This document shows, piece by piece, positions 1 to 64,000 of a stretch of 64,000 nt of DNA. This stretch comes from a virus. Each line of letters begins with the position of its first letter. Positions within the stretch are counted from its first letter, which is position 1. Made by a program: the position numbers and the translations under genes. The notes under the pieces were generated by a model. The model searched no databases. It saw only the letters and a list, made by a program, of their open reading frames with translations, and had not been told where the DNA came from. The DNA lies in the IMG/VR virus record IMGVR_UViG_3300037493_005727, positions 69,091 through 133,090 of that record; one strand, given 5' to 3'.

Positions 1-220
1 GGCGCGCGTTGGGAGTGATCGTCTTGGCGGCTGAAGGGTCCACCAGGATTCGACCTAGACCTTTGTCCATCTCACGCTGTACCGCTGGAGCGAGAAGGGC
101 TCTGACTTCCTTCGGGACTATTTTTTTCTGAAACTCCTGCATCTTGGCGGCGTAGGGGCTCTTCATTTGTGCTTTGGTAGGAATAGCCATAGCCCCCATC
201 ATGCTGAGATCCTTGGGCAT
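1..220 (-). CDS. hypothetical protein, 3' end truncated by window edge
   Basis: Minus-strand ATG at 220-218 opens a reading frame that runs to position 1 with no stop (MPKDLSMMGAMAIPTKAQMKSPYAAKMQEF...). It is not in the supplied ORF track because it runs off the edge. Confidence 0.3.
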   Translation of the reverse strand, partial: MPKDLSMMGAMAIPTKAQMKSPYAAKMQEFQKKIVPKEVRALLAPAVQREMDKGLGRILVDPSAAKTITPNAR

Positions 221-325
221 GCGATCAACTTTGATACGCGGAGCTACAACCTTGTTGAGCGTCGCCAAGTCCAGCGCGAACTTCTCATACGCCGCGAACA
301 CGCCTAGACGGTAGTACCGCAAGGG

Positions 326-886
326 TCACCACCCCTTCGGAATCGAAGCACGGAGGCAGAAGATCGTGTTGTTGCCTCGCTTCAGCCCCAACGTAGTCCA
401 GAAGGACTTCGGGAGCTCCCCTTCGGAGATGGGCCAGCTAGGGAGCTCATTCGGCTTCCTGGTGTGCAGGCCACCCTGCCAGAGCCCAATGATGCGCGTA
501 TGGGCCGCGGCGGTGCACTGCAGCGTGTCGACGAGGTACTTCGAGAAGTCGTAGCCTGCGCTGCCTTGGAACGTTGAGCACGTGCGGAACCAGAGCACGC
601 TGCGTGAGGTGACCTTTCCAACGAGCTTCTTGAAGTAGCTGCGGTCAACGCTCTTGCCCGCCAGCCACGCAGTCCCAGGGCTGCCATGGCCCCAGTACTG
701 AATCGAGCTCAGCGTCCCTGGCTGCTGCTCGAGCCAGGAGAAGGCATCCTCCCAGGACGTCGCGGCGTGGTACGCATCCAGCTTTCCGAAGAGCTTGTGC
801 AGGAAGCAGCCGATCTTCCAGGTGAGGGCGAGAAACGCCTGATTGAAGCCAACACCGGGGTTCTTGTCGTAGATGGCGACGCGCAT
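326..886 (-). CDS. hypothetical protein
   Basis: 186-aa ORF of protein-like composition. The overlapping ORFs 382..687- and 366..554+ are R/S-rich or short. Its start sits 16 bp from a divergent gene. Confidence 0.55.
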   Translation of the reverse strand: MRVAIYDKNPGVGFNQAFLALTWKIGCFLHKLFGKLDAYHAATSWEDAFSWLEQQPGTLSSIQYWGHGSPGTAWLAGKSVDRSYFKKLVGKVTSRSVLWFRTCSTFQGSAGYDFSKYLVDTLQCTAAAHTRIIGLWQGGLHTRKPNELPSWPISEGELPKSFWTTLGLKRGNNTIFCLRASIPKGW

Positions 887-902
887 GTCCTAAATTTAGG
901 TC

Positions 903-1253
903 ATGTACGAATACAAAGCCACGGTGATTCGGGTCGTAGACGGTGACACGGTAGACCTGGACATTGATCTAGGCATGCGCGTCCACGTCAAAGAGCGGGT
1001 TCGCATCGCAGGCATCGACACGCCGGAGAAGAACTCGAAGGTCGCAGAGGAGCGTACGGCTGCGCTCGCTGCTTCAGCGTTCCTGCAGGAGCTGCTCAAG
1101 AACCCCGCCGTCATGGTCCGCACGCAGAAGGACGCCCAGGAGAAGTACGGGCGCTACCTTGCGACGATCATCAATTTCGACGGGGTCGACTGTGGCGCTG
1201 AGCTCATCAAGCTGGGCCACGCAGTGGTGTACTTCGGCGGGGCGAAGAGCTAA
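903..1253 (+). CDS. thermonuclease (staphylococcal nuclease/SNase-like)
   Basis: VIRVVDGDT...RIAGIDTPE...KYGRYLA matches the SNase catalytic/Ca-binding motifs (DGDT, R-x-GID-PE, YGR-LA). Confidence 0.8.
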   Translation: MYEYKATVIRVVDGDTVDLDIDLGMRVHVKERVRIAGIDTPEKNSKVAEERTAALAASAFLQELLKNPAVMVRTQKDAQEKYGRYLATIINFDGVDCGAELIKLGHAVVYFGGAKS

Positions 1254-1282
1254 AGAAAACCGTCGTACAGACCGGTCTTTCT

Positions 1283-2092
1283 TCAACCCTTCCTGATGAG
1301 GTGCTCTCCCAGGAAAGCGTCCAACGCCAGCATCCACTCAGGGTGCGCGTCCTCACGGGAGTACTGAGCCTTGTGCAGCGCGGCCAAGAACTCCTTCACG
1401 TCGTGGATCCCGAGCAGCTTCCGCGCGTACAGCGAGCCGTAGCGCTCCGTACGCATTCCACCGTACGCCTTCGGGTCGGGGACGCTCCGGTAGAGCGTGC
1501 TGTGCTTGCGCTGCAATGCCTGATTGAGCTTCTTGTGGAGGTACGGCGTCTCAGTGAGCAGCTTGCGAAGAAGCTGAACCCTGTAGCCGTCCTGCAGGTA
1601 GGACTTGCCGTACCGGCGCTTCCGCTCAGAAGCGTACTTCGCCTCACGGATCTCCTTCTCCGCGTCGAACTCCTTCAGGAACTGAACGTGCGTCACCGCG
1701 TGACGCCCAATGGTAGTCGGCGGCATCATCGCCCGGAGCTGCGTCAGACGCTCCTTGGGTGCGCCCTCCGTCACCTTGGGAGCCCACCGCATCAGCGGGG
1801 CCACCTTGTCGTAGCTGCGCCGGTCACCGACGACATGCCCCACGTTGATGCGGGTCTTCTTGTCGACGGTCGCGAAGTCCTCTTCGATGTCCGGGAGCTC
1901 GTCGTTGTACGGCTTGTCCCTGGAAGCAAGGTGAGCGAGCGTCTTGACTCCGCGCCGCCCTGCCTTCTTGACCAGCGCTTTCCTCCGCTTGGCCGTGTCT
2001 CGCCGCTTACAGGGCAGAACAGAGCGCATCATGTCCAGCGTCTTCTCCTCGTGATTCTTCACTTTCCCCTCCAAGTAAATGGTGGTCAGCAC
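1283..2092 (-). CDS. hypothetical protein
   Basis: 269-aa ORF with mixed composition. The opposite-strand 1301..2167 ORF is Leu/Arg-rich, as expected for a GC-rich antisense artefact. Confidence 0.55.
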   Translation of the reverse strand: MLTTIYLEGKVKNHEEKTLDMMRSVLPCKRRDTAKRRKALVKKAGRRGVKTLAHLASRDKPYNDELPDIEEDFATVDKKTRINVGHVVGDRRSYDKVAPLMRWAPKVTEGAPKERLTQLRAMMPPTTIGRHAVTHVQFLKEFDAEKEIREAKYASERKRRYGKSYLQDGYRVQLLRKLLTETPYLHKKLNQALQRKHSTLYRSVPDPKAYGGMRTERYGSLYARKLLGIHDVKEFLAALHKAQYSREDAHPEWMLALDAFLGEHLIRKG

Positions 2093-2139
2093 ACCTTATA
2101 CCCAGGAGATCACGTCTCTTTGTGCTCGGGCCTGACGAA

Positions 2140-2391
2140 CTATCCGCCGCTCGTGGTCACACCGTAGACGCTGACCGTGTTCGCGCAGCCGCATGAAGAA
2201 ACGTGCGGAGCGAAGACGTTCCGACACAGAGGGCATTGCCAGCCCTGCGGCACGGAGGGGAAGGGGGTCAGCGTAATAGCCGGGCCAATGATCGTTGTCG
2301 GGATCGTGACGGTTACTTGCGGCGTGTGCATGGGACAGCGCCCCGACGTGGTGAGGCGGCAGGCTTCGCACTCTTCAAGGACTTGCATCAT
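2140..2391 (-). CDS. small Cys-rich hypothetical protein
   Basis: 83 aa with a CEAC...CPMH...CPLC...CGC cysteine pattern. Its 5' end overlaps the stop of the upstream minus-strand gene, consistent with operon chaining. Confidence 0.4.
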   Translation of the reverse strand: MMQVLEECEACRLTTSGRCPMHTPQVTVTIPTTIIGPAITLTPFPSVPQGWQCPLCRNVFAPHVSSCGCANTVSVYGVTTSGG

Positions 2392-2758
2392 CGTCTTTCT
2401 CCTTCTTCATTTCCTCGAGAGGATGACCGAGCTCGTACGCGGTCAGTTGCGGCGCTGGGGGCTCTACGTCCGGCGCGGGGACGAGTTGTACCACCGGCTT
2501 TCCACTGAAACCAGCGGGCGTCAAAGCGAACTCCACGTAGCGCTGCAGCGCGTCGTAGCTAAAAAATTCGACCACGAGGATCAGGCACGACTCCGTGAAG
2601 AGTTGTCCTGGTTGCCAGGGCTGCTTCACCCTGACTTCCACGCGGTCGAACTGAGCGTAGCCCTTGGGCCTGTACGTCCCCACACCCAGAGCCGCGTAGT
2701 ACGCGGATAGGCGGAGGACGTACGGGGTGATCCCAGCGAGTTGTTGCTCTTTGCTCAT
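2375..2758 (-). CDS. hypothetical protein
   Basis: 127-aa ORF. The opposite 2177..2710+ ORF is Arg-rich and rejected. Confidence 0.5.
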   Translation of the reverse strand: MSKEQQLAGITPYVLRLSAYYAALGVGTYRPKGYAQFDRVEVRVKQPWQPGQLFTESCLILVVEFFSYDALQRYVEFALTPAGFSGKPVVQLVPAPDVEPPAPQLTAYELGHPLEEMKKEKDDDASP

Positions 2759-2773
2759 GCTGGCCCCAAAACG

Positions 2774-3016
2774 TCAATCACACCAAGACCGTAAACAGGA
2801 AGGGCACCCTGTCACGAGAACGGTTCCGTCTTCTCCTCGCTGTATGAGGCGTTGAAGGACATCACACCGGCACGTTGGGCACTTCTCGAACATGAAGAAC
2901 GGTGCTCCGGTACGAACGCAAAGCTCCTTCTGGTTATTGGTGAAGGTCTTCCTCTGCGCCTCGGTGACGGGGGCTATTGAGTCTCCTTTCGCCACGGTAA
3001 AGATCAAATCTCTCAT
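2774..3016 (-). CDS. hypothetical zinc-ribbon protein (start trimmed to internal Met)
   Basis: The track ORF 2774..3121 overlaps the upstream gene by >100 nt. The internal Met gives an ATGA overlap at 3013-3016. C-terminal CPTCRC...CPSC pattern. Confidence 0.4.
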   Translation of the reverse strand: MRDLIFTVAKGDSIAPVTEAQRKTFTNNQKELCVRTGAPFFMFEKCPTCRCDVLQRLIQRGEDGTVLVTGCPSCLRSWCD

Positions 3017-3312
3017 GTATTCTCCTGTTCGAGCTCCACCGTCAGCAAGAACACCAAGCAGCACATCGCATGCGCCAGGTGATGGTGCCCCGACTCTTCG
3101 TCGTGACTCTGGCCCATCCACCAGTCGTTGATGTGCCGCATCGCTGCGTCGTAGTAGCGCTTCCTCGAGTCGGGGACCTTGCGCCAGTTGTCTTCCTCGT
3201 ACTTCCTCGCGCCGTACTCGAGCACGTCGACCACGGCGTACAGCGCCTTCGTCGGGAAGAGACTGAACCGACGCTTCTGTTGATCGTTCTTCACGCCTTG
3301 TTTTAGCTTCAA
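3013..3312 (-). CDS. putative dATP/dGTP diphosphohydrolase-like N-terminal-domain protein (DUF550-like)
   Basis: LEYGARKYEEDNWRK resembles the GA-x-KY-x3-NW signature I associate with this phage domain family. Assigned from memory, so moderate confidence. Confidence 0.45.
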   Translation of the reverse strand: MKLKQGVKNDQQKRRFSLFPTKALYAVVDVLEYGARKYEEDNWRKVPDSRKRYYDAAMRHINDWWMGQSHDEESGHHHLAHAMCCLVFLLTVELEQENT

Positions 3313-3629
3313 GACTCCTCCAGAAACTTGATGTGATCGACGAGCTTATCTACGACGACTTCGAACGCCTGAAGGTAGCGGCGGGTAACCACCGCCAACA
3401 ACCACGTGTCATCCCCACGGCTAGGCGAGGTTGCCTCTGCGTAACGCATCTCACCCAAGATCATCTCAACCGTCGTTTCGTCAGGACGGAACTCCGTTGA
3501 GTCGAACGGACACTTCTTGTCGGTGTGGTATTTGAGCGGCTGACTGCAAGAGGTACATGGGATCCAGGACGGAAACATCGATCCGCCCGGGGATAGCTGG
3601 GTCAGAGGAAAATCTGTGTCGGCGGTCAC
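3309..3629 (-). CDS. hypothetical protein
   Basis: 106-aa ORF with ATGA-type chaining to its neighbours. Confidence 0.45.
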   Translation of the reverse strand: MTADTDFPLTQLSPGGSMFPSWIPCTSCSQPLKYHTDKKCPFDSTEFRPDETTVEMILGEMRYAEATSPSRGDDTWLLAVVTRRYLQAFEVVVDKLVDHIKFLEES

Positions 3630-4018
3630 ACACCACCAGGAAACTTCGTGGCCCTCAACATGTCTACGAGCTCTTCCCCGACTTGTGACTCCACGTCACG
3701 AACGACCGTCAGCTCACCGCTCGTACGGAGCAAGTGGACCTGGTCGATGTTGGTGGGATCTTCCCTCGAGGCTACGAACGCTTTCTCGGTGGGGTACACG
3801 AAGAGCTCTGTACTCTCACCGAAGGGGATTCGGTAATACGACTGAGGGAACCAGAGGCGAGCTCCCTCTGCATCGCAGACCACGCCATGCGACCAGCGGG
3901 CAAAGAGCCACCGTACGGCGAGCTCCATCAGCTCGACGGGGTGGCTTGTTGCGATGATTGCGTCGATTCCGCCGGGGGTCATTCGGGCTCCTTCATCACG
4001 GTTTATCCGGTATTCCAT
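3626..4018 (-). CDS. hypothetical protein
   Basis: 130-aa ORF chained to the downstream gene. Confidence 0.45.
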   Translation of the reverse strand: MEYRINRDEGARMTPGGIDAIIATSHPVELMELAVRWLFARWSHGVVCDAEGARLWFPQSYYRIPFGESTELFVYPTEKAFVASREDPTNIDQVHLLRTSGELTVVRDVESQVGEELVDMLRATKFPGGV

Positions 4019-4268
4019 TCCGCTCTAGATCTCTCAACGTTTGTTTCAGGAAGGCTGCCATCTCTTCCTGGACTTTAGGAGTTGCGAACTCCCCAGCGAA
4101 ACGATCCGTGAGTAAGCGCTTGGCTATCTGTGCGCGCGGTTCGTACTCGAACATCGACGCCTGGAAGAGACACTTCCCGTCCAGGTGTCGGTCGGCGAGC
4201 TCACCACAGTGGCGGCAGAAAAACGTGACTACGCACGACGGGCTGAGGACCCAGGCGACCGTCTTCAC
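3996..4268 (-). CDS. small CxHC...KCLF-motif protein (paralog family, member 1)
   Basis: FFCRHCGELADRHLDGKCLFQASMFE shares the C-(R/K)-HC...H...KCLF-(E/D)-A-(S/T) core with ORFs at 9737..10021 and 10018..10221. A GTG at 4268-4266 overlaps the stop of the RyR-domain gene (GTGA). The R-rich N-terminal part of the track ORF (to 4502) is rejected. Confidence 0.45.
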   Translation of the reverse strand: MKTVAWVLSPSCVVTFFCRHCGELADRHLDGKCLFQASMFEYEPRAQIAKRLLTDRFAGEFATPKVQEEMAAFLKQTLRDLERNGIPDKP

Positions 4269-4609
4269 GCCAGCTGCTTGACCACGGCGCGGAAGAGGTA
4301 GTCCTTCGCCTTGTCGACGGGCCTGAGCTCGGCGTACGGAAGGAAGCACGGGTGCTCCTTCTTCTCGGCGTCCTTCACCGGGCCGTACTTCCAGCCGGTC
4401 GCCTTCTTCTCCGCGAGCCACACCTCGTGGGACTGCTCCGGCGTGGTGTCGGGGTTGGCTACGTGGTGCTTCACGCCGTTGATGGCGGAGATCTTCTGCC
4501 ACTCAGGGGCCTGCTCCCAGGGAAGCTGAGAGAAGTCGCTCATGCTCGTGCAGTAGGCGCGGTTCACTTCGTGTGCAACCTTGGCGATGTATTCGACGTC
4601 TTTGTTCAC
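4265..4609 (-). CDS. RyR-domain protein
   Basis: ATGWKYGPVKDAEKKEHPCFLPYAELRPVDKAKDY matches the bacterial/phage RyR-domain motif GW-YGP...K-HP-LVPY-EL. Start placed at GTG 4609-4607, preceded by AGGAG with a 6-nt spacer. The long R-rich N-terminal extension of the track ORF (to 5014) overlaps a membrane-protein gene and is rejected. Confidence 0.6.
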   Translation of the reverse strand: MNKDVEYIAKVAHEVNRAYCTSMSDFSQLPWEQAPEWQKISAINGVKHHVANPDTTPEQSHEVWLAEKKATGWKYGPVKDAEKKEHPCFLPYAELRPVDKAKDYLFRAVVKQLA

Positions 4610-4623
4610 TTGAGACTCCTTGG

Positions 4624-5109
4624 TTACGAGATCGGCCCAACGGGGCCTGTGGGTCCAACTGCCTGCGCGGTGATCGTCCAGGTGTGAATCAGCCCCGCCA
4701 GCATAGCGCGAGGTGGTTTGGGCTCTTTCGAGGCCAAGCCCATCGATACGATGGCGAGTCCCATCGGGCCAAAGGGCGCTGGCTGTGGGATGAGCGAAAG
4801 AATTGGCGGCGTGAGAGTCGCGGGAGTTCCGAGAGTCCCCCACGCCGCCAGCATTGCGTTCCCCAGTGCCGTGAAGAACACGACGGGCACGGGCACGGGC
4901 TCCAATGCTCCCATGAGGATCCCCTTGAAAGACGACTCGACGAGGGCTCGGCCGCCCCCGCCAGGGATCAGATACGTCATGTTTTGCGCGTAGGTCCACC
5001 ACACGTTGAACCATGCTTGCGCTGCCTGCTGCTTGTCCTTGGGGTTCGGCCCGCCGGAGGCGTCGAGCTTCACCAGCTCCTGCTCAAGGATGTTCGGGAG
5101 CAGAGGCAC
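4624..5109 (-). CDS. hypothetical membrane protein
   Basis: 161 aa with long hydrophobic stretches (VPVPVVFFTALGNAMLAAWGTLG..., LIPQPAPFGPMGLAIVSMGLA). Confidence 0.5.
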   Translation of the reverse strand: MPLLPNILEQELVKLDASGGPNPKDKQQAAQAWFNVWWTYAQNMTYLIPGGGGRALVESSFKGILMGALEPVPVPVVFFTALGNAMLAAWGTLGTPATLTPPILSLIPQPAPFGPMGLAIVSMGLASKEPKPPRAMLAGLIHTWTITAQAVGPTGPVGPIS

Positions 5110-5116
5110 GACGCCC

Positions 5117-5320
5117 TCACTTTACCGAGGAAACCGGGAGGTACCCCTCGAAGGCAAATTCCTTCAACGGGTCCGTCCGGGCGAGGACGACCTTCATCGT
5201 CAAGACGCCGGTCTCGCAGACCTTACAGAGAGCGGCGATCTGCGCCCGCCCATTGCCACGAACCACCAGCAGAGCGTTCGTGTGGTCAGTGATCTCAGCG
5301 CCACAGTTTGAGCAGGTCAT
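5117..5320 (-). CDS. small zinc-ribbon protein
   Basis: 67 aa carrying CSNCG...CKVCE. Confidence 0.45.
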   Translation of the reverse strand: MTCSNCGAEITDHTNALLVVRGNGRAQIAALCKVCETGVLTMKVVLARTDPLKEFAFEGYLPVSSVK

Positions 5321-5610
5321 CGGCTTACTCCAACGTAGTCAAAATTCCGGTACCCTACGTCCTCGTGCTTGAAATGCAGCGCGAACAACGCGCCACACTT
5401 CTTACACGGGACGAGCGTCCTAGGGTTGTCGTTCCTGTTGGCGATACAGATCGCCGAGTTCTCGAAGTAATTGTCCACAGGCTCGTGAGCACCTTCGCAC
5501 GAAAGCATCGTCTTCGGATCCGTGGGACGACTGGCCTGCGCGACCGTAGCAGCGAGACCAGCGCCCACGCCGAACAGGCCGCCTAGAGAAAGAAAGCTTC
5601 GTCGGTTCAT
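5317..5610 (-). CDS. secreted protein with Tat-type signal peptide
   Basis: N-terminus MNRRSFLSLGGLFGVGAGLAATVAQA (twin-arginine RRxFL followed by a hydrophobic core and AxA). Confidence 0.5.
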   Translation of the reverse strand: MNRRSFLSLGGLFGVGAGLAATVAQASRPTDPKTMLSCEGAHEPVDNYFENSAICIANRNDNPRTLVPCKKCGALFALHFKHEDVGYRNFDYVGVSR

Positions 5611-6152
5611 TTGACCTCATTCATGTGAGTACGCGCCAGCTTAACTTCACGAACTACGGGACCAAGACGGAGCATCTCCTCCGAAGTGAATCCTGTACCA
5701 CGGATCCGGTTGCAGTCGCCACAACACGGAACGACGTTGCTCTGCGAATACTCTTTGGCGTCGTCTACCCGGTCAAGCCCATGGCCCCACAGAGGCAATG
5801 GGAAGCCGCAGTATCGGCACGCTTGTAGCCTCAGTACCGTGAACTCCTCGAAGGTGATGTTCCACACGATACCACGTTTCTTAGCTAGCCGCTTGCCCTC
5901 AGCGAATCTAGCGACAACCTTGATCTTCTGCGCCTTCTTTGCGGCTTTGCATTTATCAGTCTTGTTGTACGCCTGCTGGTACGCTTTACCTTCAGGACTG
6001 CGGCTCCGGGCTAAAGCGCTCTTTAGGTTGATCGGATCTGTATGGTACGCGTGCGCGTACGCCTTTCGCTCAGGGCGTTGCTGCCAGTGCTTGTTGCAGA
6101 GTCCCCGACCGTAGTGCTTAGCGCCACAGTCGGGGACGGTACAGAGCTTCAT
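5607..6152 (-). CDS. HNH endonuclease
   Basis: CRYCG...GLDRVDDAKEYSQSNVVPCCGDCNRIRG is an HNH core (His/Asn plus CxxC pairs), with an N-terminal CxxC...C-x2-H zinc knuckle. Confidence 0.75.
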   Translation of the reverse strand: MKLCTVPDCGAKHYGRGLCNKHWQQRPERKAYAHAYHTDPINLKSALARSRSPEGKAYQQAYNKTDKCKAAKKAQKIKVVARFAEGKRLAKKRGIVWNITFEEFTVLRLQACRYCGFPLPLWGHGLDRVDDAKEYSQSNVVPCCGDCNRIRGTGFTSEEMLRLGPVVREVKLARTHMNEVK

Positions 6153-8879
6153 TTACCCGCAACCCGTGGTCGAGCCACAAGAGACGCAAACCCAACAACT
6201 ACCGGCGCGAACCGTCAAATTTCCGCAGCTACGACACGGGTCTCCGTGCATGCTAGACGGTGGAAGGACTGGAGTGGGGGCTGAGGAACTCTCCTTAGGC
6301 GCCTGAGGAAGCAGGAACCGGATCTCCATCCACTTCGCTAGGTAATCGGCGATAGAATCGGCTCGAGGGATCTCCTTATTGCCGGTGAATCCGGAGGGCT
6401 CAAAACGAACGCCACGGAACTTCTCAAGGAGCGTACCCAGCGGTACTCCGTACTGGAGTCCTACTGAGATCGCCGTAGCAGCCATATCCACCAGGCCGTG
6501 AAGGGTTGAGCCTGCCTTTGAGATCGAAAGGAAGACTTCCCCAGGGGTACCATCATCATTCAGCCCTGCGTGAATGTAGCCATCTTGGCCCGCGATACTG
6601 AACTTATGGGTCACACTCATCCGCTCATCTGACAGACGCTTACGCTCGCCCCACCGAAGGTGCGACTTGCCTTCCTCGAACTCTTTGATGGTCTTCTTCA
6701 AGGCGCTCTTGAGCTCTTCTGACTGCTCTGCGTCGAGCGTCTTGGCTTCTTCTTTCTTGCTCGTCTTGGCGGACACAGGCTGGCTCGCCTTGCAGCCGTC
6801 GCGGTAGATGGCCACGCACTTCAGGCCAAGTTCCCACGACCGCATGTACGCATTGGCGACGTCACCGACGGTAGCGCTGTTCGGCATGTTGACGGTCTTG
6901 CTGATGCCGCCACTGAGGAACGGCTGAACGGCGGCCATCATCAGCAGGTGTCCATCGGTGCTGATCTGGTCAGAGCCGATGGCCGTCTGGAAGACCTTGC
7001 GGTGAGCGGGGCTGAAGATGGGAGGAGAGTGCGTCCCTTCCAGGTCAGCCATGAGCATCTCGAGGTCTGAGTTCACGTAACCAAGGTTACGCGCTGCATC
7101 TACGGCGATACGGTTCGGCATCTTCACGTAGCCACCACCGACGAGCTTCTTGTGCTGCACCAGCGCCAACATCGGCTCGATGCCCGTCGTGTCGCAGTCC
7201 ATCATGAAGCCGATGGTGCCTGTGGGAGCCAGCACTGAGATCTGGCTGTTGCGGTAGCCGTTCTGCTTGCCTGCTGCGAGAGCGGCGGACCACTCCTCGT
7301 TGGCCATGCGGATCGTCGTGTGGTGGCGCTGCGGAAGCTTCTCCGACGCCTCCTTGTGCATCTCGATGACGTTGAGCATCGCCTGCTTGTTGTCGGCGTA
7401 GTAGTCGAACGCACCGACGGACTGAGCCATGATGGCGCTCATCTTATAGCCCGTCGCGGTCATCAGCGACGTGAGGCCTGCAGCGAACTCACGACCCTCA
7501 GGAGAGTCGTAAGCGAGCCCCTTCACCATCAGCAGCGAGCCGAGGTTCGCGTAGCCAATCCCCAGCGGGCGAGAGGCCTTGGTGTGCTTGGTGATCTGCG
7601 GCGTGGGATAGTCGGCCATCCCACAGAGGATCTCCATCGCTACGATGCAGACTTCAGTGGCCTTGGAGAAAGCCACTGCATCGAACTCGGATCCAGGTCC
7701 CTTGATGAACTTGAGCAGGTTAAAGCTGCCCAGGTTGCACGACGTGTCGTCGAGGTGCAGAAACTCCGAGCACGGGTTGCTGCTGTTGATGCGGCCGGTG
7801 TTGGGGAGTGTGTGCCACTTGTTCGTAGTGGTGTCGAACTGGATTCCGGGGTCACCGCTAGCCCAAGTCGCCTTAGCAATCTCATCCCACAGCTCCCGTG
7901 CCTTGTACGTGTGGACTGTCTCGTTGGTGGTGCGTGACTTCGTCTGAAACGCCTGGTCGTCGATGACCTTGCGCATGAAGAAGTCGGTCACACGAACGGA
8001 GTTGTTGGCGTTCTGGAACGGCGACAGATCGTAGGCGTTGCCCGGCTGGTTGAACTCAGCGCTGAAGCCTGCAGCGATGAGCGCCTGTGCGATCTTCTCT
8101 GCTTCGGTCTTGCAGTGAATGAAGCCAGGCTGGCCGTTTGCCTGTACGAGGATGTCGGGATGGTCCGCGTTCAGCACGACCATCTTGGCAGCGCGCCGCG
8201 TGGTGCCGCCCGACTTGGTGACGCCAGCCCCTGAGTCGAGCCAGCGCATGAAGCTCACCGGGCCTGAGGGCGTGCCGCCACCTGAGAGCGTCTCGTAGCT
8301 ACTACGGATCTTGGAGAGGTTGCTCCCTGCGCCAGAGCCACCCTTGAACAGCTTGATCTCGGTGCGTCCGAGCTCGGTGATGCTCTCCATCGTATCTTCG
8401 ACGCCGTTGATGAAGCAGGCACTCGCCTGCTGAGATACGCCGGGGACGCCGATGTTGAACCACACCGGAGAGTTGAAGGCGAACATCTGGTGCAGCAGCA
8501 TGTACGTGAGCTCCTGCTCGAACACGAGAGAGGTCTCGAGAGAGAGGAGGAACTGCTCGTAGCCCGCTTTCGCGATGGTGTGCGCCACACGAGTGACGAG
8601 CTGCTTGACAGAGTTCTCCTTCACTCCGTTGACGACGCGGAAGTACTTCTCGGCGACGATGTTGACGGCCCTGTCGCTCCAGGACTCCGGCGCCTCGACG
8701 TCCTTCTGCTCGAAGACTGCTTCACCCTTGGCGTTCTTGATGCTGGCGTCGCGCTTCGTCCACTTCACGGAGTCGAACGGGTGACCGTGCTTGCTGAAGT
8801 ACAGATCAAAGGAGAGAGAAGACTTTGTGGGGATGACAGATGCTTGCCCTTCGTTCGAAGGGGTAACTTGCACGTCCAT
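6153..8879 (-). CDS. nrdJ: ribonucleotide reductase, class II (adenosylcobalamin-dependent) large subunit
   Basis: 908 aa. NPCSEFLHLDDTSCNLGSFNL is the RNR active-site NPC(G/S)E...C-N-L loop. The C-terminal Cys-rich tail CRSCGNL...CWVCVSCG is typical of class II RNRs. No partner small-subunit gene is visible nearby. Confidence 0.88.
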   Translation of the reverse strand: MDVQVTPSNEGQASVIPTKSSLSFDLYFSKHGHPFDSVKWTKRDASIKNAKGEAVFEQKDVEAPESWSDRAVNIVAEKYFRVVNGVKENSVKQLVTRVAHTIAKAGYEQFLLSLETSLVFEQELTYMLLHQMFAFNSPVWFNIGVPGVSQQASACFINGVEDTMESITELGRTEIKLFKGGSGAGSNLSKIRSSYETLSGGGTPSGPVSFMRWLDSGAGVTKSGGTTRRAAKMVVLNADHPDILVQANGQPGFIHCKTEAEKIAQALIAAGFSAEFNQPGNAYDLSPFQNANNSVRVTDFFMRKVIDDQAFQTKSRTTNETVHTYKARELWDEIAKATWASGDPGIQFDTTTNKWHTLPNTGRINSSNPCSEFLHLDDTSCNLGSFNLLKFIKGPGSEFDAVAFSKATEVCIVAMEILCGMADYPTPQITKHTKASRPLGIGYANLGSLLMVKGLAYDSPEGREFAAGLTSLMTATGYKMSAIMAQSVGAFDYYADNKQAMLNVIEMHKEASEKLPQRHHTTIRMANEEWSAALAAGKQNGYRNSQISVLAPTGTIGFMMDCDTTGIEPMLALVQHKKLVGGGYVKMPNRIAVDAARNLGYVNSDLEMLMADLEGTHSPPIFSPAHRKVFQTAIGSDQISTDGHLLMMAAVQPFLSGGISKTVNMPNSATVGDVANAYMRSWELGLKCVAIYRDGCKASQPVSAKTSKKEEAKTLDAEQSEELKSALKKTIKEFEEGKSHLRWGERKRLSDERMSVTHKFSIAGQDGYIHAGLNDDGTPGEVFLSISKAGSTLHGLVDMAATAISVGLQYGVPLGTLLEKFRGVRFEPSGFTGNKEIPRADSIADYLAKWMEIRFLLPQAPKESSSAPTPVLPPSSMHGDPCRSCGNLTVRAGSCWVCVSCGSTTGCG

Positions 8880-8891
8880 GAATCACCTTGG

Positions 8892-9446
8892 TTATGTGGA
8901 AATGGTGTTCGCTGAGTAAGAGACCAGCGAGATCTTCTTGTCTGTGTCCCGTAGCTTCTTCAATACTTCGAGCTCAGAGCGGGTTGTCCCCTTGTTGAGG
9001 TGGAAAGACCGCGCTACTTGAGCGAGACCGAATGCGTCGCAGATGTCATCCTGCGCAAAATCTTGCCCCCACTTCTTGAGTACTGCTTGACGCATCTGCT
9101 CTTTTTTAGCTTGACCGTGATCTGCCACGAACTGCTTCAACGACGCAGGCGGAACGATGATGAAAGGAACGGCGGCGTCGTGGAGAACGAGCTTCACCAC
9201 TGCGCCGACTTCGCCGAGCTCGAACACCCGCCCAGCGCCAACATCGTAGGCGTAGCCCTCGAGCGCGGCGTACTTGATGTCAGGCTCTGCGGCCAAGACG
9301 TCACGCAGCGCGTCGCGAATGCAGGCCAAGCGCGGCGCCCCTGTACGCTTCCCAGGGGTCACCGTCCCGGCGTACACGACCTCTTGATTCTCTGAAACTA
9401 CTGCTACCCCGGAACTGCGCAGCGACTGGTCAATTCCAAGGTACAT
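8892..9446 (-). CDS. RuvC-like Holliday junction resolvase
   Basis: MYLGIDQSLRSSGVAVV (RuvC motif I, GID-S), YAALEGYAY, and DICDAFGLAQVA (the terminal catalytic Asp region). Confidence 0.8.
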   Translation of the reverse strand: MYLGIDQSLRSSGVAVVSENQEVVYAGTVTPGKRTGAPRLACIRDALRDVLAAEPDIKYAALEGYAYDVGAGRVFELGEVGAVVKLVLHDAAVPFIIVPPASLKQFVADHGQAKKEQMRQAVLKKWGQDFAQDDICDAFGLAQVARSFHLNKGTTRSELEVLKKLRDTDKKISLVSYSANTIST

Positions 9447-9458
9447 GCGACTCCTAGC

Positions 9459-9674
9459 TTAGGCCCAGTGCTGCTTCACGGCGAGTCGAAGATTCCCTTC
9501 AGCTTCTCGCAAAAGTTCAGCGTCCCCAAAGTCCATTGCCTCGACGTAGTGACGCGCACAGTCAGCGAGGCAACGCTGCATCAGATCTTGGCGACCTGGG
9601 TGAATGTCCGCGAGATTGCGCTCATCGTTCTGGATGTAGCGCTGCAAGACGTCCCGGCGAGAGAGCTCAGTCAT
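9459..9674 (-). CDS. hypothetical protein
   Basis: 71-aa ORF chained in the operon. Confidence 0.4.
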   Translation of the reverse strand: MTELSRRDVLQRYIQNDERNLADIHPGRQDLMQRCLADCARHYVEAMDFGDAELLREAEGNLRLAVKQHWA

Positions 9675-9879
9675 CTTTCCTCACAACGTCCCGCGGGTCC
9701 AAAAGAAGAACCTTCACCTTCCCAGGCTCGTTGCCATCAACTTCCAGCGTTGCGTTGCCGTAGACATGGAGGTCCATCGACATCGACTGAGCGAAGCTTG
9801 CCTGCTTCAGCTTGTCGCGAATGAAATCGGCGCCGATTCCGCCAAGCTCTGCCCACAAGCGCTTGCGCCACCCACTCAC
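9667..9879 (-). CDS. hypothetical protein (start uncertain)
   Basis: 70-aa ORF. It overlaps the 3' part of the 9737..10021 ORF, so one of the two boundaries is wrong, or an internal start at ~9780 is used. Confidence 0.3.
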   Translation of the reverse strand: MSGWRKRLWAELGGIGADFIRDKLKQASFAQSMSMDLHVYGNATLEVDGNEPGKVKVLLLDPRDVVRKDD

Positions 9880-10021
9880 CTGGGGTCAGCGGATCCCAGG
9901 CCGTCGCTTCGAAGAGACACTTGTCCTGGACGTGTTCGTCCGCTGTTTTCTCGCAGTGGCGACACGTCGGGACAAAGTTCTCGATGACTTCGTCGTGAAT
10001 CCTGGTTTGCTTCTGGCTCAT
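9737..10021 (-). CDS. small CxHC...KCLF-motif protein (paralog family, member 2)
   Basis: PTCRHCEKTADEHVQDKCLFEATAWD. Internal Met chosen to give an ATGA overlap with the upstream paralog at 10018-10021. The C-terminal extent is uncertain. Confidence 0.4.
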   Translation of the reverse strand: MSQKQTRIHDEVIENFVPTCRHCEKTADEHVQDKCLFEATAWDPLTPGEWVAQALVGRAWRNRRRFHSRQAEAGKLRSVDVDGPPCLRQRNAGS

Positions 10022-10221
10022 TTCTTCAGCTTCCGGGAGACGGCAAAGGTACTCGCGTCGAAAAGGCATTTCTCTTCCTCACCAACGTGGTCTCTCCGAA
10101 TCAGGTCGCAGTGCTTGCACACGGCGAACTGCTCCAATCCCTGCTTCTGCATGTAGACCGGCGTGACCCAGCCCCGCGGCTCACCGGCCAGCTTCTCATC
10201 GCTCACAGAACCTCCTTCCAA
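10018..10221 (-). CDS. small CxHC...KCLF-motif protein (paralog family, member 3)
   Basis: AVCKHCDLIRRDHVGEEEKCLFDASTFA. First gene of the operon, downstream of the iteron-rich gap. Confidence 0.5.
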   Translation of the reverse strand: MEGGSVSDEKLAGEPRGWVTPVYMQKQGLEQFAVCKHCDLIRRDHVGEEEKCLFDASTFAVSRKLKK

Positions 10222-10683
10222 GGGCCCCAGCGGGGCGGTGGGACGACGACCAGACCGGGTTGCGTGCTTGTCCTCAAAACGGGTGTTGCGCCGCCACAGC
10301 GGCCGTCACGGTCACCAGGGTTTTCCGCACGAAGCCATGGTGCCGGACGGCATGCAGACCCGTTTTCGAAGTACGAACATGTAGGCATCGACCATCGAAG
10401 CAGGTATTCAGCACTTTCAATGAGGTGTTCAGCCTTAACTCACTGATTTTCTTCATTACCTGAATACCTGAAGACCACTGAATAGAATTTAACTAAGTTG
10501 TATGTAAGAAATCGTAGCCGTGACCATATGTGTGGCTATCTGACCGCACTCCCTTCGGGACGCTGTAGCGCCTGGGAAAGTTTCCAACCTGGTATTCAGG
10601 GTGTGGTGGCGTCTTCAGGTGTTCAGCTGTTGAATCTCTACGCGGGTTTACGGCTGAACACGACACGCTCAAACCTGAACACG
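10222..10683. repeat. iteron-rich non-coding region (candidate replication origin/regulatory region)
   Basis: ~460 bp without a convincing ORF. At least 9 copies of CTGAA(T/C)AC / GTGTTCAG / GTATTCAG occur in both orientations (10401-10414, 10423-10435, 10456-10485, 10588-10601, 10615-10635, 10652-10664, 10671-10686). The region is AT-richer than its surroundings and contains a CCC-TTCG-GGG tetraloop hairpin at ~10551. It lies immediately 3' of the primase-helicase gene. Confidence 0.5.
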
Positions 10684-12618
10684 TCACTCGCCGGAGGTCA
10701 CTTTTAGAGGATCTACTGTTGCGAGAGCCTCTTCTAGTTTTTTATCGATGTTATCGGGCTTAGGTGAAGGAACAATGGCGAGGTCCGGGCGATTCTGCAT
10801 GCCAGGGCTAATCCATAGATTACCTTCTTCGGTGTGTTTCTTGACGTAACCACACACTTTAAGGGCGTACGCCATACGCGCTTGTTGTCCTCTGTCGTGA
10901 CAGTCCTTCCCTGTCAAACCGGCAACGGCTTCGAGGAGCTCGTGGATTCGCAGGGCGTCAGTGTTCTTCGCCGCGGCGTGTAGCCCCTGCTTGGCCACCT
11001 TCTTGTCGGTGATGGCGTTACGTAGCCACGCCTTCAAGGGCTCGACGTAGGGCTCGGTCTCGGTGAACTGTTCGTTGAACTTCGCCCTAAACTTGTCCTG
11101 CTCCACGCTCAGCCACCAACGATGCGTCGTGCACCGAGTCTCCCCATCCACCGCCATCTTGCAATCAGCGCACGTCGCCGCAGCGTTGTAGAGAGCCATG
11201 GCCTGCGCCCACAGCTGCGACTTGATCGACTCTACGTAGAGGATGTTGGTCTTTTGAGTCTCGTCCTCCACGACAATGATCCAAAAGCGTCGAGATCCCG
11301 TCGCATCCTTGAGAAACGTATCGTCGTTCGTGGAGCCCACGAAGATGCACCACCGAGGGTTCTTCGTCATCGCTTTCCCATAGGGAAGACGAAGGTCATC
11401 ACTCCGGTCCGTGATCTCACCTTTGACCTGATGGACCTCCTTCTTGTGCATGGCGCTGAGCTCAGCGATCTCTATCCACGTGTTCTGGATGAACGCCATG
11501 CGAGAGTCCTTCGAACCGAACTCGATGTGCGTCGCTGAGAAGCGGCCCGCTGGGGCGAGGGCACGAAACAGCGAGGACTTCTTGGTGCCTTGTGCTGATT
11601 TCAGCACGAGCATCGTGTCCATCTGACAACCTGGGTCGAAAGTGCGTGCGACCGTTCCGATCAGGGTCTTCGTGAGCTGCGTGAGCGCTAACGCGTTCGT
11701 CTGCTGCGTCCACTCCAACGTTTTTCCATCGAGACCCGTCTCCTCTTTCCACCCGCCAATGGCCTTCAGCAGAGGAAGCATGTAGTCGTTGCCATCCCAC
11801 GCGGGGAGTTGGTTGAACCACTCTCGCGCCGGGTGAAACTTGTTCTTGCGGGCGATAGCTTCAATGGCTTGCTGCACGTAGGCCTCGCTTGGAACGAAGC
11901 GGCGCATGCCGCGACGTCCCGGTGTGGGGACGGCGTAGGTCCGAGCAATGGACATACGGATATCACTCGTCGTGACTGCGTCTTCAGCGCGAACTCGATT
12001 GACTGTGATGCAGCAGTCCATCTCGTTCCACTCGAGTTTTCCTCCGACGAGTTCGGGGTCCAGCAGAATCAATGTGACCAAGCAGTAGTAATCGTCAGTG
12101 AGATCCCCGTTCTCCATGCAGGACCCGAACGTCTTACTCTTCACCCAACGAGCCAGCGAGTCGATGCCTACCGGCTCACCGCCACGATGCATGCCCAGCT
12201 TTCGCAGCAGCGCGAACTCAACGTCCGCAGCAGAGGCGGCATCGAAGATGCTGTCGCACAAAGGCTCGAGGAGGAGCTGCCCCTGCGTGAGGACGCCAGC
12301 GTAGTGGGCCTTGAAGTCAACCTTCGCCTTCGCGAGGAGTACGGGATCTTTACCCGCAAAAAACTTGAGGACCCCGGCAAGCTTCTCCAAAACTGGAGGT
12401 TGCGCGGGGTCCGGTGGGGGAAATGTTTTGGGGCCGCTGGGAGGAAGCCCTGAGGCTTGTCTCGCTGCTGCTGCCGATGCAATCTTGTCTGCTTCTACTT
12501 CCAACATCCATTGTGTCTTTTCCCCCTTCGACACTATGAATGCTTCGCTGTGGAATGTTGTTGAGACCAACATCTCCCGCAACTCTGCTGGACTCGGAAC
12601 CGGCATCCCGTCCCCCAA
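10684..12618 (-). CDS. primase C-terminal/D5-like SF3 helicase (VirE / P4-alpha-like replicative helicase)
   Basis: 644 aa. IFVGSTNDDTFLKDATGSRRFWIIVVED matches the VirE/D5 C-terminal motif (...RRFW.I.V). There is a Walker-type NTPase region upstream, and the gene sits directly after the Prim-Pol gene. Confidence 0.75.
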   Translation of the reverse strand: MGDGMPVPSPAELREMLVSTTFHSEAFIVSKGEKTQWMLEVEADKIASAAAARQASGLPPSGPKTFPPPDPAQPPVLEKLAGVLKFFAGKDPVLLAKAKVDFKAHYAGVLTQGQLLLEPLCDSIFDAASAADVEFALLRKLGMHRGGEPVGIDSLARWVKSKTFGSCMENGDLTDDYYCLVTLILLDPELVGGKLEWNEMDCCITVNRVRAEDAVTTSDIRMSIARTYAVPTPGRRGMRRFVPSEAYVQQAIEAIARKNKFHPAREWFNQLPAWDGNDYMLPLLKAIGGWKEETGLDGKTLEWTQQTNALALTQLTKTLIGTVARTFDPGCQMDTMLVLKSAQGTKKSSLFRALAPAGRFSATHIEFGSKDSRMAFIQNTWIEIAELSAMHKKEVHQVKGEITDRSDDLRLPYGKAMTKNPRWCIFVGSTNDDTFLKDATGSRRFWIIVVEDETQKTNILYVESIKSQLWAQAMALYNAAATCADCKMAVDGETRCTTHRWWLSVEQDKFRAKFNEQFTETEPYVEPLKAWLRNAITDKKVAKQGLHAAAKNTDALRIHELLEAVAGLTGKDCHDRGQQARMAYALKVCGYVKKHTEEGNLWISPGMQNRPDLAIVPSPKPDNIDKKLEEALATVDPLKVTSGE

Positions 12619-12745
12619 AAAAGAAAGACAACCCCCCCGGGCGGCACTGACATGCCACCACGGGGGTCCACCGGAAGCGGCAGAAGGTTTGGAAGTGTAG
12701 ACAGTGTCAGCTGTCCGCGGGGCGTCGCTTTAGCAGAAAAGCGCC

Positions 12746-13771
12746 CTACCGTCTAGGTATTCTGCTCCACCACGCCAACCTCGCGGAGTGCAACAGGTTC
12801 TTCGCGTCGGTCGGGTACACGTAGTCTGGGGGCATCCCCGAACGAACCATGTGCTCGAACGACATCGGCCCGTAAGTGGCCGCCACTGTTATGGAGTCCG
12901 TGAAGACCCGGTCGGTCTCCCCCGGCTTGTACCCGGAATACTCCGAGGAGATTTCGTGGAAGGCCTCACGGGCAATATCCATGAGATCAGGATGGCCGAG
13001 ACACGCACAAGCGAGATTGGTTGCGAACCCTCGCCACGTCTCGCGATCAACTTCGTCAGGGTTCTCCCGCATCCACTGAGTCATCTGGCACTCTTTGGAC
13101 AGCATGTCCTCGAGCAGGAACTTGGCCTCAGCCTTCGGCGTGCCCGCTGAATGCAATCCTTGCTTCTCCTCGAGGTTCCCCGCGGGGCTCTTGCGGGGTG
13201 GCTGCTTGACGAGCTTCAGCAGCCAGTCGGGCGCCACAGCCAGCTCTGCATCGGCTGGCCCGTTCTGCCAGTTGTAGCGTCGTCCGCTCTTGTGGAGTGA
13301 ACCGGCGCCCACGACGTAACCCCCATCTCCTCGCGTATCAAGCCCCGCACCCAGAGCACCGGCGGTGTTGCGGTAGTCGGGGCCAGGGAACTGGAAGTAG
13401 AAGTGAAGTCCTCCGGAGCCGGTACGAACTGAGAGAGTCTTCGGAAGCGGTGCATTCTTCTGCTCCAATTCTGCGAGGGTCTCGACGCCGCCATTCTTCG
13501 GGTCAACGTCGAGCACCCAGATGCCTGAGCGAATGCCCGTCGCAATGCCGAACCCGTCGTTGGGCCACTTCTCCCACATGGCAGGCGTCCCGGCTTCCTT
13601 CGACCAGGCGATACGAGGGTGCTTCCCCATGTTGGGGCACGTCTCGTCTTGACAGTCGCACCGAGGGGTCTCTGTACCCATCCCCAAGATCTGGCGAATG
13701 GGGAAGATGTGGTACTTCAGCTTCTCGATGTAGTACGTCGCAACACCGACTCCGAAGGGGACGCTCATCAC
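12746..13771 (-). CDS. bifunctional DNA primase/polymerase (Prim-Pol, AEP family)
   Basis: GKHPRIAW, GIATGIRSGIWVLDVDPKNGG, TGSGGLHFYF and GDGGYVVGAGSLHKSGRRYNW follow the Prim-Pol N-terminal domain pattern (catalytic DxD, SGG-H-YF, and the G-D-RG-GGYVV-P-S-H-G-Y-W motif). Confidence 0.8.
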   Translation of the reverse strand: MMSVPFGVGVATYYIEKLKYHIFPIRQILGMGTETPRCDCQDETCPNMGKHPRIAWSKEAGTPAMWEKWPNDGFGIATGIRSGIWVLDVDPKNGGVETLAELEQKNAPLPKTLSVRTGSGGLHFYFQFPGPDYRNTAGALGAGLDTRGDGGYVVGAGSLHKSGRRYNWQNGPADAELAVAPDWLLKLVKQPPRKSPAGNLEEKQGLHSAGTPKAEAKFLLEDMLSKECQMTQWMRENPDEVDRETWRGFATNLACACLGHPDLMDIAREAFHEISSEYSGYKPGETDRVFTDSITVAATYGPMSFEHMVRSGMPPDYVYPTDAKNLLHSARLAWWSRIPRR

Positions 13772-14031
13772 TTCCCCACGAGGTCCTGCGTTGCGAGTCG
13801 CGTCATCTTCGTCGCCCAGCTCCCCAGGATCATCTCCGCCTTGTCGAAGGCGCGATTCTCGCTGGGGTTGTCGATGAGCTCACACACCAGCACGGCGTGC
13901 ATGAACGCTGTCTGCTCGCGTGAGAGCGCGTGCATCTCTCTGATGATGTCTCGGAGCTTGGCGTTCTGCTCTCGCAGGGCCTTCTCCACGTAGAACGACT
14001 CAGGCTTCTTACGGTTGATCTTCAGACCCAT
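13768..14031 (-). CDS. hypothetical protein (internal-Met start)
   Basis: The track ORF 13768..14169 has an Arg-rich N-terminus. The Met at 14031 gives a compact 87-aa protein. Confidence 0.35.
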   Translation of the reverse strand: MGLKINRKKPESFYVEKALREQNAKLRDIIREMHALSREQTAFMHAVLVCELIDNPSENRAFDKAEMILGSWATKMTRLATQDLVGK

Positions 14032-14215
14032 TTGTTCTCCCTTTCCAAACTTGAAACTTCTTCTCCTCAGCGTCGAGCTCTGGGGAGTTCCGATCTTCCC
14101 ACCGCACCGCCACAGCTTGGCAGTTCTCACAGCCGTAGGGCCCGCTCTGCATCTCCCCGACTCCGACATCGACCATGTCGCACACCATCTCGCACGAGCA
14201 GTAGGGGCACTTCAT
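14009..14215 (-). CDS. small zinc-ribbon protein (internal-Met start)
   Basis: MKCPYCSCEM...YGCENCQAV. Start chosen to remove the Arg-rich leader and to give an ATGA overlap at 14212-14215. Confidence 0.4.
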   Translation of the reverse strand: MKCPYCSCEMVCDMVDVGVGEMQSGPYGCENCQAVAVRWEDRNSPELDAEEKKFQVWKGRTNGSEDQP

Positions 14216-14466
14216 GTTCGTTTGTTCCGCGTGATGTTCCAGGCCGCGAAGACAACGTCGTCGTTGTCGTAGACGTGGAAGCCGTGGTGCTCCGTGAAGA
14301 CCATGAGGTACCCGCGCCATCGAACCGCAAAGGCGCTGTCCCAGCAGAAGTGAGACCCGTCTTCGTGCTGCAGTACGGTGTACCCCCGAAGCCGCGGATC
14401 ATCTGCCCGCAGCTTCTCGTCCCTCTTCTTCGCTTCAGTCATTGCTGCGCTGTACCGAGGTTTCAT
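14212..14466 (-). CDS. hypothetical protein (internal-Met start)
   Basis: MKPRYSAAMTEAKKRDEKLRADDPRLRGYTVLQHEDGSHFCWD.... ATGA chaining at both ends. Confidence 0.4.
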   Translation of the reverse strand: MKPRYSAAMTEAKKRDEKLRADDPRLRGYTVLQHEDGSHFCWDSAFAVRWRGYLMVFTEHHGFHVYDNDDVVFAAWNITRNKRT

Positions 14467-14726
14467 GGTTTCTCTTTTCCCAGCATCTGTTGGAGCTTCT
14501 CTTCTGCCTTTGCTTGGTCCGGTTCCTTGATGAAGTCCGCGAACTCTTTCTCCGCCGCCGCGTACTTCTTCTCTCGTTCGATGAGCGCGGCATCCTGCTG
14601 CCCCACGGCCATCTCTTCGTACCTCTTGCTCCCGAACGTTCCGTCGAACTCCATCTTCAGTAGCCCACGAACTGCTCTGGTGAGCCACTCGATTCGATCT
14701 TCACGGAGCTTCTCTCGTCCAGTCAT
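14463..14726 (-). CDS. hypothetical protein (internal-Met start)
   Basis: MTGREKLREDRIEWLTRAVRGLL.... ATGA chaining. Confidence 0.4.
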   Translation of the reverse strand: MTGREKLREDRIEWLTRAVRGLLKMEFDGTFGSKRYEEMAVGQQDAALIEREKKYAAAEKEFADFIKEPDQAKAEEKLQQMLGKEKP

Positions 14727-15025
14727 TTCTTGTTTCTCCGTAGCAGCAGGTCCAACTTCGAGTTGACCTGAAGCAGCAGCTTTCCCTGGTAGTCCCACTG
14801 CAACTCGTGCACGCCCAGTACGTTCGCACACGAGTCACAGAACCACTTGTCGACGCCTGGGCCTCGATGGGACATGTCGTACTTAGTCAGCTCTCGTTTG
14901 AGCTCACAGCCGTTGCATTCCCCTTTCACGGCAACCTCGTCAGCACGGCCTCTGGATGCCGAGGCCGCGTCGTGTAGCCGATGAGCTCGAACACCCAGTG
15001 GTCTCCACCTGGATCTCCGTTGCAC
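14723..15025 (-). CDS. small Cys-pair protein, paralog of 18729..18950 (start uncertain)
   Basis: ECNGCE...WFCDSCANVLGVHELQWDYQGKLLLQVNSKLDLLLRRNKK versus ARCEACD...KLCSTCADTVSLGFLRNDSLGKVLLQINSKLDVLSRQKKEK. The true start is probably internal. Confidence 0.4.
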   Translation of the reverse strand: MQRRSRWRPLGVRAHRLHDAASASRGRADEVAVKGECNGCELKRELTKYDMSHRGPGVDKWFCDSCANVLGVHELQWDYQGKLLLQVNSKLDLLLRRNKK

Positions 15026-15462
15026 TCTTGCTTCGCATGCTTCTCTGCTTCTTCTCTCGTGTTGAAGGACTCCCCGACGTACTTGTCGTGGGCCCGCATC
15101 ACCATGAACCGCTTCTCTGGAATCACCGTTTTCCCCTCCCGTGCTGGAATTCTTTCTCGCTTCAACGCCGTCTCTGCCTCAAGGAGGCGCTGTTTCACTT
15201 CTCGAGCGCAGGCAGCCACGTCGCCTCCTGTGCCGTAGATGTCGAACTCCTCGAGCGTCTGGTAGGCGCTCTTCAGTTCGGCCTCCAGCTCCTTGACTCG
15301 CCTCTCGAGGATCTGGACCTCGACCCACAGAGTGTGTCGCGCCGCCTTCTCTCCTTGAAGGTCCCGAATGACAGCCAGCGCCTCGTCGCGCTCCGCCACC
15401 ACCTTCTCGGCGAACACCGACCAGTTACCCTCGTTGGGCCCCTTGAGGTGCGAGCTCATTGG
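14926..15462 (-). CDS. hypothetical protein (coiled-coil-like; internal-Met start)
   Basis: MSSHLKGPNEGNW...VEVQILERRVKELEAELKSAYQTLEEF. Start at 15462 abuts the upstream gene's stop. Confidence 0.4.
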   Translation of the reverse strand, partial: PMSSHLKGPNEGNWSVFAEKVVAERDEALAVIRDLQGEKAARHTLWVEVQILERRVKELEAELKSAYQTLEEFDIYGTGGDVAACAREVKQRLLEAETALKRERIPAREGKTVIPEKRFMVMRAHDKYVGESFNTREEAEKHAKQECNGDPGGDHWVFELIGYTTRPRHPEAVLTRLP

Positions 15463-15779
15463 CCCTCCAGACCGGGCAGCTGGTCCTGGCGGTGCTTGAC
15501 GCACACAGGACACGTGCAGGCAGCCCCACCGAAGTACCGTCGTCCATGTGCTGCATGCTCTTCGACTTCGTTGACCGTCTTACCGTACTTGCGAGGCAGC
15601 CCCGCCAGCACGCGCCACACATCGGTGGCGAGGGGCCGTCGAGGGTCGTACCAGTTGTCCCGGTCCCCCGTGAAGTTGTGCAGCTCCGGGATGTCGGGAC
15701 TCTGGTCCGATGCTGCCATCGCCTTCTGAACTTCGCGCAAGACGTCAAGCACGTCGTCCGCGTCCGTTTTGTTGCTCAT
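15456..15779 (-). CDS. hypothetical protein
   Basis: 107-aa ORF. Confidence 0.45.
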   Translation of the reverse strand: MSNKTDADDVLDVLREVQKAMAASDQSPDIPELHNFTGDRDNWYDPRRPLATDVWRVLAGLPRKYGKTVNEVEEHAAHGRRYFGGAACTCPVCVKHRQDQLPGLEGQ

Positions 15780-16591
15780 GGTTTTTCCTCTTTAACCCAC
15801 CAGGGTGTTTCAACTCCGCGTCCCGAGCAGTACAGAGAGATCTTCTCCTTCTGCACGGCAGTCACGTTGTCGTAGTCCTTCGGGAAGATGTGGTGTTCCC
15901 CGTCGCGTTCCTGCAGCTTCACCCACCCGATGGGATCCGTGTCCAGATCTAAACCCCACATCAGCTGATTGTGCCCTCCGTACGCACATGAGTAGAACTT
16001 CCCTTCAGGCGACAACCAGCCGTTGCTGCCGGTGATCGTGTCAGAGGGAACAGGCGCTACCTTCTTTGGCTCAGGCGCCTCGATGCTCCCGAGAACGATG
16101 CTCTCCGTGCGGCGATTCCACTCCGACTGTCTGTAGAGAGGTTCTTTGTCGCCAGGCTCTCCGCTACCTTCCCAGTCGTATCCTTTGATCAGGGTCGGAG
16201 GACCGCCGAAACGTTTCTCCGTCTTACGCTGAGGAACGTGACGCAGCCCCGTAGGTGATGCGACGCCAACGGTGTTACCGGCGATCATCTGGAACGCATC
16301 GTCACGCTCATCCTGCGCCACGTCTCGTTCTTCGCGGAGCTTACTGAGTACATCTTTGAGCGTCTGCATCGGCACGTTGTCTTCTTCCAGCGTGACCCCG
16401 ATCTTGCTGTCACCGACCAGCTTGGCCCGCCCCTCGAGAATGTCGAGCATGGCCGACTGAGGAAGCCCCTCCATGCACTCGAGCAGCTCCATCGCTCGCT
16501 TGTGCTCCCCCTCTTCAGCCCAGAAGGCCCGCGCCTGCCTGGTGATGAACTCTCCGGTGATGACGAACTGAACCATCTCAACAGAGCTCAT
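15776..16591 (-). CDS. hypothetical protein
   Basis: 271-aa ORF with ATGA chaining. Confidence 0.5.
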   Translation of the reverse strand: MSSVEMVQFVITGEFITRQARAFWAEEGEHKRAMELLECMEGLPQSAMLDILEGRAKLVGDSKIGVTLEEDNVPMQTLKDVLSKLREERDVAQDERDDAFQMIAGNTVGVASPTGLRHVPQRKTEKRFGGPPTLIKGYDWEGSGEPGDKEPLYRQSEWNRRTESIVLGSIEAPEPKKVAPVPSDTITGSNGWLSPEGKFYSCAYGGHNQLMWGLDLDTDPIGWVKLQERDGEHHIFPKDYDNVTAVQKEKISLYCSGRGVETPWWVKEEKP

Positions 16592-17076
16592 CGTAACGCC
16601 TCCGCAACTCGATCACGTACGACGTTGTAAAACCGCAGCGCTTCGTGCTCTCGTCCTTCTAGGACCAGGCGTTCGACTCGAACCTCCTCGGACAATTCGG
16701 TCCCGTCGAAACGATTGACCTTCGCACTACTGCAGGCCAACTGTGCCCGCCGCCAGTTCCGTTCCGCGAACCCAAGCAGCTCATTCAGCGCGGTGGTCAG
16801 CTTCTCCACCTTCCCACTGTTCAGGTACGGATTACGGTGCCACCCCGTAGGGCACGAAGCTCCCCCACCATCCGTCCAGCTGAGGGCAGGGAGTCCTTCC
16901 CGCTTGAGCTCCTCATCTATGCGCGAGATGAGCCAGGCTTCGGTGAGGACGGCGTTCTTGTTCGCTGCTTCCAGAGCTTCTACCGTTGCCCGCAGCCTCT
17001 CTGCGGAAACGCGAGTGTCGTGCTTCCACGAAGCAGGGAGCTCCGCAGAAGTGAACGGCGCAGGTGCGTCGCTCAT
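16588..17076 (-). CDS. hypothetical protein (internal-Met start)
   Basis: MSDAPAPFTSAELPASWKHDTRV.... The Arg/Leu-rich N-terminal extension of the track ORF is rejected. ATGA at 17073-17076. Confidence 0.4.
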   Translation of the reverse strand: MSDAPAPFTSAELPASWKHDTRVSAERLRATVEALEAANKNAVLTEAWLISRIDEELKREGLPALSWTDGGGASCPTGWHRNPYLNSGKVEKLTTALNELLGFAERNWRRAQLACSSAKVNRFDGTELSEEVRVERLVLEGREHEALRFYNVVRDRVAEALR

Positions 17077-17597
17077 TGGCACTCCGGACACGGCCGATAG
17101 CCAGCACGACCCTCGTGGTCTTCGAGGATCTTCCGCGTGTTGTTGCAGGAGTTGCAGTAGGCACGAACCGGCTCGCGTCCAGGGTTGAGCCGCTCCCACT
17201 CTTCCTCAGTGATTTCAACGTTCGCCCCGTTGCGGCGTACGAAGATCCCCGAACCAACTTCCTGATGCGTCTGGGGGTTCTTGAACCAGCCTGAGATAGC
17301 CGCCATCCACAGCGCTCGGCAGTCCTTGCAGACCCGAAGCGTGTAGAATGAGCGAACACCGAGGGGCTGGTCCGTGGTCACCTCGCCAGACCCGATGTTG
17401 ATCGTCTGCCCGTTGCTGAGGTTGATGGAAGGGGCAGGCTTGTGCAGCTTGAGGTGCTCCGCCTCTCCCTCGAGCAAAGACTTCCTTGTGAAGGGCAGGC
17501 CGAGCTCCTGCATCTCGTAGAAGCACGCCATCCACAGTGTTCGGCGATCTTCTCCCACTTCGCCGCAGCGTTGGCACAGCTCTCCGTGTTCGCTCAT
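17073..17597 (-). CDS. hypothetical zinc-binding protein (internal-Met start)
   Basis: MSEHGELCQRCGEV...CKDCRALW...YCNSCNN...CPECQ, i.e. four CxxC pairs. Confidence 0.45.
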   Translation of the reverse strand: MSEHGELCQRCGEVGEDRRTLWMACFYEMQELGLPFTRKSLLEGEAEHLKLHKPAPSINLSNGQTINIGSGEVTTDQPLGVRSFYTLRVCKDCRALWMAAISGWFKNPQTHQEVGSGIFVRRNGANVEITEEEWERLNPGREPVRAYCNSCNNTRKILEDHEGRAGYRPCPECQ

Positions 17598-17884
17598 TTC
17601 TTCTTCTCCTTGCGCAGTTGAAAGATGTAGTGACCTCCTCGTCGCGACTGAAGCCAGCAGAGGGCCCAGAACACGTAGTTCTTCTCGAGGGCCCCGATGA
17701 TCGACTCGTTGCCGCTCCAGCCCGCCGTCGAGACCCAATACTTCGAACCACGCTGACGCCAGTACCCTGCGTCGGCGTAGGCCCAACGTTTCTGTACGTA
17801 TTCGAGCAGCCCCACCAGGTCAGTGTGAGGCCACGCCCGAATCTTCTTGAGCTCGGCGCTCGTGGGGTAGCCCTCGGAGTTCAT
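17594..17884 (-). CDS. hypothetical protein (internal-Met start)
   Basis: MNSEGYPTSAELKKIRAW.... Trp/Tyr-rich. Confidence 0.4.
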   Translation of the reverse strand: MNSEGYPTSAELKKIRAWPHTDLVGLLEYVQKRWAYADAGYWRQRGSKYWVSTAGWSGNESIIGALEKNYVFWALCWLQSRRGGHYIFQLRKEKKK

Positions 17885-18231
17885 ACGAGGTACACCAAAT
17901 GCTGCGCGTGTTCGCCTCCGTCGATCATGACGGAGTCGTAGTTGGCCCACTCTTGGGCTGTGGTCATTTTTAGATCAGCGTTCACCCCGATGTAGACTTC
18001 CTCCGGGGAGATCCTCAAATATTTCTCCATGCGGATGCGATCTTCTCGTGCCCTCTTGCGGGTGTACGTCATCTCATACAGCGTGTACGCGATAGCGTTG
18101 AACCACTGCGCGATGTCTTCCGCGGTCAGCGTCTCCGGCTCATGCTGCACCCGAGGCAACAACAGATCGCCGAACGCGTGCATCACACGACCGAAGTCGT
18201 TGTCCCCCTTGAAACGTACGAGCACTTTCAC
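17881..18231 (-). CDS. hypothetical protein (GTG start)
   Basis: GTG at 18231-18229 is preceded by GAGAGGAGGAG with a 5-nt spacer. This removes the R/G-rich N-terminus of the track ORF. Confidence 0.45.
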   Translation of the reverse strand: MKVLVRFKGDNDFGRVMHAFGDLLLPRVQHEPETLTAEDIAQWFNAIAYTLYEMTYTRKRAREDRIRMEKYLRISPEEVYIGVNADLKMTTAQEWANYDSVMIDGGEHAQHLVYLV

Positions 18232-18393
18232 GGCTTCTCCTCCTCTCGTGTTTGAATCTCCTTTACCACCCCGTGGAGTCCGCCCGACGTGAAGGCGTTC
18301 ATGAGCCTGTGGTCGAGGGGCATCTCCGCTGCTTCGCACACCTCACAGTTCCCGTTGACGCAGTTTTCGGCTTTCACTTTCTTTGGCTTCATC
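18228..18393 (-). CDS. small hypothetical protein (53 aa, below ORF-track cutoff)
   Basis: Read by hand: ATG 18393-18391, MKPKKVKAENCVNGNCEVCEAAEMPLDHRLMNAFTSGGLHGVVKEIQTREEEKP, with stop TGA overlapping the downstream GTG start (GTGA) and an ATGA overlap with the upstream gene. It fills an otherwise unexplained 160-nt gap. Confidence 0.4.
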
Positions 18394-18727
18394 GCTTCTT
18401 CCTCTTCGCAGGCTTCCTGTGCACAACGAACCCCATGCTCGATGCGAGTGCCTTCAGGATCTCTTCGTTGGTGTTGCGGTAGCCGCCTCCGTAGCCGAGG
18501 ACAGCGCCCATGTTGCCGCCGATGGCGACCACCGAGAATGCGTCGGCGTGGTGACTCTCGATGGCGGTCGCAGCGTTGACGTGATTCATCGCCGAGATGA
18601 CGGCGTCGTACTTTCGACCGCTCCCCAGCGACATGACAGCGGCGGCCAGCTTCTTCCCGAACTGGGGGTCCTCCGCGATGGCGTGCAGCGCATCATTGAG
18701 CACGATGACGGTGGTGTTGAAGCCCAT
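18389..18727 (-). CDS. hypothetical protein
   Basis: 112-aa ORF of protein-like composition. Confidence 0.5.
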   Translation of the reverse strand: MGFNTTVIVLNDALHAIAEDPQFGKKLAAAVMSLGSGRKYDAVISAMNHVNAATAIESHHADAFSVVAIGGNMGAVLGYGGGYRNTNEEILKALASSMGFVVHRKPAKRKKR

Positions 18728-18728
18728 G

Positions 18729-18950
18729 TCACTTCTCCTTTTTCTGCCGTGAGAGTACGTCCAACTTGGAGTTGATCTGCAGCAGCACCTTTCCGAGGCT
18801 GTCGTTCCGGAGGAACCCGAGGCTCACGGTGTCGGCGCACGTCGAGCACAACTTCGTGGGCTGGGTTTTCAGGCTTCCAGGGATGTTTTCTTCGTAGGTC
18901 TTGAGGGTCCGCACAACGTCGCACGCCTCACAACGAGCTCGTTCGCTCAT
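18729..18950 (-). CDS. small Cys-pair protein, paralog of 14723..15025
   Basis: First gene of the leftward operon. C-terminal GKVLLQINSKLDVLSRQKKEK is shared with the paralog. Confidence 0.5.
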   Translation of the reverse strand: MSERARCEACDVVRTLKTYEENIPGSLKTQPTKLCSTCADTVSLGFLRNDSLGKVLLQINSKLDVLSRQKKEK

Positions 18951-19091
18951 AGGGCTCCGAACAAACTACCCCCGCGAGCGCTATCACACGCTCAGCGGGG
19001 AGGCCTTTCGGCCTTCTGTGAATTTGGGGTGGACGGTGATAGACGTCCAGAGACACCACTTCTCTACTCTTCTCTTGTACCACAAGCAACG

Positions 19092-19100
19092 CCTATACTT
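19092..19100 (+). promoter_or_regulatory. CTATACT box (-10-like), 9 nt upstream of ATG 19109
   Basis: gCCTATACTTgaggcgcaATG. One of five copies of this motif; see the finding on it. Confidence 0.45.
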
Positions 19101-19108
19101 GAGGCGCA

Positions 19109-19513
19109 ATGGCCGCCAGTATCACCCACACGCAGACTCGTACGGACACGGTGCCTCCGGTACCGGACGTGTACCCGAGCATCCCTAACACCCTGGATGC
19201 CAAGTACCGCGTCGTCGACGTTGTAACGGCCACGGTCAACATCGACCCTGAAGTCTTCGTGTACCGCTACAGCGACTGGGTGTTCGATCACGTAGCTACC
19301 GTGCTGGACATGGAGCAGATCCAAGAACTTACGCCAACTCCCGGCGCACCGTTTTACCGCCAGAACTACGTGGTGAGGGACTTCGCGAGTGAGAGCCAGG
19401 CCGCCGCCTTCGCAGAGGAACTGATCTCTCGAATGGAACGTCTGGCGTTGGAATACGTGTTGTACCCGTCGACGTTCGTTGGTACGACGACCGGTACGCT
19501 CCCTCCCCCGTAG
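19109..19513 (+). CDS. hypothetical protein, tandem paralog A
   Basis: 134 aa. VFVYRYSDWVFDHVATVLDM...PFYRQNYVV...LISRMERLALEY aligns with the next gene (LFTYRFSDGLYDHVSTTVDL...PFYRQSTVS...VESRLTSLAKEY). Confidence 0.6.
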   Translation: MAASITHTQTRTDTVPPVPDVYPSIPNTLDAKYRVVDVVTATVNIDPEVFVYRYSDWVFDHVATVLDMEQIQELTPTPGAPFYRQNYVVRDFASESQAAAFAEELISRMERLALEYVLYPSTFVGTTTGTLPPP

Positions 19514-19515
19514 CG

Positions 19516-19524
19516 CTCTATACT
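19516..19524 (+). promoter_or_regulatory. CTATACT box (-10-like), 8 nt upstream of ATG 19533
   Basis: gCTCTATACTgaggaactATG. Confidence 0.45.
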
Positions 19525-19532
19525 GAGGAACT

Positions 19533-19898
19533 ATGGCAGCCACGGTCATCAACTACACGCTGGTTCAGAGCACCATCCCGGGTCCCCCGGCGCAGTATCA
19601 GGTGCAGGCGACGATCAACACATCGCCAAACACCGGCACGTCGCTGTTCACGTACCGCTTCAGTGACGGCCTGTACGATCACGTGTCTACTACCGTGGAC
19701 CTGATGACGTACCCGACCGCGGCCAATCCTTCCTTCCCGTTCTACCGGCAGTCGACGGTGTCCTTTTTGTCCCAGAACGCAACCGAGGCCATCGACTTCT
19801 CCGCGATGGTCGAGTCTCGCTTGACGAGCCTGGCGAAAGAGTACGACGCAGTCGCGACGACCTTCGTGCCTGGTACGTACCCCATCGTTGTTCCGTAA
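19533..19898 (+). CDS. hypothetical protein, tandem paralog B
   Basis: 121 aa, homologous to 19109..19513 as described there. Confidence 0.6.
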   Translation: MAATVINYTLVQSTIPGPPAQYQVQATINTSPNTGTSLFTYRFSDGLYDHVSTTVDLMTYPTAANPSFPFYRQSTVSFLSQNATEAIDFSAMVESRLTSLAKEYDAVATTFVPGTYPIVVP

Positions 19899-19907
19899 GG
19901 ACGCACC

Positions 19908-21062
19908 ATGGCAACTACCCTCGGCCAGCACTGCACCGTCTTCCTGGACGTCGATGGGATCCAGCGGTTCAAGATCGTCTCCAGCGTCGACTCGGTCGAG
20001 GCGGGGGACCTCCCGCTCCACGGCGCCGCTCCGTACACCTCGTACATCTTCGTTCACAAGATCGTCGAGCCCACGGACGCCAAGGCTGACACGTTCCTTC
20101 GGGTTGGCAATGTCGCCGACCTCACCACCATCGCCATTGGGCGTGAGCTCGCGGTAGGCCTCGGGCAGTCGCTGTACCTGGCTATCGAGTTCACCGTCAT
20201 CTACGACGACATCGCCACGGCGAGCCAGGCGAAGACGCTCATTCAGCAGCGAGTCGACAACCTCATCGCCGACTGGCACAAGTACAACGAGGAGTTCCTC
20301 GCCCCTCTGACGACTCCGCCGGATCTCTCAACCATTCCCTTCCCGCTCACCCAGAGCGAAGAGGATGAACGCAAAGCAGCGTACGACGAGGCTCACGCAG
20401 AGCTCCTGGCGGCCAAGGCCGACTCCGCCCTCGCGGCGGTCGAAGCCTCGGCGTCCATCTCAGCGGCGGCTACCTGCAACGACGTCGCGTCCATCACCGT
20501 CGCGAACAGCCAAGAGTGCAGCAAGCTGCTGGGACAGTACAACGGCATCGTCACGGCTGAAGACGCCTTCCGCGGCGCTGTCACCTCATTCGCTCCGTCG
20601 GCGGTCACCTTCTCCGACGCATCGTTGGTCTTCTTCAACGCGTGTACGGCCTACCAGACGGCGAGCGCAACGTACATCAGCTACGGCATCACGCCGACTA
20701 CTCCACAGCGCCAGGCGTTCATGGATGCCAAGCTCACCTGGGATAACGCCCTCACCGCTTGGAACAATGTGCGGGTAACGTTCAACGCCGCGGGCCTCAA
20801 CTCGGCCATCGCAGCTGAGTCCATCAACGGCGCTCCCGCCATGGCGACTCTTCAGACCGACATGTCTAAGGCCTGCACGACAAAGATCTCCGAGGTCACG
20901 GCCGCTGCAAGCAAAAAAACAGAGTGCGACAAGGCGGCGGCCGAGGCCACGACCGCAAAGAAGGCAGCCGACGAAGCTCTGTCGGCCGCCCTCCTCGCAG
21001 ATACGCAAGCCTACCTCGAGGTCAAGGCCCTGTGCCCTGAGTTTGAACGCACTGTCCCGTAG
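19908..21062 (+). CDS. Ala/Thr/Ser-rich hypothetical protein (possibly virion-associated)
   Basis: 384-aa ORF. The opposite-strand ORFs (19518..20279-, 20586..21008-) are Arg/Gly-rich artefacts. Confidence 0.5.
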   Translation: MATTLGQHCTVFLDVDGIQRFKIVSSVDSVEAGDLPLHGAAPYTSYIFVHKIVEPTDAKADTFLRVGNVADLTTIAIGRELAVGLGQSLYLAIEFTVIYDDIATASQAKTLIQQRVDNLIADWHKYNEEFLAPLTTPPDLSTIPFPLTQSEEDERKAAYDEAHAELLAAKADSALAAVEASASISAAATCNDVASITVANSQECSKLLGQYNGIVTAEDAFRGAVTSFAPSAVTFSDASLVFFNACTAYQTASATYISYGITPTTPQRQAFMDAKLTWDNALTAWNNVRVTFNAAGLNSAIAAESINGAPAMATLQTDMSKACTTKISEVTAAASKKTECDKAAAEATTAKKAADEALSAALLADTQAYLEVKALCPEFERTVP

Positions 21063-21234
21063 CCGGGGCGGTGAGGAAGAAAGCGCACATCCTGAGGAAG
21101 TCTATCTTGTCGACAGCGACTTCTCGCTGATCGATGATGATGAACATCCATTTGTCTTCAGTCCCCTCGGCGAACTCGATGTCCTTGGGGTAGCTGTTGG
21201 AGCTGTCCTTCTGAAGCGTGAGTACGAGCTTCAT
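21022..21234 (-). CDS. small hypothetical protein
   Basis: 70 aa. ATGA overlap with the upstream gene at 21231-21234. Its tail overlaps the 3' end of 19908..21062 convergently. Confidence 0.35.
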   Translation of the reverse strand: MKLVLTLQKDSSNSYPKDIEFAEGTEDKWMFIIIDQREVAVDKIDFLRMCAFFLTAPATGQCVQTQGTGP

Positions 21235-22523
21235 GGGCGTACCTCCACTTTGTCCACATCTCCGAGGCGTCCATCAGACAGATGAGAGGCGACTTGGGAG
21301 ATCTTGGTAAGATCCGAGGTGTAGCGAGAAATCCAATTACCGTTCGTCCAAAGAACCGAAACGTAGCGGTCGTTACACCCCACAGCTGTGATGTATCTCC
21401 GATTCCCCCAACCGGTGGCCTGATAGCCGCGGCCAGTCTTGAGCGTGAGCCACAGCAGCGCTCGCAGCGTTGGATCTTTGACGGGCCCACGCTTCGCAGG
21501 CACGTCTGCTTCAATCAGCGCCAACCCAAAGGCCTTGGCGATGTCCTCGTACGTCTTGAGCATCCCGAACTCAGTGATTGACCCCTTGGCTCGGTGCACC
21601 GTCGCAACGACGCCGTCAGTGCCCTGTAGCTTGAGGCCTGTGAGCACAACGTTCCAGCGAGAGACCTTCGCGGTCTCCCCCATGTGCCGGGCAATCTCCC
21701 ATAGCTGCCACTCAGGCCAGGGGGATGCTTTCATCACCGCGGTGAGCCGACGGTCGGCTTCCTCGATGATGCTCGCTTCAGGCGGGTAGGCGCCCTTGCA
21801 GTGCGACGCCCTGTCGCAGCTGTCCTTGATGGGACATTTGACGCACTGCGTCTTCTTGAACCTCTTGGTGTCGGCTCCTTGAGTGGACGCCTCGGAGCGC
21901 TTCTTGTGGTTCTTCTCTGTTGCGTCGAAGTCGTGCTCCCAGTACGGGCGGATCGCCTTCGAGAATGCTTCTGTCCGTGTCGAACCAGGCTTCACGAGGG
22001 TGAACTCCCCCAGCTTGGTGTAGTGCTCCTGCACGTGCTCCCACAGGTCCTCAGCCTCGTGCGCTGGGGACAGCCTCGCTGGGAGCTCAATCCCGACTCC
22101 CTCAGACAAGCACTTCATCCCCTTGTCTGGGCAGTGCGTGCACCCCACCGCCTTGAACAAGGACAGGCACCGGTTGTAGCGCTGTCGCAGGTTCAGAGTG
22201 TATGGCTTCCCTTCGAGAAAGAATTGAAGATCCGGCGTATCGATCTTCGCGTCGTCCGGCAATTGCTCCGCAAGGTGCGTGGAGACGAGGACGAACTCCA
22301 TCTTCGGGGGCGTAGGCTTTTGGTTTCCCCACCAGCTGCTGTTGCGAGGCTGGGCGCCTGCGACCTGCGATACGAAGTACCCGTTTGAAAAGATCTTAGC
22401 GAGCTCCGGCAGGGCAGCTACCTTTTCGACGTCCAACGTCTCGAAGAGAAGAGAAGGGGTCGTAGAATCCTCCCGCCACCGGGATGAGTTGTTATCTGTG
22501 GCGGAACAGACGGTGTATCTCAT
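21231..22523 (-). CDS. hypothetical Cys-rich protein immediately downstream of the RT
   Basis: 430 aa with CTHCPDKGMKC and CVKCPIKDSCDRASHC clusters. ATGA overlap with the RT gene. Confidence 0.55.
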   Translation of the reverse strand: MRYTVCSATDNNSSRWREDSTTPSLLFETLDVEKVAALPELAKIFSNGYFVSQVAGAQPRNSSWWGNQKPTPPKMEFVLVSTHLAEQLPDDAKIDTPDLQFFLEGKPYTLNLRQRYNRCLSLFKAVGCTHCPDKGMKCLSEGVGIELPARLSPAHEAEDLWEHVQEHYTKLGEFTLVKPGSTRTEAFSKAIRPYWEHDFDATEKNHKKRSEASTQGADTKRFKKTQCVKCPIKDSCDRASHCKGAYPPEASIIEEADRRLTAVMKASPWPEWQLWEIARHMGETAKVSRWNVVLTGLKLQGTDGVVATVHRAKGSITEFGMLKTYEDIAKAFGLALIEADVPAKRGPVKDPTLRALLWLTLKTGRGYQATGWGNRRYITAVGCNDRYVSVLWTNGNWISRYTSDLTKISQVASHLSDGRLGDVDKVEVRP

Positions 22524-23716
22524 GTACCTGTCACCTCGAACGGTGGACTCTGGTTCTCGAGATCGACGGGTTCACTCTTCAGCTCCCCGTTTACGAACTC
22601 GAAGGAGGTGACGTCCTCCTGCTTGTGTGTCTCCTTCGCTTTCACGTAGAGCTTGAGCAGCTTCGCTGTCTTGTCCGGCGCGAACCGGGTGAAGTAGTTG
22701 AGCTTGCCTACGATCCACGCATGAAGCTGAGGTACAGACTCCTTCTTCGCGTACTTGAGCTGTGCCTCGAAGCCGTGCTGGTTCGCCTTGTAGAGGAGCA
22801 TGTGCATCTTGTTGTACTCGTTCGCTGGGATGTTCAGCTTACGATTGATGCTGATCCCCAAGAATCGTTGAGGACGCGACCAGTGCTGGACCTGCAGCTT
22901 CTTCCAGTTTACTCGGTAACCTGTGCTCTTGATGACGCGGTCAGCGGCTTGGATCACCTGAGAAACGTCGGGTGAGTTCAGCGGCTTGTCGTAGCTGAAG
23001 TACAGGTCGTCCGCGTACCTGGTGTAGCGCCACCCATCTGGTAGCGTCTTCATCAGCGGCTGGTCAATCTTCCAGTCGCACACCAGGTTGCAGATGTCCC
23101 CTGCCGTGAGCGCTCCCGGCGGAACACCGGTACGTGTCTTGTTCCGGTCGTCCCGGTAGTCGGTCGTGAGCAGCTGGCCCAAGAGCGACGAAGCGTAGTG
23201 GTTGTATCCAACGACCTCGTGGAAGTACTGGCGGATCCATGAACGGCGTGTCGACAAGAAGAAGTCCTTCAGGTCGAGCTTGAACTTGACCCCGCGTCGA
23301 GGGCAATCGTGCTTCACCGGGCTGGTGTGAGGCTTGGTCGTCTCGTCGCAGATCTTGCACTCGCGCAGGTGCAGTGACGCAGCGTCGATTGTGCTTTTAC
23401 CGAGCTGATAGGCCGCCACGTGCTGTCCCAGGTGTGTTGTCAGGGGCTGGAGGATGCGGCTCCGCATCTGCGCCTGGAAGATGCGCAGTAGGTCGTTGGG
23501 GTCGAAGGTTCGGCGCAGTCCGCCGGTCTTCTTCTTGACCATGAACTGCTTGTACATCTGGTCTCTGTGATCGACGATGTACCAGAACGTCTTTCCAGTG
23601 AACCCCAGCCGAAAGGCCAGAGTCCAGTCGTCGATGATGAACGGCACGTTGGGGAGATTTACGAGAGGAGCACGGACCTCGATCTTCTCGAGGAAGTTTT
23701 GTTTGTAGGTGGGCAT
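22520..23716 (-). CDS. reverse transcriptase (stand-alone prokaryotic RT, class unresolved; DGR-like motif 4)
   Basis: KKKTGGLRRTFDPNDLLRIFQAQMRSRIL (RT1-2), AAYQLGKSTIDAASLH (RT3), FKLDLKDFFLSTRR (motif A), GVPPGALTAGDICNLVCD (motif B', P-x-G-x-L-T-x4-N-L as in DGR RTs), RYADDLYFS (YADD catalytic box), FLGISI (motif D/E). Confidence 0.85.
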   Translation of the reverse strand: MPTYKQNFLEKIEVRAPLVNLPNVPFIIDDWTLAFRLGFTGKTFWYIVDHRDQMYKQFMVKKKTGGLRRTFDPNDLLRIFQAQMRSRILQPLTTHLGQHVAAYQLGKSTIDAASLHLRECKICDETTKPHTSPVKHDCPRRGVKFKLDLKDFFLSTRRSWIRQYFHEVVGYNHYASSLLGQLLTTDYRDDRNKTRTGVPPGALTAGDICNLVCDWKIDQPLMKTLPDGWRYTRYADDLYFSYDKPLNSPDVSQVIQAADRVIKSTGYRVNWKKLQVQHWSRPQRFLGISINRKLNIPANEYNKMHMLLYKANQHGFEAQLKYAKKESVPQLHAWIVGKLNYFTRFAPDKTAKLLKLYVKAKETHKQEDVTSFEFVNGELKSEPVDLENQSPPFEVTGT

Positions 23717-24345
23717 CAGTCTTCCTCAGCCAGCAGGTGGTTCTCAGTTGGAGGTGGCAGCGCCAACCCTTCCTGAAAGTGGTTGGTCATCCCGAGCCCC
23801 AGCGACGAGTAGCAAATGTCCTCGCCCAGGCGGCAGTGCCCGTTCTGGTGGTTGATGAAGTTGGGGCAGGCAACACACACCGGCCGAATGTTCTCGGTGG
23901 GCGTTTGCAGGTAGGTGAGCGCCGGGAACGGATCCGCGACTCCCACGGAGGATGCGCGCCGTCGTGAGCGTCGGGGCTTTGCCGGGTTGGTGGGGAGACG
24001 GTACTTGCCCGCGGCGGTGATGTACCGGGGCAAGTTGGACGCAACAAACTTGGCGAGAATGGGCACAGCCATCACCCAGTCCCCTGTCTCGAGAGCTTCT
24101 CGCCACTCCTCGTTGGTTGGCCCCTTCAGGTCATCGTTCCGATTGAACGCGTGCGTGTCGCCCGCTTCGATCTGAACGTGGTCCAGCAGCAGGTCCTTCA
24201 TGGTGTTCTCGACAGGCAATACCAGGGCGTAGCGAAACAGCTTCTTGAAGATGCTGTGTTCCCCGTTGCGAGCCAAATACACTCGATCAAAAGGGAACAC
24301 CTTTCCAGCCGCCTCGCGCTTGACGCGAAGACAGTACAGGTCCAT
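23716..24345 (-). CDS. hypothetical protein upstream of RT
   Basis: 209 aa. Overlaps the RT start by ATGA. CVACPNFINHQNGHC. Confidence 0.5.
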   Translation of the reverse strand: MDLYCLRVKREAAGKVFPFDRVYLARNGEHSIFKKLFRYALVLPVENTMKDLLLDHVQIEAGDTHAFNRNDDLKGPTNEEWREALETGDWVMAVPILAKFVASNLPRYITAAGKYRLPTNPAKPRRSRRRASSVGVADPFPALTYLQTPTENIRPVCVACPNFINHQNGHCRLGEDICYSSLGLGMTNHFQEGLALPPPTENHLLAEED

Positions 24346-24378
24346 GAGGACTCCTTGGTGGTGGTGGTTGTTTGGTGA

Positions 24379-24903
24379 TCAGTACCGCTGAGCAGCGAAC
24401 TCGCTTCGGATGTTCCGCCACTTTCCTGAGAGCCAAAGCGCGTCGAGGCGCTTCAGTTCTTCTTCGATGCGCTTGAGCTGCTTCTTACGCCCTGTCGGGC
24501 GATCCCACGTTTGTGGCTGCGGCACCAGGCATCCTACCCAGTTGATCTTCACCAGCTGAGGCAGCCCGGCCCGCCACGTCGATGTGATGTACAGCGGCCA
24601 ATCTTCGTAGCCGTCGTAAACGATGTACTTGTAGGGTCCGTGGACCTTGTCGCAATGCTTGGTGGGGTACGTCTTCCGCTTCCCAACCTTGAGAGCGACC
24701 CAGGCGCACACTGAGATCATGTAGTCGCTGGTCGACGTTGCATCAAACCCAATGCGACAGGGACCGTGGTCGTACGAGAGGTCACGATCAATCGGTCCCC
24801 GCGCATAGGGGTCCAGTGTGTGGTTGTAGTGTCTCGAGAGGAAGGCCATCATCTCCTTCTTGGCCTTCTCACTCTTGATCGGCGTCGCGATGGAGTAGCC
24901 CAT
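24379..24903 (-). CDS. hypothetical protein
   Basis: 174-aa ORF. Confidence 0.5.
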   Translation of the reverse strand: MGYSIATPIKSEKAKKEMMAFLSRHYNHTLDPYARGPIDRDLSYDHGPCRIGFDATSTSDYMISVCAWVALKVGKRKTYPTKHCDKVHGPYKYIVYDGYEDWPLYITSTWRAGLPQLVKINWVGCLVPQPQTWDRPTGRKKQLKRIEEELKRLDALWLSGKWRNIRSEFAAQRY

Positions 24904-24906
24904 GGC

Positions 24907-25185
24907 TCACGGTGGCAGAATGACGATCTGCCCGCCCGTCTCCTTGACCCGCTTGATGACGTCCATGATGTTGAGCGCCTTCACCTGCTTGGAGCGCTTC
25001 TCGACGTATCCTGACCCGTCATCCGCCCGCATCAGCTCGCCGTCGTGCACGTACTCCGTGCCGTCTTTGCGCCGGTACACGCAGCGGTTCTTCTTCGTCT
25101 CCTCGGAGTACTTGGTATTCCCCGTGAGGTCCGTGTCGTAGTGCTTGATGGTGATGTCTTCTTTTCGGATTGGTGTCGGCATCAT
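24907..25185 (-). CDS. hypothetical protein (internal-Met start)
   Basis: MMPTPIRKEDITIKHYDTD.... ATGA overlap at 25182-25185. Confidence 0.4.
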   Translation of the reverse strand: MMPTPIRKEDITIKHYDTDLTGNTKYSEETKKNRCVYRRKDGTEYVHDGELMRADDGSGYVEKRSKQVKALNIMDVIKRVKETGGQIVILPP

Positions 25186-25394
25186 TGCTCCTTCCAAGTG
25201 GTCACAGCCGCTTCGAATGCTCTGTGGGCATCTTCGCACGCGTTGCTAATCCACATCCTGCCGTGCAAGGACTCTGGTGTCTTGTCCAGGGGCTTCCACT
25301 CCCCGTACTTGAGATCTCTATTTGCGTCCCGCGCGAGATCTCCGATTGGCCCAGTCTCTTTTTTTTGGGTGAGAAGCCAGTCTAGAAACTCCAT
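25182..25394 (-). CDS. hypothetical protein
   Basis: 70-aa ORF immediately downstream of the VWA gene. Confidence 0.4.
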   Translation of the reverse strand: MEFLDWLLTQKKETGPIGDLARDANRDLKYGEWKPLDKTPESLHGRMWISNACEDAHRAFEAAVTTWKEQ

Positions 25395-25396
25395 GG

Positions 25397-27028
25397 TTAC
25401 TCCTCCTTCATTTTGAACATCTCGATCAGTCGGTTGGGTGCGATGTTGTCCATCCCGTCACACGGCGAACAGTTGGGCATGAGCAGCCAGATGATGGGGC
25501 ACTGCGGTTGGTACTTCGGGAAGCATTCGCCCATCAGGCCGACGCCTCCGTCCGTACAGATGACCATCAGGTCGGGAGCAGGGTGCTTCTCCTGCAACCG
25601 AGGGGCTCCTTCGACCCAGTCTTCAGGTTCGTCGCAACCAGCGACTCGCTTGAAGAATGGCGTGTACACCGTACCCCCATGACCTCGGCGGTTCTGGAGC
25701 TCCTTGATGTACGCTTCATCAGGAGGCTCGACGTTGGTGACCTTCACTTCCTTCTGAAGGGCCGCGTCGCACTCGACGTAGGTCACGAAGACCGACTTGT
25801 TCTGAGCGAGCAGTGAGTTGATACAGGCGCAGGCACGGGCGTACTCGTCGTCTCCCATCGAGCCAGACGTGTCCGTCATCCAGGTGATGTTGTACCCGAA
25901 CTCCAGCATCTGCCCCGGCCACGGCTCCAGGTAGTCCTCGTTGATGAGCGACAGGTTCGGTGACCCCATCTCCTCATGCACTCGGGCGGTGATCGCTCCT
26001 TGGATGATGTCGCGGAGGAACGTGTCCCATGGAATCTGCTCAGGCTCGAGCAGCGCGTCGATGATCCTCTGGATGTTTCCCGCCATGTAGCCACGGTCGC
26101 GGTGCACGCGCTCGTTCGCCGCTCTCGCCAGTGATTGAGCGTGCTTCTTCATCTTCGTACCCGCGGAGATGGCTTCTTCCGGCGTCATCTCTTCGGCCTT
26201 CTCGTTCCACTGCTTGTGCGCCTTGCCGGACATCTTGTCGAAGGCCTTTTGCAGCTTCTCGAACGTCTCCGGATTGTTGATGGCCTGGTTGATCAGCGAG
26301 TCCGGGAGGCCAGGAATCTTGTTGGGTACCCCGCCTCCCTTCCCCTTTCCGAAGGGGCTCTCCATGACATCCCCGCTCCCCTCACCCTCGCCTCCTTCGC
26401 CTTCGTCGCCTTCCTCGCCTTCTCCGTCACCATCGACGAATTCGACGTCGCCGCGGTCAAGGGCGTCATTGAGATCCTTCAACATCTGCTCAACCTTGTT
26501 CTTGAACCCCTGGAGATCGTCGAGCATCAGCGTGAAGTACTCTTCCATCGAGAGCCCTGTGGGCATCCCGAACTCTTCAGGGAGCAGGAACGTCCATTCA
26601 CCGACCCCAACGCCTCGAGGGCGATGGACCTCTTTGAACTTTGGCTCCAAGCGAACAATGGCGTCGTTGGCCGCGAAGTCCGCCGCGAAGTTGAAGGTGG
26701 TCAGCACCGCCCTTCGGACGAACGGATCTGTACACGCCGCGAGCATCTTGAAGAGTCGCGGGATGTGATTCAGCGCGATGTGCGCTGCTTCGTGAACCAG
26801 GACGAGCAGCCTCATGTGAGGCGAGCACTGTTCAAAGAACGGCATGTGGCATGTGAGGACGTAGCGCCAGTTCTGCGTAAGGTGCACGGACATCGTGCCC
26901 TCGCTGTTGGTGTAGTTCTTCTGGCACCCGTTGATGAGCATGGCCCAGTAGTTGGCCGAACCGCGCCGCGATACCCAGTAAACCAGCGACTTCGCTAGTT
27001 CGTTTTCTTCAGGATTGGTGGTAGTCAT
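25397..27028 (-). CDS. VWA-domain protein with N-terminal HExxH metallopeptidase-like domain (DUF2201-type MoxR partner)
   Basis: LVHEAAHIALNH (HExxH); a poly-acidic linker GDGEGEEGDEGEGGEGEGSGD; a VWA/MIDAS-like WMTDTSGSMGDD...VICTDGG. The architecture is the one known to pair with MoxR AAA+ ATPases. Confidence 0.7.
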   Translation of the reverse strand: MTTTNPEENELAKSLVYWVSRRGSANYWAMLINGCQKNYTNSEGTMSVHLTQNWRYVLTCHMPFFEQCSPHMRLLVLVHEAAHIALNHIPRLFKMLAACTDPFVRRAVLTTFNFAADFAANDAIVRLEPKFKEVHRPRGVGVGEWTFLLPEEFGMPTGLSMEEYFTLMLDDLQGFKNKVEQMLKDLNDALDRGDVEFVDGDGEGEEGDEGEGGEGEGSGDVMESPFGKGKGGGVPNKIPGLPDSLINQAINNPETFEKLQKAFDKMSGKAHKQWNEKAEEMTPEEAISAGTKMKKHAQSLARAANERVHRDRGYMAGNIQRIIDALLEPEQIPWDTFLRDIIQGAITARVHEEMGSPNLSLINEDYLEPWPGQMLEFGYNITWMTDTSGSMGDDEYARACACINSLLAQNKSVFVTYVECDAALQKEVKVTNVEPPDEAYIKELQNRRGHGGTVYTPFFKRVAGCDEPEDWVEGAPRLQEKHPAPDLMVICTDGGVGLMGECFPKYQPQCPIIWLLMPNCSPCDGMDNIAPNRLIEMFKMKEE

Positions 27029-27035
27029 CAGGTCT

Positions 27036-27044
27036 CCTATACTT
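27036..27044 (+). promoter_or_regulatory. CTATACT box upstream of gene 27076
   Basis: tCCTATACTTcag, 31 nt before the ATG. That gene also has a GAGGTGG ribosome-binding site. Confidence 0.4.
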
Positions 27045-27075
27045 CAGTGGTTCAATCCTCTTTCGAGGTGGCACA

Positions 27076-28065
27076 ATGCCGATTGTCGATCAGTTCTCAG
27101 ACCCTGCCTTCGGTACGCTGTACCGCCAAGTCGCCCGCATGCCCGCTCTCGAGGCGTTCGTGAAGGAGGCCGCGGTCGTCGCCGATGAGGTTGGCGCTCT
27201 CCCCGACACCGCCTTCGCTTGGCCCGCTGAGCGCAAGTTCCCGATCCACACCCCTGAGCACGCAGCGCTGTCCTTCGCGTACTCCAAGGTTGCTTCCGTG
27301 CTCCCCACAGAAGTCCGCAGCAACATCGTGCAGGCTCTCGAGGTCTACGGCGTACCCGAGGACACCTTCGCAGAGCAGGAGATGAAGGTCGCCTCCGACG
27401 AGAACGACTACCTCGTTCCTGAGCACAGGCTCTTCCCGGTGAAGACCGCTGAGCAGTGCAAGCTGGCGCAAGACAACTTGGTGAGGAGCTTGTCGAAGCT
27501 CGACCTCGAGCACCGCGCCATCGCCTGCGGGAACCTCGTCAAGAAGGCCGACGCCCTTGGCGTTGAGCTCCGCCCCGAGGTGCTCCAGCTCGCGGGCTTG
27601 GTCGTGAGCAGCACCAAGACGGCGGCGCAGTGGCTCGACGCTCGGGCTTCTCAGCTCCCTGAGGGGGACACGTACAAGACGGCGTACGAGACCCTCGCGA
27701 ACCACATCCGGAAGGGTCCTGAGGAACTCTCTGAGCGCGCAGGTCTTCTCAAGGTCGCCGCAGCGATCGGTGAGCTCGATGAGAAGTCGGGCCTCGACAA
27801 GCACTACGACCGCCGCCTGCCTGACGCACTGCGTACCGTGTTCAACACGGAGAAGCTGGCCTCCAAGTCGGTGGATCTGGGTGGTACGTACATCACTGTC
27901 GCCAAGCTGGCTCAGCTCCCTGCGTCCTTCTGGGAGGACCTGGGCGGCAAGGAGCTCGGTGACGAGATCGCCCCCGGCGGCGTCGTGGATCAATCGAAGC
28001 TGGCTACCGTGGTGGACACGCTTCCGCTGGATCTCAAGATGCAGCTGAAGGCGCACTGTCGCTAA
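27076..28065 (+). CDS. hypothetical protein
   Basis: 329 aa with a GAGGTGG RBS. The opposite-strand 381-aa ORF (27097..28242-) is Arg/Leu-rich and rejected. Confidence 0.6.
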   Translation: MPIVDQFSDPAFGTLYRQVARMPALEAFVKEAAVVADEVGALPDTAFAWPAERKFPIHTPEHAALSFAYSKVASVLPTEVRSNIVQALEVYGVPEDTFAEQEMKVASDENDYLVPEHRLFPVKTAEQCKLAQDNLVRSLSKLDLEHRAIACGNLVKKADALGVELRPEVLQLAGLVVSSTKTAAQWLDARASQLPEGDTYKTAYETLANHIRKGPEELSERAGLLKVAAAIGELDEKSGLDKHYDRRLPDALRTVFNTEKLASKSVDLGGTYITVAKLAQLPASFWEDLGGKELGDEIAPGGVVDQSKLATVVDTLPLDLKMQLKAHCR

Positions 28066-28083
28066 CTTATTGGAGAATAAGTA

Positions 28084-28320
28084 ATGAACTTCTACCAACT
28101 TGGCGTCACAGACGCCCTCGCGAAATTCGCAGCCAGTCTTCCTCCGCGTCCCCCGCAAAAAGGCGCGCGTCCCTTCGGCGGTGCGTCGTCTGAGTCGCCG
28201 GGCGTGTCCGCGGTAGCGAAGCTGCCTACGGAGACGTCTCACTCCTCTGAGGCGCGTATCCCGGATCTAGGCCTCGACCTGCGGACGCCTTCTCGAGCGG
28301 CCAAGAAAACAACTGCGTGA
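28084..28320 (+). CDS. small hypothetical protein
   Basis: 78-aa ORF preceded by GGAGAATAAGTA. Confidence 0.4.
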   Translation: MNFYQLGVTDALAKFAASLPPRPPQKGARPFGGASSESPGVSAVAKLPTETSHSSEARIPDLGLDLRTPSRAAKKTTA

Positions 28321-29042
28321 ATCTCTCCGAGCTTCAGCGAACTCTGGCGAAAGAGGCCTACGCGGCTTTCTTCCGCACGCCCACGAACGCCCAGAAGGCG
28401 CATGCCAGGACGGTGATGCAGGACTGCGAAGCAGCAGCTACGGCGGTGTTCATCGCTGCCAGGCATCTCCTGGGCCCTACGTTCATTTCTTACGAGCCTG
28501 AGACGCTGTGGTTGGAGCTGGACCCCTGTCACTCGAACAGGGACAAGCTATCCGCAGCCATCGCTCTGGCGATGACCCCGAGCTTCTACTGGGACTACCG
28601 GGTCTTCGGGGCCACAGTGCACGCTCTGAATGACGAGATGGTTTCCCCTGAGGCGGTGCCGCACTGTTCACCCGCCGCGATGGCCTGGGCGACTTTCGAG
28701 GCTGAGCTCTTGTTCGCGCTGTCGGACGGGGAGTCAACGAGGCCCGAGTTCGACGAAACCATTGAGGCGTACGTCGCGGTCTGCTTGTTCGATGAGGGTC
28801 TGACCCTGCCTCCAACAGGCCTCAGCTTCGCGGCTGAAGAGCTTGGGCGGAAGGTCAGCGCGGACGCCTTGAACCTGAAAAAAGAGACCGCCGCAGCCTG
28901 GGCCGCGCTCCCCAAGGAGAAGCTCGAACAAAAGAAGTTCGAGAACTCCCCCCTGGGGGCGCAGCTGGAGAAGCTGGCTACTTCTTGGGTGTACGTCCAA
29001 GAGCGAACGAAGCTGCTGAGAAGCCACTTAGAGAAGCTCTAG
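28317..29042 (+). CDS. hypothetical protein
   Basis: 241 aa, ATGA-chained to the preceding ORF. Confidence 0.5.
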   Translation: MNLSELQRTLAKEAYAAFFRTPTNAQKAHARTVMQDCEAAATAVFIAARHLLGPTFISYEPETLWLELDPCHSNRDKLSAAIALAMTPSFYWDYRVFGATVHALNDEMVSPEAVPHCSPAAMAWATFEAELLFALSDGESTRPEFDETIEAYVAVCLFDEGLTLPPTGLSFAAEELGRKVSADALNLKKETAAAWAALPKEKLEQKKFENSPLGAQLEKLATSWVYVQERTKLLRSHLEKL

Positions 29043-29274
29043 GCTTCTTTGGTTTCTTCGGCTTCAGCTCCTCGGGGTCCTCGACGTAGTAGTTCTTTTC
29101 CCCGTTGGGGCATTCTTCGCGCATGACGACCAAGCAGCGATCAATACTCGCTTGACCGTCGCCGTAGGACTTCACTTCGTTTTGACAGCGCGTACAGGTC
29201 GCACAGACACTCGGGATACTCTGTCCGTGATCTCCCCGCCGGGAAATGTAGTCGATCTCACAGAGGACTTTCAT
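28978..29274 (-). CDS. hypothetical zinc-finger protein
   Basis: CATCTRC...C...CPNGEK. ATGA overlap with the MoxR gene stop at 29271-29274. Confidence 0.4.
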   Translation of the reverse strand: MKVLCEIDYISRRGDHGQSIPSVCATCTRCQNEVKSYGDGQASIDRCLVVMREECPNGEKNYYVEDPEELKPKKPKKPRASLSGFSAASFALGRTPKK

Positions 29275-30551
29275 GCCGTTTCCATCGGGTCTTTGCTCTT
29301 ACCCCGCCCGTGAATCTTCTTCTCTTGTTCGTCGTGAATCCGGTTGATGCGGTCGTTGATCTCCTTCCACAACGGGTACTGGCGATTCGCGACCGTGAGG
29401 TCCTGCATGTACTTCAGGTTCTTCGGTTCCCCGATTCCCCCATGAGCTTGACAGGCTGCGTCGAGCATGGCGTAGAACGGCTGCGCCTGCTCCACCGGCA
29501 TGTCATGCCAGAACTGAACGAGCTGCGGCGCGATGGTCTGGGGCTCAGGCCGTTCACGGAAGATGAACTGCGCGACCTCGTTGACCAGGCTGGTGTAGTC
29601 CCCGCCCGCCTCCTTCTGGAGGTCCAGAACACGAGAGCGGAGCTTGCTCTTCGGCTTGTAGTCGTAGAGCACCGCCTCCGGGGAGATGATGATCTCGTTG
29701 TTCTTGATGAAGGCGCAGAGCGTCTGCGCATTCACGGTGTTGATTGAGGCAGCCAGGCGGAGCTCAGCTTTCTCGCTGTGCAGGTCCACCTTCGCCGCCT
29801 CGAGGTTGTAGAGGGACAGCGAGACCGTCTGCCACGTGGCCGGGCAGGCGAACTGCTTGTTTCCGTCTCGGTCCTTGGCGGTGTACAACATCGCCGGTGT
29901 GGCAGTGAGCAGGCGCACCACCATGGGGTGGCAGGGGCGCCCGCCCTCGAAGTCCGTGTAGTGGAACTCCGGCGTGAGCGCGTGCTTCTTCCAGTCGCTG
30001 AACGTGTTGTACACGTACGCCTTCATCAGGCGGCGATTGAACGCCGAGTTGGTCTCGATCTTCGTGACGTTGTACCCCGCCGTTGAGGGATTCATCAGCG
30101 CGACAATGACGCAGTCGTCTGGTAGGGTGTAGTCGTAGATTCCCCGGTCCTCGAGGAACTTGAAGAACAGAGCGATTGCGTGCTGCTGCCCCTGGTTGAT
30201 TTCATCGAAGATGAGGATGCACTTCTCCCCCTGCTTGGGGTAGTCGTTCGGGATAGCGATCTTGAAGTGTCCCGTTTCATCTGCCCTCTGCGGAACACCG
30301 GCTCCGATCATGGAGAACTGCGACGTGCGAATGTCTACGACCCGCCTTCCGTGCTTCCGAGCGAGCTGGTGAATGCCCTGCGACTTCCCTTCTCCGGCTT
30401 CCGAGATGAGGCACCAAACCCCGCGGGTCTGCTCCATCTCGATGCTGAGGTCGATCTGCCACAGCGCTTCTGTCAGGGTCATGCGCGGGATTCCATAGCG
30501 ATCCCAGTACGCTTCTCCGTGAACGACTTTGTCCTGTGCTGCGTTGCTCAT
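29271..30551 (-). CDS. MoxR-like AAA+ ATPase
   Basis: ISEAGEGKSQGI (Walker A-like GxxGxGKS), ILIFDEINQGQQH (Walker B DE plus sensor), ALMNPSTAGYN...AFNRRL (MoxR/CbbQ-type arginine finger region). Confidence 0.8.
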   Translation of the reverse strand: MSNAAQDKVVHGEAYWDRYGIPRMTLTEALWQIDLSIEMEQTRGVWCLISEAGEGKSQGIHQLARKHGRRVVDIRTSQFSMIGAGVPQRADETGHFKIAIPNDYPKQGEKCILIFDEINQGQQHAIALFFKFLEDRGIYDYTLPDDCVIVALMNPSTAGYNVTKIETNSAFNRRLMKAYVYNTFSDWKKHALTPEFHYTDFEGGRPCHPMVVRLLTATPAMLYTAKDRDGNKQFACPATWQTVSLSLYNLEAAKVDLHSEKAELRLAASINTVNAQTLCAFIKNNEIIISPEAVLYDYKPKSKLRSRVLDLQKEAGGDYTSLVNEVAQFIFRERPEPQTIAPQLVQFWHDMPVEQAQPFYAMLDAACQAHGGIGEPKNLKYMQDLTVANRQYPLWKEINDRINRIHDEQEKKIHGRGKSKDPMETA

Positions 30552-30574
30552 GTCTGCCTCTTTGGTGGTGGTGT

Positions 30575-32191
30575 ATGACTCAAATGAACATCGGCACGAA
30601 GCGGTTGTCGGAAGTCGCAGAGGGTCTGCTCTGGCTGGACGGCGCCCCGTTCAGCTTGGATGACTACCCGATGTACCGGAACATCTACGACGGACGCTAC
30701 AAAGCGACTCTCCTGATGTGTGGCCGACAGGTGGCCAAGTCGACATCCCTGGCGAACTTCATCATCTCGGAGTCTGTCGCTCTTCCGTTCTTCCGGTCCT
30801 ACTACGTCTCTCCTTCAAAAGAGCAGACGCTGATCTTCTCTAACACACGTGTGGGTAAGACGCTTTCGTACTCCCCCATTGTGAAGAAGTTCTTCCAGTC
30901 CCCGGAGCACGCAGACCGCGTGCTTCACCGCTCGTACACCAACGGATCCGAGAACGCGTTCACCTACGCCTGTGATGACGCCGACCGCGCTCGAGGCTTC
31001 TCAGCTGATCGAGTCAGCTACGACGAGTTCCAGGACATGCTGTACGACTCAGTGGTTCCCGTCATCAACGCCTGCATGAAGAACTCGAACTACCGCTTCG
31101 AGACCTACGCAGGAACGCCGAAGACGATGGAAGCCAGCATCCAGTACCTCTGGGACAAGTCGTCTCAGAGCGAGTGGGTGATGAAGTGCGACGGCTGCTC
31201 GAAGTACAACTTCGTCGTCGACGAGAAGTCCCTAGGACTGCACGGGCCCATCTGCCTCAACTGCGGTAAGGTGCTCAACCCCCGTATCGGGCAGTGGGTC
31301 GACATGAAGAAGGTCGATTCCAAAACCGGGAGACACTCGGTGAAGGGGTTTCACATCCCCCAGCTGATCATGCCTCTGAACATCCCGTCTTGCGTGAACA
31401 ACACGCCGGAAAAGCCGGATGCCAAAAAAGACGCTCAAGAGCGTTGGGACGACATCCTTCGAGACCACGACATGTTCTCGTCGGCGAAGTTTCGCAACGA
31501 GGTGTTGGGAGTCTCTGACGCCATCGGTCGTCGTCTCATCTCTCTCGAGGAGCTTGAGGCTCTTTGTACGGGCCCTAAGATTTCAGCGTACCCCGACAAG
31601 AATCTCGAGGGATGCACCGTCACCTTCGCCGGGGTGGACTGGTCTGGCGGCGGGACCACTGGAGTAAGCCGCACCGTGCTTTGGATCTGGGGCTGGCACC
31701 CCGGCAGTCAGAAGCTACGGACGCTGTACTACCGCATCTACCCTGGCAACAACGCCGTCACGGACGTCGAGGACATCGCCAAGATTTGTCAGCAGTACTC
31801 AGTCGCTCTGGTTGTCGGAGACGCTGGAGAAGGCGCTCTGCCTAACGCCACCCTTCGCGCTCGCCTTGGTGCCCACCGAGTGACGATGGTGCAGTACGGC
31901 GCGCTGGGCCAGCCCATCAAGTGGAACGGTCTCGACCGATACTTGGCTGACCGAACCACGCTGATCGACAACTACCTCATGTTCCTGAAGAGAGGCGCGG
32001 TGGTCTACCCGCCACAGGAAGAGGCGCGGGAAGCCATCAAGGACATCCTCAACGTCTACGAAGAGGTGACCACCGCGGGCAAGAAGGTGTGGAGGCACAG
32101 CCCACAACTCCCAGATGATTGTCTCCACGCCCAGCTCTTTGGGTGGTTCGCCTCGAAGATTCACATGAACGACCTTAAGTTCTACGCTTAA
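30575..32191 (+). CDS. terminase large subunit
   Basis: LLMCGRQVAKSTSLANF (Walker A) and the T7 gp19-like ATPase/nuclease layout (...FQDMLYD..., DAGEG). The track ORF begins at 30536, but that would overlap the divergent MoxR start (30551). The Met at 30575, after GGTGGTGG, is preferred; the Met at 30584 is also possible. Confidence 0.75.
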   Translation: MTQMNIGTKRLSEVAEGLLWLDGAPFSLDDYPMYRNIYDGRYKATLLMCGRQVAKSTSLANFIISESVALPFFRSYYVSPSKEQTLIFSNTRVGKTLSYSPIVKKFFQSPEHADRVLHRSYTNGSENAFTYACDDADRARGFSADRVSYDEFQDMLYDSVVPVINACMKNSNYRFETYAGTPKTMEASIQYLWDKSSQSEWVMKCDGCSKYNFVVDEKSLGLHGPICLNCGKVLNPRIGQWVDMKKVDSKTGRHSVKGFHIPQLIMPLNIPSCVNNTPEKPDAKKDAQERWDDILRDHDMFSSAKFRNEVLGVSDAIGRRLISLEELEALCTGPKISAYPDKNLEGCTVTFAGVDWSGGGTTGVSRTVLWIWGWHPGSQKLRTLYYRIYPGNNAVTDVEDIAKICQQYSVALVVGDAGEGALPNATLRARLGAHRVTMVQYGALGQPIKWNGLDRYLADRTTLIDNYLMFLKRGAVVYPPQEEAREAIKDILNVYEEVTTAGKKVWRHSPQLPDDCLHAQLFGWFASKIHMNDLKFYA

Positions 32192-32378
32192 CAGCCAAGG
32201 CGTAGACATCTTCGATCAACTTGGCAAAGTCTTCGTAAGGCACGTAGCCTTCAACAGTTCCATGCCCTCGACAGGCGGGGCAGGCAACCATTTCTCCGTA
32301 TTCCCGCTGCCCTCCGGGGATCTTCTTTTCCCCGTGGCAGTACTCACATCCCAGACGAACAACGAACGACTTGATCAC
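32175..32378 (-). CDS. small DnaJ-type zinc-finger protein
   Basis: CEYCHGEKK...CPACRGHGTV (CxxCxGxG repeats). Probable GTG start after TAGGAGTCACC. Confidence 0.45.
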   Translation of the reverse strand: MIKSFVVRLGCEYCHGEKKIPGGQREYGEMVACPACRGHGTVEGYVPYEDFAKLIEDVYALAVKRRT

Positions 32379-32698
32379 GGTGACTCCTAAGCGCGCACGG
32401 TTCGGATCACCCGATCCGAAACCTGCGGCACGTGGTGACTCCTACGATTGTAATTCCCACACCCCCGGGAATTACATCACGGTACAGCTTTAGAGATCAT
32501 GACCGCACTACGCGGTCGGTGCTTTACAGCACTCTGAACGAATCACCAGAGCCAACAGAACTCTTCTTTGTTTTATCATCTGCAGCAGCTCGAGGCGGCC
32601 GCGGCGGACATCTTCGAGGAGGACCTCGTCGAAGCACGGCCGTATGAAAACATCCTGGGTGTAGCGAGAGCTAGGCTCTGCGTATCACCCACGGCCAA

Positions 32699-32742
32699 AA
32701 TGTCTCCACTACGGAGACGCCGGGTAGGTACCGGAGCAAGAG
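32699..32742. repeat. 42-bp hairpin-containing direct repeat, copy 1
   Basis: AATGTCTCCaCTACGGAGACGCCGGGTAGGTACCGGAGCAAGA contains a GTCTCC(g)...CGGAGAC stem-loop and a CCGG-GTAGGTA-CCGG element. An AGCTAGGCT box sits ~30 nt upstream. Confidence 0.6.
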
Positions 32743-32899
32743 TTCACGACGTTTCCCTTCTTTCCTCTTTGTTCTATCGGTCCGAGCTGGGACCTGGTCG
32801 AGGGGTCTTCTTGTTCGAGGAGCTCGAAGGAGCTCCCCAGTCAAGGATGACCCTCGTCGTCGGCAAAGCAGCTGGGCTGCGCGCCGACCGTAAGTGTTC

Positions 32900-32941
32900 A
32901 TGTCTCCGCTACGGAGACGCCGGATAGGTACCGGGGCAGGA
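32900..32941. repeat. 42-bp hairpin-containing direct repeat, copy 2
   Basis: ATGTCTCCGCTACGGAGACGCCGGaTAGGTACCGGgGCAgGA. An AGCTGGGCT box sits upstream. Confidence 0.6.
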
Positions 32942-33090
32942 AAGGTAAGGCAGATCTTCTGAGTTCCAACATGTCTGAAGAGCTCGGCGATGGCGCTGCA
33001 TAACGAAAGCCTCCAACGCGGCTAACAGCTCGTCCCTCGAGGACGTCCAGGTGTCGAAGTAGCTAGGCTACAAGACACCACCGGGAGGGA

Positions 33091-33134
33091 AATGTCTCCG
33101 CTACGGAGACGCCGGGTAGGTACCGGAGCAAGAT
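33091..33134. repeat. 42-bp hairpin-containing direct repeat, copy 3
   Basis: AATGTCTCCGCTACGGAGACGCCGGGTAGGTACCGGAGCAAGA. AGCTAGGCT upstream. Ends 12 bp before the exonuclease gene stop. Confidence 0.6.
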
Positions 33135-33145
33135 CTTTTATCGAA

Positions 33146-33709
33146 TCACTTCGCCGCCGTGGCCCACTTCTCCATCAGCTTCAGGTAGACCTGTCGGCAA
33201 GCTTCGGCGTCCGCGAGCGCCCTGTGCTGCGGCTTCGCGTCGACTCCGAGGAACGAACACAGCTTCTCAAGGCTCAGCCCAGGCAACCCCGTGTAGCAGA
33301 ACAGAGGCCAGGCCAGCGCCACCGTATCCACCTTGTGGTAGCCCCATGGCGGCTTCATTCCAAGTCGCACGAACAGGGGCGAAAGAAAGCCCTCGTCAAA
33401 CGACACGTTCTGCCCGACCAGCACCGTGTTGCCCGCCATCTGCTGGAGAGCATCCACGACGATCTCCGGCTTCACGCACTTCTCGTCCGTCCACTCCTCG
33501 GGCTTGTAGTTGTTGACCTGCAGAGCTTTGGGCTCGGCAGTCTCGAGGTGGAGTGGCTTCAGCTTCGCTTCGAACGTCTTGATGATGGTCTTCCCATCAG
33601 GGCTTGTGCGGATCGCTGCCACTTCCAGCAGTTCGTGCTTCGTGGGGTCCAGCCCCGTCGTTTCCGTGTCCACGAACAGCAGGTCCTGCGGCTTGTTTGT
33701 CGGGAGCAT
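33146..33709 (-). CDS. DnaQ-like 3'-5' exonuclease (DEDDh family)
   Basis: LLFVDTETTGL (Exo I), VLVGQNVSFDEGFL (Exo II), HRALADAEAC (Exo III, H-x4-D). Confidence 0.8.
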   Translation of the reverse strand: MLPTNKPQDLLFVDTETTGLDPTKHELLEVAAIRTSPDGKTIIKTFEAKLKPLHLETAEPKALQVNNYKPEEWTDEKCVKPEIVVDALQQMAGNTVLVGQNVSFDEGFLSPLFVRLGMKPPWGYHKVDTVALAWPLFCYTGLPGLSLEKLCSFLGVDAKPQHRALADAEACRQVYLKLMEKWATAAK

Positions 33710-33938
33710 TCTTGGCCTGGTACATCGAGACTATGTGCTTTCGCTGCACACAGGTTTTGGGTGAAATGATCAGTGACTTGCGGTCGTGCTTGATGAGTCT
33801 CCCCGTCAAGCAGCCACCTGTCACGGTGAACACCTTTACGAGGGTGTCTTTCCACTCATCGAGGATGTCATCCTGGATCGGCTTATACTTCGGCAAGCGC
33901 GGTTCGGACTTCTTCCTCCGTGTAGGCTTCGGCGGCAT
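33597..33938 (-). CDS. questionable small ORF overlapping the pol/exonuclease junction
   Basis: 113-aa ORF. Its N-terminal half (KVFTVTGGCLTGRLIKHDRKSLIISPKTCVQ) looks protein-like, but it overlaps the exonuclease gene by >100 nt and its tail is G/A/P-rich. It may be an overprinted gene, a frameshifted C-terminus, or an artefact. Confidence 0.2.
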   Translation of the reverse strand: MPPKPTRRKKSEPRLPKYKPIQDDILDEWKDTLVKVFTVTGGCLTGRLIKHDRKSLIISPKTCVQRKHIVSMYQAKNAPDKQAAGPAVRGHGNDGAGPHEARTAGSGSDPHKP

Positions 33939-36798
33939 CGTTTGAGTACTCCTTGATCAGGGTATTGGCTAGGTAAGCATCTAGTGACTTGAGCTCTCCG
34001 TATGAGGGTCCTACTTCGTAGTCCCACTTGAAGGCAACCGGGAGCCAGGGATGCGCAATCGCTGCCCCCTTTTCCAAGTGGGTGTAGATGAAGTCCGGCA
34101 ACTGCGCTGCGTACTTCTTCTTGATCTGGAAACCTATGCTGTCATGTACGGTCAAGAGCAACCGGCCTCCTAGTTCCCGCAACGGCTCTTCGATTGCTAC
34201 GAGGCGTCCCATGACGATGTCAGAGCTCGTGCTCTGGATCTTGAAGTTCACCGTCTGTCGTTCGGCGCGCCCAAGCAAGTACTTCGGGGCTCCCACGACG
34301 CTAAAACGACGGCGCCTCCCGAAGAACGTCTCGACGAATCCGAACTGCTGCAGCTCCCATCGAGTCTGAGCCATGTACGTTTTGATCGACGGGAACATTG
34401 CGAACAGCATGTGAATGAGACGTTCTGCTTGCTGAACACTGATACCAATTGTCTCCGCGATTTTATGAGGCCCGGCTCCGTACAGGATCCCGAACACCAC
34501 TCGCTTCACAGCCGTTCGAAACTTGTCCAACATCTCGCCGTACTTCTTGTTGATCTCCTTGATCTTCTCCCTGTTCGCGAAGTCCTCGTACGTCAAGGGG
34601 TATGCGTCGTCCAGGTTCATGCTCGTCAGCACTTCGGCGGCACCTTCGCTTTCGCGAACGAGCTCGATGATCTTGGAGGCGATGAAGCAGTGCGTGTCCT
34701 GCCCTGCGTTCAGAGACGCTATGAGGGCGGGGTCCTGGCAGTAAGCGGTGAGGATTCGGACTTCAGCGCCCTTGGCGTCCGCGTTGACGAAGAGGTCCTC
34801 ATCTTCGTCGTCCACGACGAACACCTTCTTGATGTTCACGCCCGCCAGCTTCTTCGGGATGTTTTGCATGTTCTCATCGTTGGATGAGAGTCGCCCTGAG
34901 TTCGTCCCGTGCTGGTTGTAGTTCGTGTGTAGGAACCCGTCGAGCTCTGACAGGTCACCCACGTTCTGGCAGAACGTGTTCTTCGCCTTGAACGCTTTGG
35001 CGTAGATCAGTTTCTTGGACGCGAAGGGGCACCCGTACTTAGCCACCAGGAACTGCATGACCTTCTCGGTGGTCTGAGTCTGCCCTTTCTTGGTCTTCGA
35101 GACTCCTTCCAGCGGATACTTGGTGTGCACGCCTGTCGTCGGATGCACGAAGCCTGTGTCGAACAACACTCGGGCAATCTCTGCGGGGCTGTTGAGCTTG
35201 AGCTCGGTCCCCGCCATGGCGTACAGCGCGTCCGTCGATTCCTGAACCACCTTCCCCAGGTCCTCCTGCAACTTCATCAAGTAGGGACGGTCGATTCGAA
35301 TGCCCTGAAACTCCATACGAGCGAGCGCCGGGGTCACGGGGAAAACGATCTTCCTCGCGAGCTGCCGTACTGGCTGCGGGTCCTTGCACAGCTGAGGAAT
35401 TTCGTAGGAGGGGATGTTCTTGGCGGCGAGGGTAGCGTTGTAGCGCCCCACCTTGACCTTCTTGTCGATGACCGCGTTGTTCTCGAGGACGATACGCTTC
35501 TCTTGCAGTCCGACGAGTCGGCGGGTCATGTCGGCGTCTACCGCCGCGTACAGGAGCAGCGTCGCGAGAGGGATGTTTTCGAACCCCCCGTCATTCTCCA
35601 TCCCCGCCTTCTTCTTTCGACCGCCAGCGACGGTGGCCTTGAGAGCCTTGCGGAGGTTGTGCAGCTGCGAGTCCCCTTCTTCCTTCGTGAGGATCTCGTG
35701 CAGAGAGTCCGCGTAGGATGCGAAGTCGGGGAAGTTGGTCCGGGTCAGAGGCTTGAGACCGTACTGGCCCTTCTTATCCTCCTCGAGCACGTGCTCGCCC
35801 GTCATGCTGTCCCAGATGAAGTTGACTAGCGCCCACCCCATCTTCAGAAAGACTTTGTAGTCGAACTTGAAGTTGTGGAAGAACTTCGGCTTCTTACACG
35901 CGAGCACTTCGAGGACGTACGGGACGACCTCTTCTGGCGTGTACTGGACTCCGGGGTGCCACAGAGGAATGGCTGTCGCTTTTCCCTCGGCCCACGCGAA
36001 GGACACTGCGAGGACCTTCAGCTTCTCCCGATGCGGGAACTTGGTGTTCGTCTCAGTGTCGACTGAGATGGGCCAGTTCTCTGGGGCGACGTTTCCCTCC
36101 GAGTAGTTGATGATCTCTTGGCAGACAGCTTTGACCTCTTCGACCGTCGTTGGGATCTTGTAATCTTTAGTCAGCGTTTCCAGCGCAGGGACAGTGTTGA
36201 AGCCCCCGGATTTTACCGCGTCAGCGGCTCGCCGTAGATCGGAGGTGAACGATGTATAGAGCCCTGGCATTGCCACGAGCTGCTTGGTTGAGATAGTGAC
36301 GACCACGTCGAAACGCCGTTCGCCTGTGAAGATCCCCCCCACTGTCTGCTGGGGCAGAAGGCGCCCCTGCATGTCTTTTAACTTCATCGCTTTGATGTCC
36401 AGCGCTCTGACCGCGGTCATCCCCATGATGAGGAGAACCGGCTTCTTCTTGGAGAGCGTTAGATCGGACTGAAGGAGCGTCTTGCACCGCTGGAGTACGG
36501 CTTTAGCCGGTTCAGGATCGCCTTGATTACTTGTGCACTTGACCGCGTAGGTATACGCGAAGGTCAGGTCTTTGTAGTCCGGGAACTGGCGGAGATTTTC
36601 TATCGCTGTTCGGATGATCTTTCCGCTGTCGTCCTGGAAAAGTAGAGGTACTTTCCCGTAGCGGTCACATACCGGCGCCTCTGCGATGATGATGAGATCG
36701 GCGTTGGAGGCGACCGGCGAGTCTATGTACTCGTACGGGTGCGTCGCCGATGATTGTTCTCGAGGACACCCAACGCAAATCGGGTGAAGCTTAGGCAT
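33883..36798 (-). CDS. DNA polymerase, family A (Pol I-like) with 3'-5' exonuclease domain and N-terminal family-4 UDG-like domain
   Basis: 971 aa. SVDTETN (Exo I) and YAAVDADMTRRL (Exo III). Motif B KRVVFGILYGAGPHKIAE (R-x3-K-x3-FG-x2-YG). Motif C LLTVHDSIGF (HDE-type). N-terminal CVGCPRE...IIIAEAPVCDRYGKVPLLFQ...GKII resembles a 4Fe-4S family-4 uracil-DNA glycosylase (GEAPG-like). Confidence 0.88.
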   Translation of the reverse strand: MPKLHPICVGCPREQSSATHPYEYIDSPVASNADLIIIAEAPVCDRYGKVPLLFQDDSGKIIRTAIENLRQFPDYKDLTFAYTYAVKCTSNQGDPEPAKAVLQRCKTLLQSDLTLSKKKPVLLIMGMTAVRALDIKAMKLKDMQGRLLPQQTVGGIFTGERRFDVVVTISTKQLVAMPGLYTSFTSDLRRAADAVKSGGFNTVPALETLTKDYKIPTTVEEVKAVCQEIINYSEGNVAPENWPISVDTETNTKFPHREKLKVLAVSFAWAEGKATAIPLWHPGVQYTPEEVVPYVLEVLACKKPKFFHNFKFDYKVFLKMGWALVNFIWDSMTGEHVLEEDKKGQYGLKPLTRTNFPDFASYADSLHEILTKEEGDSQLHNLRKALKATVAGGRKKKAGMENDGGFENIPLATLLLYAAVDADMTRRLVGLQEKRIVLENNAVIDKKVKVGRYNATLAAKNIPSYEIPQLCKDPQPVRQLARKIVFPVTPALARMEFQGIRIDRPYLMKLQEDLGKVVQESTDALYAMAGTELKLNSPAEIARVLFDTGFVHPTTGVHTKYPLEGVSKTKKGQTQTTEKVMQFLVAKYGCPFASKKLIYAKAFKAKNTFCQNVGDLSELDGFLHTNYNQHGTNSGRLSSNDENMQNIPKKLAGVNIKKVFVVDDEDEDLFVNADAKGAEVRILTAYCQDPALIASLNAGQDTHCFIASKIIELVRESEGAAEVLTSMNLDDAYPLTYEDFANREKIKEINKKYGEMLDKFRTAVKRVVFGILYGAGPHKIAETIGISVQQAERLIHMLFAMFPSIKTYMAQTRWELQQFGFVETFFGRRRRFSVVGAPKYLLGRAERQTVNFKIQSTSSDIVMGRLVAIEEPLRELGGRLLLTVHDSIGFQIKKKYAAQLPDFIYTHLEKGAAIAHPWLPVAFKWDYEVGPSYGELKSLDAYLANTLIKEYSNDAAEAYTEEEVRTALAEV

Positions 36799-36843
36799 TA
36801 CACGCTCCTCGGTTAGGGCCGCCGCACGAGGAGAGCTCGTGGG

Positions 36844-37659
36844 CTATTTCTTGAAGTTGGGGCAGATCCCCTTGTAGCCGCACCAGTCACACCACCAACC
36901 CTCCTTCGGAGCGGGCGGTGCTTGCAGCCCGGCGCAGGAATCAGTGAGGAACTTGATGAGCCACGGGTGGTACTCGTTCCGAATGGTCTCCGCGCTGACG
37001 CGCGGATTCCACAACAGCTGGTCCGTCTGAACAAAGTTGATGGCCGTCTGTACACCCTTGAGCTCTGGGCGGAAGGCGAGCGCCAGGACGCAGTACGCTT
37101 TGCACTGGTCCTCGTACATCGACATCTCTTTTTGCTTTCCCGACTTGTGGTCGATGACGACGGCGTCGCCATGCCCTGTGATCATAGTGAAGTCGAGAAC
37201 CCCGCGGAATAGCCCGGTCTTGTCGAAGAACTGGATGTTCTTGAAGTCTTTGGACATCCCGATCTTGTACTCAATCAGGACGTTTTGAGGCTTGACGCCG
37301 TGCTTCAGCTTGAATCGGTTGATGTATTCCACGAACCGTGCGACCTGGTCGTAGAAGCTCATCACCGTCTCAGCTTCGTCGTTGGTCATCTCGCCTTGGT
37401 CGATGGCGAAGCGGAAGGAGTCCTTCACCTTCAATCCGTCGAGCGCGAACTCGAGCGCCTTGTGCACCACGACCCCGACGCGGCTTTCCACCGAGGAAGC
37501 TCGAGGCTCCTCCGGCTGCCTCTGCGTTCCGTACTTGAAGTCGTATTGGAGCGAACACTTGGCGATCACCCCCGCCTTGGAGAAGGACCACGGACCGTTT
37601 TTCTGGACGTACTCGGGGACGACGAGATCCATGGCACACCTCGCAAGAAGAAGGTGCAC
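36844..37659 (-). CDS. Cas4-like PD-(D/E)XK nuclease (RecB-family exonuclease with 4-Cys cluster)
   Basis: GHGDAVVIDHKSGK (D...D/E-x-K), QCKAYCVLA (QxxxY), and the N-terminal Cys plus C-terminal CDWCGYKGICP cluster typical of Cas4/AddB-type Fe-S nucleases. Confidence 0.7.
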   Translation of the reverse strand: MHLLLARCAMDLVVPEYVQKNGPWSFSKAGVIAKCSLQYDFKYGTQRQPEEPRASSVESRVGVVVHKALEFALDGLKVKDSFRFAIDQGEMTNDEAETVMSFYDQVARFVEYINRFKLKHGVKPQNVLIEYKIGMSKDFKNIQFFDKTGLFRGVLDFTMITGHGDAVVIDHKSGKQKEMSMYEDQCKAYCVLALAFRPELKGVQTAINFVQTDQLLWNPRVSAETIRNEYHPWLIKFLTDSCAGLQAPPAPKEGWWCDWCGYKGICPNFKK

Positions 37660-37711
37660 GAGCAGACGCAGGGCCCTGTCGAGGAGCCCTGCGCCCGCTG
37701 TGCGTTACTGC

Positions 37712-38764
37712 TTAGACGTCCTTCGAGTAGTCCGGCGCTGTATCAGTGTCGCCCTTGACGAACGCCTTCTCGTCGAATGCCGGGGTGGACCCAGCACCAG
37801 CTGCACCACCGGCTTCCGTGCTGTTCTTCAGACGGTCGTGGATGTTGGCCAGCGCCGCGTAGTAGATGTCCGTGTCGATGATCTTGGACAGCGCGGTGAA
37901 CAGCGGGTGCAGCTTCGGGTCGGTGTTCGCCTTGGTCGCGTCAGCTACCGGGTTCGTCTGGATGACGTACCACTTCTTGTCGCCCTCGACGCGCTCCTTC
38001 GCCTCGAAGGTGAACCAGCGGTCCCAGAGGCTGTTGGACTTCTTCATGATGCCCATCAGCGCACGGCCAGCGCCTTCGCTGGTCTTGCTGAACTTCAGCT
38101 CGTAGATGGACGTCATCTCCTGGTCGAGCAGGTACGCGGTGACTTCCCGCATGCAGCCGCCCTGGCTGTACTGGCGGACGCTGGGGTTGAGCGGGCAGGC
38201 GTCGCAGTTGCCGTACTTGCTCCCGGTCTTTCGGTCGACCGACACGCAGATCGGCGCCTTGCTTTCCTTGCTGTCGTTGGACTTCGGCGGCCAGAGGATC
38301 TGGCCTTCGTAGATGGCCAGGGGGACGGCGGTGAACTTCTCCCCGAGGATGCGGGAATCCGCCGAGTAGAACTGGCCAGGCAGGCACTGGCGCGGGCGGA
38401 GCGGGTCATTGCCGGTGCCGTGGTACGGCTTCAGGGCGGTCGGCTCGAACCCGGTGGACGAAGTGTGCAACCCCTGCTTCTCGGGGTTGGTCTTCGACAC
38501 CAGCGTCATCATCGCTTCTTGTCCCGCCTCCGGGAGCTTCATCACGATGTCCATGAGCTCGGAGGGGGTGGGGCGCTTGAGCATCAGCGCTCGGGCGCGA
38601 ACTTCCTCGGGGAGACGCGCTGCCAGGGCCTTGCGGGCGGCGAAATCCGAGGAGATACTCGCATCTGCCGCCGGAACGATAGCAGCGGGTGCAGGAGCGG
38701 CAGCGGTTTCGATGGGCGCGGCGGGTGCTTCCACTGCGGGGGTGGTATCAGGCTTCTTGGCCAT
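37712..38764 (-). CDS. hypothetical protein (candidate ssDNA-binding/annealing partner of the adjacent nuclease)
   Basis: 350 aa with an Ala/Pro-rich N-terminus and a GNCDACP motif. Function inferred only from its position next to the Cas4-like exonuclease. Confidence 0.45.
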   Translation of the reverse strand: MAKKPDTTPAVEAPAAPIETAAAPAPAAIVPAADASISSDFAARKALAARLPEEVRARALMLKRPTPSELMDIVMKLPEAGQEAMMTLVSKTNPEKQGLHTSSTGFEPTALKPYHGTGNDPLRPRQCLPGQFYSADSRILGEKFTAVPLAIYEGQILWPPKSNDSKESKAPICVSVDRKTGSKYGNCDACPLNPSVRQYSQGGCMREVTAYLLDQEMTSIYELKFSKTSEGAGRALMGIMKKSNSLWDRWFTFEAKERVEGDKKWYVIQTNPVADATKANTDPKLHPLFTALSKIIDTDIYYAALANIHDRLKNSTEAGGAAGAGSTPAFDEKAFVKGDTDTAPDYSKDV

Positions 38765-38885
38765 GTCGGTACTCCGTTGATTTTGCGGGTGAGTTGGTTT
38801 TGTGGTTTACAGGTGTTGTTTTGGTCCGGCGACCCTACCGCGTCGTCGGGGTGGATACAAGCTCTAAAGCGAGGGTCATTAGGGA
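38765..38885. promoter_or_regulatory. T-rich divergent promoter region
   Basis: TTGATTTTGCGGGTGAGTTGGTTTTGTGGTTTACAGGTGTTGTTTTGGTCC contains three TTGnTTTTG repeats, and is unusually AT-rich for this genome. It lies between a leftward gene start (38764) and the rightward sigma gene (38886). Confidence 0.4.
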
Positions 38886-39719
38886 ATGAGCGCTATGGAA
38901 AACGACCGCGTTGTCTCAGCGTATTTCGCCGATTTACGCGGTAACTCGTTTGTTCCTCAGAAGGAAGAGTACGACCTTGTTAAGGCGTACAGGACCTGCT
39001 CCTCCTGCCGAGCGTCTTACGCTCTTGGAGCGTCTACCTCCAAGTGCGCCAAGTGCGGGACTCCGCGAAACTTCAAGGCGCGAGATCGCCTGATCTCTGG
39101 CGCCCTGAGATTCGTTGTGAAGCTCGCCAAGGAATACTCCTTTCGAACGAAAGGTCCCAATTTCGATAACGAAGTTCTCACCGCTTTGATCTCCGCGGGG
39201 AATGTAGGGCTACTGGTCGCAGCTGACCGCTTTGACGTGACACGCAATACGAAGTTCTTGACGTACGCGGCTTGGTGGGTTCGAGAGAAGATCCTCGAGG
39301 AGTTGGACAGCCAGGGCATTATTCGCGTGCCCGCCCACAAGCAGAAGGCTCTCCGCGCCCAGCGAAAACACGGCGGAGGTACTGAAGTTGAAGCGCCCCA
39401 CGTCACACTAGATGACGTCGAGGCGATCGATGACGCTGGTCATTGTGAGCAGCGTCTTGAGAAAGATCTCGTCAATACCTACGGCCTTGCGCTGCTCCGC
39501 GCAGCCCTGGATGAGCTCTCGCTTCGTGAGCGAGACAAGTACATCGTCCTGGCGTACTACGGTTCCCGAGAGGAGCCGAAGAATCTTCGACAGATCTCCA
39601 AACGCGTAGACCTCTCCTCGGAACGCGTGCGCCAGATCAAGAAGGACACGATGGACCAGCTCCGCACGTACCTGGCGGCCAATCAAGTATCGGCCACCAG
39701 GGACGTGTTCGCGGAGTAG
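38886..39719 (+). CDS. RNA polymerase sigma factor, sigma-70 family (regions 2-4 only)
   Basis: LISAGNVGLLVAADRFDVTRNTKFLTYAAWWVREKI (region 2.1-2.4). LSLRERDKYIVLAYYG...NLRQISKRVDLSSERVRQIKKDTMDQLR (region 4 HTH). Confidence 0.8.
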   Translation: MSAMENDRVVSAYFADLRGNSFVPQKEEYDLVKAYRTCSSCRASYALGASTSKCAKCGTPRNFKARDRLISGALRFVVKLAKEYSFRTKGPNFDNEVLTALISAGNVGLLVAADRFDVTRNTKFLTYAAWWVREKILEELDSQGIIRVPAHKQKALRAQRKHGGGTEVEAPHVTLDDVEAIDDAGHCEQRLEKDLVNTYGLALLRAALDELSLRERDKYIVLAYYGSREEPKNLRQISKRVDLSSERVRQIKKDTMDQLRTYLAANQVSATRDVFAE

Positions 39720-40685
39720 CTACTTCAGCCGGAGGTCGGCCGCGAGCGTGATGCCCTTGAGGATCAGGCGGTATTCCTCACGCTTCTTGGCGCTCTCCGC
39801 GTTCACTTCTTTCCGTTTGTAGCTGACCATCAGCTCGCGGATGTCTTCCTTCTTGAGCGGGTGGAAGTCCGAGTCGACGTAGTACTCGACAGCCTTCTCC
39901 GTCGGCGCAGGCTTCGCGACCTTCTTCTTCTTGGGCTTGGCTTCTCCGTCTTCTCCTTCGTCGTCAGGCTCAGCTTCCGCCGCGGCTTCCTTCGCCTTGG
40001 CAGCCAAGTGGGACACCTTGGCGTCGAGCGCTGCGACCGTGAGGTCCTCGGCCTCGAACATCAGGTCGTCGATGGCCTTGACGTCCGGCAGCAACCGGCA
40101 GAGCGCCCGTGCGTGCGTGAACGAGATTTTCCCGTCACGAAGCGCGTCAAGCACTGACTTCGGCAGCTCCAGCAGCGCCAGGTACTGCGACACGTAGCCC
40201 GGCGCAACGCCGATGGCCTGCGCCACTTCCTGCTGCTCGAGGCCGGTGTTCTTGATGAGCTTCGACAGGGCTCTGGCCTTGTCGATGGCGCTCATATCCT
40301 CCCTGTGGATGTTCTCAATGAGCGCCAACTTCAGGCGGCGATCCGCGTCCGCGTCGATGACGAGCGCCGGAATGGTGAGCATGTCCTCCAGGCTGCGTAC
40401 CGCGGTGAGGCGTCGATGGCCTGCGACCACGGAGTACTTCCCGGGGGTCTCAGACGCAGTTACGATGATGGGCTCCATGAGCCCTTCGGCTTGGATGCTC
40501 TTGGCGAGTCCTTCGATGTCGGGGAGCTCCCCGGTACGGACGTTGTCCCCAGCCTTGGTGACGATGTCCTTGAGCGGGAGATCTACGTACCTGCCCGGAG
40601 TTCTGGTTGATGACGCCTTCTTCTCGGGAACTGGAACAACGGGCGCGGCGGCTTCAGGTGACACAGGTGCTTCGGCGGTAGCCAT
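39720..40685 (-). CDS. ParB-like nuclease-domain protein
   Basis: GLMEPIIVTASETPGKYSVVAGHRRLTAVR is the ParB/Srx box (G-x-x-R), followed by an HTH-like region and an acidic/lysine-rich tail. Confidence 0.75.
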   Translation of the reverse strand: MATAEAPVSPEAAAPVVPVPEKKASSTRTPGRYVDLPLKDIVTKAGDNVRTGELPDIEGLAKSIQAEGLMEPIIVTASETPGKYSVVAGHRRLTAVRSLEDMLTIPALVIDADADRRLKLALIENIHREDMSAIDKARALSKLIKNTGLEQQEVAQAIGVAPGYVSQYLALLELPKSVLDALRDGKISFTHARALCRLLPDVKAIDDLMFEAEDLTVAALDAKVSHLAAKAKEAAAEAEPDDEGEDGEAKPKKKKVAKPAPTEKAVEYYVDSDFHPLKKEDIRELMVSYKRKEVNAESAKKREEYRLILKGITLAADLRLK

Positions 40686-40724
40686 AGGGCTCCTCCAGGT
40701 GAGGGGTGAATTGTTGGGAATGCG

Positions 40725-40982
40725 TTACCGGTCGTGGAACTCGCGAAGGAACGCGTCACGACTGATGTTGTGCATGACGAGTTTCTCCACCACCGTGCCC
40801 TCAACGATCTCGCCGACGAGGAAGAGGAATTCCCTCTCCATCTTCTCGACGGCCTGAGGCGTATTGTGGGCGGTGACCCACAGAGCACGGATCGCTTTGA
40901 GCTTGTAGACGAGGTGTTCTTGCGCAGCGAGGTGCCTGCGCGCTCTCGCCGTATTCTTGTTAGCGAGGCTTCGTAGGGGCAT
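40725..40982 (-). CDS. hypothetical protein (internal-Met start)
   Basis: The track ORF 40725..41063 has a Cys/Ala-rich leader that overlaps the upstream zinc-ribbon gene. The Met at 40982 is preferred. Confidence 0.35.
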   Translation of the reverse strand: MPLRSLANKNTARARRHLAAQEHLVYKLKAIRALWVTAHNTPQAVEKMEREFLFLVGEIVEGTVVEKLVMHNISRDAFLREFHDR

Positions 40983-41166
40983 GGGTCTCAGCCTCGAAAG
41001 GTTTGGAGCCGCATTTTTGGCACAACAGGATCCCTGTGACATCCAGAGGGCGAAGAGCTCCACCGCAGGAGGGACACTTCTTGGTCCCGGCTGCGGCTGT
41101 CTTCACATCGTCTTCTGTTTCCTCGACTCCGTACTTCTCGGTGTCTGTCACAGGGATCCCTTTCAT
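40960..41166 (-). CDS. small zinc-ribbon protein
   Basis: CPSCGG...CQKCG. Confidence 0.45.
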   Translation of the reverse strand: MKGIPVTDTEKYGVEETEDDVKTAAAGTKKCPSCGGALRPLDVTGILLCQKCGSKPFEAETHAPTKPR

Positions 41167-41170
41167 GAAG

Positions 41171-41515
41171 TTACGCCTTCTCGGGCGCTGCCTTTTCCTT
41201 CTTGGTCCGCGGCTTCCGCTCGCCGAGCTCGCTCACGCCCTCGAGCAGGTCTCCGACGCGGGTCGCGCACGAACGCTTTCCATCGTCCTTCGGGTCGCAC
41301 AGGTAGCTGTGCACCAGGCTCTTGTCGCCCAGAACCGCGAAGAAGTCCGGCAGGTCCTCCACGGGGAGGCTGGCGACGAAGTCCTGAAGCTTCTTCAAGA
41401 CGACCGCCTTACGCTTCTGATGCTCTTCGAGGGCCGTCGCTTCCGCGAGGGTCTCGAGGTTGATGATGTCTTCTCGATGACATCGGCTGCAGCTCATGCT
41501 CATCTTGATCGTCAC
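41171..41515 (-). CDS. hypothetical protein
   Basis: 114-aa ORF. Confidence 0.45.
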   Translation of the reverse strand: MTIKMSMSCSRCHREDIINLETLAEATALEEHQKRKAVVLKKLQDFVASLPVEDLPDFFAVLGDKSLVHSYLCDPKDDGKRSCATRVGDLLEGVSELGERKPRTKKEKAAPEKA

Positions 41516-41532
41516 TTGTGGCTCCTTGGGGG

Positions 41533-42435
41533 TTACTTCTTACCGCGGCACAGGTGGTAGAACGAGCAGTGGTCCTTGTTACAGGCCCAGTTGTCGATCT
41601 CCGTCTTGGGGAATACACCTTTTCGTACGAACTCCGCAACTTCGTTCACGTGGTCGATGAGGATTTCCACGTCTCTCGGGGCCCGCGTGCTCTCCGCCTG
41701 CAGGAAGGTCGGGGCCTTCTTGTGGGCGATGAGTTGGTCGATGCGCACATCCGGCGTGCCCTCCACGTGTGAGTAGAGGGTCAGCTGCGGGTCCAGGGCT
41801 ACTTCTTTGTCGCTCCACTTCGCCTTTCCGGTCTTCAGGTCGGCGACTACCAGCTTGGTCGGTGCTTCGGCCAACTGCGCTGCGCTCATTCCAGGCACGG
41901 CGATGGCGGACTGTCGGTCGATTAGGTCGATCCATCCGATCATCGGAACATCGCCAACCTTCTTGGCGAAGCCCTTCTCGATGGCGACCGGGTTGATCTT
42001 GGGCAGGGCGTACGTGGTGTACGTTTTGAACAAGTTCAGGGCCAGGTCCTTCGTCTTCCCGGGATCCTCTTCGCCCCAGTCAAGAACACCCTTCGCCTTC
42101 TCGTCGAAGGTTCGGCTCACGACTTCACGCCCCTCGTCGACGCTGGGCACCTTGCCCTCCATCTTCGCCTTGAGAACGTGTTCCACCCCCGCGTGAACCG
42201 CGTTGCCCCGGCTCGTTGAGGCGTAGTCCGGGGTTGAAATCTGCTGCACGTACTTGAACTCGTACGCCTTACCGCAGATCATCCAGCTGTTGTACTGCGA
42301 GTTCGAGAAGAAGCCTTTGGGGAGCTTCGGGTCGAGGAAGTCCCTCGTGATGTTCAGATTGCGGAGCAGTACGTCCGTCCGAGACTCTTTCATGTGGACT
42401 ACCTCTGGGTGATCGAGAACGTTTCCCTTTGTCAT
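41533..42435 (-). CDS. second Cas4-like PD-(D/E)XK nuclease
   Basis: IGWIDLIDRQ...KLVVADLKTGKAKW (D...D-x-K), QLTLYSHVE (QxxxY), an N-terminal Cys (WMICGKAY) and a C-terminal CNKDHCSFYHLC cluster. Confidence 0.65.
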   Translation of the reverse strand: MTKGNVLDHPEVVHMKESRTDVLLRNLNITRDFLDPKLPKGFFSNSQYNSWMICGKAYEFKYVQQISTPDYASTSRGNAVHAGVEHVLKAKMEGKVPSVDEGREVVSRTFDEKAKGVLDWGEEDPGKTKDLALNLFKTYTTYALPKINPVAIEKGFAKKVGDVPMIGWIDLIDRQSAIAVPGMSAAQLAEAPTKLVVADLKTGKAKWSDKEVALDPQLTLYSHVEGTPDVRIDQLIAHKKAPTFLQAESTRAPRDVEILIDHVNEVAEFVRKGVFPKTEIDNWACNKDHCSFYHLCRGKK

Positions 42436-42870
42436 TCAAACCTCATCGTCTTGACTGGTTGGCGCGATATCCGACCACCGACCCGATCGACGGGCCAGCT
42501 TCGGGTTTTCCCTGTCCAGCTGTGCTTCGAGGGCCTTGCTCGTGGCAAGCACGGACGCCGGGTGCACGGCTTCGTCGGACCCTTCTGACCCGTCTCTCCC
42601 GGGAGGCGGCGGTTCATCAGAGGCGTCGGGGTCGTCCCGCTGCCGTACCTCCTCCTTCGGAGCCTCTACCCTCTCTTTCGCGGCTCGACGCGCTGGAGCG
42701 TTGAAAGCGACCACGTTCTCCTCCCTCGGAGGTGCGTCGGTCATGGGGAGCCCGCTGACTTCGATTTCGAACGGGTCTGTTTTGATGATGACCTTCTCCG
42801 GATCGAGCTCAACGTCGAAGTGCTTCCCGAGGATGGCCACGACTTCACTCTTCTCCAAGATCAATCTCAT
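42436..42870 (-). CDS. hypothetical acidic protein
   Basis: 144-aa ORF, ATGA-chained to the helicase gene. Confidence 0.4.
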   Translation of the reverse strand: MRLILEKSEVVAILGKHFDVELDPEKVIIKTDPFEIEVSGLPMTDAPPREENVVAFNAPARRAAKERVEAPKEEVRQRDDPDASDEPPPPGRDGSEGSDEAVHPASVLATSKALEAQLDRENPKLARRSGRWSDIAPTSQDDEV

Positions 42871-44924
42871 GTAAGCACCTTTGCTTTAGCTACGGTTCGT
42901 TTGACGCTGCGCTGATAGATGCACGCGGGGTCGAAGATCTCCACCCCCGCCCGCAGACACCGCTCGTATCGCGGGCAGGTGGCGCAGACGATCTTGTTTG
43001 TCAGCATCGCGCTGAGGTCTCTCTTCTCACTCAAGGCGACGGCCTTGAAGTGGTCTACCGTCCCCGCCGCGATGAGGCGATAGACGAAGGTCTTCATCCG
43101 CTGCCCGGCCCTAAAATTTCTGTCGATGGCTTGAAGGTAGTGTCCCAACGACCATGGCAGAGCGTAGAAGATCATATACGCTGCGGAGTTCAGGGTGATG
43201 CCGACCCCCGTCGCAACATGACTCAAGTAGACGCGGCAGTCAGGCGTCAAGTTGAACTCGTCGATCCGTTTCTGGATGTTCCCTTCGCCGCCACGAACGT
43301 ATCCCAGTTTCTTCTTCTTGAGCAGCTCTTCGATGGCGTCAAGCTCAGCGTGGTACTGCCCCCAGATGATGACCTTCGACTTTTCGTTGGCCAGGATCTC
43401 ATCGAGCAGCCCCTCGAGGGCGTCGAGCTTCGGGTTCTCCTTCAGAGTGTTCAGCAGTCCTGGGGGCGCCTTCTGGACGACCTGACACTTCGCGGTGTAG
43501 GGCTGGATGTTGGAGTCAACGCACTTCACCAGGTGTTCACAGGTGTCGCAGAGGCCCGCTTTTTTCTGGCTGTCGATGATAAACGCCGAAGTCACCTGCG
43601 CCAGCTTGTTGAGGAGCACGGCCGCGTTCTGAACGGCGAGTGTGCTCTCGGAGGTGAAGAACTCCTGGAGGTCCGCGGACATCTCTTCGACCAGCTTGTT
43701 GTAGAGCTTCTTCTGCTCCCCGGAGAGTTCGATGGGGACGTCAATGATCGTACGCGGTGGAAGGTCTAGACACTCTTCCTTCGTCTTACGAATAGCGACG
43801 CGATTGACTCGCTCGTTCAGGATGTTGATGTTCTTGAACCCCGTAACGATTCTCTTGTTGTAGGGGTTCCTGGTTAAGAACATGTCAGAGAACTGAAGCC
43901 AGTCTTCCGGGATGATCGCAGGCGAAAGAAATTTCATCTGGGGATAGAGATGTCGCGGATCCCCCAGTGTCGGAGTCCCCGACATCAGGTACCTTCGCCG
44001 CGCCTTCTTTGATAGCGCTATGGCAGCCTTCGTTTGGTCCGCCCCAGAGTTGTTCAGATTCTGACTTTCATCGGCAGCGATGATCTGGAAGTCGATGTCC
44101 TTCAGCCACTGCGGGCTTTGTTTCGATTCGTCCGCGGCCCACTGGCAAACGTGTTTGATGGGTGCTCCGAGCGCCCAGGCCACTGCGAGCTCGAACTGCC
44201 GCTCGGGGTCCGAAAGAAAGCGTATCCCGTTGACCAACGTCTTGAGTGCGTTGGCGGTCAGCGGAACCCCGTTCTCATTCGCCTCCTTCAACGCTTTGAG
44301 GGTCGCGGGGTAGAGCCTCGGGTGCCCAAGGTTTCGAGCCGTTCCGTAGGAAGCTACGATTACGTCGTACTCCTTGTACCTGCGTATGATCTCCCTTTTT
44401 TGCTCAGGCGTGCCTGTGAGCGCGACCGCTTTGAGCTCACCCCCAGAGTGGAGCGCAGCTTCTCGCACCCAACCGGGAACGGTCACTTTTGGCGTTAGCA
44501 CCAGCATTCTGCTGCCGGGGAAGCACCGCTTCAGGTCGACCATGACCTTGGTCTTTCCGGTCCCGGGATCCCAGTAGAGGGCGAACCGCGGGTAGTTGAC
44601 GAGGTGCGACAGCCCGTCTATCTGGTGGTCGAAGGGCTTGGTGGCGAACGAGAAATGCTCGGGGAGGATGCGTTCTTTCAGCCGCTGTGGTACGTCTTGC
44701 AGCCAGGCAATCTGCTGCTCTGCCTCGGTGGAGAAGGCCACATCCTTCACCACTTTTTTGAGATCCTGTACGGCCAAGAGTCCAAATGGAGGGTAGGCTG
44801 GAAACATCCAACGCTTCTTCTCCACATCCAGACCCCCAGCGTGTACTCTCTCCAGCCCGGGGATCATCCCGGATGAGACGAAGACCGGGGTGCCATTCAC
44901 GGTCTCCAGTGAAATCAGGGGCAT
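42867..44924 (-). CDS. SNF2-family (SF2) helicase
   Basis: LYWDPGTGKT (motif I), IIAADESQNL (DExx box), MSGTPTLGDPRHLYPQMKFL (Snf2 motif III region), and a C-terminal helicase domain ...AGQRMKTFVYRLIAAGTVDH (motif VI-like). Confidence 0.8.
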   Translation of the reverse strand: MPLISLETVNGTPVFVSSGMIPGLERVHAGGLDVEKKRWMFPAYPPFGLLAVQDLKKVVKDVAFSTEAEQQIAWLQDVPQRLKERILPEHFSFATKPFDHQIDGLSHLVNYPRFALYWDPGTGKTKVMVDLKRCFPGSRMLVLTPKVTVPGWVREAALHSGGELKAVALTGTPEQKREIIRRYKEYDVIVASYGTARNLGHPRLYPATLKALKEANENGVPLTANALKTLVNGIRFLSDPERQFELAVAWALGAPIKHVCQWAADESKQSPQWLKDIDFQIIAADESQNLNNSGADQTKAAIALSKKARRRYLMSGTPTLGDPRHLYPQMKFLSPAIIPEDWLQFSDMFLTRNPYNKRIVTGFKNINILNERVNRVAIRKTKEECLDLPPRTIIDVPIELSGEQKKLYNKLVEEMSADLQEFFTSESTLAVQNAAVLLNKLAQVTSAFIIDSQKKAGLCDTCEHLVKCVDSNIQPYTAKCQVVQKAPPGLLNTLKENPKLDALEGLLDEILANEKSKVIIWGQYHAELDAIEELLKKKKLGYVRGGEGNIQKRIDEFNLTPDCRVYLSHVATGVGITLNSAAYMIFYALPWSLGHYLQAIDRNFRAGQRMKTFVYRLIAAGTVDHFKAVALSEKRDLSAMLTNKIVCATCPRYERCLRAGVEIFDPACIYQRSVKRTVAKAKVLT

Positions 44925-44967
44925 GCTATTCTCCTTAGCACAAGAACGTTTATCCGGCCAACATACT

Positions 44968-44980
44968 CTTTACGTGGTAC
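44968..44980 (+). promoter_or_regulatory. CTTTACGTGGTAC box upstream of portal-like gene
   Basis: acATACTCTTTACGTGGTACggtcacc, 35 nt before ATG 45015. Identical 13-mer at 58201-58213. Confidence 0.4.
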
Positions 44981-45014
44981 GGTCACCTAGATTTGGGAAC
45001 AATGAGGAACTCGA

Positions 45015-46745
45015 ATGGCTGACACCCCGAACAACGATGCGATGTCGGCCTTTGACAGAGCCGCCTCCCACCCGAACCCCGCCTTTGACTTTCTCACCGG
45101 ATTCGTTCCGAGGAAGCTCAAAGATCTTTTCAAATGGTGCGAGTACCTGCTGTACAACAGCGCCCACGTCTACGCCGCTCTGCGGAAGTTCGGTGAACTC
45201 GTAGTTACGGACATCGAGTACGGCACTTCCAACGAGGCGCTGCGTCGGAACTACCGACGTCTCTTCGAGAAGACACTAAAGATCAAGAGCGCCCTGTTGA
45301 TGGCCTCCCTAGACAAGCACGTCTACGGAAACCACTTCACGTCGATCTACAAGCCGTTCGTCCGAAGCCTCAAGTGTCCGAAGTGTCAGACGCTTACTTC
45401 GATCAACCACACCGACTACAAGTTCGAGTTGAAGCGTCTCTCTTTCACCTACTTCTGTACGCGCTGCAAGATAGAGGTGAAAGGCGCCGTCGTTGACCGG
45501 AAGATCCTCGCCGCCAGCAAGGTTCACATCATCCGCTGGGACCCCAAGCTGATGGACATCGACTACAACCCGATCACAGGCCAGTCGGTGTACTACTACA
45601 ACATTCCGCAGGACATCAAAGACCAGGTGAAGTCGGGGTCGAAGCACCTCATCAACTCCATGCCGATGGAGTTCCTCGAGAACATCCGGGACAACAAGAC
45701 GTTCCGCTTCGAGAAGGACGCACTGTTCCACATCAAGGTGCCGAGTCCCTCAGGCATCGACCAGCAGTGGGGCTTTCCTCCTCTCGCTTCGACCATCAAG
45801 CTGTTCCTCTACACCTTGGTCCTCCGCAAGGCGAACGAAGCCATCGCACTCGAGCACGTCGTGCCCATGCGCATCCTGCACCCGGCTCAGAACGGCCAGC
45901 AGGACTTCACGCAGATGATTTCTCTCGCCCGCTGGCAGGACGAGATGAAGACGAACATCCGGCGGTGGCGCCGTGACCCGCTACACATCATGATGGCCCC
46001 CGTTGCCCTCGGTGTGTCGAACCTGGGTGGCGACGGTCGAGCGATGCTCACCATCGGCGAGCTCCAGGAAGCAGAGAAGTCCATCATGGCTGCCCTCGGC
46101 ATCCCGCAGGAGTTCCTGTACGGCGGCCTCACTAAGGCAGGCATGGAGGCCACGCTTCGTCTGATTCAGAACCAGACGCAGGGCCACGCCGACGACATGA
46201 ACGACCTGCTCCAGTGGTACGCTGACCAGCTGGCGCGCTTCCTTGGATGGGAGAAGGTCGAGACCAAGCTCACGCAGCTCAAGATGGTGGACGACACCGA
46301 GTCGAAGCAGATGCTCATCAACATGGCGACGGGACAGGCAGGCCAGCAGTACGTCTCGATGACTACGGTGATGGAGAAGCTCGACATCGACCTCGACGAG
46401 GAACGCGAGAAGCGTCTGCAAGAGACTCTCGACGAGACTCGCCACCAGATGCGCGTGCAGAACGAGGTCAAGAAGCTCCAGAACAACCTGGCGCAGCAGG
46501 TCCAGAACCAAGCCAACATGGCTTCCGGTCTCAACTACGACCAGCAGGCAGTCATCGGCCAGGCAGACCAGATCGTGCAGCAGCTCATGGGCCTGGACCC
46601 TGGTTCGCGGCGTTCCCAAATGCACAGCCTCCAAGCCGAGGACGCCGTGATGTACGCAGTCGTCGTGCAGCGGCTCGAGGACATGCAGAACCAACAGGGC
46701 GCACAGGCGAAGGCACAAGCCAACGGCGCTCAGCCCCCGATGTAA
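45015..46745 (+). CDS. putative portal (head-tail connector) protein
   Basis: 576 aa. First gene of the rightward structural block. The Gln/Met-rich C-terminal tail resembles podovirus portal C-termini. Assignment is by architecture and position only. Confidence 0.4.
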   Translation: MADTPNNDAMSAFDRAASHPNPAFDFLTGFVPRKLKDLFKWCEYLLYNSAHVYAALRKFGELVVTDIEYGTSNEALRRNYRRLFEKTLKIKSALLMASLDKHVYGNHFTSIYKPFVRSLKCPKCQTLTSINHTDYKFELKRLSFTYFCTRCKIEVKGAVVDRKILAASKVHIIRWDPKLMDIDYNPITGQSVYYYNIPQDIKDQVKSGSKHLINSMPMEFLENIRDNKTFRFEKDALFHIKVPSPSGIDQQWGFPPLASTIKLFLYTLVLRKANEAIALEHVVPMRILHPAQNGQQDFTQMISLARWQDEMKTNIRRWRRDPLHIMMAPVALGVSNLGGDGRAMLTIGELQEAEKSIMAALGIPQEFLYGGLTKAGMEATLRLIQNQTQGHADDMNDLLQWYADQLARFLGWEKVETKLTQLKMVDDTESKQMLINMATGQAGQQYVSMTTVMEKLDIDLDEEREKRLQETLDETRHQMRVQNEVKKLQNNLAQQVQNQANMASGLNYDQQAVIGQADQIVQQLMGLDPGSRRSQMHSLQAEDAVMYAVVVQRLEDMQNQQGAQAKAQANGAQPPM

Positions 46746-46754
46746 GGATCCCGA

Positions 46755-47255
46755 ATGCCTCCTCCGAAATCAGACGCCGGGTCCGACTTCGCGTCGGTCC
46801 TCAATGCTGCGATGCAGATCCCTGAGGGGTTCGAGACCAAGGGGACAGACCTTCCTGATGGTTTCCCTCTTCCTCGACAGGGGTCCCACCGGACCGTAGA
46901 CACCACTGACGAGGGGATCCCCGGAGTCACGGCGTTCGACTTCAAGATTCACCGCAAGGTCTTTACTATCTTCCGTCCGTGGGACAACTGTGCCCGCTGC
47001 GGGCAAGATATCGCGGGCGGGGCGGTAACCCTACCGGATAGTGGCGACCACGAGTGTCCGCACACCGCCCTGGACGAGTACGAGACCATCGTCAACGACA
47101 TCCTCGCGGGCAAAATGATCTTCGGATCTGAGCAGGAAATCACGCAGAAGGACGGAAGCGTTCTCGTCTCTCTTCGTTGGTACGAAAAAATTCCGTCGAA
47201 GAAAAAGAAACCGCAAGTCCGTGTGGACGGAACGGTCGAAGAGTCTGATCTCTGA
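46755..47255 (+). CDS. hypothetical protein
   Basis: 166-aa ORF. Confidence 0.45.
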   Translation: MPPPKSDAGSDFASVLNAAMQIPEGFETKGTDLPDGFPLPRQGSHRTVDTTDEGIPGVTAFDFKIHRKVFTIFRPWDNCARCGQDIAGGAVTLPDSGDHECPHTALDEYETIVNDILAGKMIFGSEQEITQKDGSVLVSLRWYEKIPSKKKKPQVRVDGTVEESDL

Positions 47256-47271
47256 CCCCCACCAAGACTCC

Positions 47272-47296
47272 CCCGCGAGACGCACATCCTCGCGGG
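47272..47296. terminator. bidirectional stem-loop terminator between convergent genes
   Basis: CCCGCGAG-acgcacatc-CTCGCGGG (8-bp GC stem). The only strong hairpin in the 47256-47361 convergent gap. Confidence 0.5.
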
Positions 47297-47361
47297 AGAG
47301 CCGCCTTGGTCTTAAACCCGGAACAGAATCCGAGCGACCAAAGCCACGTACCTGATGTTCA

Positions 47362-48093
47362 TTAGGTGGCTGGTGCCTCTGACGCTTTCGTCAGCGCCTC
47401 AAAGGGTGGTAGCGACGGCACTTCCTTGCCGCCCCTCTTAGGTGTCTTGATCTTGTTGATCTTCGCGGCAGGGCCCGTCTTGGGAGACGCGATCTGGGGC
47501 ACCTGCTTCTGCGCCTGCTGCTGCGCCTTCCACCGAGTAACGTCTTTCTGGTGGCAGGCGTAGCACTTGCGGCGTCGGACATGCTTCTTGTACTTCTTGA
47601 GTCCCGACGCGACTTCCCGGACCGTCACGACGATCGCCTTGTCGCTTCCGCAGGGCTGGCAGAAGTACTGATACACTTCCGCAGACCCGGACAGCGTTCC
47701 GGCGTCGAACTGATCGACGATGGTCTTACGCCCCTCTGGCGTGTCCCAGCGCTCGATGTAGTCGAATGCCATTCGTCGCAGAGGAACGAGGCACTCGCAC
47801 AACGGGTACTCCGGGTGGAAGCCCAGCACCTTATCCGCAGGCACGGGGTCCTTCTTCGTACCGCAGAAGAAGCACTTCGTTCCGGCGCACCGGATCGCGG
47901 CTTCTTCGGCGTAAGCGGGAAGCCGAGACATCGGCAGCCCTGTCTTCGCCCACCTCCGCGGCTCATCCACCGCGCAGATGATTGCCTCCTTCAATTCCGG
48001 AACGGACGGTCCCGGCTTGAAGGATTCCTTCAAGACCACTTTCGTGGTCTTCTTCTTCTTCGTCACGGCCTTCTTCTTCACGGCCTTCTGCAT
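47362..48093 (-). CDS. lysine-rich zinc-finger DNA-binding-like protein
   Basis: 243 aa, poly-Lys at both ends, CFFCG...CEC...CQPCG...CYACH Cys pairs. A lone minus-strand gene between plus-strand blocks, just upstream of the RNAP gene. Confidence 0.5.
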   Translation of the reverse strand: MQKAVKKKAVTKKKKTTKVVLKESFKPGPSVPELKEAIICAVDEPRRWAKTGLPMSRLPAYAEEAAIRCAGTKCFFCGTKKDPVPADKVLGFHPEYPLCECLVPLRRMAFDYIERWDTPEGRKTIVDQFDAGTLSGSAEVYQYFCQPCGSDKAIVVTVREVASGLKKYKKHVRRRKCYACHQKDVTRWKAQQQAQKQVPQIASPKTGPAAKINKIKTPKRGGKEVPSLPPFEALTKASEAPAT

Positions 48094-48185
48094 GGTATAC
48101 CCCTCGATGGTAATGGTTGCCCGAGGTGCGACCCCGGGTGTAATGAGTCCCTAGATTGCGACTCAACTACTGATACCAAATAAGG

Positions 48186-48194
48186 GGCTATACT
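48186..48194 (+). promoter_or_regulatory. CTATACT box 7 nt upstream of RNAP gene ATG (leaderless-type promoter)
   Basis: aaggGGCTATACTtacggacATG. Confidence 0.45.
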
Positions 48195-48201
48195 TACGGA
48201 C

Positions 48202-51200
48202 ATGGCGCTGACATCCGTGCTCACCGATGCCGAGTCCCGGCGGACTCAAATCCGAGCGAAAGCGCTTGAGGCGCTCCGCGCCGCCTTTCCCTTGCCCCTT
48301 AGGGACAAGCAGATCCAAGTCTCTGATCTGCAGGTCCACCACAAAGACTACGGGCCGAACGACCAGAAGCAGGCGCTGCTCAGCGGCGGATCCCTCTTCG
48401 AGCCCGTCAAGGGGACCATCACTCTTCGAGGCGCTGACGGCAAAGAGATCGAGAAGGTAAAAGGTTTTACCTTGCTCAACCTCCCGTTCTTCACTGGGCG
48501 GCACACCTTCATCTTGGACGGCAACGAGTACAACGTCTCAAACCAGCTCCGTCTGAAGCCGGGCGTGTACACTCGACGGCGAGGAAACGAAGAGCTCGAA
48601 GCGGCCTTCAACCTTTCGAAGGGGGCTAACTTTCGGTTGTCCCTGGACCCCGCCCAAGGGCACCCGTACGTCGAGTACGGAACTACCGCCATTCCGCTTT
48701 ACTCAGTATTGCGGAAGTTGGGAGTCCCGCACGCAGACATCTCGTCGCACTGGGGATCCGATGTAGCGGGGCAGAACGAGGCTGCGTTCGCAGGGAAGCA
48801 CGACAAGCACCTCGCCAAGCTCTACGAGAAAGTGACGCATCCGTCCAAGCGCACGGCCACCAACCCTGAGACGCAACTAGAGGCAGTGCGCGCCGCTTAC
48901 GCTGCGACCGCGATGGACCCTGAGGTCAACAAGGAGACTCTGGGGCACGAGTTCTCGTCGGTCACCCCTCAGGCGCTGCTGGTTGCGTCGAAGCGCCTCC
49001 TCAACGTCTACAAGAACAACGCCCCTGTAGATGATCGTGACGCTCTGCAATTCAAGACCTATCACTCGGTCGACGACTTCATCAAAGAGCGCATCACTCT
49101 CGACGCCCGAGCCCTGGCCAGCAAGGTGAAAGGGCGGGCGACGCACAAGACCGGGCTCCGAGAAATCCTCCCGTCGTCGCCTTTCTCTGGTGGCATCCGG
49201 AGCTTCCTCACCGGCTCACAGCTGAGCTCGATTCCGACGCACATCAACCCGATGGAGGCCATTGATCACGCCGTTAGGGTTACTTCTCTGGGTGAAGGCG
49301 GCATTGCCAACGAACGGGCAATCCCCGCAGAAGCCCGAACCATCCACTCAAGCCATCTCGGTATCCTGGACCCGATTCGTACCTCAGAGTCGTTCCGTGC
49401 AGGCATCGACATCCGTACGGCATTCGGGGCTCATCGGGATGAGCGAGGGAATCTGTACACGATGGTAAAGGATGTGAAAACAGGTAAGGGGGTCATGCTC
49501 TCGGCGTCTGAGATGTCTAGCGCCGTGGTGGCATTCCCGAAGCAGAAGATGTCTGGGATGATCGCCGCGATGGACAAGGGAGAAGTCGCTCACGTCCCTG
49601 CGTCCAAGGTGACCCACGAACTCTACGACGCTGCTCAGCTCTACTCTCCCGCGACGAACCTCGTACCCTTCCTCGAGTCTGTTCAGGGGAACCGTGGAAT
49701 CATGGGCGGCAAGGTTCAGACGCAGGCTCTACCGCTCGTTCACAGAGAAGCTCCCCTCGTACAGTCGGGGGTCTCTTCATCGGACAAGAACGGACAAAGC
49801 ATCAGCTGGGAGCGGCAGCTCGCTCACCTCGCGCTCCCCGTTTCTCCCGTTGCAGGGAAGGTAGTGAAGATCGACGGGCAGTACATCTACATCGACCCGT
49901 CTGGGAAGAAGCACGCTGAGGACTTCGGGATCGAGAAGAACTCGTTCGAGAAGCGCGGCGGGGCAGTCAAACGACAGAAGACCATCAAAGGACTTTGCTT
50001 CAAGCTTGAGCTCGAGCCTGGAGACATCCGCTCTGGCGTATCCCCCGAAGGTAAGAAGTGGGAGAAGAAGATGTCCCTCGCCTACGGGCACATTCCCAAG
50101 ACGGTTGGGGATGACGGCGAGACCGTAGACATCTACTTGAAGGAAGATGGCGTCTTCGATCACGTGTACGTTGTTCGTCAGAAGAAGCGCGACGGATCAC
50201 ACGATGAAGATAAGTGCATGGTGGGGTTCGACTCGAAGGACGCCGCGAAAGACGCCTACGAGAAGCACGGACCGGAATGGGGTTACGGGTCGTTGGAAGA
50301 GTATACCTGGGATGAGTTCCAGGACGACTACCTTTCAGAGCGGCAGCGCGAGAAGGCCGCTGCTGAGAAGGATCTCGTACGCGTTCCGTATGACAGCAAC
50401 TTGCCTTTCGCGTCCAAGACCTATCTACACCACGATCTCTTAGTGAAGCCGGGGGACCACGTCACCGCTGACCAGCATCTCGCTGAGTCCAACTTCACGC
50501 GGGACGGCGCCTTTGCTCTGGGCCGCAACATGACCATCGGGTACATCCCTTACTACGGGATGAACTCGAACGACGCTGTCGTCATTTCGGAGGGCGCTGC
50601 GGACAAGCTCACGTCTGAGCACATGTACAAGGAGATCGTTGAAGTCGAGAGGGACGCAATCGTGGGGCGCGACGTCCACCAGCAGTACTACGGGCCCAAG
50701 TACACCGCGGAACAGTACCGCAAGCTCGACGCCAACGGCGTAGTACGCAAGGGCATGAAGGTGATGCCTCACGACATCCTGATCGCCGGAGTTACCAAAG
50801 GAAAACTTTCCGCGTCAGACGCCCTGCTAGGCAACCTGAAGAAGACTCTGGTTCACCCCTATCGCGAGCTCGTTCGCACCTGGGATCACGACTACGAGGG
50901 GGACGTCATCGACGTGCACGTCACAGACAAGCGCGTCGTGGTGACCGTTAGGACGAAAGAGCCGATGCGCGTCGGCGACAAGCTCACGGGACGGCACGGA
51001 AACAAGGGCGTTGTTTCCATGATCGTACCGGACCACAAGATGCTTCAGGATGAGAAGGGTAAGCCGCTCGAGGTGCTCTACACCTCAGCAGGCGTCATCT
51101 CGCGTATCAACCCGGCGCAGATTCTTGAAACGGTGGTAGCCAAGGTCGCCAAGAAGATTGGGAAGCCCATCATCGTTGAGAACTTCTCGGGGAGGGACAA

Positions 51201-53016
51201 CGTGCAGTGGGCGAAGGACTTGCTCAAAGAGCACGGGGTCAAGGACAAGGAAACGCTTTTCGACCCTGTCTCTGGGAAGAAGATCCCCGGCATTCTGGTT
51301 GGGCCGCAGTTCGTGCTCCGCTTGTTCAAAACCACGGAGACTAACTTCGCAGCCCGCGGCACGGGGGCCTACGACGTCAACCAGCAGCCCATCAAAGGCG
51401 GAGACGAGGGCGCAAAGGCCGTCGGCAAGATGGAGTTCAATGCACTGGTTGCGCACAACGCCCGTAACGTGCTGCGAGAGACAGCGACGATCAAGAGTCA
51501 GAAGAACGACGAGTTCTGGCGCTGCGTCCAGTTGGGGCTACCGCTCCCTCCGCTGAAGTCTTCGTTCGCCTACGACAAGTTCGTGGGAATGCTCCACGGG
51601 GCAGGAGTGAAAGTGGACACCCGGGGGAGTGTGAGCACTCTGTCTCCTTTGACGGACCACGACATCCTGAAGATGTCCTCCGGCGCGATTCAGAACGAGA
51701 AGCTGGTTCGGGCCAAGGATCTCGCCCCTGAGCGCGGAGGCTTGTTCGACCCGGCGGTGACGGGCGGGACCGTCGGTACCCGCTGGAGCCACATCGAGCT
51801 CGCCGAGCCCATCATCAACCCCATCTTCGCTGACCCCGCTCGCCGTTTGCTCGGGATGACGTTGAAGGAGTTCGACAAGTTTCACCACGACAATGGTGGG
51901 GCGCAGATCAAGAAAAAGCTAAACGCCATCAACGTGAGTGGGCGTATCGACGAGCTGCGGAGCTCCATCAAGAAGTTGAACGGGGTGAAGCTCGACGACG
52001 CAGTGAAGCAGCTCAAGTTCCTAGAGGCTCTGCACCGGCAGAAGCTCCAGCCTGGGGACGCCTACGTGCTGTCCAAGCTCCCAGTTCTGCCTCCGCTCAT
52101 GCGTCCGATCCTCCCAGGAAAGAGCGGGTCTGAGCTCGTCGTAGGGGATTCGAACTACCTCTACCAGAGCGCCATGCTCCACAACCGCTCACTCCAGCGG
52201 CAGGTCGACTCTCCTGTTCTCCCCCCCGATGAGCACGCCAAGCTGCGGCAGAATCTCTTCAACGCAGTGGGCGCCGTCGTCGGAACGCACGAGTCCGACA
52301 ACCCCAAGCTCTTGAAGCGCAACGTGAAGGGTCTGCTCGAGCACCTCACGGGGAAGACGACTCCGAAGAGCAGCTACTTCCAGAAGAAGATCATGAAGCG
52401 GCAGCAGGACATCTCCGGGCGCGGAACCATCGCTCCTGACGGGTCCTTGGGCATGGACGAGATCGGTCTCCCAGAAGACATGCTCTGGGGGATGTACGGG
52501 AAGTTCGTAATCGCTCGTTTGGTTCGTCGAGGCTTTGGCGCCGTCGCTGCGAAGGAGATGGTGGAGAAGAAGCACCCCGCGGCGCACGACGCGCTGATGG
52601 CCGAGCTCAAAGAACGCCCCGTGATGGTGAACCGCGCCCCCACACTGCATCGGTACGGCTTTGTTGGCGCCAACCCTGTGCCCGTGGCGGGTAAGACGAT
52701 CCGGGTGAACCCCTTCATCGAGCTCGGAATGAACGCCGACTATGACGGCGACACCTTCCAGATTCACGTCCCAGTTCTTCCTGGGGCCGTGCAAGAGGTG
52801 AAGGGGATGACTCTCTCCAATCTTCTCTTCTCTGACCGAGAGAAGGATAGCTTGATGGTCGCTCCCCGCATGGAGGCTATGCTAGGAGTTCACCTGGCTT
52901 CCAAAGCAGAAGGATCTGCCAACGGGCAGACTCACAAGTACAAAACGAAGGCGGACGCCATGGCAGCATACAAACGTGGTGAGATCACGCTCAGCTCGAA
53001 GGTAGAGGTAGGCTAA
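48202..53016 (+). CDS. fused multisubunit RNA polymerase beta subunit + N-terminal half of beta' subunit
   Basis: 1604 aa. Beta: ...SLGEGGIANERAIPAEARTIHSSHLGILDPIRTSESFRAGIDIRTA, LVPFLESVQGNRGIMGGKVQTQALPLV, MRVGDKLTGRHGNKGVVSMI, GKMEFNALVAHNARNVLRETATIKSQKND. Beta'-N: HIELAEPIINPIF, MVNRAPTLHRYGF, NADYDGDTFQIHVPV (the catalytic Mg triad). The usual N-terminal beta' zinc-finger cysteines are absent. Confidence 0.9.
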   Translation: MALTSVLTDAESRRTQIRAKALEALRAAFPLPLRDKQIQVSDLQVHHKDYGPNDQKQALLSGGSLFEPVKGTITLRGADGKEIEKVKGFTLLNLPFFTGRHTFILDGNEYNVSNQLRLKPGVYTRRRGNEELEAAFNLSKGANFRLSLDPAQGHPYVEYGTTAIPLYSVLRKLGVPHADISSHWGSDVAGQNEAAFAGKHDKHLAKLYEKVTHPSKRTATNPETQLEAVRAAYAATAMDPEVNKETLGHEFSSVTPQALLVASKRLLNVYKNNAPVDDRDALQFKTYHSVDDFIKERITLDARALASKVKGRATHKTGLREILPSSPFSGGIRSFLTGSQLSSIPTHINPMEAIDHAVRVTSLGEGGIANERAIPAEARTIHSSHLGILDPIRTSESFRAGIDIRTAFGAHRDERGNLYTMVKDVKTGKGVMLSASEMSSAVVAFPKQKMSGMIAAMDKGEVAHVPASKVTHELYDAAQLYSPATNLVPFLESVQGNRGIMGGKVQTQALPLVHREAPLVQSGVSSSDKNGQSISWERQLAHLALPVSPVAGKVVKIDGQYIYIDPSGKKHAEDFGIEKNSFEKRGGAVKRQKTIKGLCFKLELEPGDIRSGVSPEGKKWEKKMSLAYGHIPKTVGDDGETVDIYLKEDGVFDHVYVVRQKKRDGSHDEDKCMVGFDSKDAAKDAYEKHGPEWGYGSLEEYTWDEFQDDYLSERQREKAAAEKDLVRVPYDSNLPFASKTYLHHDLLVKPGDHVTADQHLAESNFTRDGAFALGRNMTIGYIPYYGMNSNDAVVISEGAADKLTSEHMYKEIVEVERDAIVGRDVHQQYYGPKYTAEQYRKLDANGVVRKGMKVMPHDILIAGVTKGKLSASDALLGNLKKTLVHPYRELVRTWDHDYEGDVIDVHVTDKRVVVTVRTKEPMRVGDKLTGRHGNKGVVSMIVPDHKMLQDEKGKPLEVLYTSAGVISRINPAQILETVVAKVAKKIGKPIIVENFSGRDNVQWAKDLLKEHGVKDKETLFDPVSGKKIPGILVGPQFVLRLFKTTETNFAARGTGAYDVNQQPIKGGDEGAKAVGKMEFNALVAHNARNVLRETATIKSQKNDEFWRCVQLGLPLPPLKSSFAYDKFVGMLHGAGVKVDTRGSVSTLSPLTDHDILKMSSGAIQNEKLVRAKDLAPERGGLFDPAVTGGTVGTRWSHIELAEPIINPIFADPARRLLGMTLKEFDKFHHDNGGAQIKKKLNAINVSGRIDELRSSIKKLNGVKLDDAVKQLKFLEALHRQKLQPGDAYVLSKLPVLPPLMRPILPGKSGSELVVGDSNYLYQSAMLHNRSLQRQVDSPVLPPDEHAKLRQNLFNAVGAVVGTHESDNPKLLKRNVKGLLEHLTGKTTPKSSYFQKKIMKRQQDISGRGTIAPDGSLGMDEIGLPEDMLWGMYGKFVIARLVRRGFGAVAAKEMVEKKHPAAHDALMAELKERPVMVNRAPTLHRYGFVGANPVPVAGKTIRVNPFIELGMNADYDGDTFQIHVPVLPGAVQEVKGMTLSNLLFSDREKDSLMVAPRMEAMLGVHLASKAEGSANGQTHKYKTKADAMAAYKRGEITLSSKVEVG

Positions 53017-53636
53017 TGGCTCGTTACAAGATCGCTGCAGGCGCTGGGTTCGATGCCGCGTACGCTGAAGCGGAACAGGCGCAGGCCCCCGAGGCTCAGC
53101 CCGCTGGGGAGGTGGAATCTGCGGTTCAGCCCCCGCAGCCCACTGCCTCTGAGGGGGTTCACCCGCTGGCCGTGTCCCCGGAGGAAGGGTTGTTCGCAGT
53201 TCCTCAGGAGAAGGTCGTCGGCCAGTGCGTGAAGCTGCTCAAGCTCAAGTACACGATGATGATGATGTACATCAACTACGGTGACCGGATCCGGGCGCAT
53301 TTCCGGGACGTCATCTACGACCACTTCAAAGAGCACGCCGACGAAGAGCGTCAGGACGCCTACCACCTGACGATGAAGATCACGGCGTTGGGCGGGGAGC
53401 CCACTCCGAAGGTGAGCACCATCCCCGACATCAACGACCTGCACCAGATGTTCATGGCTCTTCTTCAGGCGGAGAAGCAGATCATCCAGGAGCTGCGGAA
53501 CCTGTCCCTCATGGCGGGGGAGAATTTGTCACTCAAGGTCATGCTCGAGCAGATGGTCTTCACGGATCAGCAGCACGCGGACGATTTGCGTCGGATGATG
53601 TTCTGCGAAGGAGGCGGCGGTGGAACCGTTCCTTAA
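53016..53636 (+). CDS. ferritin-like four-helix-bundle protein
   Basis: FKEHADEERQDAYHL and MLEQMVFTDQQHADDL give paired E...E-x-x-H-like motifs on predicted helices. Start overlaps the RNAP stop (TAATG). Confidence 0.45.
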   Translation: MARYKIAAGAGFDAAYAEAEQAQAPEAQPAGEVESAVQPPQPTASEGVHPLAVSPEEGLFAVPQEKVVGQCVKLLKLKYTMMMMYINYGDRIRAHFRDVIYDHFKEHADEERQDAYHLTMKITALGGEPTPKVSTIPDINDLHQMFMALLQAEKQIIQELRNLSLMAGENLSLKVMLEQMVFTDQQHADDLRRMMFCEGGGGGTVP

Positions 53637-53778
53637 ACAGGCGTACGAAGAAGGCCAACGCGCCGCGGCAGAAGAGCTTGACCAAAAACTGAAGGACGCC
53701 GTCAAGAAGCGAAAGACGTCGGTGGGCTGGAAAGAGGACTCCGTAGCACCCAACCGATTGTCCAGCGTGAACAAGTAA
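53620..53778 (+). CDS. small hypothetical protein (52 aa, GTG start, below track cutoff)
   Basis: Read by hand: GTG 53620 after GAAGGAGG, VEPFLKQAYEEGQRAAAEELDQKLKDAVKKRKTSVGWKEDSVAPNRLSSVNK, stop TAA 53776-53778. Confidence 0.35.
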   Translation: MEPFLKQAYEEGQRAAAEELDQKLKDAVKKRKTSVGWKEDSVAPNRLSSVNK

Positions 53779-53791
53779 CCTAGGCTCTGCC

Positions 53792-54082
53792 ATGATGAAT
53801 CTTGCGTACCAAGAGGGGAAAGCTCGTGCGGAGGAGGATTTCGGTCTTCGCACGGCCGCTGATGCGTATCAGCGGGGTATCCCTCACGGGGATCAGCGCC
53901 TGCCTGTTGAGCGCTTCGCCAAACATCTCTCTACGATGGACCCGGAAGTCGGCCCCTTGCCGGATGAGCGTAAGAAGCGTTTTGGCAACCCGGTGCGTTG
54001 GGGCGGAGTCACCTCCCCGTATGGAACGGGCGCGCAGTCGAACGACTACTCTAACATTGGACCAGACCAGGCGGCGATATGA
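53792..54082 (+). CDS. hypothetical protein (MxxLAY family, copy 1)
   Basis: MMNLAYQEGKA.... Its N-terminus is paralogous to the next ORF (MISDLAYKSGA...). Confidence 0.45.
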   Translation: MMNLAYQEGKARAEEDFGLRTAADAYQRGIPHGDQRLPVERFAKHLSTMDPEVGPLPDERKKRFGNPVRWGGVTSPYGTGAQSNDYSNIGPDQAAI

Positions 54083-54483
54083 TCAGTGACCTTGCGTACA
54101 AATCGGGCGCCTCTGCGGCCTGGGGAACTTTCATGAAATCTTCGGGCGCCACACCACGTGCGGCCATTCACAGCTTTACGCCTAAGCCCAAACTCGGTAC
54201 CCCCGCTGGTGCGCCACTCGGCGCTGTCGGGTCCCCCGTCGCCCCAGCCCCCGCCGCAGCAGTAGCTCCTCCCGCCGCCGCCGCTCCTCCTGTCGCGCCC
54301 ATCAAGGGCGGCGCCGCCGCTCCGGCAGCAGCGCCAGCAGCGGCAGCGCCCGCAGCAGCAGCCGCGGGTGGGGGTTGGAAGGGGTTCGCACGGGACGCCG
54401 CCGTTCAGATGGCCGTCCCTATCGGGATGATGGGTCTCCAGAAAATCATGGAGCCGTCGCAAAAAGATCCGAACGCCACCTAA
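54079..54483 (+). CDS. Ala/Pro-rich hypothetical protein (MxxLAY family, copy 2)
   Basis: 134 aa with a long poly-Ala/Pro linker. ATGA overlap with the previous ORF. Confidence 0.45.
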   Translation: MISDLAYKSGASAAWGTFMKSSGATPRAAIHSFTPKPKLGTPAGAPLGAVGSPVAPAPAAAVAPPAAAAPPVAPIKGGAAAPAAAPAAAAPAAAAAGGGWKGFARDAAVQMAVPIGMMGLQKIMEPSQKDPNAT

Positions 54484-54489
54484 GGTCTT

Positions 54490-56289
54490 ATGGCGCAAAC
54501 TCTCGGCAAGTACCTTGTAAACGATCTCCTTCCCACCAAGCATCACATCACGGGGACGTTGAACAAGAAGGAGTTCCAGCAGAAGATGCTGGCACTCGCG
54601 CAGGAAGACCCCGCCGGGTACGTCGAGATCGTTTCCAAGCTGAAGTCTCTGGGTGACGACATCTCTACGCTGGAGGGCATCTCAGTAGGGTTGGACGACA
54701 TCACCCCGGCGTACAAATCCCGCGATGCCATCATGGCGCCGGGAATCGCCGCGATGAAGAACGCTGTCGGGCGTGACGCCAAAGAGAAGATCATTCTCGA
54801 CGTACAAAAGAGAATGCTCGAGCACACCAAGGTACACCCGGGGTCAATGACGGCGATGGCGCTCTCTGGGGCGCGTGGAAACATTCCCCAGCTGATGAAG
54901 ACCATCGCATCCCCAGTTGCTACGACTACGGGGAAGGGGGACATCAACCCCTGGCTCATCAGTCGGTCGTACGCCGAGGGCCTCTCCGCGGCTGACCACT
55001 GGGCCGCAGGAAACGAAGCTCGACACAACACCGTCCAGACGTACACCGCCATCGCGGAGCCTGGCGACATGTCGAAGGTCATGACCAACAATATGTACCC
55101 GATGGTCATCACCAAGGACGACTGCGGCACGCACAACGGTTTGGCGATGGACAGTCACGACGGAAACATCGTCGACCGGTACCTTTCACGGGATCAGGCC
55201 GGATACCACCGGAACGACGTCGTGACGAAAGCCGTCGCCTCCAAACTCCAGGCCAAGGTGAAGAAGGTCTACGTCCGCTCACCCATGACTTGCGACGCCA
55301 CCGACGGGATCTGCCGCAAGTGCCAGGGGCTTGATGAGCGGGGGCGCCCTCACGCGATCGGCGTCAACGTTGGCGTTCGAGCTGCTCAATCTATCTCCGA
55401 GCCTCTGACCCAAATGGCTCTCGGGGCCAAGCACGGAATGCGCGTCTTGAAGGGCGCGTCGCCCAAACTGGAAGGCATCGCTGGCATCCGTCAGCTCCTG
55501 GAAGTTCCTCAGAGCTTCATCAACAAGGCGCCTCTAGCTGAACACGCGGGTACGGTGACTAAGATCGTTCCTGCGTCCCATGGCGGAACGCACGTCTACG
55601 TGGACGCGGTGCAGCACTACGCTGGTCCTAACTTGAAAATCCTGGTAACCCCGGGACAGAAAGTCGAGGCAGGCGATGTCCTCTCAGAAGGGATCCCGAA
55701 GCCAGATGAGCTCATTCACCACAAGGGTTTTGGTGCGGGACGACAGTACCTCGTGGACACACTTCATGACATCTATTCCGGTCAAGGAATCAACGTCGAC
55801 AAGCGGCACCTTGAGCTGGTCGCCCGCGCAGACCTCAACCACGTCAAAATTCTCGAGCATTCGGATGAGCACCCTGAGCTCGTAAAGGGGGAGACGCTCC
55901 CCTATTCCACGTACCGTGATGCGGCGCGGAGTCGCAACAAGCTGCTCCCCTTGGCCCAAGCGGAAGGCGCTGTACTCGGTAAAGAGGTTCTTCACTTCAC
56001 CGTAGGTACTCGACTGTCTTCCTCCGTCATCAACACCCTTCGGGCACACGACATCAAGGAAGTTGAAGCGACGTCAACGCTCCCGAGAGTTGAGTTTCTG
56101 ATGCGCCCGATGGCGCGAAATCCTCTCCTGCATCCGGACTGGATGGCGCGACTGGCGCACCGGTACCTGAAAGACAGCCTGCTGCAGGGAGCCCGAACGG
56201 GCGCGGCATCAGACCGCCACAGCACGCACCCAGTACCCGCCTATGCTTACGGCGCTGAATTCGGGATCGGACCTGAGGGGCACTACTGA
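54490..56289 (+). CDS. RNA polymerase beta' subunit, C-terminal half
   Basis: ALSGARGNIPQLMKTI...YAEGLSAADHWAAGNEARHN...VITKDDCGTHNGL aligns with E. coli beta' GARG...FREGL...HGARKG...TEDDCGT (bridge-helix/F-loop region). The downstream trigger-loop-like G-rich segment is also present. Confidence 0.85.
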   Translation: MAQTLGKYLVNDLLPTKHHITGTLNKKEFQQKMLALAQEDPAGYVEIVSKLKSLGDDISTLEGISVGLDDITPAYKSRDAIMAPGIAAMKNAVGRDAKEKIILDVQKRMLEHTKVHPGSMTAMALSGARGNIPQLMKTIASPVATTTGKGDINPWLISRSYAEGLSAADHWAAGNEARHNTVQTYTAIAEPGDMSKVMTNNMYPMVITKDDCGTHNGLAMDSHDGNIVDRYLSRDQAGYHRNDVVTKAVASKLQAKVKKVYVRSPMTCDATDGICRKCQGLDERGRPHAIGVNVGVRAAQSISEPLTQMALGAKHGMRVLKGASPKLEGIAGIRQLLEVPQSFINKAPLAEHAGTVTKIVPASHGGTHVYVDAVQHYAGPNLKILVTPGQKVEAGDVLSEGIPKPDELIHHKGFGAGRQYLVDTLHDIYSGQGINVDKRHLELVARADLNHVKILEHSDEHPELVKGETLPYSTYRDAARSRNKLLPLAQAEGAVLGKEVLHFTVGTRLSSSVINTLRAHDIKEVEATSTLPRVEFLMRPMARNPLLHPDWMARLAHRYLKDSLLQGARTGAASDRHSTHPVPAYAYGAEFGIGPEGHY

Positions 56290-56291
56290 CC

Positions 56292-56756
56292 ATGCGCGAT
56301 CTGAGCCACAGGGCGGGCGTTACCGCGGCGCTGCGAGATTTCGCGGTGGCCAAGTACGCCGGATTCTGGGGCGATGTCGCGTCGTCCGCCCGTCACCAAG
56401 CGTTCGGGCAGCCTGGTGAAGCGCTAAAACAGATTCGCGCCGGGACTCTGTTCAACCCTGAGACGGGGCTGTATCACCACGGGCTTCCCAGATCGCTTGG
56501 AGGTCTAGCAGGCAATCTCGCTGTGCCTCTGGCGCTGACCGCGTTGTTCGCAAAGATGCATCCTGAGGGAAGCCGGGGAGAACTCATCGGCGATATGATT
56601 GGTAGGACGACGGGATCTTTGCTAGGAGCTCCTTTGTTTGGAGCTGTAGGTCAAGTAGGTGGCGGTATGTTGCTTTCGAATGTCGGTCGTGCCCTCGGGC
56701 GCCAATATGACTTGGCGTCAGCACCGCGTAATTCAGAGGTTGCGTCTGAAGAGTGA
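56292..56756 (+). CDS. Gly-rich hypothetical protein
   Basis: 154-aa ORF directly after the beta'-C stop. Confidence 0.4.
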   Translation: MRDLSHRAGVTAALRDFAVAKYAGFWGDVASSARHQAFGQPGEALKQIRAGTLFNPETGLYHHGLPRSLGGLAGNLAVPLALTALFAKMHPEGSRGELIGDMIGRTTGSLLGAPLFGAVGQVGGGMLLSNVGRALGRQYDLASAPRNSEVASEE

Positions 56757-56855
56757 TTTTTCCTATGTTGGCTGTACCGGCGCTGAACGCCCGCAAATTG
56801 TAAAACCACAACCTCTGGCCTACACTCCGGCCATCGTACGAAGGAGCAAAATTTC

Positions 56856-58130
56856 ATGGGTCTCTTTAAGCGTGCAGCAGCCCGAGGCGTAGCACACGAA
56901 CTTGTTCGTCGCGGAGTCATCGCGTTCCCGTCGAAGCAGGCGATGGACGAGGCGGCTGACGCCGTCGCTGACGGTCCTCCTGGCGAGGCCATGCCGGAGA
57001 TGTCCCCCGAGGGCGGTCACTCCCCCGAGGAGCTCGCCACCGTTGCCAACAAGCTGATGGAGATCGCCCACGCTCTGATGGAGCAGGCGGGTGCTTCGGC
57101 TCCTGGCGCTGGCGGGATGCCTCCTGGGATGGAGCATGAAGGCGCCGCTCCTGAAGGCCCTCCCCCGTCACCCGAGGCCGCCAAGGCAGCCATGGATCTG
57201 ACCAAGACCGCCGCGGAGGCGAACTACGAATCGCTGGCAGCGTCTATCGCGGTCGAGTGCATGGAGAAGGCCGCGGCCGAGGTGAAGCAGGCCACTGGTG
57301 GCGCGCTGATTCACGGCGGCGACAAGGGCAATGACGCGGCGCAGGCTGCGACGCACGGCGAAGTGGCCGCACTCGACAAGAAGCAGCGCCCCGAGGGTGC
57401 CTACCACCACGGCGTGGGCAACACCGAGCTGGACACGATGAAGGGCCACATCGGTGACCTGAGCAAGAATCCGAAGGGTCCTGCGAACAGCCCGTCGGGC
57501 AGCAACTCTGTGAGCAGCGACGCAGGCTCAGGCAAAGCTGCAAGCCTGGACGAGCAGCTCAAGAAGATCGCCAACAAGCTGGTTGGCCTGCACGACGGTG
57601 AGGACAAGAACAAGCTCACCGACGCGGCGAAGATCGACACCCTCGCGCAGCTGGACAACAAGAACCGCCCCCAGGGGAAGTACCTGGTCGGCATGGGCAA
57701 CGCGAACTTCTCCGAGCCGCAGACTCATCGCATCGGCCATGAGCAGCCGCACCCCAACGCGCCGAAGAACAGCCCTTCGGGCACCAACTCGGTGATTCAG
57801 GCCTCGAAGACCTCTGAGGAGGACGCGTTCCTGGTGCTCTTCAAGAAGACCGCCGAGGACGTTGGCCCGTACCTCCCCGCGATGAGCGACGACGAGAAGG
57901 TCGCGCACATCTCCAAGATGATCGGCTTCGACCACGACGGACGCCAGGAGTACCTGAACGGTCTCCACAAGACCGCGGGTGGCGATGAGTCGAAGGAGAC
58001 GAAGGCGCACGAGAAGAGCGAGTCGCCCAAATACGAGAAGAAGGAAGAGAAGGGCGAGTCCAAGAAGGAGAGCGCGCTCCTCGGCAAGATCCGTGAAATC
58101 GCCGCCGCGTCTTCAGCCTCGGCGAGCTAA
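56856..58130 (+). CDS. acidic Ala-rich repeat protein (scaffolding-like)
   Basis: 424 aa. Internal repeat KKQRPEGAYHHGVGNTELDTMKGHIGDLSKNPKGPANSPSGSNSV / NKNRPQGKYLVGMGNANFSEPQTHRIGHEQPHPNAPKNSPSGTNSV. GAAGGAG RBS. Its position before a large structural gene suggests a scaffold. Confidence 0.45.
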   Translation: MGLFKRAAARGVAHELVRRGVIAFPSKQAMDEAADAVADGPPGEAMPEMSPEGGHSPEELATVANKLMEIAHALMEQAGASAPGAGGMPPGMEHEGAAPEGPPPSPEAAKAAMDLTKTAAEANYESLAASIAVECMEKAAAEVKQATGGALIHGGDKGNDAAQAATHGEVAALDKKQRPEGAYHHGVGNTELDTMKGHIGDLSKNPKGPANSPSGSNSVSSDAGSGKAASLDEQLKKIANKLVGLHDGEDKNKLTDAAKIDTLAQLDNKNRPQGKYLVGMGNANFSEPQTHRIGHEQPHPNAPKNSPSGTNSVIQASKTSEEDAFLVLFKKTAEDVGPYLPAMSDDEKVAHISKMIGFDHDGRQEYLNGLHKTAGGDESKETKAHEKSESPKYEKKEEKGESKKESALLGKIREIAAASSASAS

Positions 58131-58157
58131 AGCCGCAGCTCCCAACAAGAGGGCCCA

Positions 58158-58198
58158 AAACGGCCGTTGGGTCCTATACTTGGACCTGACGGCCGTTT
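58158..58198 (+). terminator. long stem-loop with TATACTT loop (terminator-like; also carries a CTATACT box)
   Basis: AAACGGCCGTtgGGTCC-TATACTT-GGACCtgACGGCCGTTT gives a 10+5 bp stem with a 2-nt internal loop, immediately followed by CGCTTTACGTGGTAC. It lies 28 nt after the scaffold-like gene stop. Confidence 0.45.
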
Positions 58199-58200
58199 CG

Positions 58201-58213
58201 CTTTACGTGGTAC
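58201..58213 (+). promoter_or_regulatory. CTTTACGTGGTAC box upstream of large structural gene
   Basis: Identical 13-mer to 44968-44980. 24 nt before ATG 58237. Confidence 0.4.
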
Positions 58214-58236
58214 ACTGACCGCTGTAGGAGAATTAC

Positions 58237-61131
58237 ATGCCCGCAATTTCGCCGCGAACACAAGCGATGGGACAGCCTGGTGGGACCAGCGATCAGGCGA
58301 AAGCCATGTTCGACCAAGGCTTGTCGCAGATGGCCTACAACGTTCTGCTGAGCAAGCTGCCCAACGTGGCGCCAGACGTTGTCACCTTCAAGGTTCTGGA
58401 GACAGACCACGAGGAGGGCTCAGGTGTCGGGGCCTTCGTCATCATCCGCCGGGGGCAGACGCTCTACATCCCCGTCGTGATGGCGGACAATCAAATCAAG
58501 CCGCTCGACATCCTGTACTACAAGGATCTCAACGCCTTCATGCCGCTGAGCAAGGAGTGGCTCGAGGAGCTCGACAAGCAGTCGATGGGTGAGCTCGGAA
58601 AGGGCGTGACCCCGCCCAAGACGATGCCGACCGACGTCGACATCCGCAACACCGTCGTTCCGCCCACTACAGGTCGGTACAGCTACGCCGCGGATGCTAC
58701 GGAGAAGGCGGAGGATCTCAAGAAGAAGATGCGCCCGCCGAAGCACGCCATTCCGAAGACGGCGGAGACGGAGACGAAACAGGCCGGTCGCGTCTTTGAC
58801 GAGGCACGCAACCAAGTCGAGCCCAAGCTCGCCTTCCTCGACTTCCTTTCGAAGGCCCCGAACCGTATCAAGAAGGCCGCGGCGAAGATGCTCGAGACCC
58901 GGCCCACCATGCTGAAGCAGGCAGTGTGGTTCTACGGCGAGAGGCCTCTCATCGACGCCCTGAAGCTTGCGGACTACGGCGGTGGGATCAAGAATCACGG
59001 TGGCGCTCTGTACGTCGCCGACGACAAGACGTCTCCTCAGGAGTTCAAGGACATCTTTGGTCCGAAGTCCCCCGCCGCGTTCCAAGGCGTAAAGGTGAAG
59101 GGGTACTACGCCAAGGATGACCGCAAGAAGGTCAACCGCGCCCTGGCGGTCCAGCCGTACCTCGACCTGCATGAGCCGAAGGACTCTGGGGCCTACAAGC
59201 TCTGGAAGAAGGACGGCAGGCCCGTCGTCGCGCTTGTCATCGCGAATCCGATCAACATGTTCGGAGACCCTCAGGGTAAGCGGATTCCTTCGCGCAACAT
59301 CCGTTTCGTCAACCAGTCGGCGGGCCCCGCCAATGAACTGGAAGGGCATAACTCCCGGTACCGCGTGCCTGGGGAGACCGGCTACCGTGATGAGTTCCAC
59401 ATCGATCGGTACATTGGGGTCACTGAAGACGGCGACTTGATTGACTCGACCGATCTCTTGGGCACACAGGTGGCGATGAGCCAGCTCGAAGGGTCCGAGG
59501 TGTTCAAGAAGACGGTCGGCGAAGCCTCGGCCGCTGGCCCTCGTAAGGGACAGAGAGGCATCTTCGTTCAGCGCCGCGGTGCGTCCTTCATCGCGACGGC
59601 TCCCGTGACCATTGAGTCGGTCACTTCAGATTTCGACGGCGGACGTCGTGTTGAGGTGCTGGGCTCCTGGGGCAAGAAGACGCTGGTGACGGACGCCCGC
59701 CACCCCGGCAGCAAGCTGATGATCCCGACGGACAGCGACGTTGTCTACATGCCGAGCAACTTCGTCTGGTTCCCCATCAAGAGTGAGCTCACCCGGAAGG
59801 ACTTCCTCACCACGCCGAAGGACATCTTCAACTGGACCACCGACGCGATGTTGTCGGAGGGCGCCGAGAAGGTGAAGGTGTCGAAGTACACCGGCGAGAA
59901 CGGCTTCAACATCGCAGGGGAGTACGTCGGTGACTTCGTCTCCGCTCTCCGCAAGCTGGCGACCGAAGCCGTCATCCCGGTTGAGGACGCGGAGTTCGCG
60001 CTCAAGACGGCCGCGGAGAAGGGGAACTACTCCTTCTGGATCATCGAGTCGGAGAAGCTCGAGAAGGTGGCGGCGAAGCTCAGCGTGGCTGAGGGGGCGC
60101 CCGAGAAGCAAAAGAAGAAAGGTTTCAAGCACTATCTCGCAGACGGGGTGATGGGCGGCCTGGGGCAGAAGTGGATCGACCACAAAGACGGGACGCGGAC
60201 CTACATCGAGAAGGACGAGTTCTCGCCTGGGGGCTACAAGGTCGCCGCCGAGAAGCAGCCTGAGCAGCCGGATCCCGCCGAGCAGGCGATGATGCAGATG
60301 CAGCAGGCGCAGATGCAGCAGCCGCAGGGCCCTTCGCCCGTCGACATGGCGGTCGCCGAGCAGATGCAGAGCATCCAGAGCCAGATGCAGGCGCTGACCC
60401 AGATGCAGCAGATGGTGCAGACCATTCAGCAGCGGGCGAGCATGATCGCCAGCGGTGGTGGAGCAGGCGCTGCTCCGGCAGCCGCAGCCGCGGCAATGGG
60501 CGGCCCGATGGATCCCTCAATGATGGGGGCGGGCGCACCGGTTCAGGGAATGGGCGGGCAGGACCCCAACGCTCAAGCGCAGCAGGGACAGCCGCAGGGG
60601 CAGCCTCCGCCTGGAATGGGCCAGCCGCAAGGTCAACAGCAGCCCGGACAAGCTCCTGCGGCTGGTCAGCCGGGGATGGACTCCAACGCCGCAGCACAGC
60701 AAGGGCAGGATCCCAATGCCCAGGCTCAGCAGCAGCCTCCGCAGGCGATGATGGCCGCAGACGATGGGTCTGTGGACACCATGCAGTCGCAGGTGAACCC
60801 GCAGTTCATTGAGCAGGCGGGACAGCTCAACGACGCAGGCACCTTCGACGCGGCGGCGCTGTCGTCGATGGCGCAGACTCCTTCTCTCAAGGAGATGGTC
60901 GCGGGCTACCTGCCGAACCTCGAGAAGTCTCTCGACAACCTGGGCCGGGTGCTCCTCACGCTCTGGATGGACGAGATGCGTATCAAGGGTGACATCGGTG
61001 ACGACGCGTTCATCGCTCTGGAAGACAATCTGCGCTCGACATTCCGCGGCATGGGTGATTTGATTCTGAAGATCAACCAGAACACATTGGTTCTCCGGGA
61101 ACAGCACGAACACAGCGCCTACCAAGGGTGA
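58237..61131 (+). CDS. large virion structural protein with Gln/Met/Pro-rich low-complexity region
   Basis: 964 aa with a GGAG RBS. Residues ~690-830 are a QMQQ / PQGQ low-complexity tract. The opposite-strand ORFs are Arg/Leu-rich artefacts. Specific role (capsid, portal or other) is not resolvable from sequence alone. Confidence 0.55.
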   Translation: MPAISPRTQAMGQPGGTSDQAKAMFDQGLSQMAYNVLLSKLPNVAPDVVTFKVLETDHEEGSGVGAFVIIRRGQTLYIPVVMADNQIKPLDILYYKDLNAFMPLSKEWLEELDKQSMGELGKGVTPPKTMPTDVDIRNTVVPPTTGRYSYAADATEKAEDLKKKMRPPKHAIPKTAETETKQAGRVFDEARNQVEPKLAFLDFLSKAPNRIKKAAAKMLETRPTMLKQAVWFYGERPLIDALKLADYGGGIKNHGGALYVADDKTSPQEFKDIFGPKSPAAFQGVKVKGYYAKDDRKKVNRALAVQPYLDLHEPKDSGAYKLWKKDGRPVVALVIANPINMFGDPQGKRIPSRNIRFVNQSAGPANELEGHNSRYRVPGETGYRDEFHIDRYIGVTEDGDLIDSTDLLGTQVAMSQLEGSEVFKKTVGEASAAGPRKGQRGIFVQRRGASFIATAPVTIESVTSDFDGGRRVEVLGSWGKKTLVTDARHPGSKLMIPTDSDVVYMPSNFVWFPIKSELTRKDFLTTPKDIFNWTTDAMLSEGAEKVKVSKYTGENGFNIAGEYVGDFVSALRKLATEAVIPVEDAEFALKTAAEKGNYSFWIIESEKLEKVAAKLSVAEGAPEKQKKKGFKHYLADGVMGGLGQKWIDHKDGTRTYIEKDEFSPGGYKVAAEKQPEQPDPAEQAMMQMQQAQMQQPQGPSPVDMAVAEQMQSIQSQMQALTQMQQMVQTIQQRASMIASGGGAGAAPAAAAAAMGGPMDPSMMGAGAPVQGMGGQDPNAQAQQGQPQGQPPPGMGQPQGQQQPGQAPAAGQPGMDSNAAAQQGQDPNAQAQQQPPQAMMAADDGSVDTMQSQVNPQFIEQAGQLNDAGTFDAAALSSMAQTPSLKEMVAGYLPNLEKSLDNLGRVLLTLWMDEMRIKGDIGDDAFIALEDNLRSTFRGMGDLILKINQNTLVLREQHEHSAYQG

Positions 61132-61133
61132 GC

Positions 61134-61826
61134 ATGAAACGCGTATCTCCACGGCACCGGTTCGAGTCTGTGCTCGCAACGGTAAAGACAGCGTCTCCTC
61201 CTCCCCCCGGGGAAATGGAGGCGGCGCTGCACAGCCTCATCAAACGGAGCGGTCCCCCGGATCCGTGGGTGGAGTACGCGTACGATCTATACCTCGATGT
61301 ACAGCACCGTTCGGTCCTGGACGCGTTCATTCTCTCGAGCGCTCCAATGGACGTCGTAAGCAAGGTCCTGGGAATCCCTGTCCTCGTGCTGATGGCTTAC
61401 GAGTACCTCTTCTTCGACATGGCGACTTTCCGTAACCGCCTCGAGAAGATCACGTACGCGTCGAATTACGACGGTGACGCTTACGCCGCTGAGCTACTGA
61501 AGACGGGCATCATGGTGGGCTCGGACTACCTGATTTGGACGTACGGCGGCAAAGATACCGTCGACACCCGGGCGGTCGTGCGCCATACGATGATCGATGC
61601 GTTCTACCGCGGCATGTCACACAAGGGGAACAGCCTCACGAGCGCCGTATCCAAGGAGTCCCAGAAGTGGTGGGCGACGGCCATCAAGAACGCCGAGATC
61701 CTTGAGAAGATGGACCCGCAGGCGACGAAGCAGGCGTATGAGGAGCTTCGCATCGCACTGAACGGCGTTGATGAAACCTTGCCGGTTGAAAAATCTCCGG
61801 TGCCCGTCGAAGACATTCTTCACTAG
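61134..61826 (+). CDS. hypothetical protein
   Basis: The track ORF begins at GTG 61128, which overlaps the upstream stop. The ATG at 61134 is preferred. Confidence 0.5.
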   Translation: MKRVSPRHRFESVLATVKTASPPPPGEMEAALHSLIKRSGPPDPWVEYAYDLYLDVQHRSVLDAFILSSAPMDVVSKVLGIPVLVLMAYEYLFFDMATFRNRLEKITYASNYDGDAYAAELLKTGIMVGSDYLIWTYGGKDTVDTRAVVRHTMIDAFYRGMSHKGNSLTSAVSKESQKWWATAIKNAEILEKMDPQATKQAYEELRIALNGVDETLPVEKSPVPVEDILH

Positions 61827-61835
61827 GATACTGCC

Positions 61836-62648
61836 ATGCCACGTTGGAACGAGAGCGAATTCGTAAAGCACGCCCAGGGGCTCGCGGAGCAGCACCTGGT
61901 GACCAAGAAAAGCCTGAACGAGCTCTCTGAGAAGTTCGCTCAGGAGAACCAGCTCAACCCCGAGGAGATTCGTACCCTCGTGCGGCTGGCGAACGTGGCA
62001 ACGTTTCAAGAGCTCTTCAAGAAAAAGGACGGCGGGGACAAGATGATTGAGTTCGACACCGGAGATCCCGAGGCTGTCATTCGCAACATGGTGGCCTCAG
62101 CTAGCGCACCGCCGCAGACCGCGAACATCAACAACGACAAGCTCGCCAGCGAAGTCCCCGACATGATGCGGGAGAAGCGCCTGGGCAAGAAGTTCGACCT
62201 CGCGCCTGAGGCCGAGAAGGTAGCGGAGTACGCCGAGAAGCCCGCCCGCGAGGACATTGTCGTGATGAATCTCCGCAAGCTGGCGTCGGAGTTTACCATC
62301 GCGAAGATCTCTGCGGGGGCGAAGTGGGAGGAGAAGCTGGCGTCCCTGGCTCGTGTCTTCAAGCGCGCCCCAGGGTACGGACCCAAGTTCATGGACTTCG
62401 AGAAGTGCGCCTGGGCTGAGCTCGGGGCAGACGCGTCGCCTGAGATGGCCTTCCTCTACGAGGAGCTTCGAGTCAATCACTCTCGGCCCGACCTCGAGAA
62501 GGTGGCCTTCCTACAGGAGCGCCTGGTGGTAGAGGACACCCCCGAGCTCCGGCTGTTGAAGGAAGCCCACGATGCCCGGCAGACCTACGAGAAGATGATC
62601 GGTGCGCTGGCGTGGGTCGACAAGAACATGCCCGCTCTTGGGCGGTAA
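61836..62648 (+). CDS. hypothetical protein
   Basis: 270-aa ORF. Confidence 0.5.
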   Translation: MPRWNESEFVKHAQGLAEQHLVTKKSLNELSEKFAQENQLNPEEIRTLVRLANVATFQELFKKKDGGDKMIEFDTGDPEAVIRNMVASASAPPQTANINNDKLASEVPDMMREKRLGKKFDLAPEAEKVAEYAEKPAREDIVVMNLRKLASEFTIAKISAGAKWEEKLASLARVFKRAPGYGPKFMDFEKCAWAELGADASPEMAFLYEELRVNHSRPDLEKVAFLQERLVVEDTPELRLLKEAHDARQTYEKMIGALAWVDKNMPALGR

Positions 62649-62649
62649 C

Positions 62650-63762
62650 GTGAAGAACCCCATTTTCCAAGCCCAGGTCGCCGCACTGTTCGACAAGACG
62701 TCGAATGCCCACGTGCGTCGTGGAGAGGAGATCATCTCCGGGGCAAAGGACATTGGGTCCGCGGCTCAGGGGGTCCTTGGAGTAGCGAATCGGGGACTGT
62801 CGAAGTTCGTAGACCCCGCCGGAGATAGCGTTCTAGCCAAGGGGCTTGGGCGAGCTGCCGATTTCGCTTCAAAGCGGCCAGGCCTTGCGACAGGCGTGAT
62901 TGGCGCAGCCGCTTTGGCGCCTATACTGGGGAACGCTTTCAGTTCGTCACAGGCACATCACCAGAGAGAGCTCATGGACGCATACGCTCAGCCCGAAAGG
63001 GTCATCACCGCCAACCTGGACGAGTTCATTGAGAAGAAGGCGGAGCTCTACTCAATGACCAAGGTAGCGGCGAAGCCCCCTCCGAAGCCGCCTTGGCTGT
63101 CGAACCAGCTGCTGAAGAACATCGCAAATCGGGCGGCCCGCGGCGCTGGAAACGTTGCCCGGAGCGAAGCGCGTAAGCGTAGCGAATCAGCAGCGGCCGA
63201 AGCTCGTCAGCGCGCTTCGGAGCAGATGAAGCGCTTTCAGGCAGCTACGGAGAAGCAGCGGGCGCAGCACAAGGGCGACATCAAATCAGTCGCTCGTTCC
63301 GCCGCGAATGCCGTCAAGAAGAGCCTCCCGCCGGAGCCTGGATTCTGGTCTGCCTCGGGCGAGGCCATGGTCGGCGGCTTGAGCAAGGGGATCGGTTCGG
63401 CGCTTGGTGGCTCGTTGGTGGGGCTGATGGCCCACGGCATCGGGACCGGCGTTGACGCTCTCCGCGATCACTTCATGCTGGACCCGAAGCGTAAGGCTCT
63501 CGTGGACACCCTCGTCCGCACGGATCCTGTGCTCAGCGATGCGGTTGACCGGAGCCCGGACAGCAAGGCGATTATCCGTGAGTCCTACGGGACGATGGAG
63601 CGGTTCGCCCCTACTCTGTCCCTGGACATCAACGCTGTTCGGTCTTTCCTCCGGGAAGCTGTTCTCGGCGGGTCCGGCGTGAACTACGCCACCATCAAAA
63701 ATCTGGTAGACACCGAGAAGTCTATCGCTGAGGCAAAGCCCCGTTACGGGGGAGGATACTGA
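62650..63762 (+). CDS. hypothetical protein (probable GTG start)
   Basis: The track ORF 62602.. overlaps the previous gene. The in-frame GTG at 62650 immediately follows the TAA stop (VKNPIFQAQV...). Ala/Gly-rich. Confidence 0.45.
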   Translation: MKNPIFQAQVAALFDKTSNAHVRRGEEIISGAKDIGSAAQGVLGVANRGLSKFVDPAGDSVLAKGLGRAADFASKRPGLATGVIGAAALAPILGNAFSSSQAHHQRELMDAYAQPERVITANLDEFIEKKAELYSMTKVAAKPPPKPPWLSNQLLKNIANRAARGAGNVARSEARKRSESAAAEARQRASEQMKRFQAATEKQRAQHKGDIKSVARSAANAVKKSLPPEPGFWSASGEAMVGGLSKGIGSALGGSLVGLMAHGIGTGVDALRDHFMLDPKRKALVDTLVRTDPVLSDAVDRSPDSKAIIRESYGTMERFAPTLSLDINAVRSFLREAVLGGSGVNYATIKNLVDTEKSIAEAKPRYGGGY

Positions 63763-63763
63763 C

Positions 63764-63973
63764 ATGGACAACATCGATCAGCACATTTCGCCGGAGCTGC
63801 ACGAGGCCATCCAGCGCTTCGGCTTCGACAAGGTCGCGGCCCGGATGTTCGGAGTGGAAGAGATCAACGAAAAGACGGCTTCGACCATCGTCGGCACGAA
63901 CTTGATGACCCGCTTGGCGGAGTGGCGGCAGGTCGCCACAGGTCTCGCGGCGTTGAAAGACCTCGGGGGCTGA
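63764..63973 (+). CDS. small hypothetical protein
   Basis: 69 aa. The stop of the previous gene overlaps this start (TGACATGG). Confidence 0.4.
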   Translation: MDNIDQHISPELHEAIQRFGFDKVAARMFGVEEINEKTASTIVGTNLMTRLAEWRQVATGLAALKDLGG

Positions 63974-64000
63974 GATGCACTACGTCACGTTCTGGAAGAA

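Follow-up and report, generated by a model that had tools for sequence, protein, structure and literature searches.

A phage MoxR-type ATPase and its metallopeptidase-VWA partner interleaved with a conserved terminase-linked gene unit

In an uncultured phage with a genome of ~190 kb, a MoxR-type ATPase and a metalloprotease–VWA adaptor are encoded on the same strand and separated by genes of the opposite strand, which raises the question of whether the interposed genes invaded a once contiguous pair and what such a pair does in a phage. We analysed a stretch of 64,000 nt, here called the window (IMG/VR record IMGVR_UViG_3300037493_005727, positions 69,091 to 133,090), for which a first-pass annotation had proposed a three-gene insertion. 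The ORFs, motifs and orientations that it described were all borne out, coordinates included (Table 1). Concerning the insertion, our analysis points elsewhere: with a probability of roughly 0.6, the pair is a phage MoxR-VWA remodelling machine and p329-p241 are a terminase-linked unit and not an insert. This reading builds on direct observation of domain identities, motif conservation, structural class, a gene order that is old and invariant, and gene sets that are separable.

Table 1 Features of the MoxR-VWA locus in the window.
Feature	Coordinates	Strand	Remark
384-aa gene	19908..21062	+	homologue adjoins p329 in the lineage lacking ATPase and VWA genes
Retron-type reverse transcriptase (RT)	22520..23716	-	RVT_1, PADLOC RT_XIII
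VWA protein, 543 aa	25397..27028	-	coordinates as in the first-pass annotation
Divergent intergenic region, 47 nt	27029..27075	.	carries CTATACT box
p329, 329 aa, conserved	27076..28065	+	
p78, 78-aa ORF	28084..28320	+	window-specific, low complexity
p241, 241 aa, conserved	28317..29042	+	
Cys-rich ORF, 98 aa	28978..29274	-	downstream of ATPase
MoxR-class AAA+ ATPase, 426 aa	29271..30551	-	
Large terminase subunit (gpA type), TerL	30575..32191	+	GpA_ATPase, phrog_675

The VWA protein passes the Pfam gathering cut-offs of both DUF2201_N (32.2 bits versus 23.2; E = 1.1e-7) and DUF2201 (32.0 versus 26.4; E = 1.5e-7). Its N-terminal zincin-like domain carries HEAAH at 79-83 and H88, i.e., HExxH(x4)H, and is followed by a Gly/Glu/Asp-rich linker (~190-225) and a C-terminal VWA domain, whose MIDAS is intact with D386-x-S388-G-S390, T453 and D493 all present. 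Across an alignment of 19 homologues, which took in cultured N4-like and Bacillus phage proteins, the HExxH residues, including the catalytic Glu, and the MIDAS residues are invariant down to 21% identity. Searches of the PDB with the C-terminal half matched 9das (4e-5) and the integrin alpha-X I domain (0.04). With the Pfam cut-offs passed and the residues invariant, the architecture proposed initially, a zincin, an acidic linker and a MIDAS-VWA domain of the DUF2201 type, is upheld.

Conserved motifs of the ATPase are Walker A (AGEGKS, with K56 invariant), Walker B (D116 E117), sensor-1 N154 and R173/R174. Pfam returned no match for the window protein at E<=0.1, while members of its family pass the AAA_5 cut-off and phrog_1297 is matched at 4.6e-36. 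Its AF2 model (pLDDT 82.7) shows a helix-2 insert ahead of the Walker B strand, a hairpin preceding sensor 1 and additional helices at the C terminus. In Foldseek, its best compact matches were CbbQ (6l1q) and NorQ (9qh4/9qh6), with TM 0.60-0.62, rmsd 5.5-6 Å and an identity of just 11-14%, versus TM below 0.45 for RFC, FtsH and RuvB. Searching PDB sequences with the ATPase family profile returned only weak Clp/Hsp104 matches. Family membership and the predicted structure thus support assignment to the MoxR class (AAA_5, CbbQ/NorQ-like), and a non-MoxR clade, which would have contradicted the first-pass annotation, was not indicated by the best structural and family matches. The domain search recovered DUF2201_N, DUF2201 and, in family members only, AAA_5, but not CbbQ_C, which Pfam did not find in the window ATPase. 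The motif comparison further indicates a derived active site in the clade with split genes: the sensor-2 arginine, kept in phage homologues of the adjacent type, has given way to another residue (Ala238 in the window) and two Arg-finger residues stand side by side (R173 R174 in the window), so that the catalytic cycle may differ.

The order VWA(-) / p329(+) p241(+) / ATPase(-) / TerL(+) is invariant in ~90 related metagenomic loci (L001-L038, 52 out of 55 of L044-L098 and 14 among L099-L112), whose ATPases share 35-93% identity and whose VWA proteins reach down to 21-24%. Invariance over this range of ATPase identity implies that the interleaving is ancient, and judged by these sequences it is fixed in a whole uncultured clade of ~165-195 kb phages. 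Surveying contiguity of the pair, we found the two genes adjacent in none of the clade loci, whereas outside the clade all 43 viral loci with both genes have them on the same strand, 37 of these adjacent. In three loci of a related lineage, p329-p241-TerL are contiguous, ATPase and VWA genes are absent within 8 kb, and a homologue of the 384-aa gene of the window (tblastn of L069_6920_7975, 5e-13) lies directly upstream of p329. In the neighbour-joining tree of TerL, loss of the pair in this lineage received a bootstrap of 68% and the alternative polarity 27.5%, so that either direction of change may apply. Because p329-p241 stay contiguous with TerL without the pair and the pair is adjacent elsewhere, the interposed genes belong with the terminase, and we regard p329 and p241 as a transcription unit of their own that is evolutionarily tied to its large subunit.

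A CTATACT box at 27037-27043 on the plus strand, assigned to the cassette by the first-pass annotation, is indeed present; it is one of six copies in the window (~1 expected), all on the plus strand and preceding p329, RNAP-like and further plus-strand genes. Most relatives keep a TATACT/TATAAT box ahead of their p329 orthologue; it is missing where another plus-strand gene precedes p329. On the reverse strand, the CTATACT box directly adjoins the VWA gene's Shine-Dalgarno sequence. We consider it a -10-like box, i.e., a putative promoter of p329-p241. At the TerL end of the locus, the mechanical TerL ORF (Pfam GpA_ATPase 1.1e-8; phrog_675 5.6e-42) begins at GTG 30536, and its relatives align from ~residue 14-24; taking the first in-frame ATG at 30575, 23 nt separate the start codons of TerL and the divergent ATPase, in agreement with the ~25 bp estimated before.

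Three plus-strand ORFs do lie between the partners, of which only p329 and p241 are conserved. p329, found in every related locus and matching 2457 representative clusters at E<=1e-3, is mostly helical with repeated beta-beta-alpha 'FAWPxxRxFPIH' units; its AF2 model (pLDDT 85.5) matched no fold in the PDB and only uncharacterised phage proteins in BFVD, and its family signals are limited to phrog_16160 and a sub-threshold DUF6582 motif. p241 always follows p329 directly and precedes TerL, all three sharing one strand. A small terminase subunit is usually encoded at this place, and p241 is a candidate for one; it had no matches in the PDB, Pfam, PHROG or cultured phages. p78 is preceded by a GGAGA ribosome-binding site, but it is doubtful as a real gene: tblastn found no counterpart in related loci, including a 93%-identity relative in which 20 nt separate p329 from p241. 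The 98-aa Cys-rich ORF, whose start overlaps the ATPase stop (ATGA) and which shares 65 nt with p241 at its 3' end, likewise has no homologue in any related locus. Since 58 out of 76 relatives have overlapping 3' ends of ATPase and p241 or leave at most 20 nt between them, the spacer with this ORF is a minority state.

Among known systems, the window pair is by sequence a distant relative of gp24/gp25 of phage N4. tblastn and HMM matches fall on ATPases and DUF2201 proteins of N4-like phages, PA5oct and Bacillus phage BpSp; for N4-like phages, tblastn gave 5e-8 to 8e-4 (ATPase) and 8e-5 (VWA protein), and profiles gave 1e-15 and 2e-95, respectively. N4 gp24/gp25 and their Schitoviridae orthologues likewise combine an AAA_5-type ATPase with a DUF2201_N/DUF2201 protein bearing HExxH and MIDAS. 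In N4 they are known as AAA and vWFA genes of unknown function (PMC2784036, PMC10783043), the vWFA gene is one of 14 N4-like core genes (PMC10783043), and in roseophage RPP1 structural genes adjoin their homologues (PMC4193335). Unlike the window proteins, the N4-like ones are shorter (340 and 398 aa), their ATPases have only one Arg finger and retain the 'PR' arginine of sensor 2, and the pair is not located beside the terminase; in the N4-like Pantoea phage G19 both genes are adjacent on one strand. They are also adjacent in the jumbo phage BpSp, whereas in Pseudomonas phage PA5oct small ORFs of the same strand and a homing endonuclease lie between them, in contrast to the conserved antisense unit of the window. 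Iyer et al. 2021 (PMC7824862) described a MoxR AAA+ and metallopeptidase-vWA chaperone-cochaperone pair in 'group 2.2' jumbo phages and proposed that it serves virion assembly, including peptidolytic processing; by this description, its N-terminal metallopeptidase fused to vWA is the same domain architecture. Of the roles suggested by the first-pass annotation, capsid/terminase maturation or host takeover, the former had been put forward there before. Among cellular systems, NorD and CbbO are laid out like the phage adaptor, with a specificity domain at the N terminus, a disordered linker and a MIDAS-VWA domain at the C terminus, but they have no zincin domain and their targets are cellular metalloenzymes (nitric oxide reductase maturation; Rubisco activase). 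In contrast to NorQ and CbbQ, the ATPase of the window is extended at its C terminus by ~130-150 aa and is devoid of the sensor-2 Arg, and no CbbQ_C was detected in it.

In NorQD-type systems each hexamer binds a single adaptor, which contacts an acidic target residue through its MIDAS (PMC9976466, PMC13036017). If the phage pair works like NorQ-NorD and CbbQ-CbbO, its ATPase would form a hexameric ring onto which a single copy of the 543-aa protein would dock via its VWA domain, and the MIDAS metal would capture an acidic residue of the target protein. ATP hydrolysis could then pull on the adaptor through the flexible acidic linker, and the remodelled target may be held or cleaved by the N-terminal zincin domain. 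Besides hexamer-adaptor docking and proteolysis, we infer the target, for which our best, albeit tentative, guess is phage proteins of the virion or of packaging that undergo processing in the course of assembly. The role proposed for this architecture in jumbo phages (PMC7824862) and the structural genes beside the RPP1 homologues (PMC4193335) are in line with this guess. N4 gp24/gp25 are middle and not late genes (PMC4193335), an observation that does not favour an assembly target.

This timing would suit a middle-gene device for host takeover or counter-defence, which would act on host proteins, e.g., defence or housekeeping factors, by recognising, remodelling and cleaving them. Its place among terminase-linked genes would then be an inherited accident of interleaved early/middle (minus) and late (plus) units. 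We consider such a device rather unlikely. Also in line with it are the invariant zincin Glu, the restriction of CTATACT boxes to the plus strand and the location of the pair on the minus strand together with replication genes (PolA, exonuclease, helicases, RNR, RT). The reverse transcriptase (RVT_1 at 1.4e-16; RT_XIII at 6.5e-46) belongs to the minus-strand block of the VWA gene with synteny kept across the clade, and we view it as genomic context of the pair, with a functional partnership only hypothetical. However, the pair matched none of the PADLOC defence and candidate families and shows no known anti-defence homology, and while genes for counter-defence tend to evolve fast and to be patchily distributed, this pair is core and slowly evolving, given the ATPase identities in the clade and the core status of the gp25-type gene in N4-like phages.

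Alternatively, all five genes might form one module, with p329 and p241 as substrates or cofactors of MoxR-VWA that together act on the terminase, portal or procapsid in packaging or head maturation, and selection for co-regulation maintaining the interleaving. Such a module could take the form of a non-contiguous operon, its ATPase-to-VWA minus-strand transcript running antisense through late p329-p241. Non-contiguous operons with an embedded antisense gene are described in Staphylococcus aureus, and the likeness is purely architectural, consisting in functionally paired same-strand genes split by opposite-strand genes with overlapping or abutting ends, a layout that would force transcriptional interference. 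We judge the module unlikely. The exceptionless order, the tight junctions (divergent spacers of 47 and 23 nt in the window) and the close 3' ends argue for it, as do the proposal that this architecture serves virion assembly (PMC7824862) and, as cited in PMC7824862 and PMC7159879, the virus-encoded MoxR-vWA pair of Acidianus two-tailed virus, which is required for tail assembly and implicated in virion morphogenesis, although this is an archaeal virus and its pair has no peptidase domain. Yet synteny inside one clade can be mere inheritance, and minus-strand terminator-like hairpins (consensus matches only) lie at 28885-28943, downstream of the ATPase. Moreover, p329-p241-TerL exist without the pair, and the pair exists without p329/p241 in N4-like phages, PA5oct, BpSp and dozens more viral loci, a separability in both directions that speaks against any obligate functional tie to packaging.

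Insertion of a metal cofactor into a phage metalloenzyme, e.g., ribonucleotide reductase, comparable to NorQD, CobST and BchID, is improbable. Chelatase D subunits (BchD/CobT) carry an acidic linker ahead of the VWA domain, as the phage adaptor does, and a gene for an RNR large subunit is present in the window. NorQ and CbbQ, the closest structural relatives, mature metalloenzymes (PMC9976466, PMC13036017), but the zincin HExxH with its invariant Glu, absent from NorD, CbbO and CobT, is indicative of peptidase chemistry, and in related loci the pair showed no conserved linkage with RNR or any other metalloenzyme gene. Hardly credible is the interruption first proposed, in which a mobile, oppositely oriented three-gene cassette recently entered a contiguous operon: other phages have the pair contiguous and co-directional, the cassette has a promoter-like box of its own and GC at 27-29 kb (0.61-0.63) slightly exceeds that of its neighbours (0.58-0.60), but this is inside the window range of 0.55-0.65, transposase, integrase and flanking repeats were looked for and not found, and the reading was rejected on the interleaved order of the ~90 loci and the persistence of p329-p241 beside TerL where the pair is absent.

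Together, a remodelling machine interleaved with terminase-linked genes remains our preferred reading. The interposed genes represent an ancient, conserved terminase-linked unit, and, since the MoxR and metallopeptidase-vWA architecture is already known in phages, the locus is a modest variant of a known pair.

Throughout the clade of uncultured phages to which the window belongs, the genes of the MoxR-class ATPase and its VWA partner are separated by two oppositely oriented genes, p329 and p241, and the gene of the large terminase subunit (TerL) follows beyond the ATPase. The first-pass annotation had described a pair interrupted by a three-gene insert. Its ORF positions were all reproduced by our ORF call, and the insert reading has to be given up: wherever the contig was long enough for the order to be read, all loci found with the ATPase (L001-L038, ATPase identity 35-93%) carry PolA / TerL(-) / ATPase(+) / p241(-) p329(-) / VWA(+) / ... 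/ RT, the same interleaving is present in 52 of the 55 loci found with p329, and it recurs in 14 loci found with the VWA protein, including lineages at 21-24% VWA identity. In the window the VWA gene lies 2.2 kb from the ATPase gene with the strand shared, and across this split clade it always accompanies the ATPase where the contig allows. Nothing resembling a mobile element was found in the p329-p241 cassette, the GC content of which (0.61-0.63) falls inside the range of the window.

Features of the window discussed in the text, with position, strand and basis of the assignment
Feature	Position	Strand	Basis
CTATACT	19093, 19518, 27037, 48188, 58174, 62921	+	motif scan
57-nt direct repeat, 72% identity	19256-19312, 19647-19703	+	
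Homologue of the 351-aa gene	19908..21062	+	
Reverse transcriptase (RT), 398 aa	22520-23716	-	RVT_1 1.4e-16
VWA protein gene, 543 aa	25397..27028	-	ORF call
p329 gene, 329 aa	27076..28065	+	ORF call
78-aa ORF	28084..28320	+	ORF call
p241 gene, 241 aa	28317..29042	+	ORF call
98-aa Cys-rich ORF, start on ATPase stop codon	28978..29274	-	ORF call
ATPase gene, 426 aa	29271..30551	-	ORF call
TerL, gpA-type, beyond ATPase	first in-frame ATG 30575	+	Pfam GpA_ATPase 1.1e-8, phrog_675 5.6e-42
Multisubunit RNA-polymerase beta/beta'-like proteins	48202-53016, 54490-56289	+	phrog_24349, 25354, 3295, 3015

The 78-aa and 98-aa ORFs, located at the p329/p241 and p241/ATPase junctions, respectively, have no counterpart in about 90 related loci, a relative at 93% identity included, and since the length of these sites differs between relatives (0 to about 1 kb), both junctions are hot spots of small accessory ORFs. 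The 78-aa ORF itself is of low complexity and has a GGAGA ribosome-binding site. At the convergent 3' ends of the ATPase and p241 genes, 58 of 76 distinct loci show an overlap or a distance of 20 nt or less. On the other side of the ATPase, the TerL ORF formally opens at GTG 30536, and relatives align only from about residue 14-24; taking this alignment start together with the first in-frame ATG, the start codons of the two divergent genes are 23 nt apart, in agreement with the approximately 25 bp reported before.

Whether related phages keep the pair contiguous depends on the clade. Among 65 other viral loci outside it, both genes were found in 43, in all 43 on one strand and in 37 of them at most 350 nt apart, and the pair occurs there without p329 or p241. 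It is likewise together on one strand in the phages Pantoea G19 and Bacillus BpSp; in PA5oct, small ORFs of the same strand and a homing endonuclease separate the ATPase and VWA genes. N4-like phages conserve MoxR-VWA pairs that have a fused zincin domain, several jumbo phages carry them as well, and we know of no target or phenotype for any of them. Mention of MoxR-VWA pairs in phages dates back to 2007 (PMC2147016), the N4 genes gp24/gp25 were described as AAA and vWFA genes of unknown function (PMC2784036) that belong to the middle-gene transcripts (PMC4193335), and the vWFA gene is listed among the N4-like core genes (PMC10783043). In contrast to the adjacent, co-directed arrangement of the gp24/gp25 type, the pair of the window's clade is always split by the opposite-strand p329-p241.

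Three related loci, two on contigs of 187-191 kb and one on a contig of 64 kb, form a lineage in which the pair is missing at this site. Their TerL is 44-46% identical to that of the window (BLASTP; 45-48% over the trimmed alignment), and a 351-aa gene, p329, p241 and TerL are contiguous on one strand, with PolA next on the opposite one; within 8 kb, even at E=10, neither an ATPase nor a DUF2201 match was obtained. The three contigs are IMGVR_UViG_3300037467_002824 (191 kb), 3300013121_000044 (187 kb) and 3300044797_000034. The 351-aa gene has a homologue in the window, which differs from these loci in two ways: this homologue is separated from p329 by a minus-strand block (p430, RT, small genes, VWA), and the ATPase sits between p241 and TerL. 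As the unit exists without the pair and the pair without the unit, the gene sets are separable both ways, with p329-p241 travelling with the terminase. In a neighbour-joining tree of TerL rooted on phage Arash, the branch of one split locus, L112, lies below that of the ATPase-less lineage, with a bootstrap of 68% versus 27.5% for the alternative. Judged by this tree, loss or relocation in the ATPase-less lineage appears somewhat favoured over a later gain, at a bootstrap that is not decisive. In L098, one locus of the ATPase-less lineage, a 161-aa ORF (8578-9063, +) occupies the p241/TerL slot that the ATPase fills in the window's clade; by eye it contains CxxC and 'RCNRLK' motifs and looks HNH-like.

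The two proteins of the unit gave no PDB sequence match, no tblastn match in cultured phages and no informative PHROG or Pfam match. The p329 family is large, with 2457 clusters at E<=1e-3 and 198 at E<=1e-30 among 1.84 billion representatives, and 17 of 17 members consistently match phrog_16160 (unknown function). The p329 model (pLDDT 85.5) is mostly helical with repeated beta-beta-alpha units, found no fold match in the PDB and only uncharacterised phage proteins in BFVD, and the longer proteins of the family revealed no informative fused domain. An assignment of p329 to Pfam DUF6582 was rejected, with 16.4 bits against a cut-off of 27.3 and a match confined to a 26-residue motif. For p241, none of 17 family members had a Pfam, PHROG or PDB match. 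Its place directly upstream of TerL, the position of a small terminase subunit, is suggestive as a matter of position only; no similarity to a known TerS family was found for the 17 members in Pfam, PHROG or PDB, and the TerL relatives Arash and Riggi have no annotated TerS beside TerL.

With regard to the source of the window, the contigs carrying ATPase and VWA homologues reach about 196 kb, an identical copy of the p329 protein is encoded on a 190,250-bp metagenomic contig, and further genes of the window include PolA, an RNase T-like exonuclease, helicases, the RNR large subunit and multisubunit RNA-polymerase-like proteins, so that contig sizes and gene content identify a large, uncultured dsDNA phage. 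Compared with 50,697 phage records, the window showed no DNA-level similarity to cultured phages; scans for Rfam families and tRNAs gave no matches, and neither did an NCBIfam and PADLOC search with the four core proteins. As a route to the host, GTDB genomes yielded one match only, on a probably mis-binned phage contig: the only species-representative genome with an ATPase relative (L178; QMZE01000001.1, 'MAG: Archaeoglobales archaeon B35_G2', 78,677 bp) is identical in length, coordinates and match statistics to the IMG/VR viral contig 3300014914_000004 (L030), and mis-binning of a phage contig into an archaeal MAG is its most likely origin. Within the RNA-polymerase-like proteins of the window, a segment of about 130 aa (590-720) of the 1604-aa protein is matched by families that bear the labels minor head protein, virion structural protein or endolysin, and this protein could be a virion-associated RNAP fusion.

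The domain composition predicted for the VWA protein was confirmed, as both DUF2201_N (putative metallopeptidase; 32.2 bits, gathering score 23.2) and DUF2201 (VWA-like; 32.0 bits, gathering score 26.4) exceed their Pfam thresholds. In an alignment of 19 homologues down to 21% identity, among them those of the N4-like Pantoea G19 and of the jumbo Bacillus phage BpSp, H79, E80, H83, H88, N113, D117 and N121 of the N-terminal domain and D386, S388, G389, S390, G451-G452-T453 and D493 of the VWA domain are invariant, indicating that the HExxH and the full MIDAS (DxSxS...T...D), on the integrity of which the initial assignment depended, are intact and under selection. The family profile matched the PDB entries 9das (4e-5) and integrin alpha-X (0.04) over exactly the MIDAS motifs; its zincin half had no PDB sequence match, neither a solved structure nor an assay turned up for that domain, and the linker between the two domains is variable and rich in Gly, Glu and Asp. 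Residues 62-465 also match phrog_1314 (2.6e-31), labelled 'HNH endonuclease', which looks like a mis-annotation and may have spread from records like PA5oct, with its true homing endonuclease between the ATPase and DUF2201 genes.

The window's ATPase had no Pfam match at E<=0.1 and no NCBIfam match; it matches phrog_1297 'ATPase' (4.6e-36). Of the two domains expected, AAA_5 was found in relatives and CbbQ_C, also searched for, was not: the split-clade ATPases P0103, P0113 and P0114 score 30.6-35.5 bits for AAA_5 (PF07728; cut-off 22), the gathering score is also exceeded by N4-like, PA5oct and BpSp homologues, two proteins touch AAA_3, and precomputed PF07728 matches exist for more divergent homologues. 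Across 22 aligned sequences, G53, G55 and K56 of the Walker A motif (S50-E-A-G53-E-G55-K56-S57) are invariant, its first position being Gly in most clade members, as are the sensor-1 N154 ('MNP') and the Arg-finger R173/R174, and Walker B (LIFD116E117) is conserved. Against PDB sequences, the single sequence gave chance matches only and the family profile weak Clp/Hsp104 matches at the P-loop and Walker B, and the classification therefore needed a structure model and Foldseek. With the AlphaFold (AF2) model (mean pLDDT 82.7), compact PDB superpositions were restricted to the MoxR ATPases CbbQ (6l1q, TMt 0.62, rmsd 5.5; cso-CbbQ 5c3c, 0.55-0.58) and NorQ (9qh4/9qh6/9qhd, TMt 0.59-0.62), whereas RFC/clamp loaders, FtsH, RuvB and p97, at similar E-values, had TM <0.45 and rmsd 11-22 A. 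A helix-2 insert and a beta-hairpin before sensor 1 mark AAA+ clade 7, which contains MoxR. In the model, helix 76-83 is separated from the Walker B strand 111-116 by an insert of some 27 residues (84-110), in which G85, P87, F96, P101 and P105 are invariant and the pLDDT is low (58-64). Short strands 137-138 and 141-142 form a hairpin ahead of strand 147-153. Motifs, AAA_5-passing relatives, CbbQ/NorQ as best folds and these two elements together argue against a non-MoxR clade, and the MoxR assignment of the first-pass annotation is upheld. Beyond the AAA+ module, the protein has approximately 130-150 residues of extra helices.

Aligning the split-clade ATPases with phage ATPases that have an adjacent VWA partner, we observed two differences in the active site. 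The Arg of 'P-R-x-W' at the start of the lid helix is lost in all split-clade ATPases, including those of the most divergent loci L108, L109 and L112, and the window's protein reads C-P237-A238-T-W with A238 invariant in the clade, whereas P-R occupies the aligned position in the ATPases of PA5oct, BpSp and the N4-like G19 and in others of the adjacent type. The Arg-finger position is a doubled Arg (NRR, RRR, LRR) in all split-clade ATPases and a single Arg (NRF, DRF, SRL) in PA5oct, BpSp, N4-like and other phage ATPases. The lost Arg would be sensor 2, judging from the model, in which this site opens helix 237-252, and from the motifs of MoxR proteins, where we take the position of A238 to be that of the 'SPR'-type motif (start of lid helix alpha7). 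Classical AAA proteins have no sensor-2 Arg and use two SRH arginines instead, so the change need not inactivate the ATPase. At the level of the alignment, it does mark the split clade as a derived variant.

The cassette had been credited with its own CTATACT box, which is borne out by the motif scan: there are six copies in the window, all on the plus strand, versus about one expected, three of them with an ATG 8-11 nt further on, pointing to near-leaderless transcripts, and one 33 nt before the start of p329. In most relatives, the short spacer between p329 and its divergent neighbour contains a TATACT/TATAAT box, which is missing where p329 is preceded by another plus-strand gene, a pattern indicating that the box of the p329-p241 unit is real and conserved. 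In the window, the Shine-Dalgarno sequence of the VWA gene borders directly on this box from the opposite strand, and a sigma-70 consensus scan of 25-32.5 kb gave no full promoter match. CTATACT may be the late promoter element of the phage. Replication genes, RT, ATPase and VWA gene are on the minus strand, p329-p241, TerL and the RNA-polymerase-like genes on the plus strand, where the structural genes presumably also lie, and from box and strand pattern the arrangement suggests interleaved early/middle and late transcription units. CTATACT also precedes each of two adjacent small plus-strand ORFs that are linked by a 57-nt direct repeat and are probably tandem paralogues.

The RT shares the minus-strand block with the VWA gene, a synteny kept in every related locus. 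In PADLOC it matches retron RT type XIII best (6.5e-46) and other retron RT types next; the Rfam scan of the window detected no retron RNA. A diversity-generating element (DGR) was dismissed, with no template/variable-type repeats in 17-31 kb and an RT that is retron-like instead. A retron-type RT as core gene of a large phage clade is worth a study of its own.

A mechanistic frame is offered by NorQ-NorD (PMC9976466, PMC13036017). There, each MoxR hexamer binds a single VWA protein, a finger of the VWA domain inserts into the pore, the MIDAS contacts acidic residues of the target and not the ATPase, and the disordered segment that joins the N-terminal specificity domain to the VWA domain is stretched as ATP is hydrolysed. 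The phage adaptor shares this three-part layout with NorD and differs in its N-terminal domain, a zincin with an invariant catalytic Glu. Its clade-specific insert around D466-D470-W471, between T453 and D493, is a candidate for the loop that would enter the pore and be contacted by the helix-2 inserts, as in NorQD. By analogy, from which we infer all that goes beyond domain identity, the most economical reading would be an ATP-driven remodelling machine that is targeted through its MIDAS and coupled to proteolysis. In a separate reading, the interleaving itself may be functional, as a non-contiguous operon that combines a temporal switch, coupling the remodelling machine to DNA packaging, with a rewired active site. 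The minus-strand MoxR-VWA transcript would run antisense through the late, terminase-linked p329-p241 unit, with the ATPase antisense between p241 and TerL; late plus-strand transcription, once switched on, would turn the chaperone-protease off, and the reverse, and the clade-specific rewiring of the site, with loss of the sensor-2 Arg and doubling of the Arg finger, would belong to a specialisation for head or terminase maturation. For these elements jointly, our estimate is a probability of roughly 15%, which makes this an unlikely proposal.

The pair as such is already known. Of the two functional suggestions of the first-pass annotation, capsid or terminase maturation and host takeover, the former is known too, from a proposal for the same architecture in jumbo phages (PMC7824862). 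New are the membership of an uncultured clade, its fixed antisense interleaving with a terminase-linked unit, the related lineage without the pair at this site and the derived ATPase motifs. Together, these provide handles on the function of the pair: the invariant gene order places it around a terminase-linked late unit, the lineage that keeps this unit without the pair at the site is a natural comparison, and the active site of the ATPase is derived. If the link to packaging is false, the locus is one more member of an already described family; if it is true, a widespread phage gene pair would be placed in a functional context for the first time.

Follow-up and report, generated by a model that had tools for sequence, protein, structure and literature searches.

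Four homologous tandem modules, probably acting as folded RNA, between the terminase and exonuclease genes of an uncultivated phage

What occupies the gap between the convergent terminase and exonuclease/polymerase genes in the 64-kb window, that is, the whole stretch of 64,000 nucleotides analysed here? A sequence-only reading of this gap had described three hairpin repeats about 200 bp apart in a structured, non-coding region and had proposed a pac site, a replication origin or an array of phage-specific promoters/terminators. The repeats are present, and they form part of an array that spans positions 32379-33136. This array probably consists of four homologous, independently folding modules of ~170-190 nt in tandem, with a conserved single-stranded structure, most likely RNA, that belongs to no described family.

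The genes on either side of the array are conserved. The left neighbour is a large terminase gene encoding a gpA-type ATPase (about 30575-32191, plus strand) and the right neighbour, convergent with it, is a DEDD 3'-5' exonuclease gene (33146-33709, minus strand), which is the final gene of the family A DNA polymerase (polymerase A) operon and whose stop codon lies 9 nt from the end of the last module. A 67-aa CxxC zinc-finger gene (32175-32378, minus strand), whose product weakly matches anti-TRAP and the DnaJ zinc finger, adjoins the terminase end; given that it is present only in the window and in one relative (L002), it is regarded as an insertion that lies outside the array proper. In six relatives that do not have this gene (L003, L005, L006, L095, L097 and L106) the array starts 0-3 nt past the terminase stop codon, and in some genomes the two flanking stop codons both come to within about 10 nt of it. 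Next to the large terminase gene there is no evident gene for a small terminase. The phage encodes a multisubunit RNA polymerase.

The 42-nt repeats were found to be the conserved cores of modules 1-3. These cores are 43-44 nt long and are located at 32698-32741, 32898-32941 and 33090-33133, with a spacing of 200 and 192 nt; they are 86-98% identical, where the chance expectation of matches is zero, and every core contains GTCTCC(R)CTA(C)GGAGAC. The AGCTRGGCT box that had been placed upstream of each repeat was confirmed at 32669, 32870 and 33061, ~28 nt 5' of each core, and is itself a covarying hairpin. The window contains four copies of a hairpin, H1 (6-bp stem, loop RCTAC), located at 32501, 32702, 32902 and 33094, and thus there are four modules rather than three. 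The description of three repeats was therefore correct as to the repeats themselves but understated the array, as a fourth, diverged module and the closing helices had been overlooked. A search for further copies found no H1-type hairpin and no AGCTNGGCT box elsewhere in the 64-kb window.

On the plus strand each module begins with the 5' arm of a helix, P1, followed by a CTTTG-type box and variable hairpins, then a long stem capped by an xxAGC-TRG-GCTxx hairpin, and ends with H1, a second hairpin H2, a single unpaired C and the 3' arm of P1. P1 is a long-range closing helix around every module, with arms about 170 nt apart: the 5' arm, of 7-8 nt, lies just upstream of the CTTTGTT-type box, the 3' arm lies just downstream of the core, and the sequence of the helix differs from module to module. 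H1 has a 6-7-bp stem and the loop RYTRC (ACTAC/GCTAC being the window type), and H2 has the consensus YCGG-NNNGGTA-CCGR. Successive modules are joined by linkers of 6-14 nt, and the ~190-nt period is the length of a complete folded module.

Module 1 (32558-32745) is closed by the pairing of GAACTCTT (32558-32565) with AAGAGTTC (32738-32745) and contains the box CTTTGTT (32566-32572), the hairpin AGAGC-TAG-GCTCT (32667-32679) within a longer stem GGGTG/CACCC, H1 (32702-32718), H2 as CCGG-GTAGGTA-CCGG (32720-32734) and the unpaired C (32737). The same elements recur in module 2 (32760-32944), where CTTTCCT (32760-32766) pairs with AGGAAAG (32938-32944) around the box CTTTGTT (32767-32773), the hairpin GCAGC-TGG-GCTGC (32868-32880), H1 (32902-32918), H2 (32920-32934) and the unpaired C (32937). 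Module 3 (32952-33136) is closed by AGATCTT (32952-32958) and AAGATCT (33130-33136), with the box CTGAGTT (32959-32965), the hairpin GTAGC-TAG-GCTAC (33059-33071), H1 (33094-33110), H2 (33112-33126) and the unpaired C (33129).

The diverged module, module 0 (32379-32547), stays paired with different stems in five close genomes. Its P1 arms are GGTGACTC (32379-32386) and GAATCACC (32540-32547), and between them lie hairpin A (32401-32420), hairpin B (32449-32476), H1 (32501-32517) and a variant H2, GTGC..GCAC (32520-32533). Both hairpins A and B, as well as the two GGTGACTCCT boxes of this module (32379 and 32434-32443), had been seen in the earlier reading and are in the sequence as it stated. 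The stem sequences of hairpins A and B and of H1 vary among the five close genomes and their pairing is retained. P1 of module 0 carries a conserved C.A mismatch on the plus strand, equivalent to a G.U pair on the minus strand, and its counterpart in L106 consists of Watson-Crick pairs throughout (AGGGATTC/GAATCCCT). In both the window and L002 the zinc-finger gene has a GGTGACTCCT box, in minus-strand orientation, as its ribosome-binding site; in the window this is the first of the two boxes. As a general ribosome-binding context GGTGACTCCT was rejected, since within the window the boxes are found at this locus only, and a mini-ORF between the two boxes was rejected because it is wholly different in L002, whereas the hairpin covaries.

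Absence of the repeats from related phages had been named as an observation that would speak against the element; instead, arrays of the same kind, with 3 to at least 11 modules, were identified at the same conserved site in eleven related phage genomes. A scan of public viral and metagenomic contigs with the core pattern yielded four further distinct genomes with the same gene context (L001=L006, L002=L007, L003=L004 and L005), and scans for relatives of the terminase and the reverse transcriptase added L095, L098, L106, L107, L108 and L113. Compared with the window, the array-bearing relatives have a terminase identity of 69-92% or a reverse-transcriptase identity of 39-80%. The close relatives have four H1 copies each, five in the case of L002, and a period of 187-203 nt. 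Across genomes with terminases 87-92% identical the modules align one-to-one by position, and a given P1 sequence is retained in the orthologous module of the other genomes; in more distant arrays the P1 arms are unrelated in sequence and the pairing is preserved. Each unit has 4-6 helices, and module size ranges from about 90 to 250 nt due to the variable internal hairpins. In L097, the terminase of which is 56% identical, the same site holds a region of different sequence that is strongly structured (z = -10.1), and the near-identical L096 is without one unit that is present in L097. Three metagenomic contigs (L092, L095 and L096) terminate within the array. In L110 the terminase and the exonuclease-side genes abut and there is no array, indicating that it is dispensable in that lineage. 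The clade that carries the array consists of ~150-190-kb phages encoding their own multisubunit RNA polymerase. No DNA similarity was found among GenBank phages, and the closest cultured terminases (29-31% identity) have genes directly after them.

The evidence that the modules fold comes from covariation. Using 16 modules, RNAalifold predicts H1, H2, the AGCTRGGCT-box hairpin with its flanks and P1. These amount to 22 pairs; in 11, including the long-range P1, both partners have changed in a compensatory way. Standard pairs occupy 98.3% of the cells in this alignment, and the covariation score of 0.421 compares with 0.131 in shuffles (0/500 reach the observed value) and at most 0.136 in controls with a slid partner. 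A P1 of 6-14 contiguous Watson-Crick pairs is present in 39 modules from 10 genomes; these 39 helices have unrelated sequences, and each is abutted on one side by a CT..G box and on the other by a single C, which in this set was imposed by the search. In the 16 aligned modules the C before the P1 3' arm is invariant (16/16). The 59 H1 hairpins include at least eight different stem sequences and their loops are conserved. The earlier description of the region as structured was borne out by a folding z of -6.5 for the window region against shuffles. In summary, the helices exist and are maintained by compensatory substitutions, and the combination of covarying stems with conserved loops indicates that the element acts as a folded single strand, most likely RNA. 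Wobble pairs are rare (19/665 cells in helices predicted on both strands), which is low for typical RNA and would also fit a both-strand or DNA constraint.

As had been suspected, the region is non-coding and its ORFs are spurious: the indels that distinguish orthologous modules have lengths not divisible by three and break the frame, and relatives do not keep the ATG of the 'MSPLRRRR' ORF. Rfam includes phage pRNA, retron msr, 6S, Y RNA, self-cleaving ribozymes and riboswitches. With Rfam 15 there was no match in the window at the gathering score, chance-level snoRNA, sRNA and IRES hits only at E<=10 for 32150-33250, and nothing at E<=0.05 in the arrays of L098, L107 and L113. ARAGORN found 0 tRNA/tmRNA genes in the whole window; phage tRNA arrays and the T4 stable RNAs are similar in being tandem structured units with an end-pairing helix and short linkers in a large phage genome, but the modules of the array have no T-loop, anticodon-loop or CCA feature. 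A mimic of a host sequence or of a CRISPR repeat was rejected: among 185,579 bacterial/archaeal genomes, one per species, the full core occurs in none and a 20-nt sub-pattern gave 83 single hits, which is about the chance level. Kissing between UAG/CUA loops, conceivable for window-type arrays, is lost in distant arrays with the H1 loops GTTAC or GTTGC.

The two strands give conflicting signals. The plus strand folds better in 30/39 whole modules and in 32/39 of the variable parts, with a mean module z-score of -3.5 versus -2.6 for the minus strand; it is also slightly G+T-rich, and the start of the array directly after the terminase stop codon in six genomes is a further point on its side. 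For H1, the opposite is seen. While 48/59 of these hairpins are perfect, 11/11 of the imperfect ones have an A.C in plus notation, equivalent to a G.U on the minus strand, and there is no G.T or other mismatch, so that the mismatches are 11:0 for the minus strand (p = 0.001), or 8:0 (p = 0.008) when the inner positions alone are counted. The frequent A/G variation at the edge of the H1 loop likewise equates to G.U versus G-C on the minus strand. Also cited for the minus strand are the P1 mismatch of module 0, which is of the same type as those in H1, and the GGTGACTCCT ribosome-binding site of the zinc-finger gene. The wobbles in helices predicted on both strands (12 G.T versus 7 A.C), in generic hairpins (5 versus 7) and in P1 (2 versus 0) are not decisive. 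Thus H1 behaves as a minus-strand hairpin, whereas modules as a whole fold better on the plus strand; the array may be entered by transcripts from both sides, and H1 may then function on the minus strand.

Given the proximity of the stop codons in some genomes and the shortness of the linkers, it is suggested that the array would form an untranslated tail on the transcripts of one or both abutting convergent operons. Each module would fold as it is made, the distinct P1 sequences would keep neighbouring modules from mispairing, and the array would display repeated copies of the conserved loop of H1 and of the junction at P1, which has one unpaired base. As a best guess, the array most likely serves as a multivalent scaffold or sponge RNA for a protein of the phage or the host, and the same RNA could insulate the two converging transcripts at their ends and make these ends more stable. 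A multivalent untranslated RNA that binds protein and/or insulates is taken as the working model.

Several known systems resemble such an RNA in part. REP/BIME clusters and structured 3' UTRs are likewise imperfect palindromes between convergent operons, with transcript stabilisation and insulation as plausible roles; however, REP units are ~35-nt hairpins in hundreds of scattered copies, whereas the array consists of large closed long-range modules at one locus. The phi29 prohead RNA shares a length of ~170 nt, paired 5'/3' ends, a multi-helix junction, conserved hairpin loops and, in the array's case too, a location beside the packaging ATPase gene. Nevertheless, there is no covariance-model (Rfam) or sequence similarity to it, the array is tandem where phi29 has a single gene, and the terminase here is of the gpA type with a nuclease where phi29 has gp16. 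Pairing between molecules through two loops at a three-way junction is a further trait of phi29-type RNA; the candidate counterpart, UAG/CUA complementarity, is present in window-type arrays and lost where the H1 loops are GTTAC or GTTGC. TIGR and CRISPR arrays, which also occur in phages, are likewise built of tandem units in which conserved and variable segments take turns. In CRISPR arrays the repeats and spacers measure tens of nucleotides, and TIGR arrays have 36-nt units with box C/D motifs and an adjacent Nop-domain protein (PMC12045711). The array differs from both in its period of 187-203 nt, in its structured variable parts and in having no Cas or Nop-domain gene nearby.

It is possible that the array acts instead as DNA, as a packaging site or origin whose extruded hairpins are recognised by the terminase, a primase or an initiator, although this is considered unlikely. 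The proposal of a pac site in its usual form is not supported by the comparison of modules: to judge from the sequence, this is not a usual double-stranded protein-binding site, as loops and junctions are conserved and stems vary with compensation, the reverse of what is expected at a dimeric DNA-binding site such as pac, cosB or an iteron. A pac site or origin may nevertheless operate via extruded hairpins, and several observations would suit one: in every genome that has it the array directly adjoins both the replication operon and the large terminase gene, the latter has no evident small terminase gene next to it, the stem pairs are nearly all Watson-Crick on both strands as a cruciform would require, three contigs end within the array, and module number varies between the near-identical L096 and L097. 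However, a freely covarying P1 spanning ~170 nt would be hard to select in duplex DNA, contig ends within tandem repeats are expected assembly breaks, and the 11:0 asymmetry of H1 implies that one strand matters more, making a symmetric cruciform unlikely. The origin proposed earlier is further disfavoured by base composition, as the array has a GC content of 0.57 with no AT-rich unwinding region and the cumulative GC-skew minimum lies away from it, near 48-49 kb of the window; with a period of about 190-200 nt, no AT-rich element and no skew switch, the locus does not have the features of an iteron-type origin, in which short direct repeats are spaced by helical turns beside an AT-rich unwinding element.

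A second alternative arises from the reverse transcriptase (RT) that the phage encodes, a retron-type enzyme of 398 aa (22520-23716, minus strand, identified by profile matches). The modules could be natural multi-copy retron-like template RNAs on the minus strand, copied in trans by this RT to give several different small single-stranded DNAs during infection. The best matches of the RT are to retron RT models (PADLOC RT_XIII, 6.5e-46; NCBIfam retron St85 RT, 9e-33), the gene has no non-coding gap beside it able to house an RNA of its own, and eight genomes (the window, L104-L109 and L113) have both RT and array, at a distance of ~8-9 kb. Retron RNAs have terminal inverted repeats, one to three msr hairpins and a structured msd, and they are contiguous with their RT, which carries NAxxH and VTG motifs (PMC7736814). 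Read on the minus strand a module fits this blueprint, with end-pairing arms, an unpaired G, H2 and H1, and a structured part; the C that is invariant in 16/16 modules would be an unpaired G beside the closing helix, a candidate branching G, and the 11:0 wobbles of H1 fall on the RT strand. The likeness to msr-msd RNA extends to a length of about 100-250 nt, ends paired by terminal inverted repeats, short conserved hairpins, a variable structured part and a retron-type RT on the same strand, and the mixed strand signals could arise if the template half were also selected as plus-sense DNA.

Against a retron-like origin of the modules, the array consists of 4-11 tandem copies instead of one and is distant from the RT: in the window they are 8.7 kb apart with the opposite-strand terminase gene between them. 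L110 (RT 31% identical) keeps the RT with no array at the terminase junction or within 10 kb of the RT, and L111 keeps it with no array within 10 kb. The RT has YADD, but VTG is replaced by FLG and NAxxH is approximated by AASLH, and its identity to bacterial retron RTs is only 26-29%. The RT family is conserved in the phage clade (more than 110 clusters, 31-100% identity), and shared ancestry would by itself lead close relatives to have both RT and array. None of the arrays searched (the window, L098, L107 and L113) matched Rfam, which includes an msr family. A natural multi-copy array of retron RNAs is not known, and a literature search found none. Given the RT without an array in L110 and L111, the missing VTG, the conservation of the RT family and the lack of contiguity, the retron link is held to be doubtful. 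If true, the virus would have co-opted a retron for its own purposes, for instance to make decoys that counter host defences. A diversity-generating retroelement around the RT was rejected, since no template/variable repeat pair was found.

It is very unlikely that the repeats are phage-specific promoters and/or terminators, one per repeat, for the phage's own RNA polymerase, as the sequence-only reading had also suggested. The location between convergent operons, where termination is needed, and the phage-encoded multisubunit RNA polymerase would suit such an array, as would the shape of H1. N4 virion-polymerase promoters have, on the template strand, a 5-7-bp stem and a purine at the centre of a 3-nt loop; on the minus strand H1 has a 7-bp stem and a loop of 3 nt, nearly always with A in the middle, which we take to be a resemblance to these hairpins. 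However, transcripts initiating at H1 would split every P1, the best-supported helix, and no N4-type single-subunit polymerase was seen in the window. A scan for sigma-70-like promoters (-35/-10, 16-18-nt spacing) gave 0 sites, although the phage's own promoter type may differ, and a scan over 31800-33800 for intrinsic terminators, taken as GC-rich hairpins running straight into a T tract, gave none within the array and only two sites in all, no more than in shuffles and both outside modules 1-3. Furthermore, linkers of only 6-14 nt leave no room for a separate transcription unit per module. The CTTTGTT box loosely resembles the AR9-type late promoter, AACA-N6-TA/G (PMC5312081), but no gene elsewhere in the window has it upstream, and this candidate was rejected.

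It is also very unlikely that the array is a local repeat of selfish or neutral character, comparable to a miniature transposable element or a REP sequence, that was amplified in a tolerant intergenic spot and has no function for the phage. Such a repeat would account for a copy number of 3 to at least 11, the absence of the array in L110 and the inverted repeats flanking each unit, but no copy is found elsewhere in 64 kb, the flanking inverted repeats differ between modules and so offer no shared transposase site, and the positional one-to-one correspondence of modules with compensatory changes indicates long-term purifying selection on pairing rather than recent amplification.

The array is thus a previously undescribed structured element that is conserved in one uncultivated phage clade with an RNA polymerase and a reverse transcriptase. 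To our knowledge, phage genomes have not been known to carry large closed RNA modules in tandem arrays, and a literature search found no description of such arrays. Its many natural variants already yield a secondary structure backed by covariation. The constant junction between packaging and replication genes in the array-bearing genomes points to a role in a core process, for which transcript handling, packaging, replication and counter-defence are the candidates.

The array in the related phage contig L113 (1808-3179) carries at least 11 copies of the H1 hairpin, GGCGCT-GTTAC-AGCGCC, each of them preceded by a small GGRC-GNA-GYCC hairpin and then TAAGG, and H2 is absent from this array. The arms of P1, the long-range helix that closes each module, show an apparent overlap of ~5 nt between adjacent L113 modules and, as a consequence of this overlap, adjacent closing helices would be mutually exclusive. 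In L110, a more distant relative (180-kb contig; 31% identity in the reverse transcriptase), the exonuclease-side genes directly abut the terminase gene (region 1755-4214). There is no non-coding gap and the array is therefore absent at the L110 terminase junction. The L110 polymerase also contains a UDG domain.

In the window, the 3' end of the terminase gene overlaps by 17 nt with a CxxC zinc-finger gene on the minus strand (67 aa, 32175-32378) that has a weak anti-TRAP / DnaJ zinc-finger match. This gene is found only in the window and L002; in L003, L005 and L006 it is replaced by a third GGTGACTCCT box and additional AGC-TNG-GCT hairpins. The terminase and the array form an isolated plus-strand island surrounded by minus-strand genes. 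Upstream, in the interval 30536-30575, only ~23 nt separate the terminase gene from a divergent AAA-type ATPase gene (426 aa, 29271-30551; PHROG ATPase, 4.6e-36), and the promoter of each must therefore lie within the coding sequence of the other. The terminase reading frame of L098 (2405-5194) is 930 aa long and aligns in its C-terminal part, covering only query residues from ~161 on; this terminase may be extended at its N terminus or contain an insertion such as an intein.

The retron-type reverse transcriptase (398 aa, 22520-23716, minus strand; PADLOC RT_XIII, 6.5e-46) sits within a phage operon between neighbour genes at 21231-22523 and 23716-24345, and no non-coding RNA space adjoins it in the window operon. 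Metagenomic phages of ~150-196 kb that make up a large clade share it as a conserved gene, with more than 110 protein clusters, and its identity to bacterial retron enzymes is only 26-29%. A 430-aa protein beside it has a faint DDE-transposase match. The phage also encodes a multisubunit RNA polymerase (48202-53016 and 54490-56289, both plus strand), in which beta-like and N-terminal beta'-like domains are fused in one chain of 1604 aa, with an inorganic-pyrophosphatase-like domain (PF18823) inserted at residues 589-708, and the beta' C-terminal domain is on a separate 599-aa protein.

Three metagenomic contigs (L092, L095 and L096) stop within the array, 200-370 nt past the terminase stop; either the assembly broke at the repeats or the genome itself may physically terminate there. 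L096 (5740) and L097 (5740-5870), which are near-identical contigs, differ by exactly one unit of ~130 nt, bounded by GGTACTGCTGTG boxes. This difference shows that a unit was recently gained or lost via recombination between repeats.

Follow-up and report, generated by a model that had tools for sequence, protein, structure and literature searches.

The window analysed here, a 64,000-nucleotide stretch of the IMG/VR virus record IMGVR_UViG_3300037493_005727, carries two RNA polymerase genes on its plus strand. The first (48202..53016) encodes a 1604-aa protein in which a complete beta subunit continues, in one chain, into beta' residues about 18-551 (E. coli numbering). Pfam models RNA_pol_Rpb2_3 (aa 347-397, E 2e-6), RNA_pol_Rpb2_6 (aa 758-1066, E 3e-49), RNA_pol_Rpb1_1 (aa 1149-1257, E 3e-10) and RNA_pol_Rpb1_2 (aa 1470-1536, E 3e-16) matched this protein, as did PDB entries for bacterial beta (E 3e-66) and bacterial beta' (E 8e-46). 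A preliminary description of this DNA had read the ORF as beta joined to the N-terminal blocks of beta', and every motif that it quoted was found in its place, starting at residues 364 (GEGG), 388 (ILDP), 497 (NRG), 930 (GRHGNKG), 1077 (MEF), 1477 (NRAPTLHR) and 1511 (NADYDGD). By alignment to Salmonella RpoB, K927 and K935 in the beta active-site segment GDKLTGRHGNKG (50974..51009, plus strand, aa 925-936) are the counterparts of K1065 and K1073 in E. coli beta, and D926, K927, G930, N934, K935 and G936 are invariant in an alignment of relatives (A1). The catalytic Mg-binding motif NADYDGD (52732..52752, plus strand, aa 1511-1517) corresponds to E. coli beta' 458-464; its DYDGD/DFDGD core is invariant across the family, and in all 121 aligned members a single chain retains both a beta motif of the GRxGNKG type and DxDGD. 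The beta' clamp helices, the docking site for sigma, are also retained.

The second gene (54490..56289, plus strand), here called beta'C, encodes 599 aa spanning E. coli beta' from residue about 552/572 to the C-terminus, and matched Pfam RNA_pol_Rpb1_5 (E 1e-18) and beta' structures in the PDB (E 5e-35). As had been proposed, it supplies the bridge helix and the trigger loop, with the trigger-loop His aligned to H936. Alignment to bacterial subunits also bore out the supposed lack of lineage-specific insertions, SI1, SI2 and SI3 being absent. At the level of sequence, these results demonstrate that the two genes specify a phage-made RNA polymerase catalytic core of the bacterial type, with its catalytic residues kept. 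As read from its genes, the enzyme is made of two proteins instead of five, one of them with a built-in predicted pyrophosphatase.

The same layout occurs in Salmonella phage Arash (gp206/gp216) and in three Vibrio phages (0261/0264 in D69). In all 67 relatives with enough flanking sequence, beta'C is a separate gene on the same strand, 561-5726 bp downstream, and the match to it begins at residues 1-5 except in Arash (residue 46); this invariance indicates that the split point is not an artefact. Residue 31 of the window beta'C aligns with residue 20 of cyanobacterial RpoC2 (8gzg_Z). In E. coli numbering, the phage split (551/572) precedes the cyanobacterial rpoC1/rpoC2 boundary (about 583) by about 10-30 residues, close to where the preliminary description had put it.

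Multiple alignment with Salmonella and S. aureus RpoB and RpoC mapped the beta/beta' junction to 51619..51639 (plus strand, aa about 1140-1146). There is no linker: the beta C-terminus passes directly into beta' residue about 18, with a loss of about 3 beta and 17 beta' residues. The junction is identical in Arash and in a related set, found as 405 matching stretches in IMG/VR, in which the whole of beta-beta' is one chain of about 2000 aa. Shortly downstream (51760..51783, plus strand), the beta' zinc-binding domain is gone, E. coli beta' 68-99 being missing with no Cys4 left, and this deletion is common to split and fully fused relatives. The preliminary description had overlooked the deletion, the fully fused set and the pyrophosphatase insert described below. 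Some relatives contain canonical inteins (Cys ... GN followed by Ser/Thr) in conserved segments, including the GRHGNKG site, and some have an intein-like insert within NADYDGD; inteins in such segments are expected of a functional gene.

Four small genes separate the two polymerase genes, as first noted. One (53016..53636, plus strand, 206 aa) encodes a ferritin-like protein (Pfam Ferritin, E 2.5e-11) that is not a core polymerase part; its start overlaps the stop of the fused gene (TAATG), and only 16 of 81 related loci have a homologue at this position. The others are ORF calls on the same strand (53620-53778, 53792-54082 and 54079-54483), and the second is one of a family of small proteins whose genes lie in this interval in 34 loci. 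Upstream, and also on the plus strand, lies a portal-protein homologue (45015..46745), identified through its tblastn match to gp204 of Arash, a virion-detected protein with a portal annotation; the window protein has no Pfam or PHROG match of its own. The reported proximity of polymerase and portal is general, the portal preceding the polymerase gene on the same strand in 80/81 split-set and 64/80 fully fused loci (144/161 in total). Between them is a small conserved gene (46755..47255, plus strand, 166 aa, CxxC...CxH), whose profile detected homologues in 72/81 split-set loci but in no locus of the fully fused set. A SNF2-family helicase (42867..44924, minus strand; Pfam SNF2-rel_dom and Helicase_C) is transcribed divergently from the portal gene and is present in 70/81 loci; in Arash, a second SNF2 helicase, gp217, directly follows beta'C and is abundant in virions. 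The sigma factor announced at 38886..39719 (plus strand, 277 aa) was confirmed by Pfam Sigma70_r2 and r4. It is the ortholog of Arash gp196 (43% identity over an 89-residue stretch of region 2), its region 2 is closest to SigB/SigA/RpoS, and a sigma homologue lies ≤10 kb away in 47-48 of the 81 split-set loci. The intergenic regions yielded no promoter consensus.

The beta portion contains a type-I inorganic pyrophosphatase (InPase) domain (PF18823; 49966..50325, plus strand, aa 589-708, E 8.5e-31). The whole insert occupies aa 567-736 in a beta loop at E. coli beta about 737-760, a site that in relatives holds two InPase domains, InPase plus AAA_18, a GNAT domain or nothing, and that may thus serve as a cargo slot; a GNAT domain is also found at the beta'C C-terminus among relatives. 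In PHROG, the insert matched minor head, virion structural and DarB-like proteins, and InPase domains of its type also occur at portal C-termini (Pa193 portal). The available part of PMC5512222 (Iyer et al. 2017) describes the same domain type in polyvalent virion proteins, proposing that it is injected and clears pyrophosphate to favour early transcription/replication. There it resides in multi-domain effectors or on portals, whereas here it lies inside a polymerase subunit; of the phage RNA polymerases, that part lists only the N4-like virion enzyme among polyvalent-protein domains. A pyrophosphatase tethered to the enzyme, with an activity predicted from its fold, would remove the pyrophosphate product and favour RNA synthesis. 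Alternatively, the insert could be a structural module re-used from portal or head proteins instead of a working pyrophosphatase, for example an anchor inside the capsid or near the portal, or a signal for packaging. Its nearest PDB-file sequence lies in the C-terminal tail of the Pa193 portal protein, a tail that is flexible and unmodelled, Glu replaces the canonical second Asp of DxDxxD, and many relatives lack the InPase insert, making it dispensable for transcription. We nevertheless consider a purely structural role unlikely.

The possible virion association raised in the preliminary description finds backing in the proteomics of Arash, whose fused protein is 37% identical to that of the window. 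In mass spectrometry of Arash virions, gp206 ranked first among all proteins by number of spectra (128 unique peptides, 3516 spectra); gp216, the beta'C protein (40 peptides, 1210 spectra), and the sigma factor gp10 (24 peptides, 467 spectra) were detected as well (PMC10585845). The cultured relative thus appears to pack its polymerase into virus particles. These data, the conserved portal linkage and the virion- and portal-type InPase insert lead us to infer that the window's own phage does likewise, by extrapolation from the Arash homologue. The enzyme could instead be a non-virion polymerase, synthesised after infection to transcribe middle or late genes, with its place in the structural module being incidental and its detection in Arash a carry-over. 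The Arash list of 116 proteins includes ribonucleotide reductases, DNA ligase and primase, its authors allow for carry-over or co-purification of abundant proteins, and gp196, the ortholog of the window sigma, is absent from it (PMC10585845); a search for a counterpart of the gp10-type virion sigma in the window's clade traced none. However, metabolic enzymes in that list mostly have 2-3 peptides (PMC10585845), against the strong signals of gp206, gp216 and gp10. The portal linkage is moreover conserved across two divergent sets, and the insert is of a type found in virion and portal proteins. We therefore regard a solely post-infection enzyme as improbable.

No RpoA or RpoZ Pfam family was found among the 72 window ORFs scanned, in agreement with the earlier reading, and a text search of the Arash paper returned 'alpha' only for ribonucleotide reductase. 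We propose that the covalent beta-beta' tether would replace the alpha dimer as assembly platform, with beta'C docking non-covalently. A hybrid enzyme, in which the phage proteins, once expressed or delivered, recruit the alpha dimer and omega of the host, and perhaps its sigma, would also account for the missing genes; the core aligns to bacterial beta/beta' over most of its length, and alpha is needed by all cellular polymerases (PMC7598289). Yet phiKZ and AR9 polymerases work without alpha and omega (PMC7598289), and covalent fusion is an obvious alternative assembly route. Furthermore, the fused protein is only about 28-30% identical to bacterial beta/beta' and its best PDB matches show no preferred bacterial phylum, which makes a conserved host-specific alpha interface across Salmonella and Vibrio unlikely. 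A hybrid is consequently quite doubtful.

In IMG/VR, 228 loci encode relatives of the fused protein. The longest contigs of the set measure about 180-197 kb, and the window's region shows synteny with Arash and Vibrio D69, both cultured phages, all in keeping with the phage origin first assigned to these genes. That they are host rpoB-rpoC DNA (a chromosome fragment, a recent capture or a frameshifted chimeric mis-assembly), the refutation named in the preliminary description, has only a general similarity to bacterial beta and beta' in its favour and is excluded for practical purposes by the presence of the fused gene in 81/81 related loci examined, the same layout in cultured phages, the low identity to bacterial subunits, the phage genes around it (portal, terminase, DNA polymerase A, primase) and a search of 185,579 genomes of bacteria and archaea that found no relative of the fused protein. 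On sequence grounds, the fused-then-split architecture is thus fixed across a widespread set of phage contigs. In a neighbour-joining tree, which has a distant outgroup of two sequences and moderate support only, 80 split-type sequences form one group (bootstrap 136/200), and 20 fully fused sequences are ungrouped against the bacterial outgroup (13/200). This rough tree suggests that the beta' split is secondary, on a fully fused ancestor, and it may have arisen at the same permissive inter-domain loop as in cyanobacteria and phiKZ-like phages.

The arrangement had been thought to match none that could be named. It is in fact already present in deposited cultured-phage genomes, where the genes are annotated merely as 'beta subunit' or 'hypothetical', but we found no published description of the fused-then-split architecture or of its phage polymerase family. 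The phiKZ/AR9-like phages likewise encode beta/beta' homologues without alpha and omega, and in them the beta' split falls directly behind the catalytic double-psi beta-barrel, where cyanobacteria have theirs (PMC7598289); the statement that they are differently fragmented is therefore wrong for the beta' split site, which falls in the same region as here. They also package one polymerase set in the virion and have a genomically linked SNF2 helicase (PMC7824862), and the accessory phosphohydrolase (HD) domain on a beta fragment of AR9 virion polymerases resembles the InPase insert. In contrast, their beta is cut into 2-3 pieces, whereas here it is intact and fused to beta'N; they have virion and non-virion sets, whereas a single set was detected per genome here; and phiKZ-like phages lack the sigma-70-family factors (PMC7824862) that the present phages encode. 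The window enzyme is also much nearer to bacterial polymerases (PDB beta, E 3e-66) than to the PHROG families that carry the annotation phage RNAP beta subunit (E 2e-25 and weaker), which we take to be the phiKZ-like ones.

Near-canonical beta and beta' of metagenomic tailed phages are also known from mReC (Weinheimer and Aylward 2020, PMC7481178), where they are detectable by the cellular COG0085/COG0086 models, stand apart from cellular lineages and sit among structural genes, as here. For mReC, PMC7481178 Supplementary Data 2 gives a beta of 1000-1490 aa and a beta' of 890-1390 aa, each with an unsplit gene of its own, and that paper makes no mention of their fusion or splitting. The mReC capsid protein is PF07068 (T4 gp23 type), whereas that of Arash (307 aa) has no Pfam match, and the available part of the PMC7481178 lists contained no contig that could be recognised as one of the window's set.

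Cyanobacterial and plastid beta' is divided into RpoC1 (gamma) and RpoC2 (beta') in the linker after the catalytic barrel, as here, but cyanobacterial beta is unfused and beta' has a very large SI3, whereas the phage beta is fused and SI3 is absent. Head-to-tail fusions of RpoB and RpoC in one polypeptide occur in Helicobacter and Wolbachia and have been engineered in E. coli, showing that tethering is compatible with function. They keep alpha, omega, a linker and an unsplit beta', whereas the window enzyme has a direct junction followed by a split beta'. The fully fused phage forms are their closer analogue. The N4-like, crAss-like (phi14:2 gp66) and P23-45 virion polymerases are large enzymes, packaged in capsid or tail and delivered with the DNA, that start transcription. 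N4 vRNAP is of the T7 type, and crAss gp66 and the P23-45 enzyme each have two barrels in a single chain. The latter two are too divergent for beta/beta' models (PMC7481178), in contrast with the recognisable full-length homologue in the window, which probably uses sigma.

Taken together, the system is most likely a sigma-dependent polymerase without alpha and omega, covalently tethered, packed into the capsid and delivered together with the DNA, and we consider this explanation as a whole, including the InPase role and the secondary split, to be a likely one. Sigma dependence is suggested by the linked sigma-70-family gene and the retained clamp helices, and phage sigma factors would select the promoters. 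The genome may hold another, highly diverged polymerase set elsewhere; Arash and the Vibrio phages each have one matching place per genome. The enzyme would be packaged next to the portal and, once delivered, would start early transcription independently of the host polymerase; because it is the only polymerase set detected in the cultured relatives, the same core probably serves later transcription too, with a second sigma.

The preliminary description of the window had assigned a bacterial-type RNA polymerase to two genes, one fusing beta to the N-terminal part of beta' (beta-beta'N) and one encoding the rest of beta' (beta'C). Both ORFs are real (48202-53016, + strand, 1604 aa; 54490-56289, + strand, 599 aa). 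Profile-HMM searches with Pfam models identified in the longer one the beta domains Rpb2_3 (aa 347-397) and Rpb2_6 (aa 758-1066, E 3e-49), together with the beta' domains Rpb1_1 (aa 1149-1257) and Rpb1_2 (aa 1470-1536) in that same chain, and in the shorter one Rpb1_5 (E 1e-18). All the signature motifs originally quoted were located in these ORFs, and the two genes are separated, as claimed, by four small ORFs, the first of which is ferritin-like and has a start overlapping the stop of the fused gene (TAATG). Sequence searches against the PDB matched the 1604-aa protein to bacterial beta (E 3e-66) and beta' (E 8e-46), and the 599-aa protein to bacterial beta' (E 5e-35). Since the best matches, spanning Firmicutes, cyanobacteria, Deinococcus-Thermus, actinobacteria and proteobacteria, score alike, no bacterial phylum is favoured for the window polymerase.

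We aligned the concatenated window proteins with those of the cultured Salmonella phage Arash, three relatives carrying the whole of beta and beta' in one chain (hereafter, fully fused) and RpoB plus RpoC of Salmonella, Acinetobacter and S. aureus, these bacterial sequences being taken from contaminated 'phage' records; positions follow E. coli numbering. The segment GDKLTGRHGNKG (aa 925-936) corresponds to E. coli beta 1063-1074, with the GRHGNKG segment present, and K927 and K935, equivalent to E. coli beta K1065 and K1073, are invariant across the family. The NADYDGD Mg-binding motif (aa 1511-1517) corresponds to E. coli beta' 458-464, and its DYDGD triad is retained. Also retained are, in beta'C, GARGN and the bridge-helix region, which align with bacterial beta', and the trigger-loop His (H936), as well as the beta' clamp helices, which dock sigma region 2; their segment VKQLKFLEAL aligns with E. 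coli TKRIKLLEAF, the sigma docking site by alignment. The window proteins almost certainly constitute a catalytically competent polymerase core. No Pfam match to RpoA or RpoZ was obtained among the 72 ORFs scanned in the window, which is part of the genome, in agreement with the earlier remark that neither alpha nor omega is recognisable there.

At aa ~1142, the beta C-terminus (...GVKVDTRG) runs straight into beta' residue ~18 without a linker, at a cost of ~3 beta and 17 beta' residues. The beta' zinc-binding domain (68-99) is deleted, and beta 1125-1178 and the lineage-specific inserts SI1 (beta ~229-351), SI2 (beta ~938-1049) and SI3 (beta' 943-1130) are also missing, the absence of such inserts having been anticipated. 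The fused chain stops at beta' 551 and beta'C picks up at ~552/572; an 18-residue E. coli hairpin at the split point is absent in the phage. Residue 31 of beta'C aligns with residue 20 of cyanobacterial RpoC2, and the cyanobacterial boundary therefore lies ~10-30 residues downstream. The proposed closeness to the rpoC1/rpoC2 split holds, both boundaries falling in the same linker with this offset. As a whole, the structural reading first put forward is borne out and extended.

A protein search recovered 654 relatives of the fused protein at E <= 1e-20. Among the 120 matches listed, all but a 949-aa fragment are fused (1436-2480 aa), many of them on contigs of 170-197 kb, and a GRxGNKG-type beta motif, NRAPxLHR and DxDGD occur in one chain in 121 of 121 aligned sequences. 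In IMG/VR, relatives were found at 228 loci, 80 of which were fetched. Flanks were long enough to assess beta'C at 67 loci, and at every one it is a separate gene on the same strand, 561-5726 bp downstream (median 1518 bp; 1.5 kb in the window). The fused gene ends at query residue 1602-1604 in all 67, bar three intein-containing loci in which the strongest match stops at 1518-1523, and beta'C starts at residue 1-5, bar Arash (match from residue 46). That the arrangement reflects host DNA or a mis-assembly of bacterial rpoBC, the risk noted in the preliminary description, can be dismissed, given the same split layout in these 67 loci and in cultured phages; a pattern scan of 185,579 bacterial and archaeal genomes yielded no relative of the fused protein. 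Megablast of the 8-kb region against phage genomes gave no match, relatives being visible only at the protein level. As a separate observation, several records filed as phage (OR844998, OR846602, CAKLQH020000005, AFYI01000006 and others) are bacterial chromosome fragments with secE-nusG-rplKAJL-rpoBC, and produce spurious 'phage RNA polymerase' matches.

The polymerase is one of a large family. Some of its members are in culture, and their genes have already been deposited, though incorrectly or incompletely annotated. In Arash, gp206 (1525 aa, annotated as 'RNA polymerase beta') directly follows the portal gene gp204 and the small gp205, and beta'C corresponds to gp216 (606 aa); Vibrio phages D69, D181 and D148 contain both polymerase genes, labelled hypothetical. 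The conserved gene order comprises sigma (+), ParB (-), a PD-(D/E)XK nuclease (-), an SNF2 helicase (-), portal (+), a small gene of 166 aa and beta-beta'N, then variable small genes, beta'C and a conserved set of genes matched in Arash by genes for virion proteins. Across the family, the polymerase genes are accompanied by an SNF2-family helicase gene (noted, besides the window and Arash, in loci L125, L128, L134, L135, L141 and L153). In the window (42867-44924, - strand), as in its clade, the helicase gene is upstream and divergent; in Arash (gp217, 23091-24509 of the fetched locus L001) it comes directly after beta'C, and at 16 of 80 fully fused loci it is downstream.

The variable small genes include a family represented by 53792-54082, whose 43 members, spread over 34 related loci, invariably lie on the + strand between the polymerase genes. 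We considered its product as a universal small subunit; the gene immediately precedes beta'C in only 10 of 67 loci, so the product is not a fixed partner. Comparison by eye of the small ORFs 53792-54082, 53620-53778, 54079-54483 and 56292-56756 and the N-terminus of 56856-58130 disclosed an N-terminal A-Y/F-x-x-G-...-A motif in several of them, while other small-protein relatives begin with MPFKSQAQRR. These proteins could reside inside the head or be accessories of the polymerase.

With beta'C as query, an exhaustive HMMER search returned 1106 cluster representatives (E <= 1e-30); 21 of the best 150 are 1993-2876 aa long and end in beta'C. Two of them, P0185 and P0202, contain Rpb2_3, Rpb2_6, Rpb1_2, Rpb1_4 and Rpb1_5 in one chain (P0185 also Rpb1_1) and, unlike the window, have a beta' running unbroken to the C-terminus. 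P0185 alone, as a query, had no match in IMG/VR; an alignment of 13 fully fused proteins matched 405 stretches. Of the 80 fully fused loci fetched, 76 encode the whole enzyme in a single ORF (at least 1990 aa, median 2068) and 64 have a portal homologue upstream; the contigs reach 189 kb. Fully fused forms show the same direct junction and zinc-domain deletion, and are continuous across the split point. Relatives of beta'C of ~1000 aa were also considered as unsplit beta'; P0187, the only one examined, proved to be beta'C enlarged by a LAGLIDADG intein.

We then compared both types by neighbour-joining on the beta'C region, using unambiguous sequences only, so that truncated ORFs were not mixed with true split forms; two bacterial beta' sequences had enough coverage to pass the filter and served as outgroup. 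All 80 split-type sequences (the window, Arash and D69 among them) fell into one group (bootstrap 136/200), while the 20 fully fused sequences did not group against bacterial beta' (13/200). Because split forms group while fully fused ones do not, fusion looks like the family trait and the split like a single later event in the window's branch, with the moderate confidence that a rough tree affords.

Further interruptions occur within the family. In D181 (locus L084, 8923-14437) an insert of ~950 bp with a homing-endonuclease gene, either intron-like or a further split, breaks the fused gene after ~514 codons; its close relative D69 (locus L085, 8923-13506) has an intact 1527-aa fused gene. 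D181 illustrates how gene breaks of this kind can arise. Canonical inteins (N-terminal Cys, C-terminal GN then Ser/Thr) are found after RTPE (396), before GRHGNKG (928) and after TTPK (1389), and an intein-like insert of 466-542 aa, with LAGLIDADG and intein-splicing Pfam matches, lies within DYDG|D (1516); positions are window residues, and the inserts are distributed among the relatives P0009, P0014, P0015, P0020, P0031, P0034, P0055, P0080 and P0087.

The preliminary description overlooked an insert of 170 residues between GKVVKIDGQYIYID (beta 723-736) and NLPFASKTYLHH (beta ~757-765). Its core (aa 589-708) corresponds to the Pfam domain InPase (PF18823, E 8.5e-31), and matches the type-I pyrophosphatase fold. 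The acidic residues E603, D637, E640, D643, D668 and E669, predicted from sequence to occupy metal-ligand positions, are conserved in at least 90% of 54 insert-bearing relatives, as are K622 and K671; the second canonical Asp is a Glu. In PHROG the insert matched minor head, virion structural and DarB-like proteins, and its nearest PDB-file sequence is the tail of the Pa193 portal protein, C-terminal to the portal barrel and without density. Iyer et al. (PMC5512222) report InPase of this type in phage polyvalent proteins, proposed to be injected and to clear pyrophosphate, favouring early transcription or replication. This slot in the beta loop is variably occupied. Among the matches listed, 51 of 120 relatives carry one InPase domain there; P0002 has two, P0079 has InPase plus an AAA_18 kinase-like domain, P0067 and three others have a GNAT acetyltransferase, and the slot is empty in forms of ~1450-1480 aa and in Arash, whose gp206 is abundant in virions. 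The C-terminus of some beta'C relatives likewise bears a GNAT domain or an uncharacterised extension of 340-800 aa. In its logic, such cargo resembles polyvalent virion proteins.

Virion mass spectrometry of Arash (PMC10585845) placed gp206 at the top in spectra (128 unique peptides, 3516 spectra), and also detected gp216 (40 peptides, 1210 spectra), the abundant SNF2 helicase gp217 (38 peptides, 1148 spectra) and the sigma factor gp10, encoded among structural genes (24 peptides, 467 spectra); a second sigma, gp196, is absent from the virion list. The preparation also held metabolic enzymes, and its authors raise possible carry-over (PMC10585845). A sigma-70-family gene is present in the window at 38886-39719, where it had been reported, with Sigma70_r2 and r4 Pfam matches. 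Its product is the ortholog of gp196 (43% identity over 89 residues of region 2) and shows no similarity to Arash gp10; region 2 is nearest to that of group 1/2 sigmas, with the TYAxWW segment retained. A single-protein scan for gp10-type sigmas, a highly divergent family of 24 members, gave close Arash relatives only and none in the window's clade. The window sigma also has an N-terminal CxxC...CxxC zinc-ribbon-like segment at aa ~38-58 (CSSCRASYALGASTSKCAKCG), the polymerase itself being without the beta' zinc-binding domain.

The fused protein matches one place only in each cultured genome (Arash and the Vibrio phages). This single polymerase set, along with two sigmas in Arash, one of them in virions, suggests that one core enzyme may be delivered with one sigma and later reprogrammed by another. 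No promoter consensus emerged from exact k-mers common to 31 intergenic regions, and a sigma-70 consensus scan of 44800-58400 found 0 sites versus 2.3 expected. What we infer about function decreases in strength from virion delivery through sigma dependence and alpha independence to the role of the pyrophosphatase.

Outside the polymerase region, the gene content is typical of a large lytic phage. The window encodes a class II ribonucleotide reductase with a TSCPD domain, VapE-like and PrimPol proteins, a GpA-type large terminase, a family A DNA polymerase, two PD-(D/E)XK nucleases and ParB (genes at 6153-8879 (-), 10684-13771 (-), 30536-32191 (+), 33883-36798 (-), 36844-37659 (-), 39720-40685 (-) and 41533-42435 (-)). 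A scan of 42 ORFs within 1-42000 additionally revealed RuvC and SNase matches, a RyR domain (4265-5014) and a small ORF with the dATP/dGTP diphosphohydrolase N-terminal domain (PF18909, E 2.5e-34), which may be linked to nucleotide-pool manipulation or base modification. Behind a reverse transcriptase gene (22520-23716, - strand; RVT_1, E 1e-16) comes an ORF of 430 aa (21231-22523, - strand) whose transposase-like match is weak; a diversity-generating retroelement was rejected, with no template/variable repeat pair within 19000-25500. The adjacent small genes 19109-19513 and 19533-19898 (+ strand) are paralogous, sharing a 57-nt segment with 72% identity (19256-19312 and 19647-19703).

The polymerase is a variant within the phage multisubunit RNA polymerases, an already known class. 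Membership in the multimeric-RNAP-encoding Caudovirales (mReC) was rejected on architecture: their near-canonical beta (1000-1490 aa) and beta' (890-1390 aa) are separate and unsplit (PMC7481178), in contrast to the 1604-aa fusion plus 599-aa beta'C of the window, the distinction being drawn from listed protein sizes. They also have the T4-type capsid protein PF07068 (PMC7481178), whereas the capsid protein of Arash, gp226, has no Pfam match. For six of the longer contigs with relatives, the IMG sample ID occurs in the mReC tables only as a reference row for capsid and terminase trees. In Helicobacter-type fusions the beta C-terminus is likewise covalently joined to the beta' N-terminus, but beta' is continuous there, and not continued in a separate beta'C gene. 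The phiKZ/AR9 polymerases are similar in having no alpha or omega, in virion packaging (here only in Arash proteomics), in SNF2 linkage, which in this family recalls the RapA-like helicase linkage of phiKZ-like phages, and in their beta' split, located at the cyanobacterial site (PMC7598289); AR9 also has an accessory phosphohydrolase on its polymerase. They differ in having beta in two or three polypeptides instead of one continuous beta fused to beta'N, two paralogous sets (virion and non-virion) and no sigma, as opposed to one set in cultured relatives and sigma genes, and far more divergent sequences. Neither a beta-beta'N fusion with separate beta'C nor a polymerase-embedded pyrophosphatase is described in the mReC paper, the jumbo-phage reviews, the polyvalent-protein paper or the Arash paper, and full-text searches of a literature that takes in few subscription journals brought up no such description.

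The family amounts to ~630 matching IMG/VR stretches (228 plus 405), Arash and three Vibrio phages. Its split branch has a retained sigma docking site and a linked sigma, with a second sigma in the virion proteome of the cultured member Arash, and some members have enzymes inside a polymerase subunit; we found no described polymerase with such a mix in the literature searched. A broader and rather doubtful reading is that this large, apparently undescribed family (in the literature searched) replaces the universal alpha platform with the beta-beta' fusion and delivers from the virion a sigma-programmed holoenzyme with enzymatic cargo (pyrophosphatase, acetyltransferase, kinase-like domain) into the host, and that, because the beta' fission site is common to both, the split branch might be a surviving intermediate on the way from a single-chain ancestor to the fragmented phiKZ/AR9 type. 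The system is accessible to experiment, being present in culture in Salmonella phage Arash and in Vibrio phages, and its compact core (~2000 aa in one or two chains), together with a sigma of its own, could find use as an orthogonal transcription tool. Two questions about phage multisubunit polymerases are open (PMC7598289): their assembly in the absence of alpha, and the origin of the fragmented phiKZ-type enzymes. To the first, a direct beta-beta' tether, in enzymes still alignable residue by residue with bacterial ones, offers a testable answer; and, with unsplit and split states both in the family, fission at the cyanobacterial/phiKZ site can be compared between close relatives.
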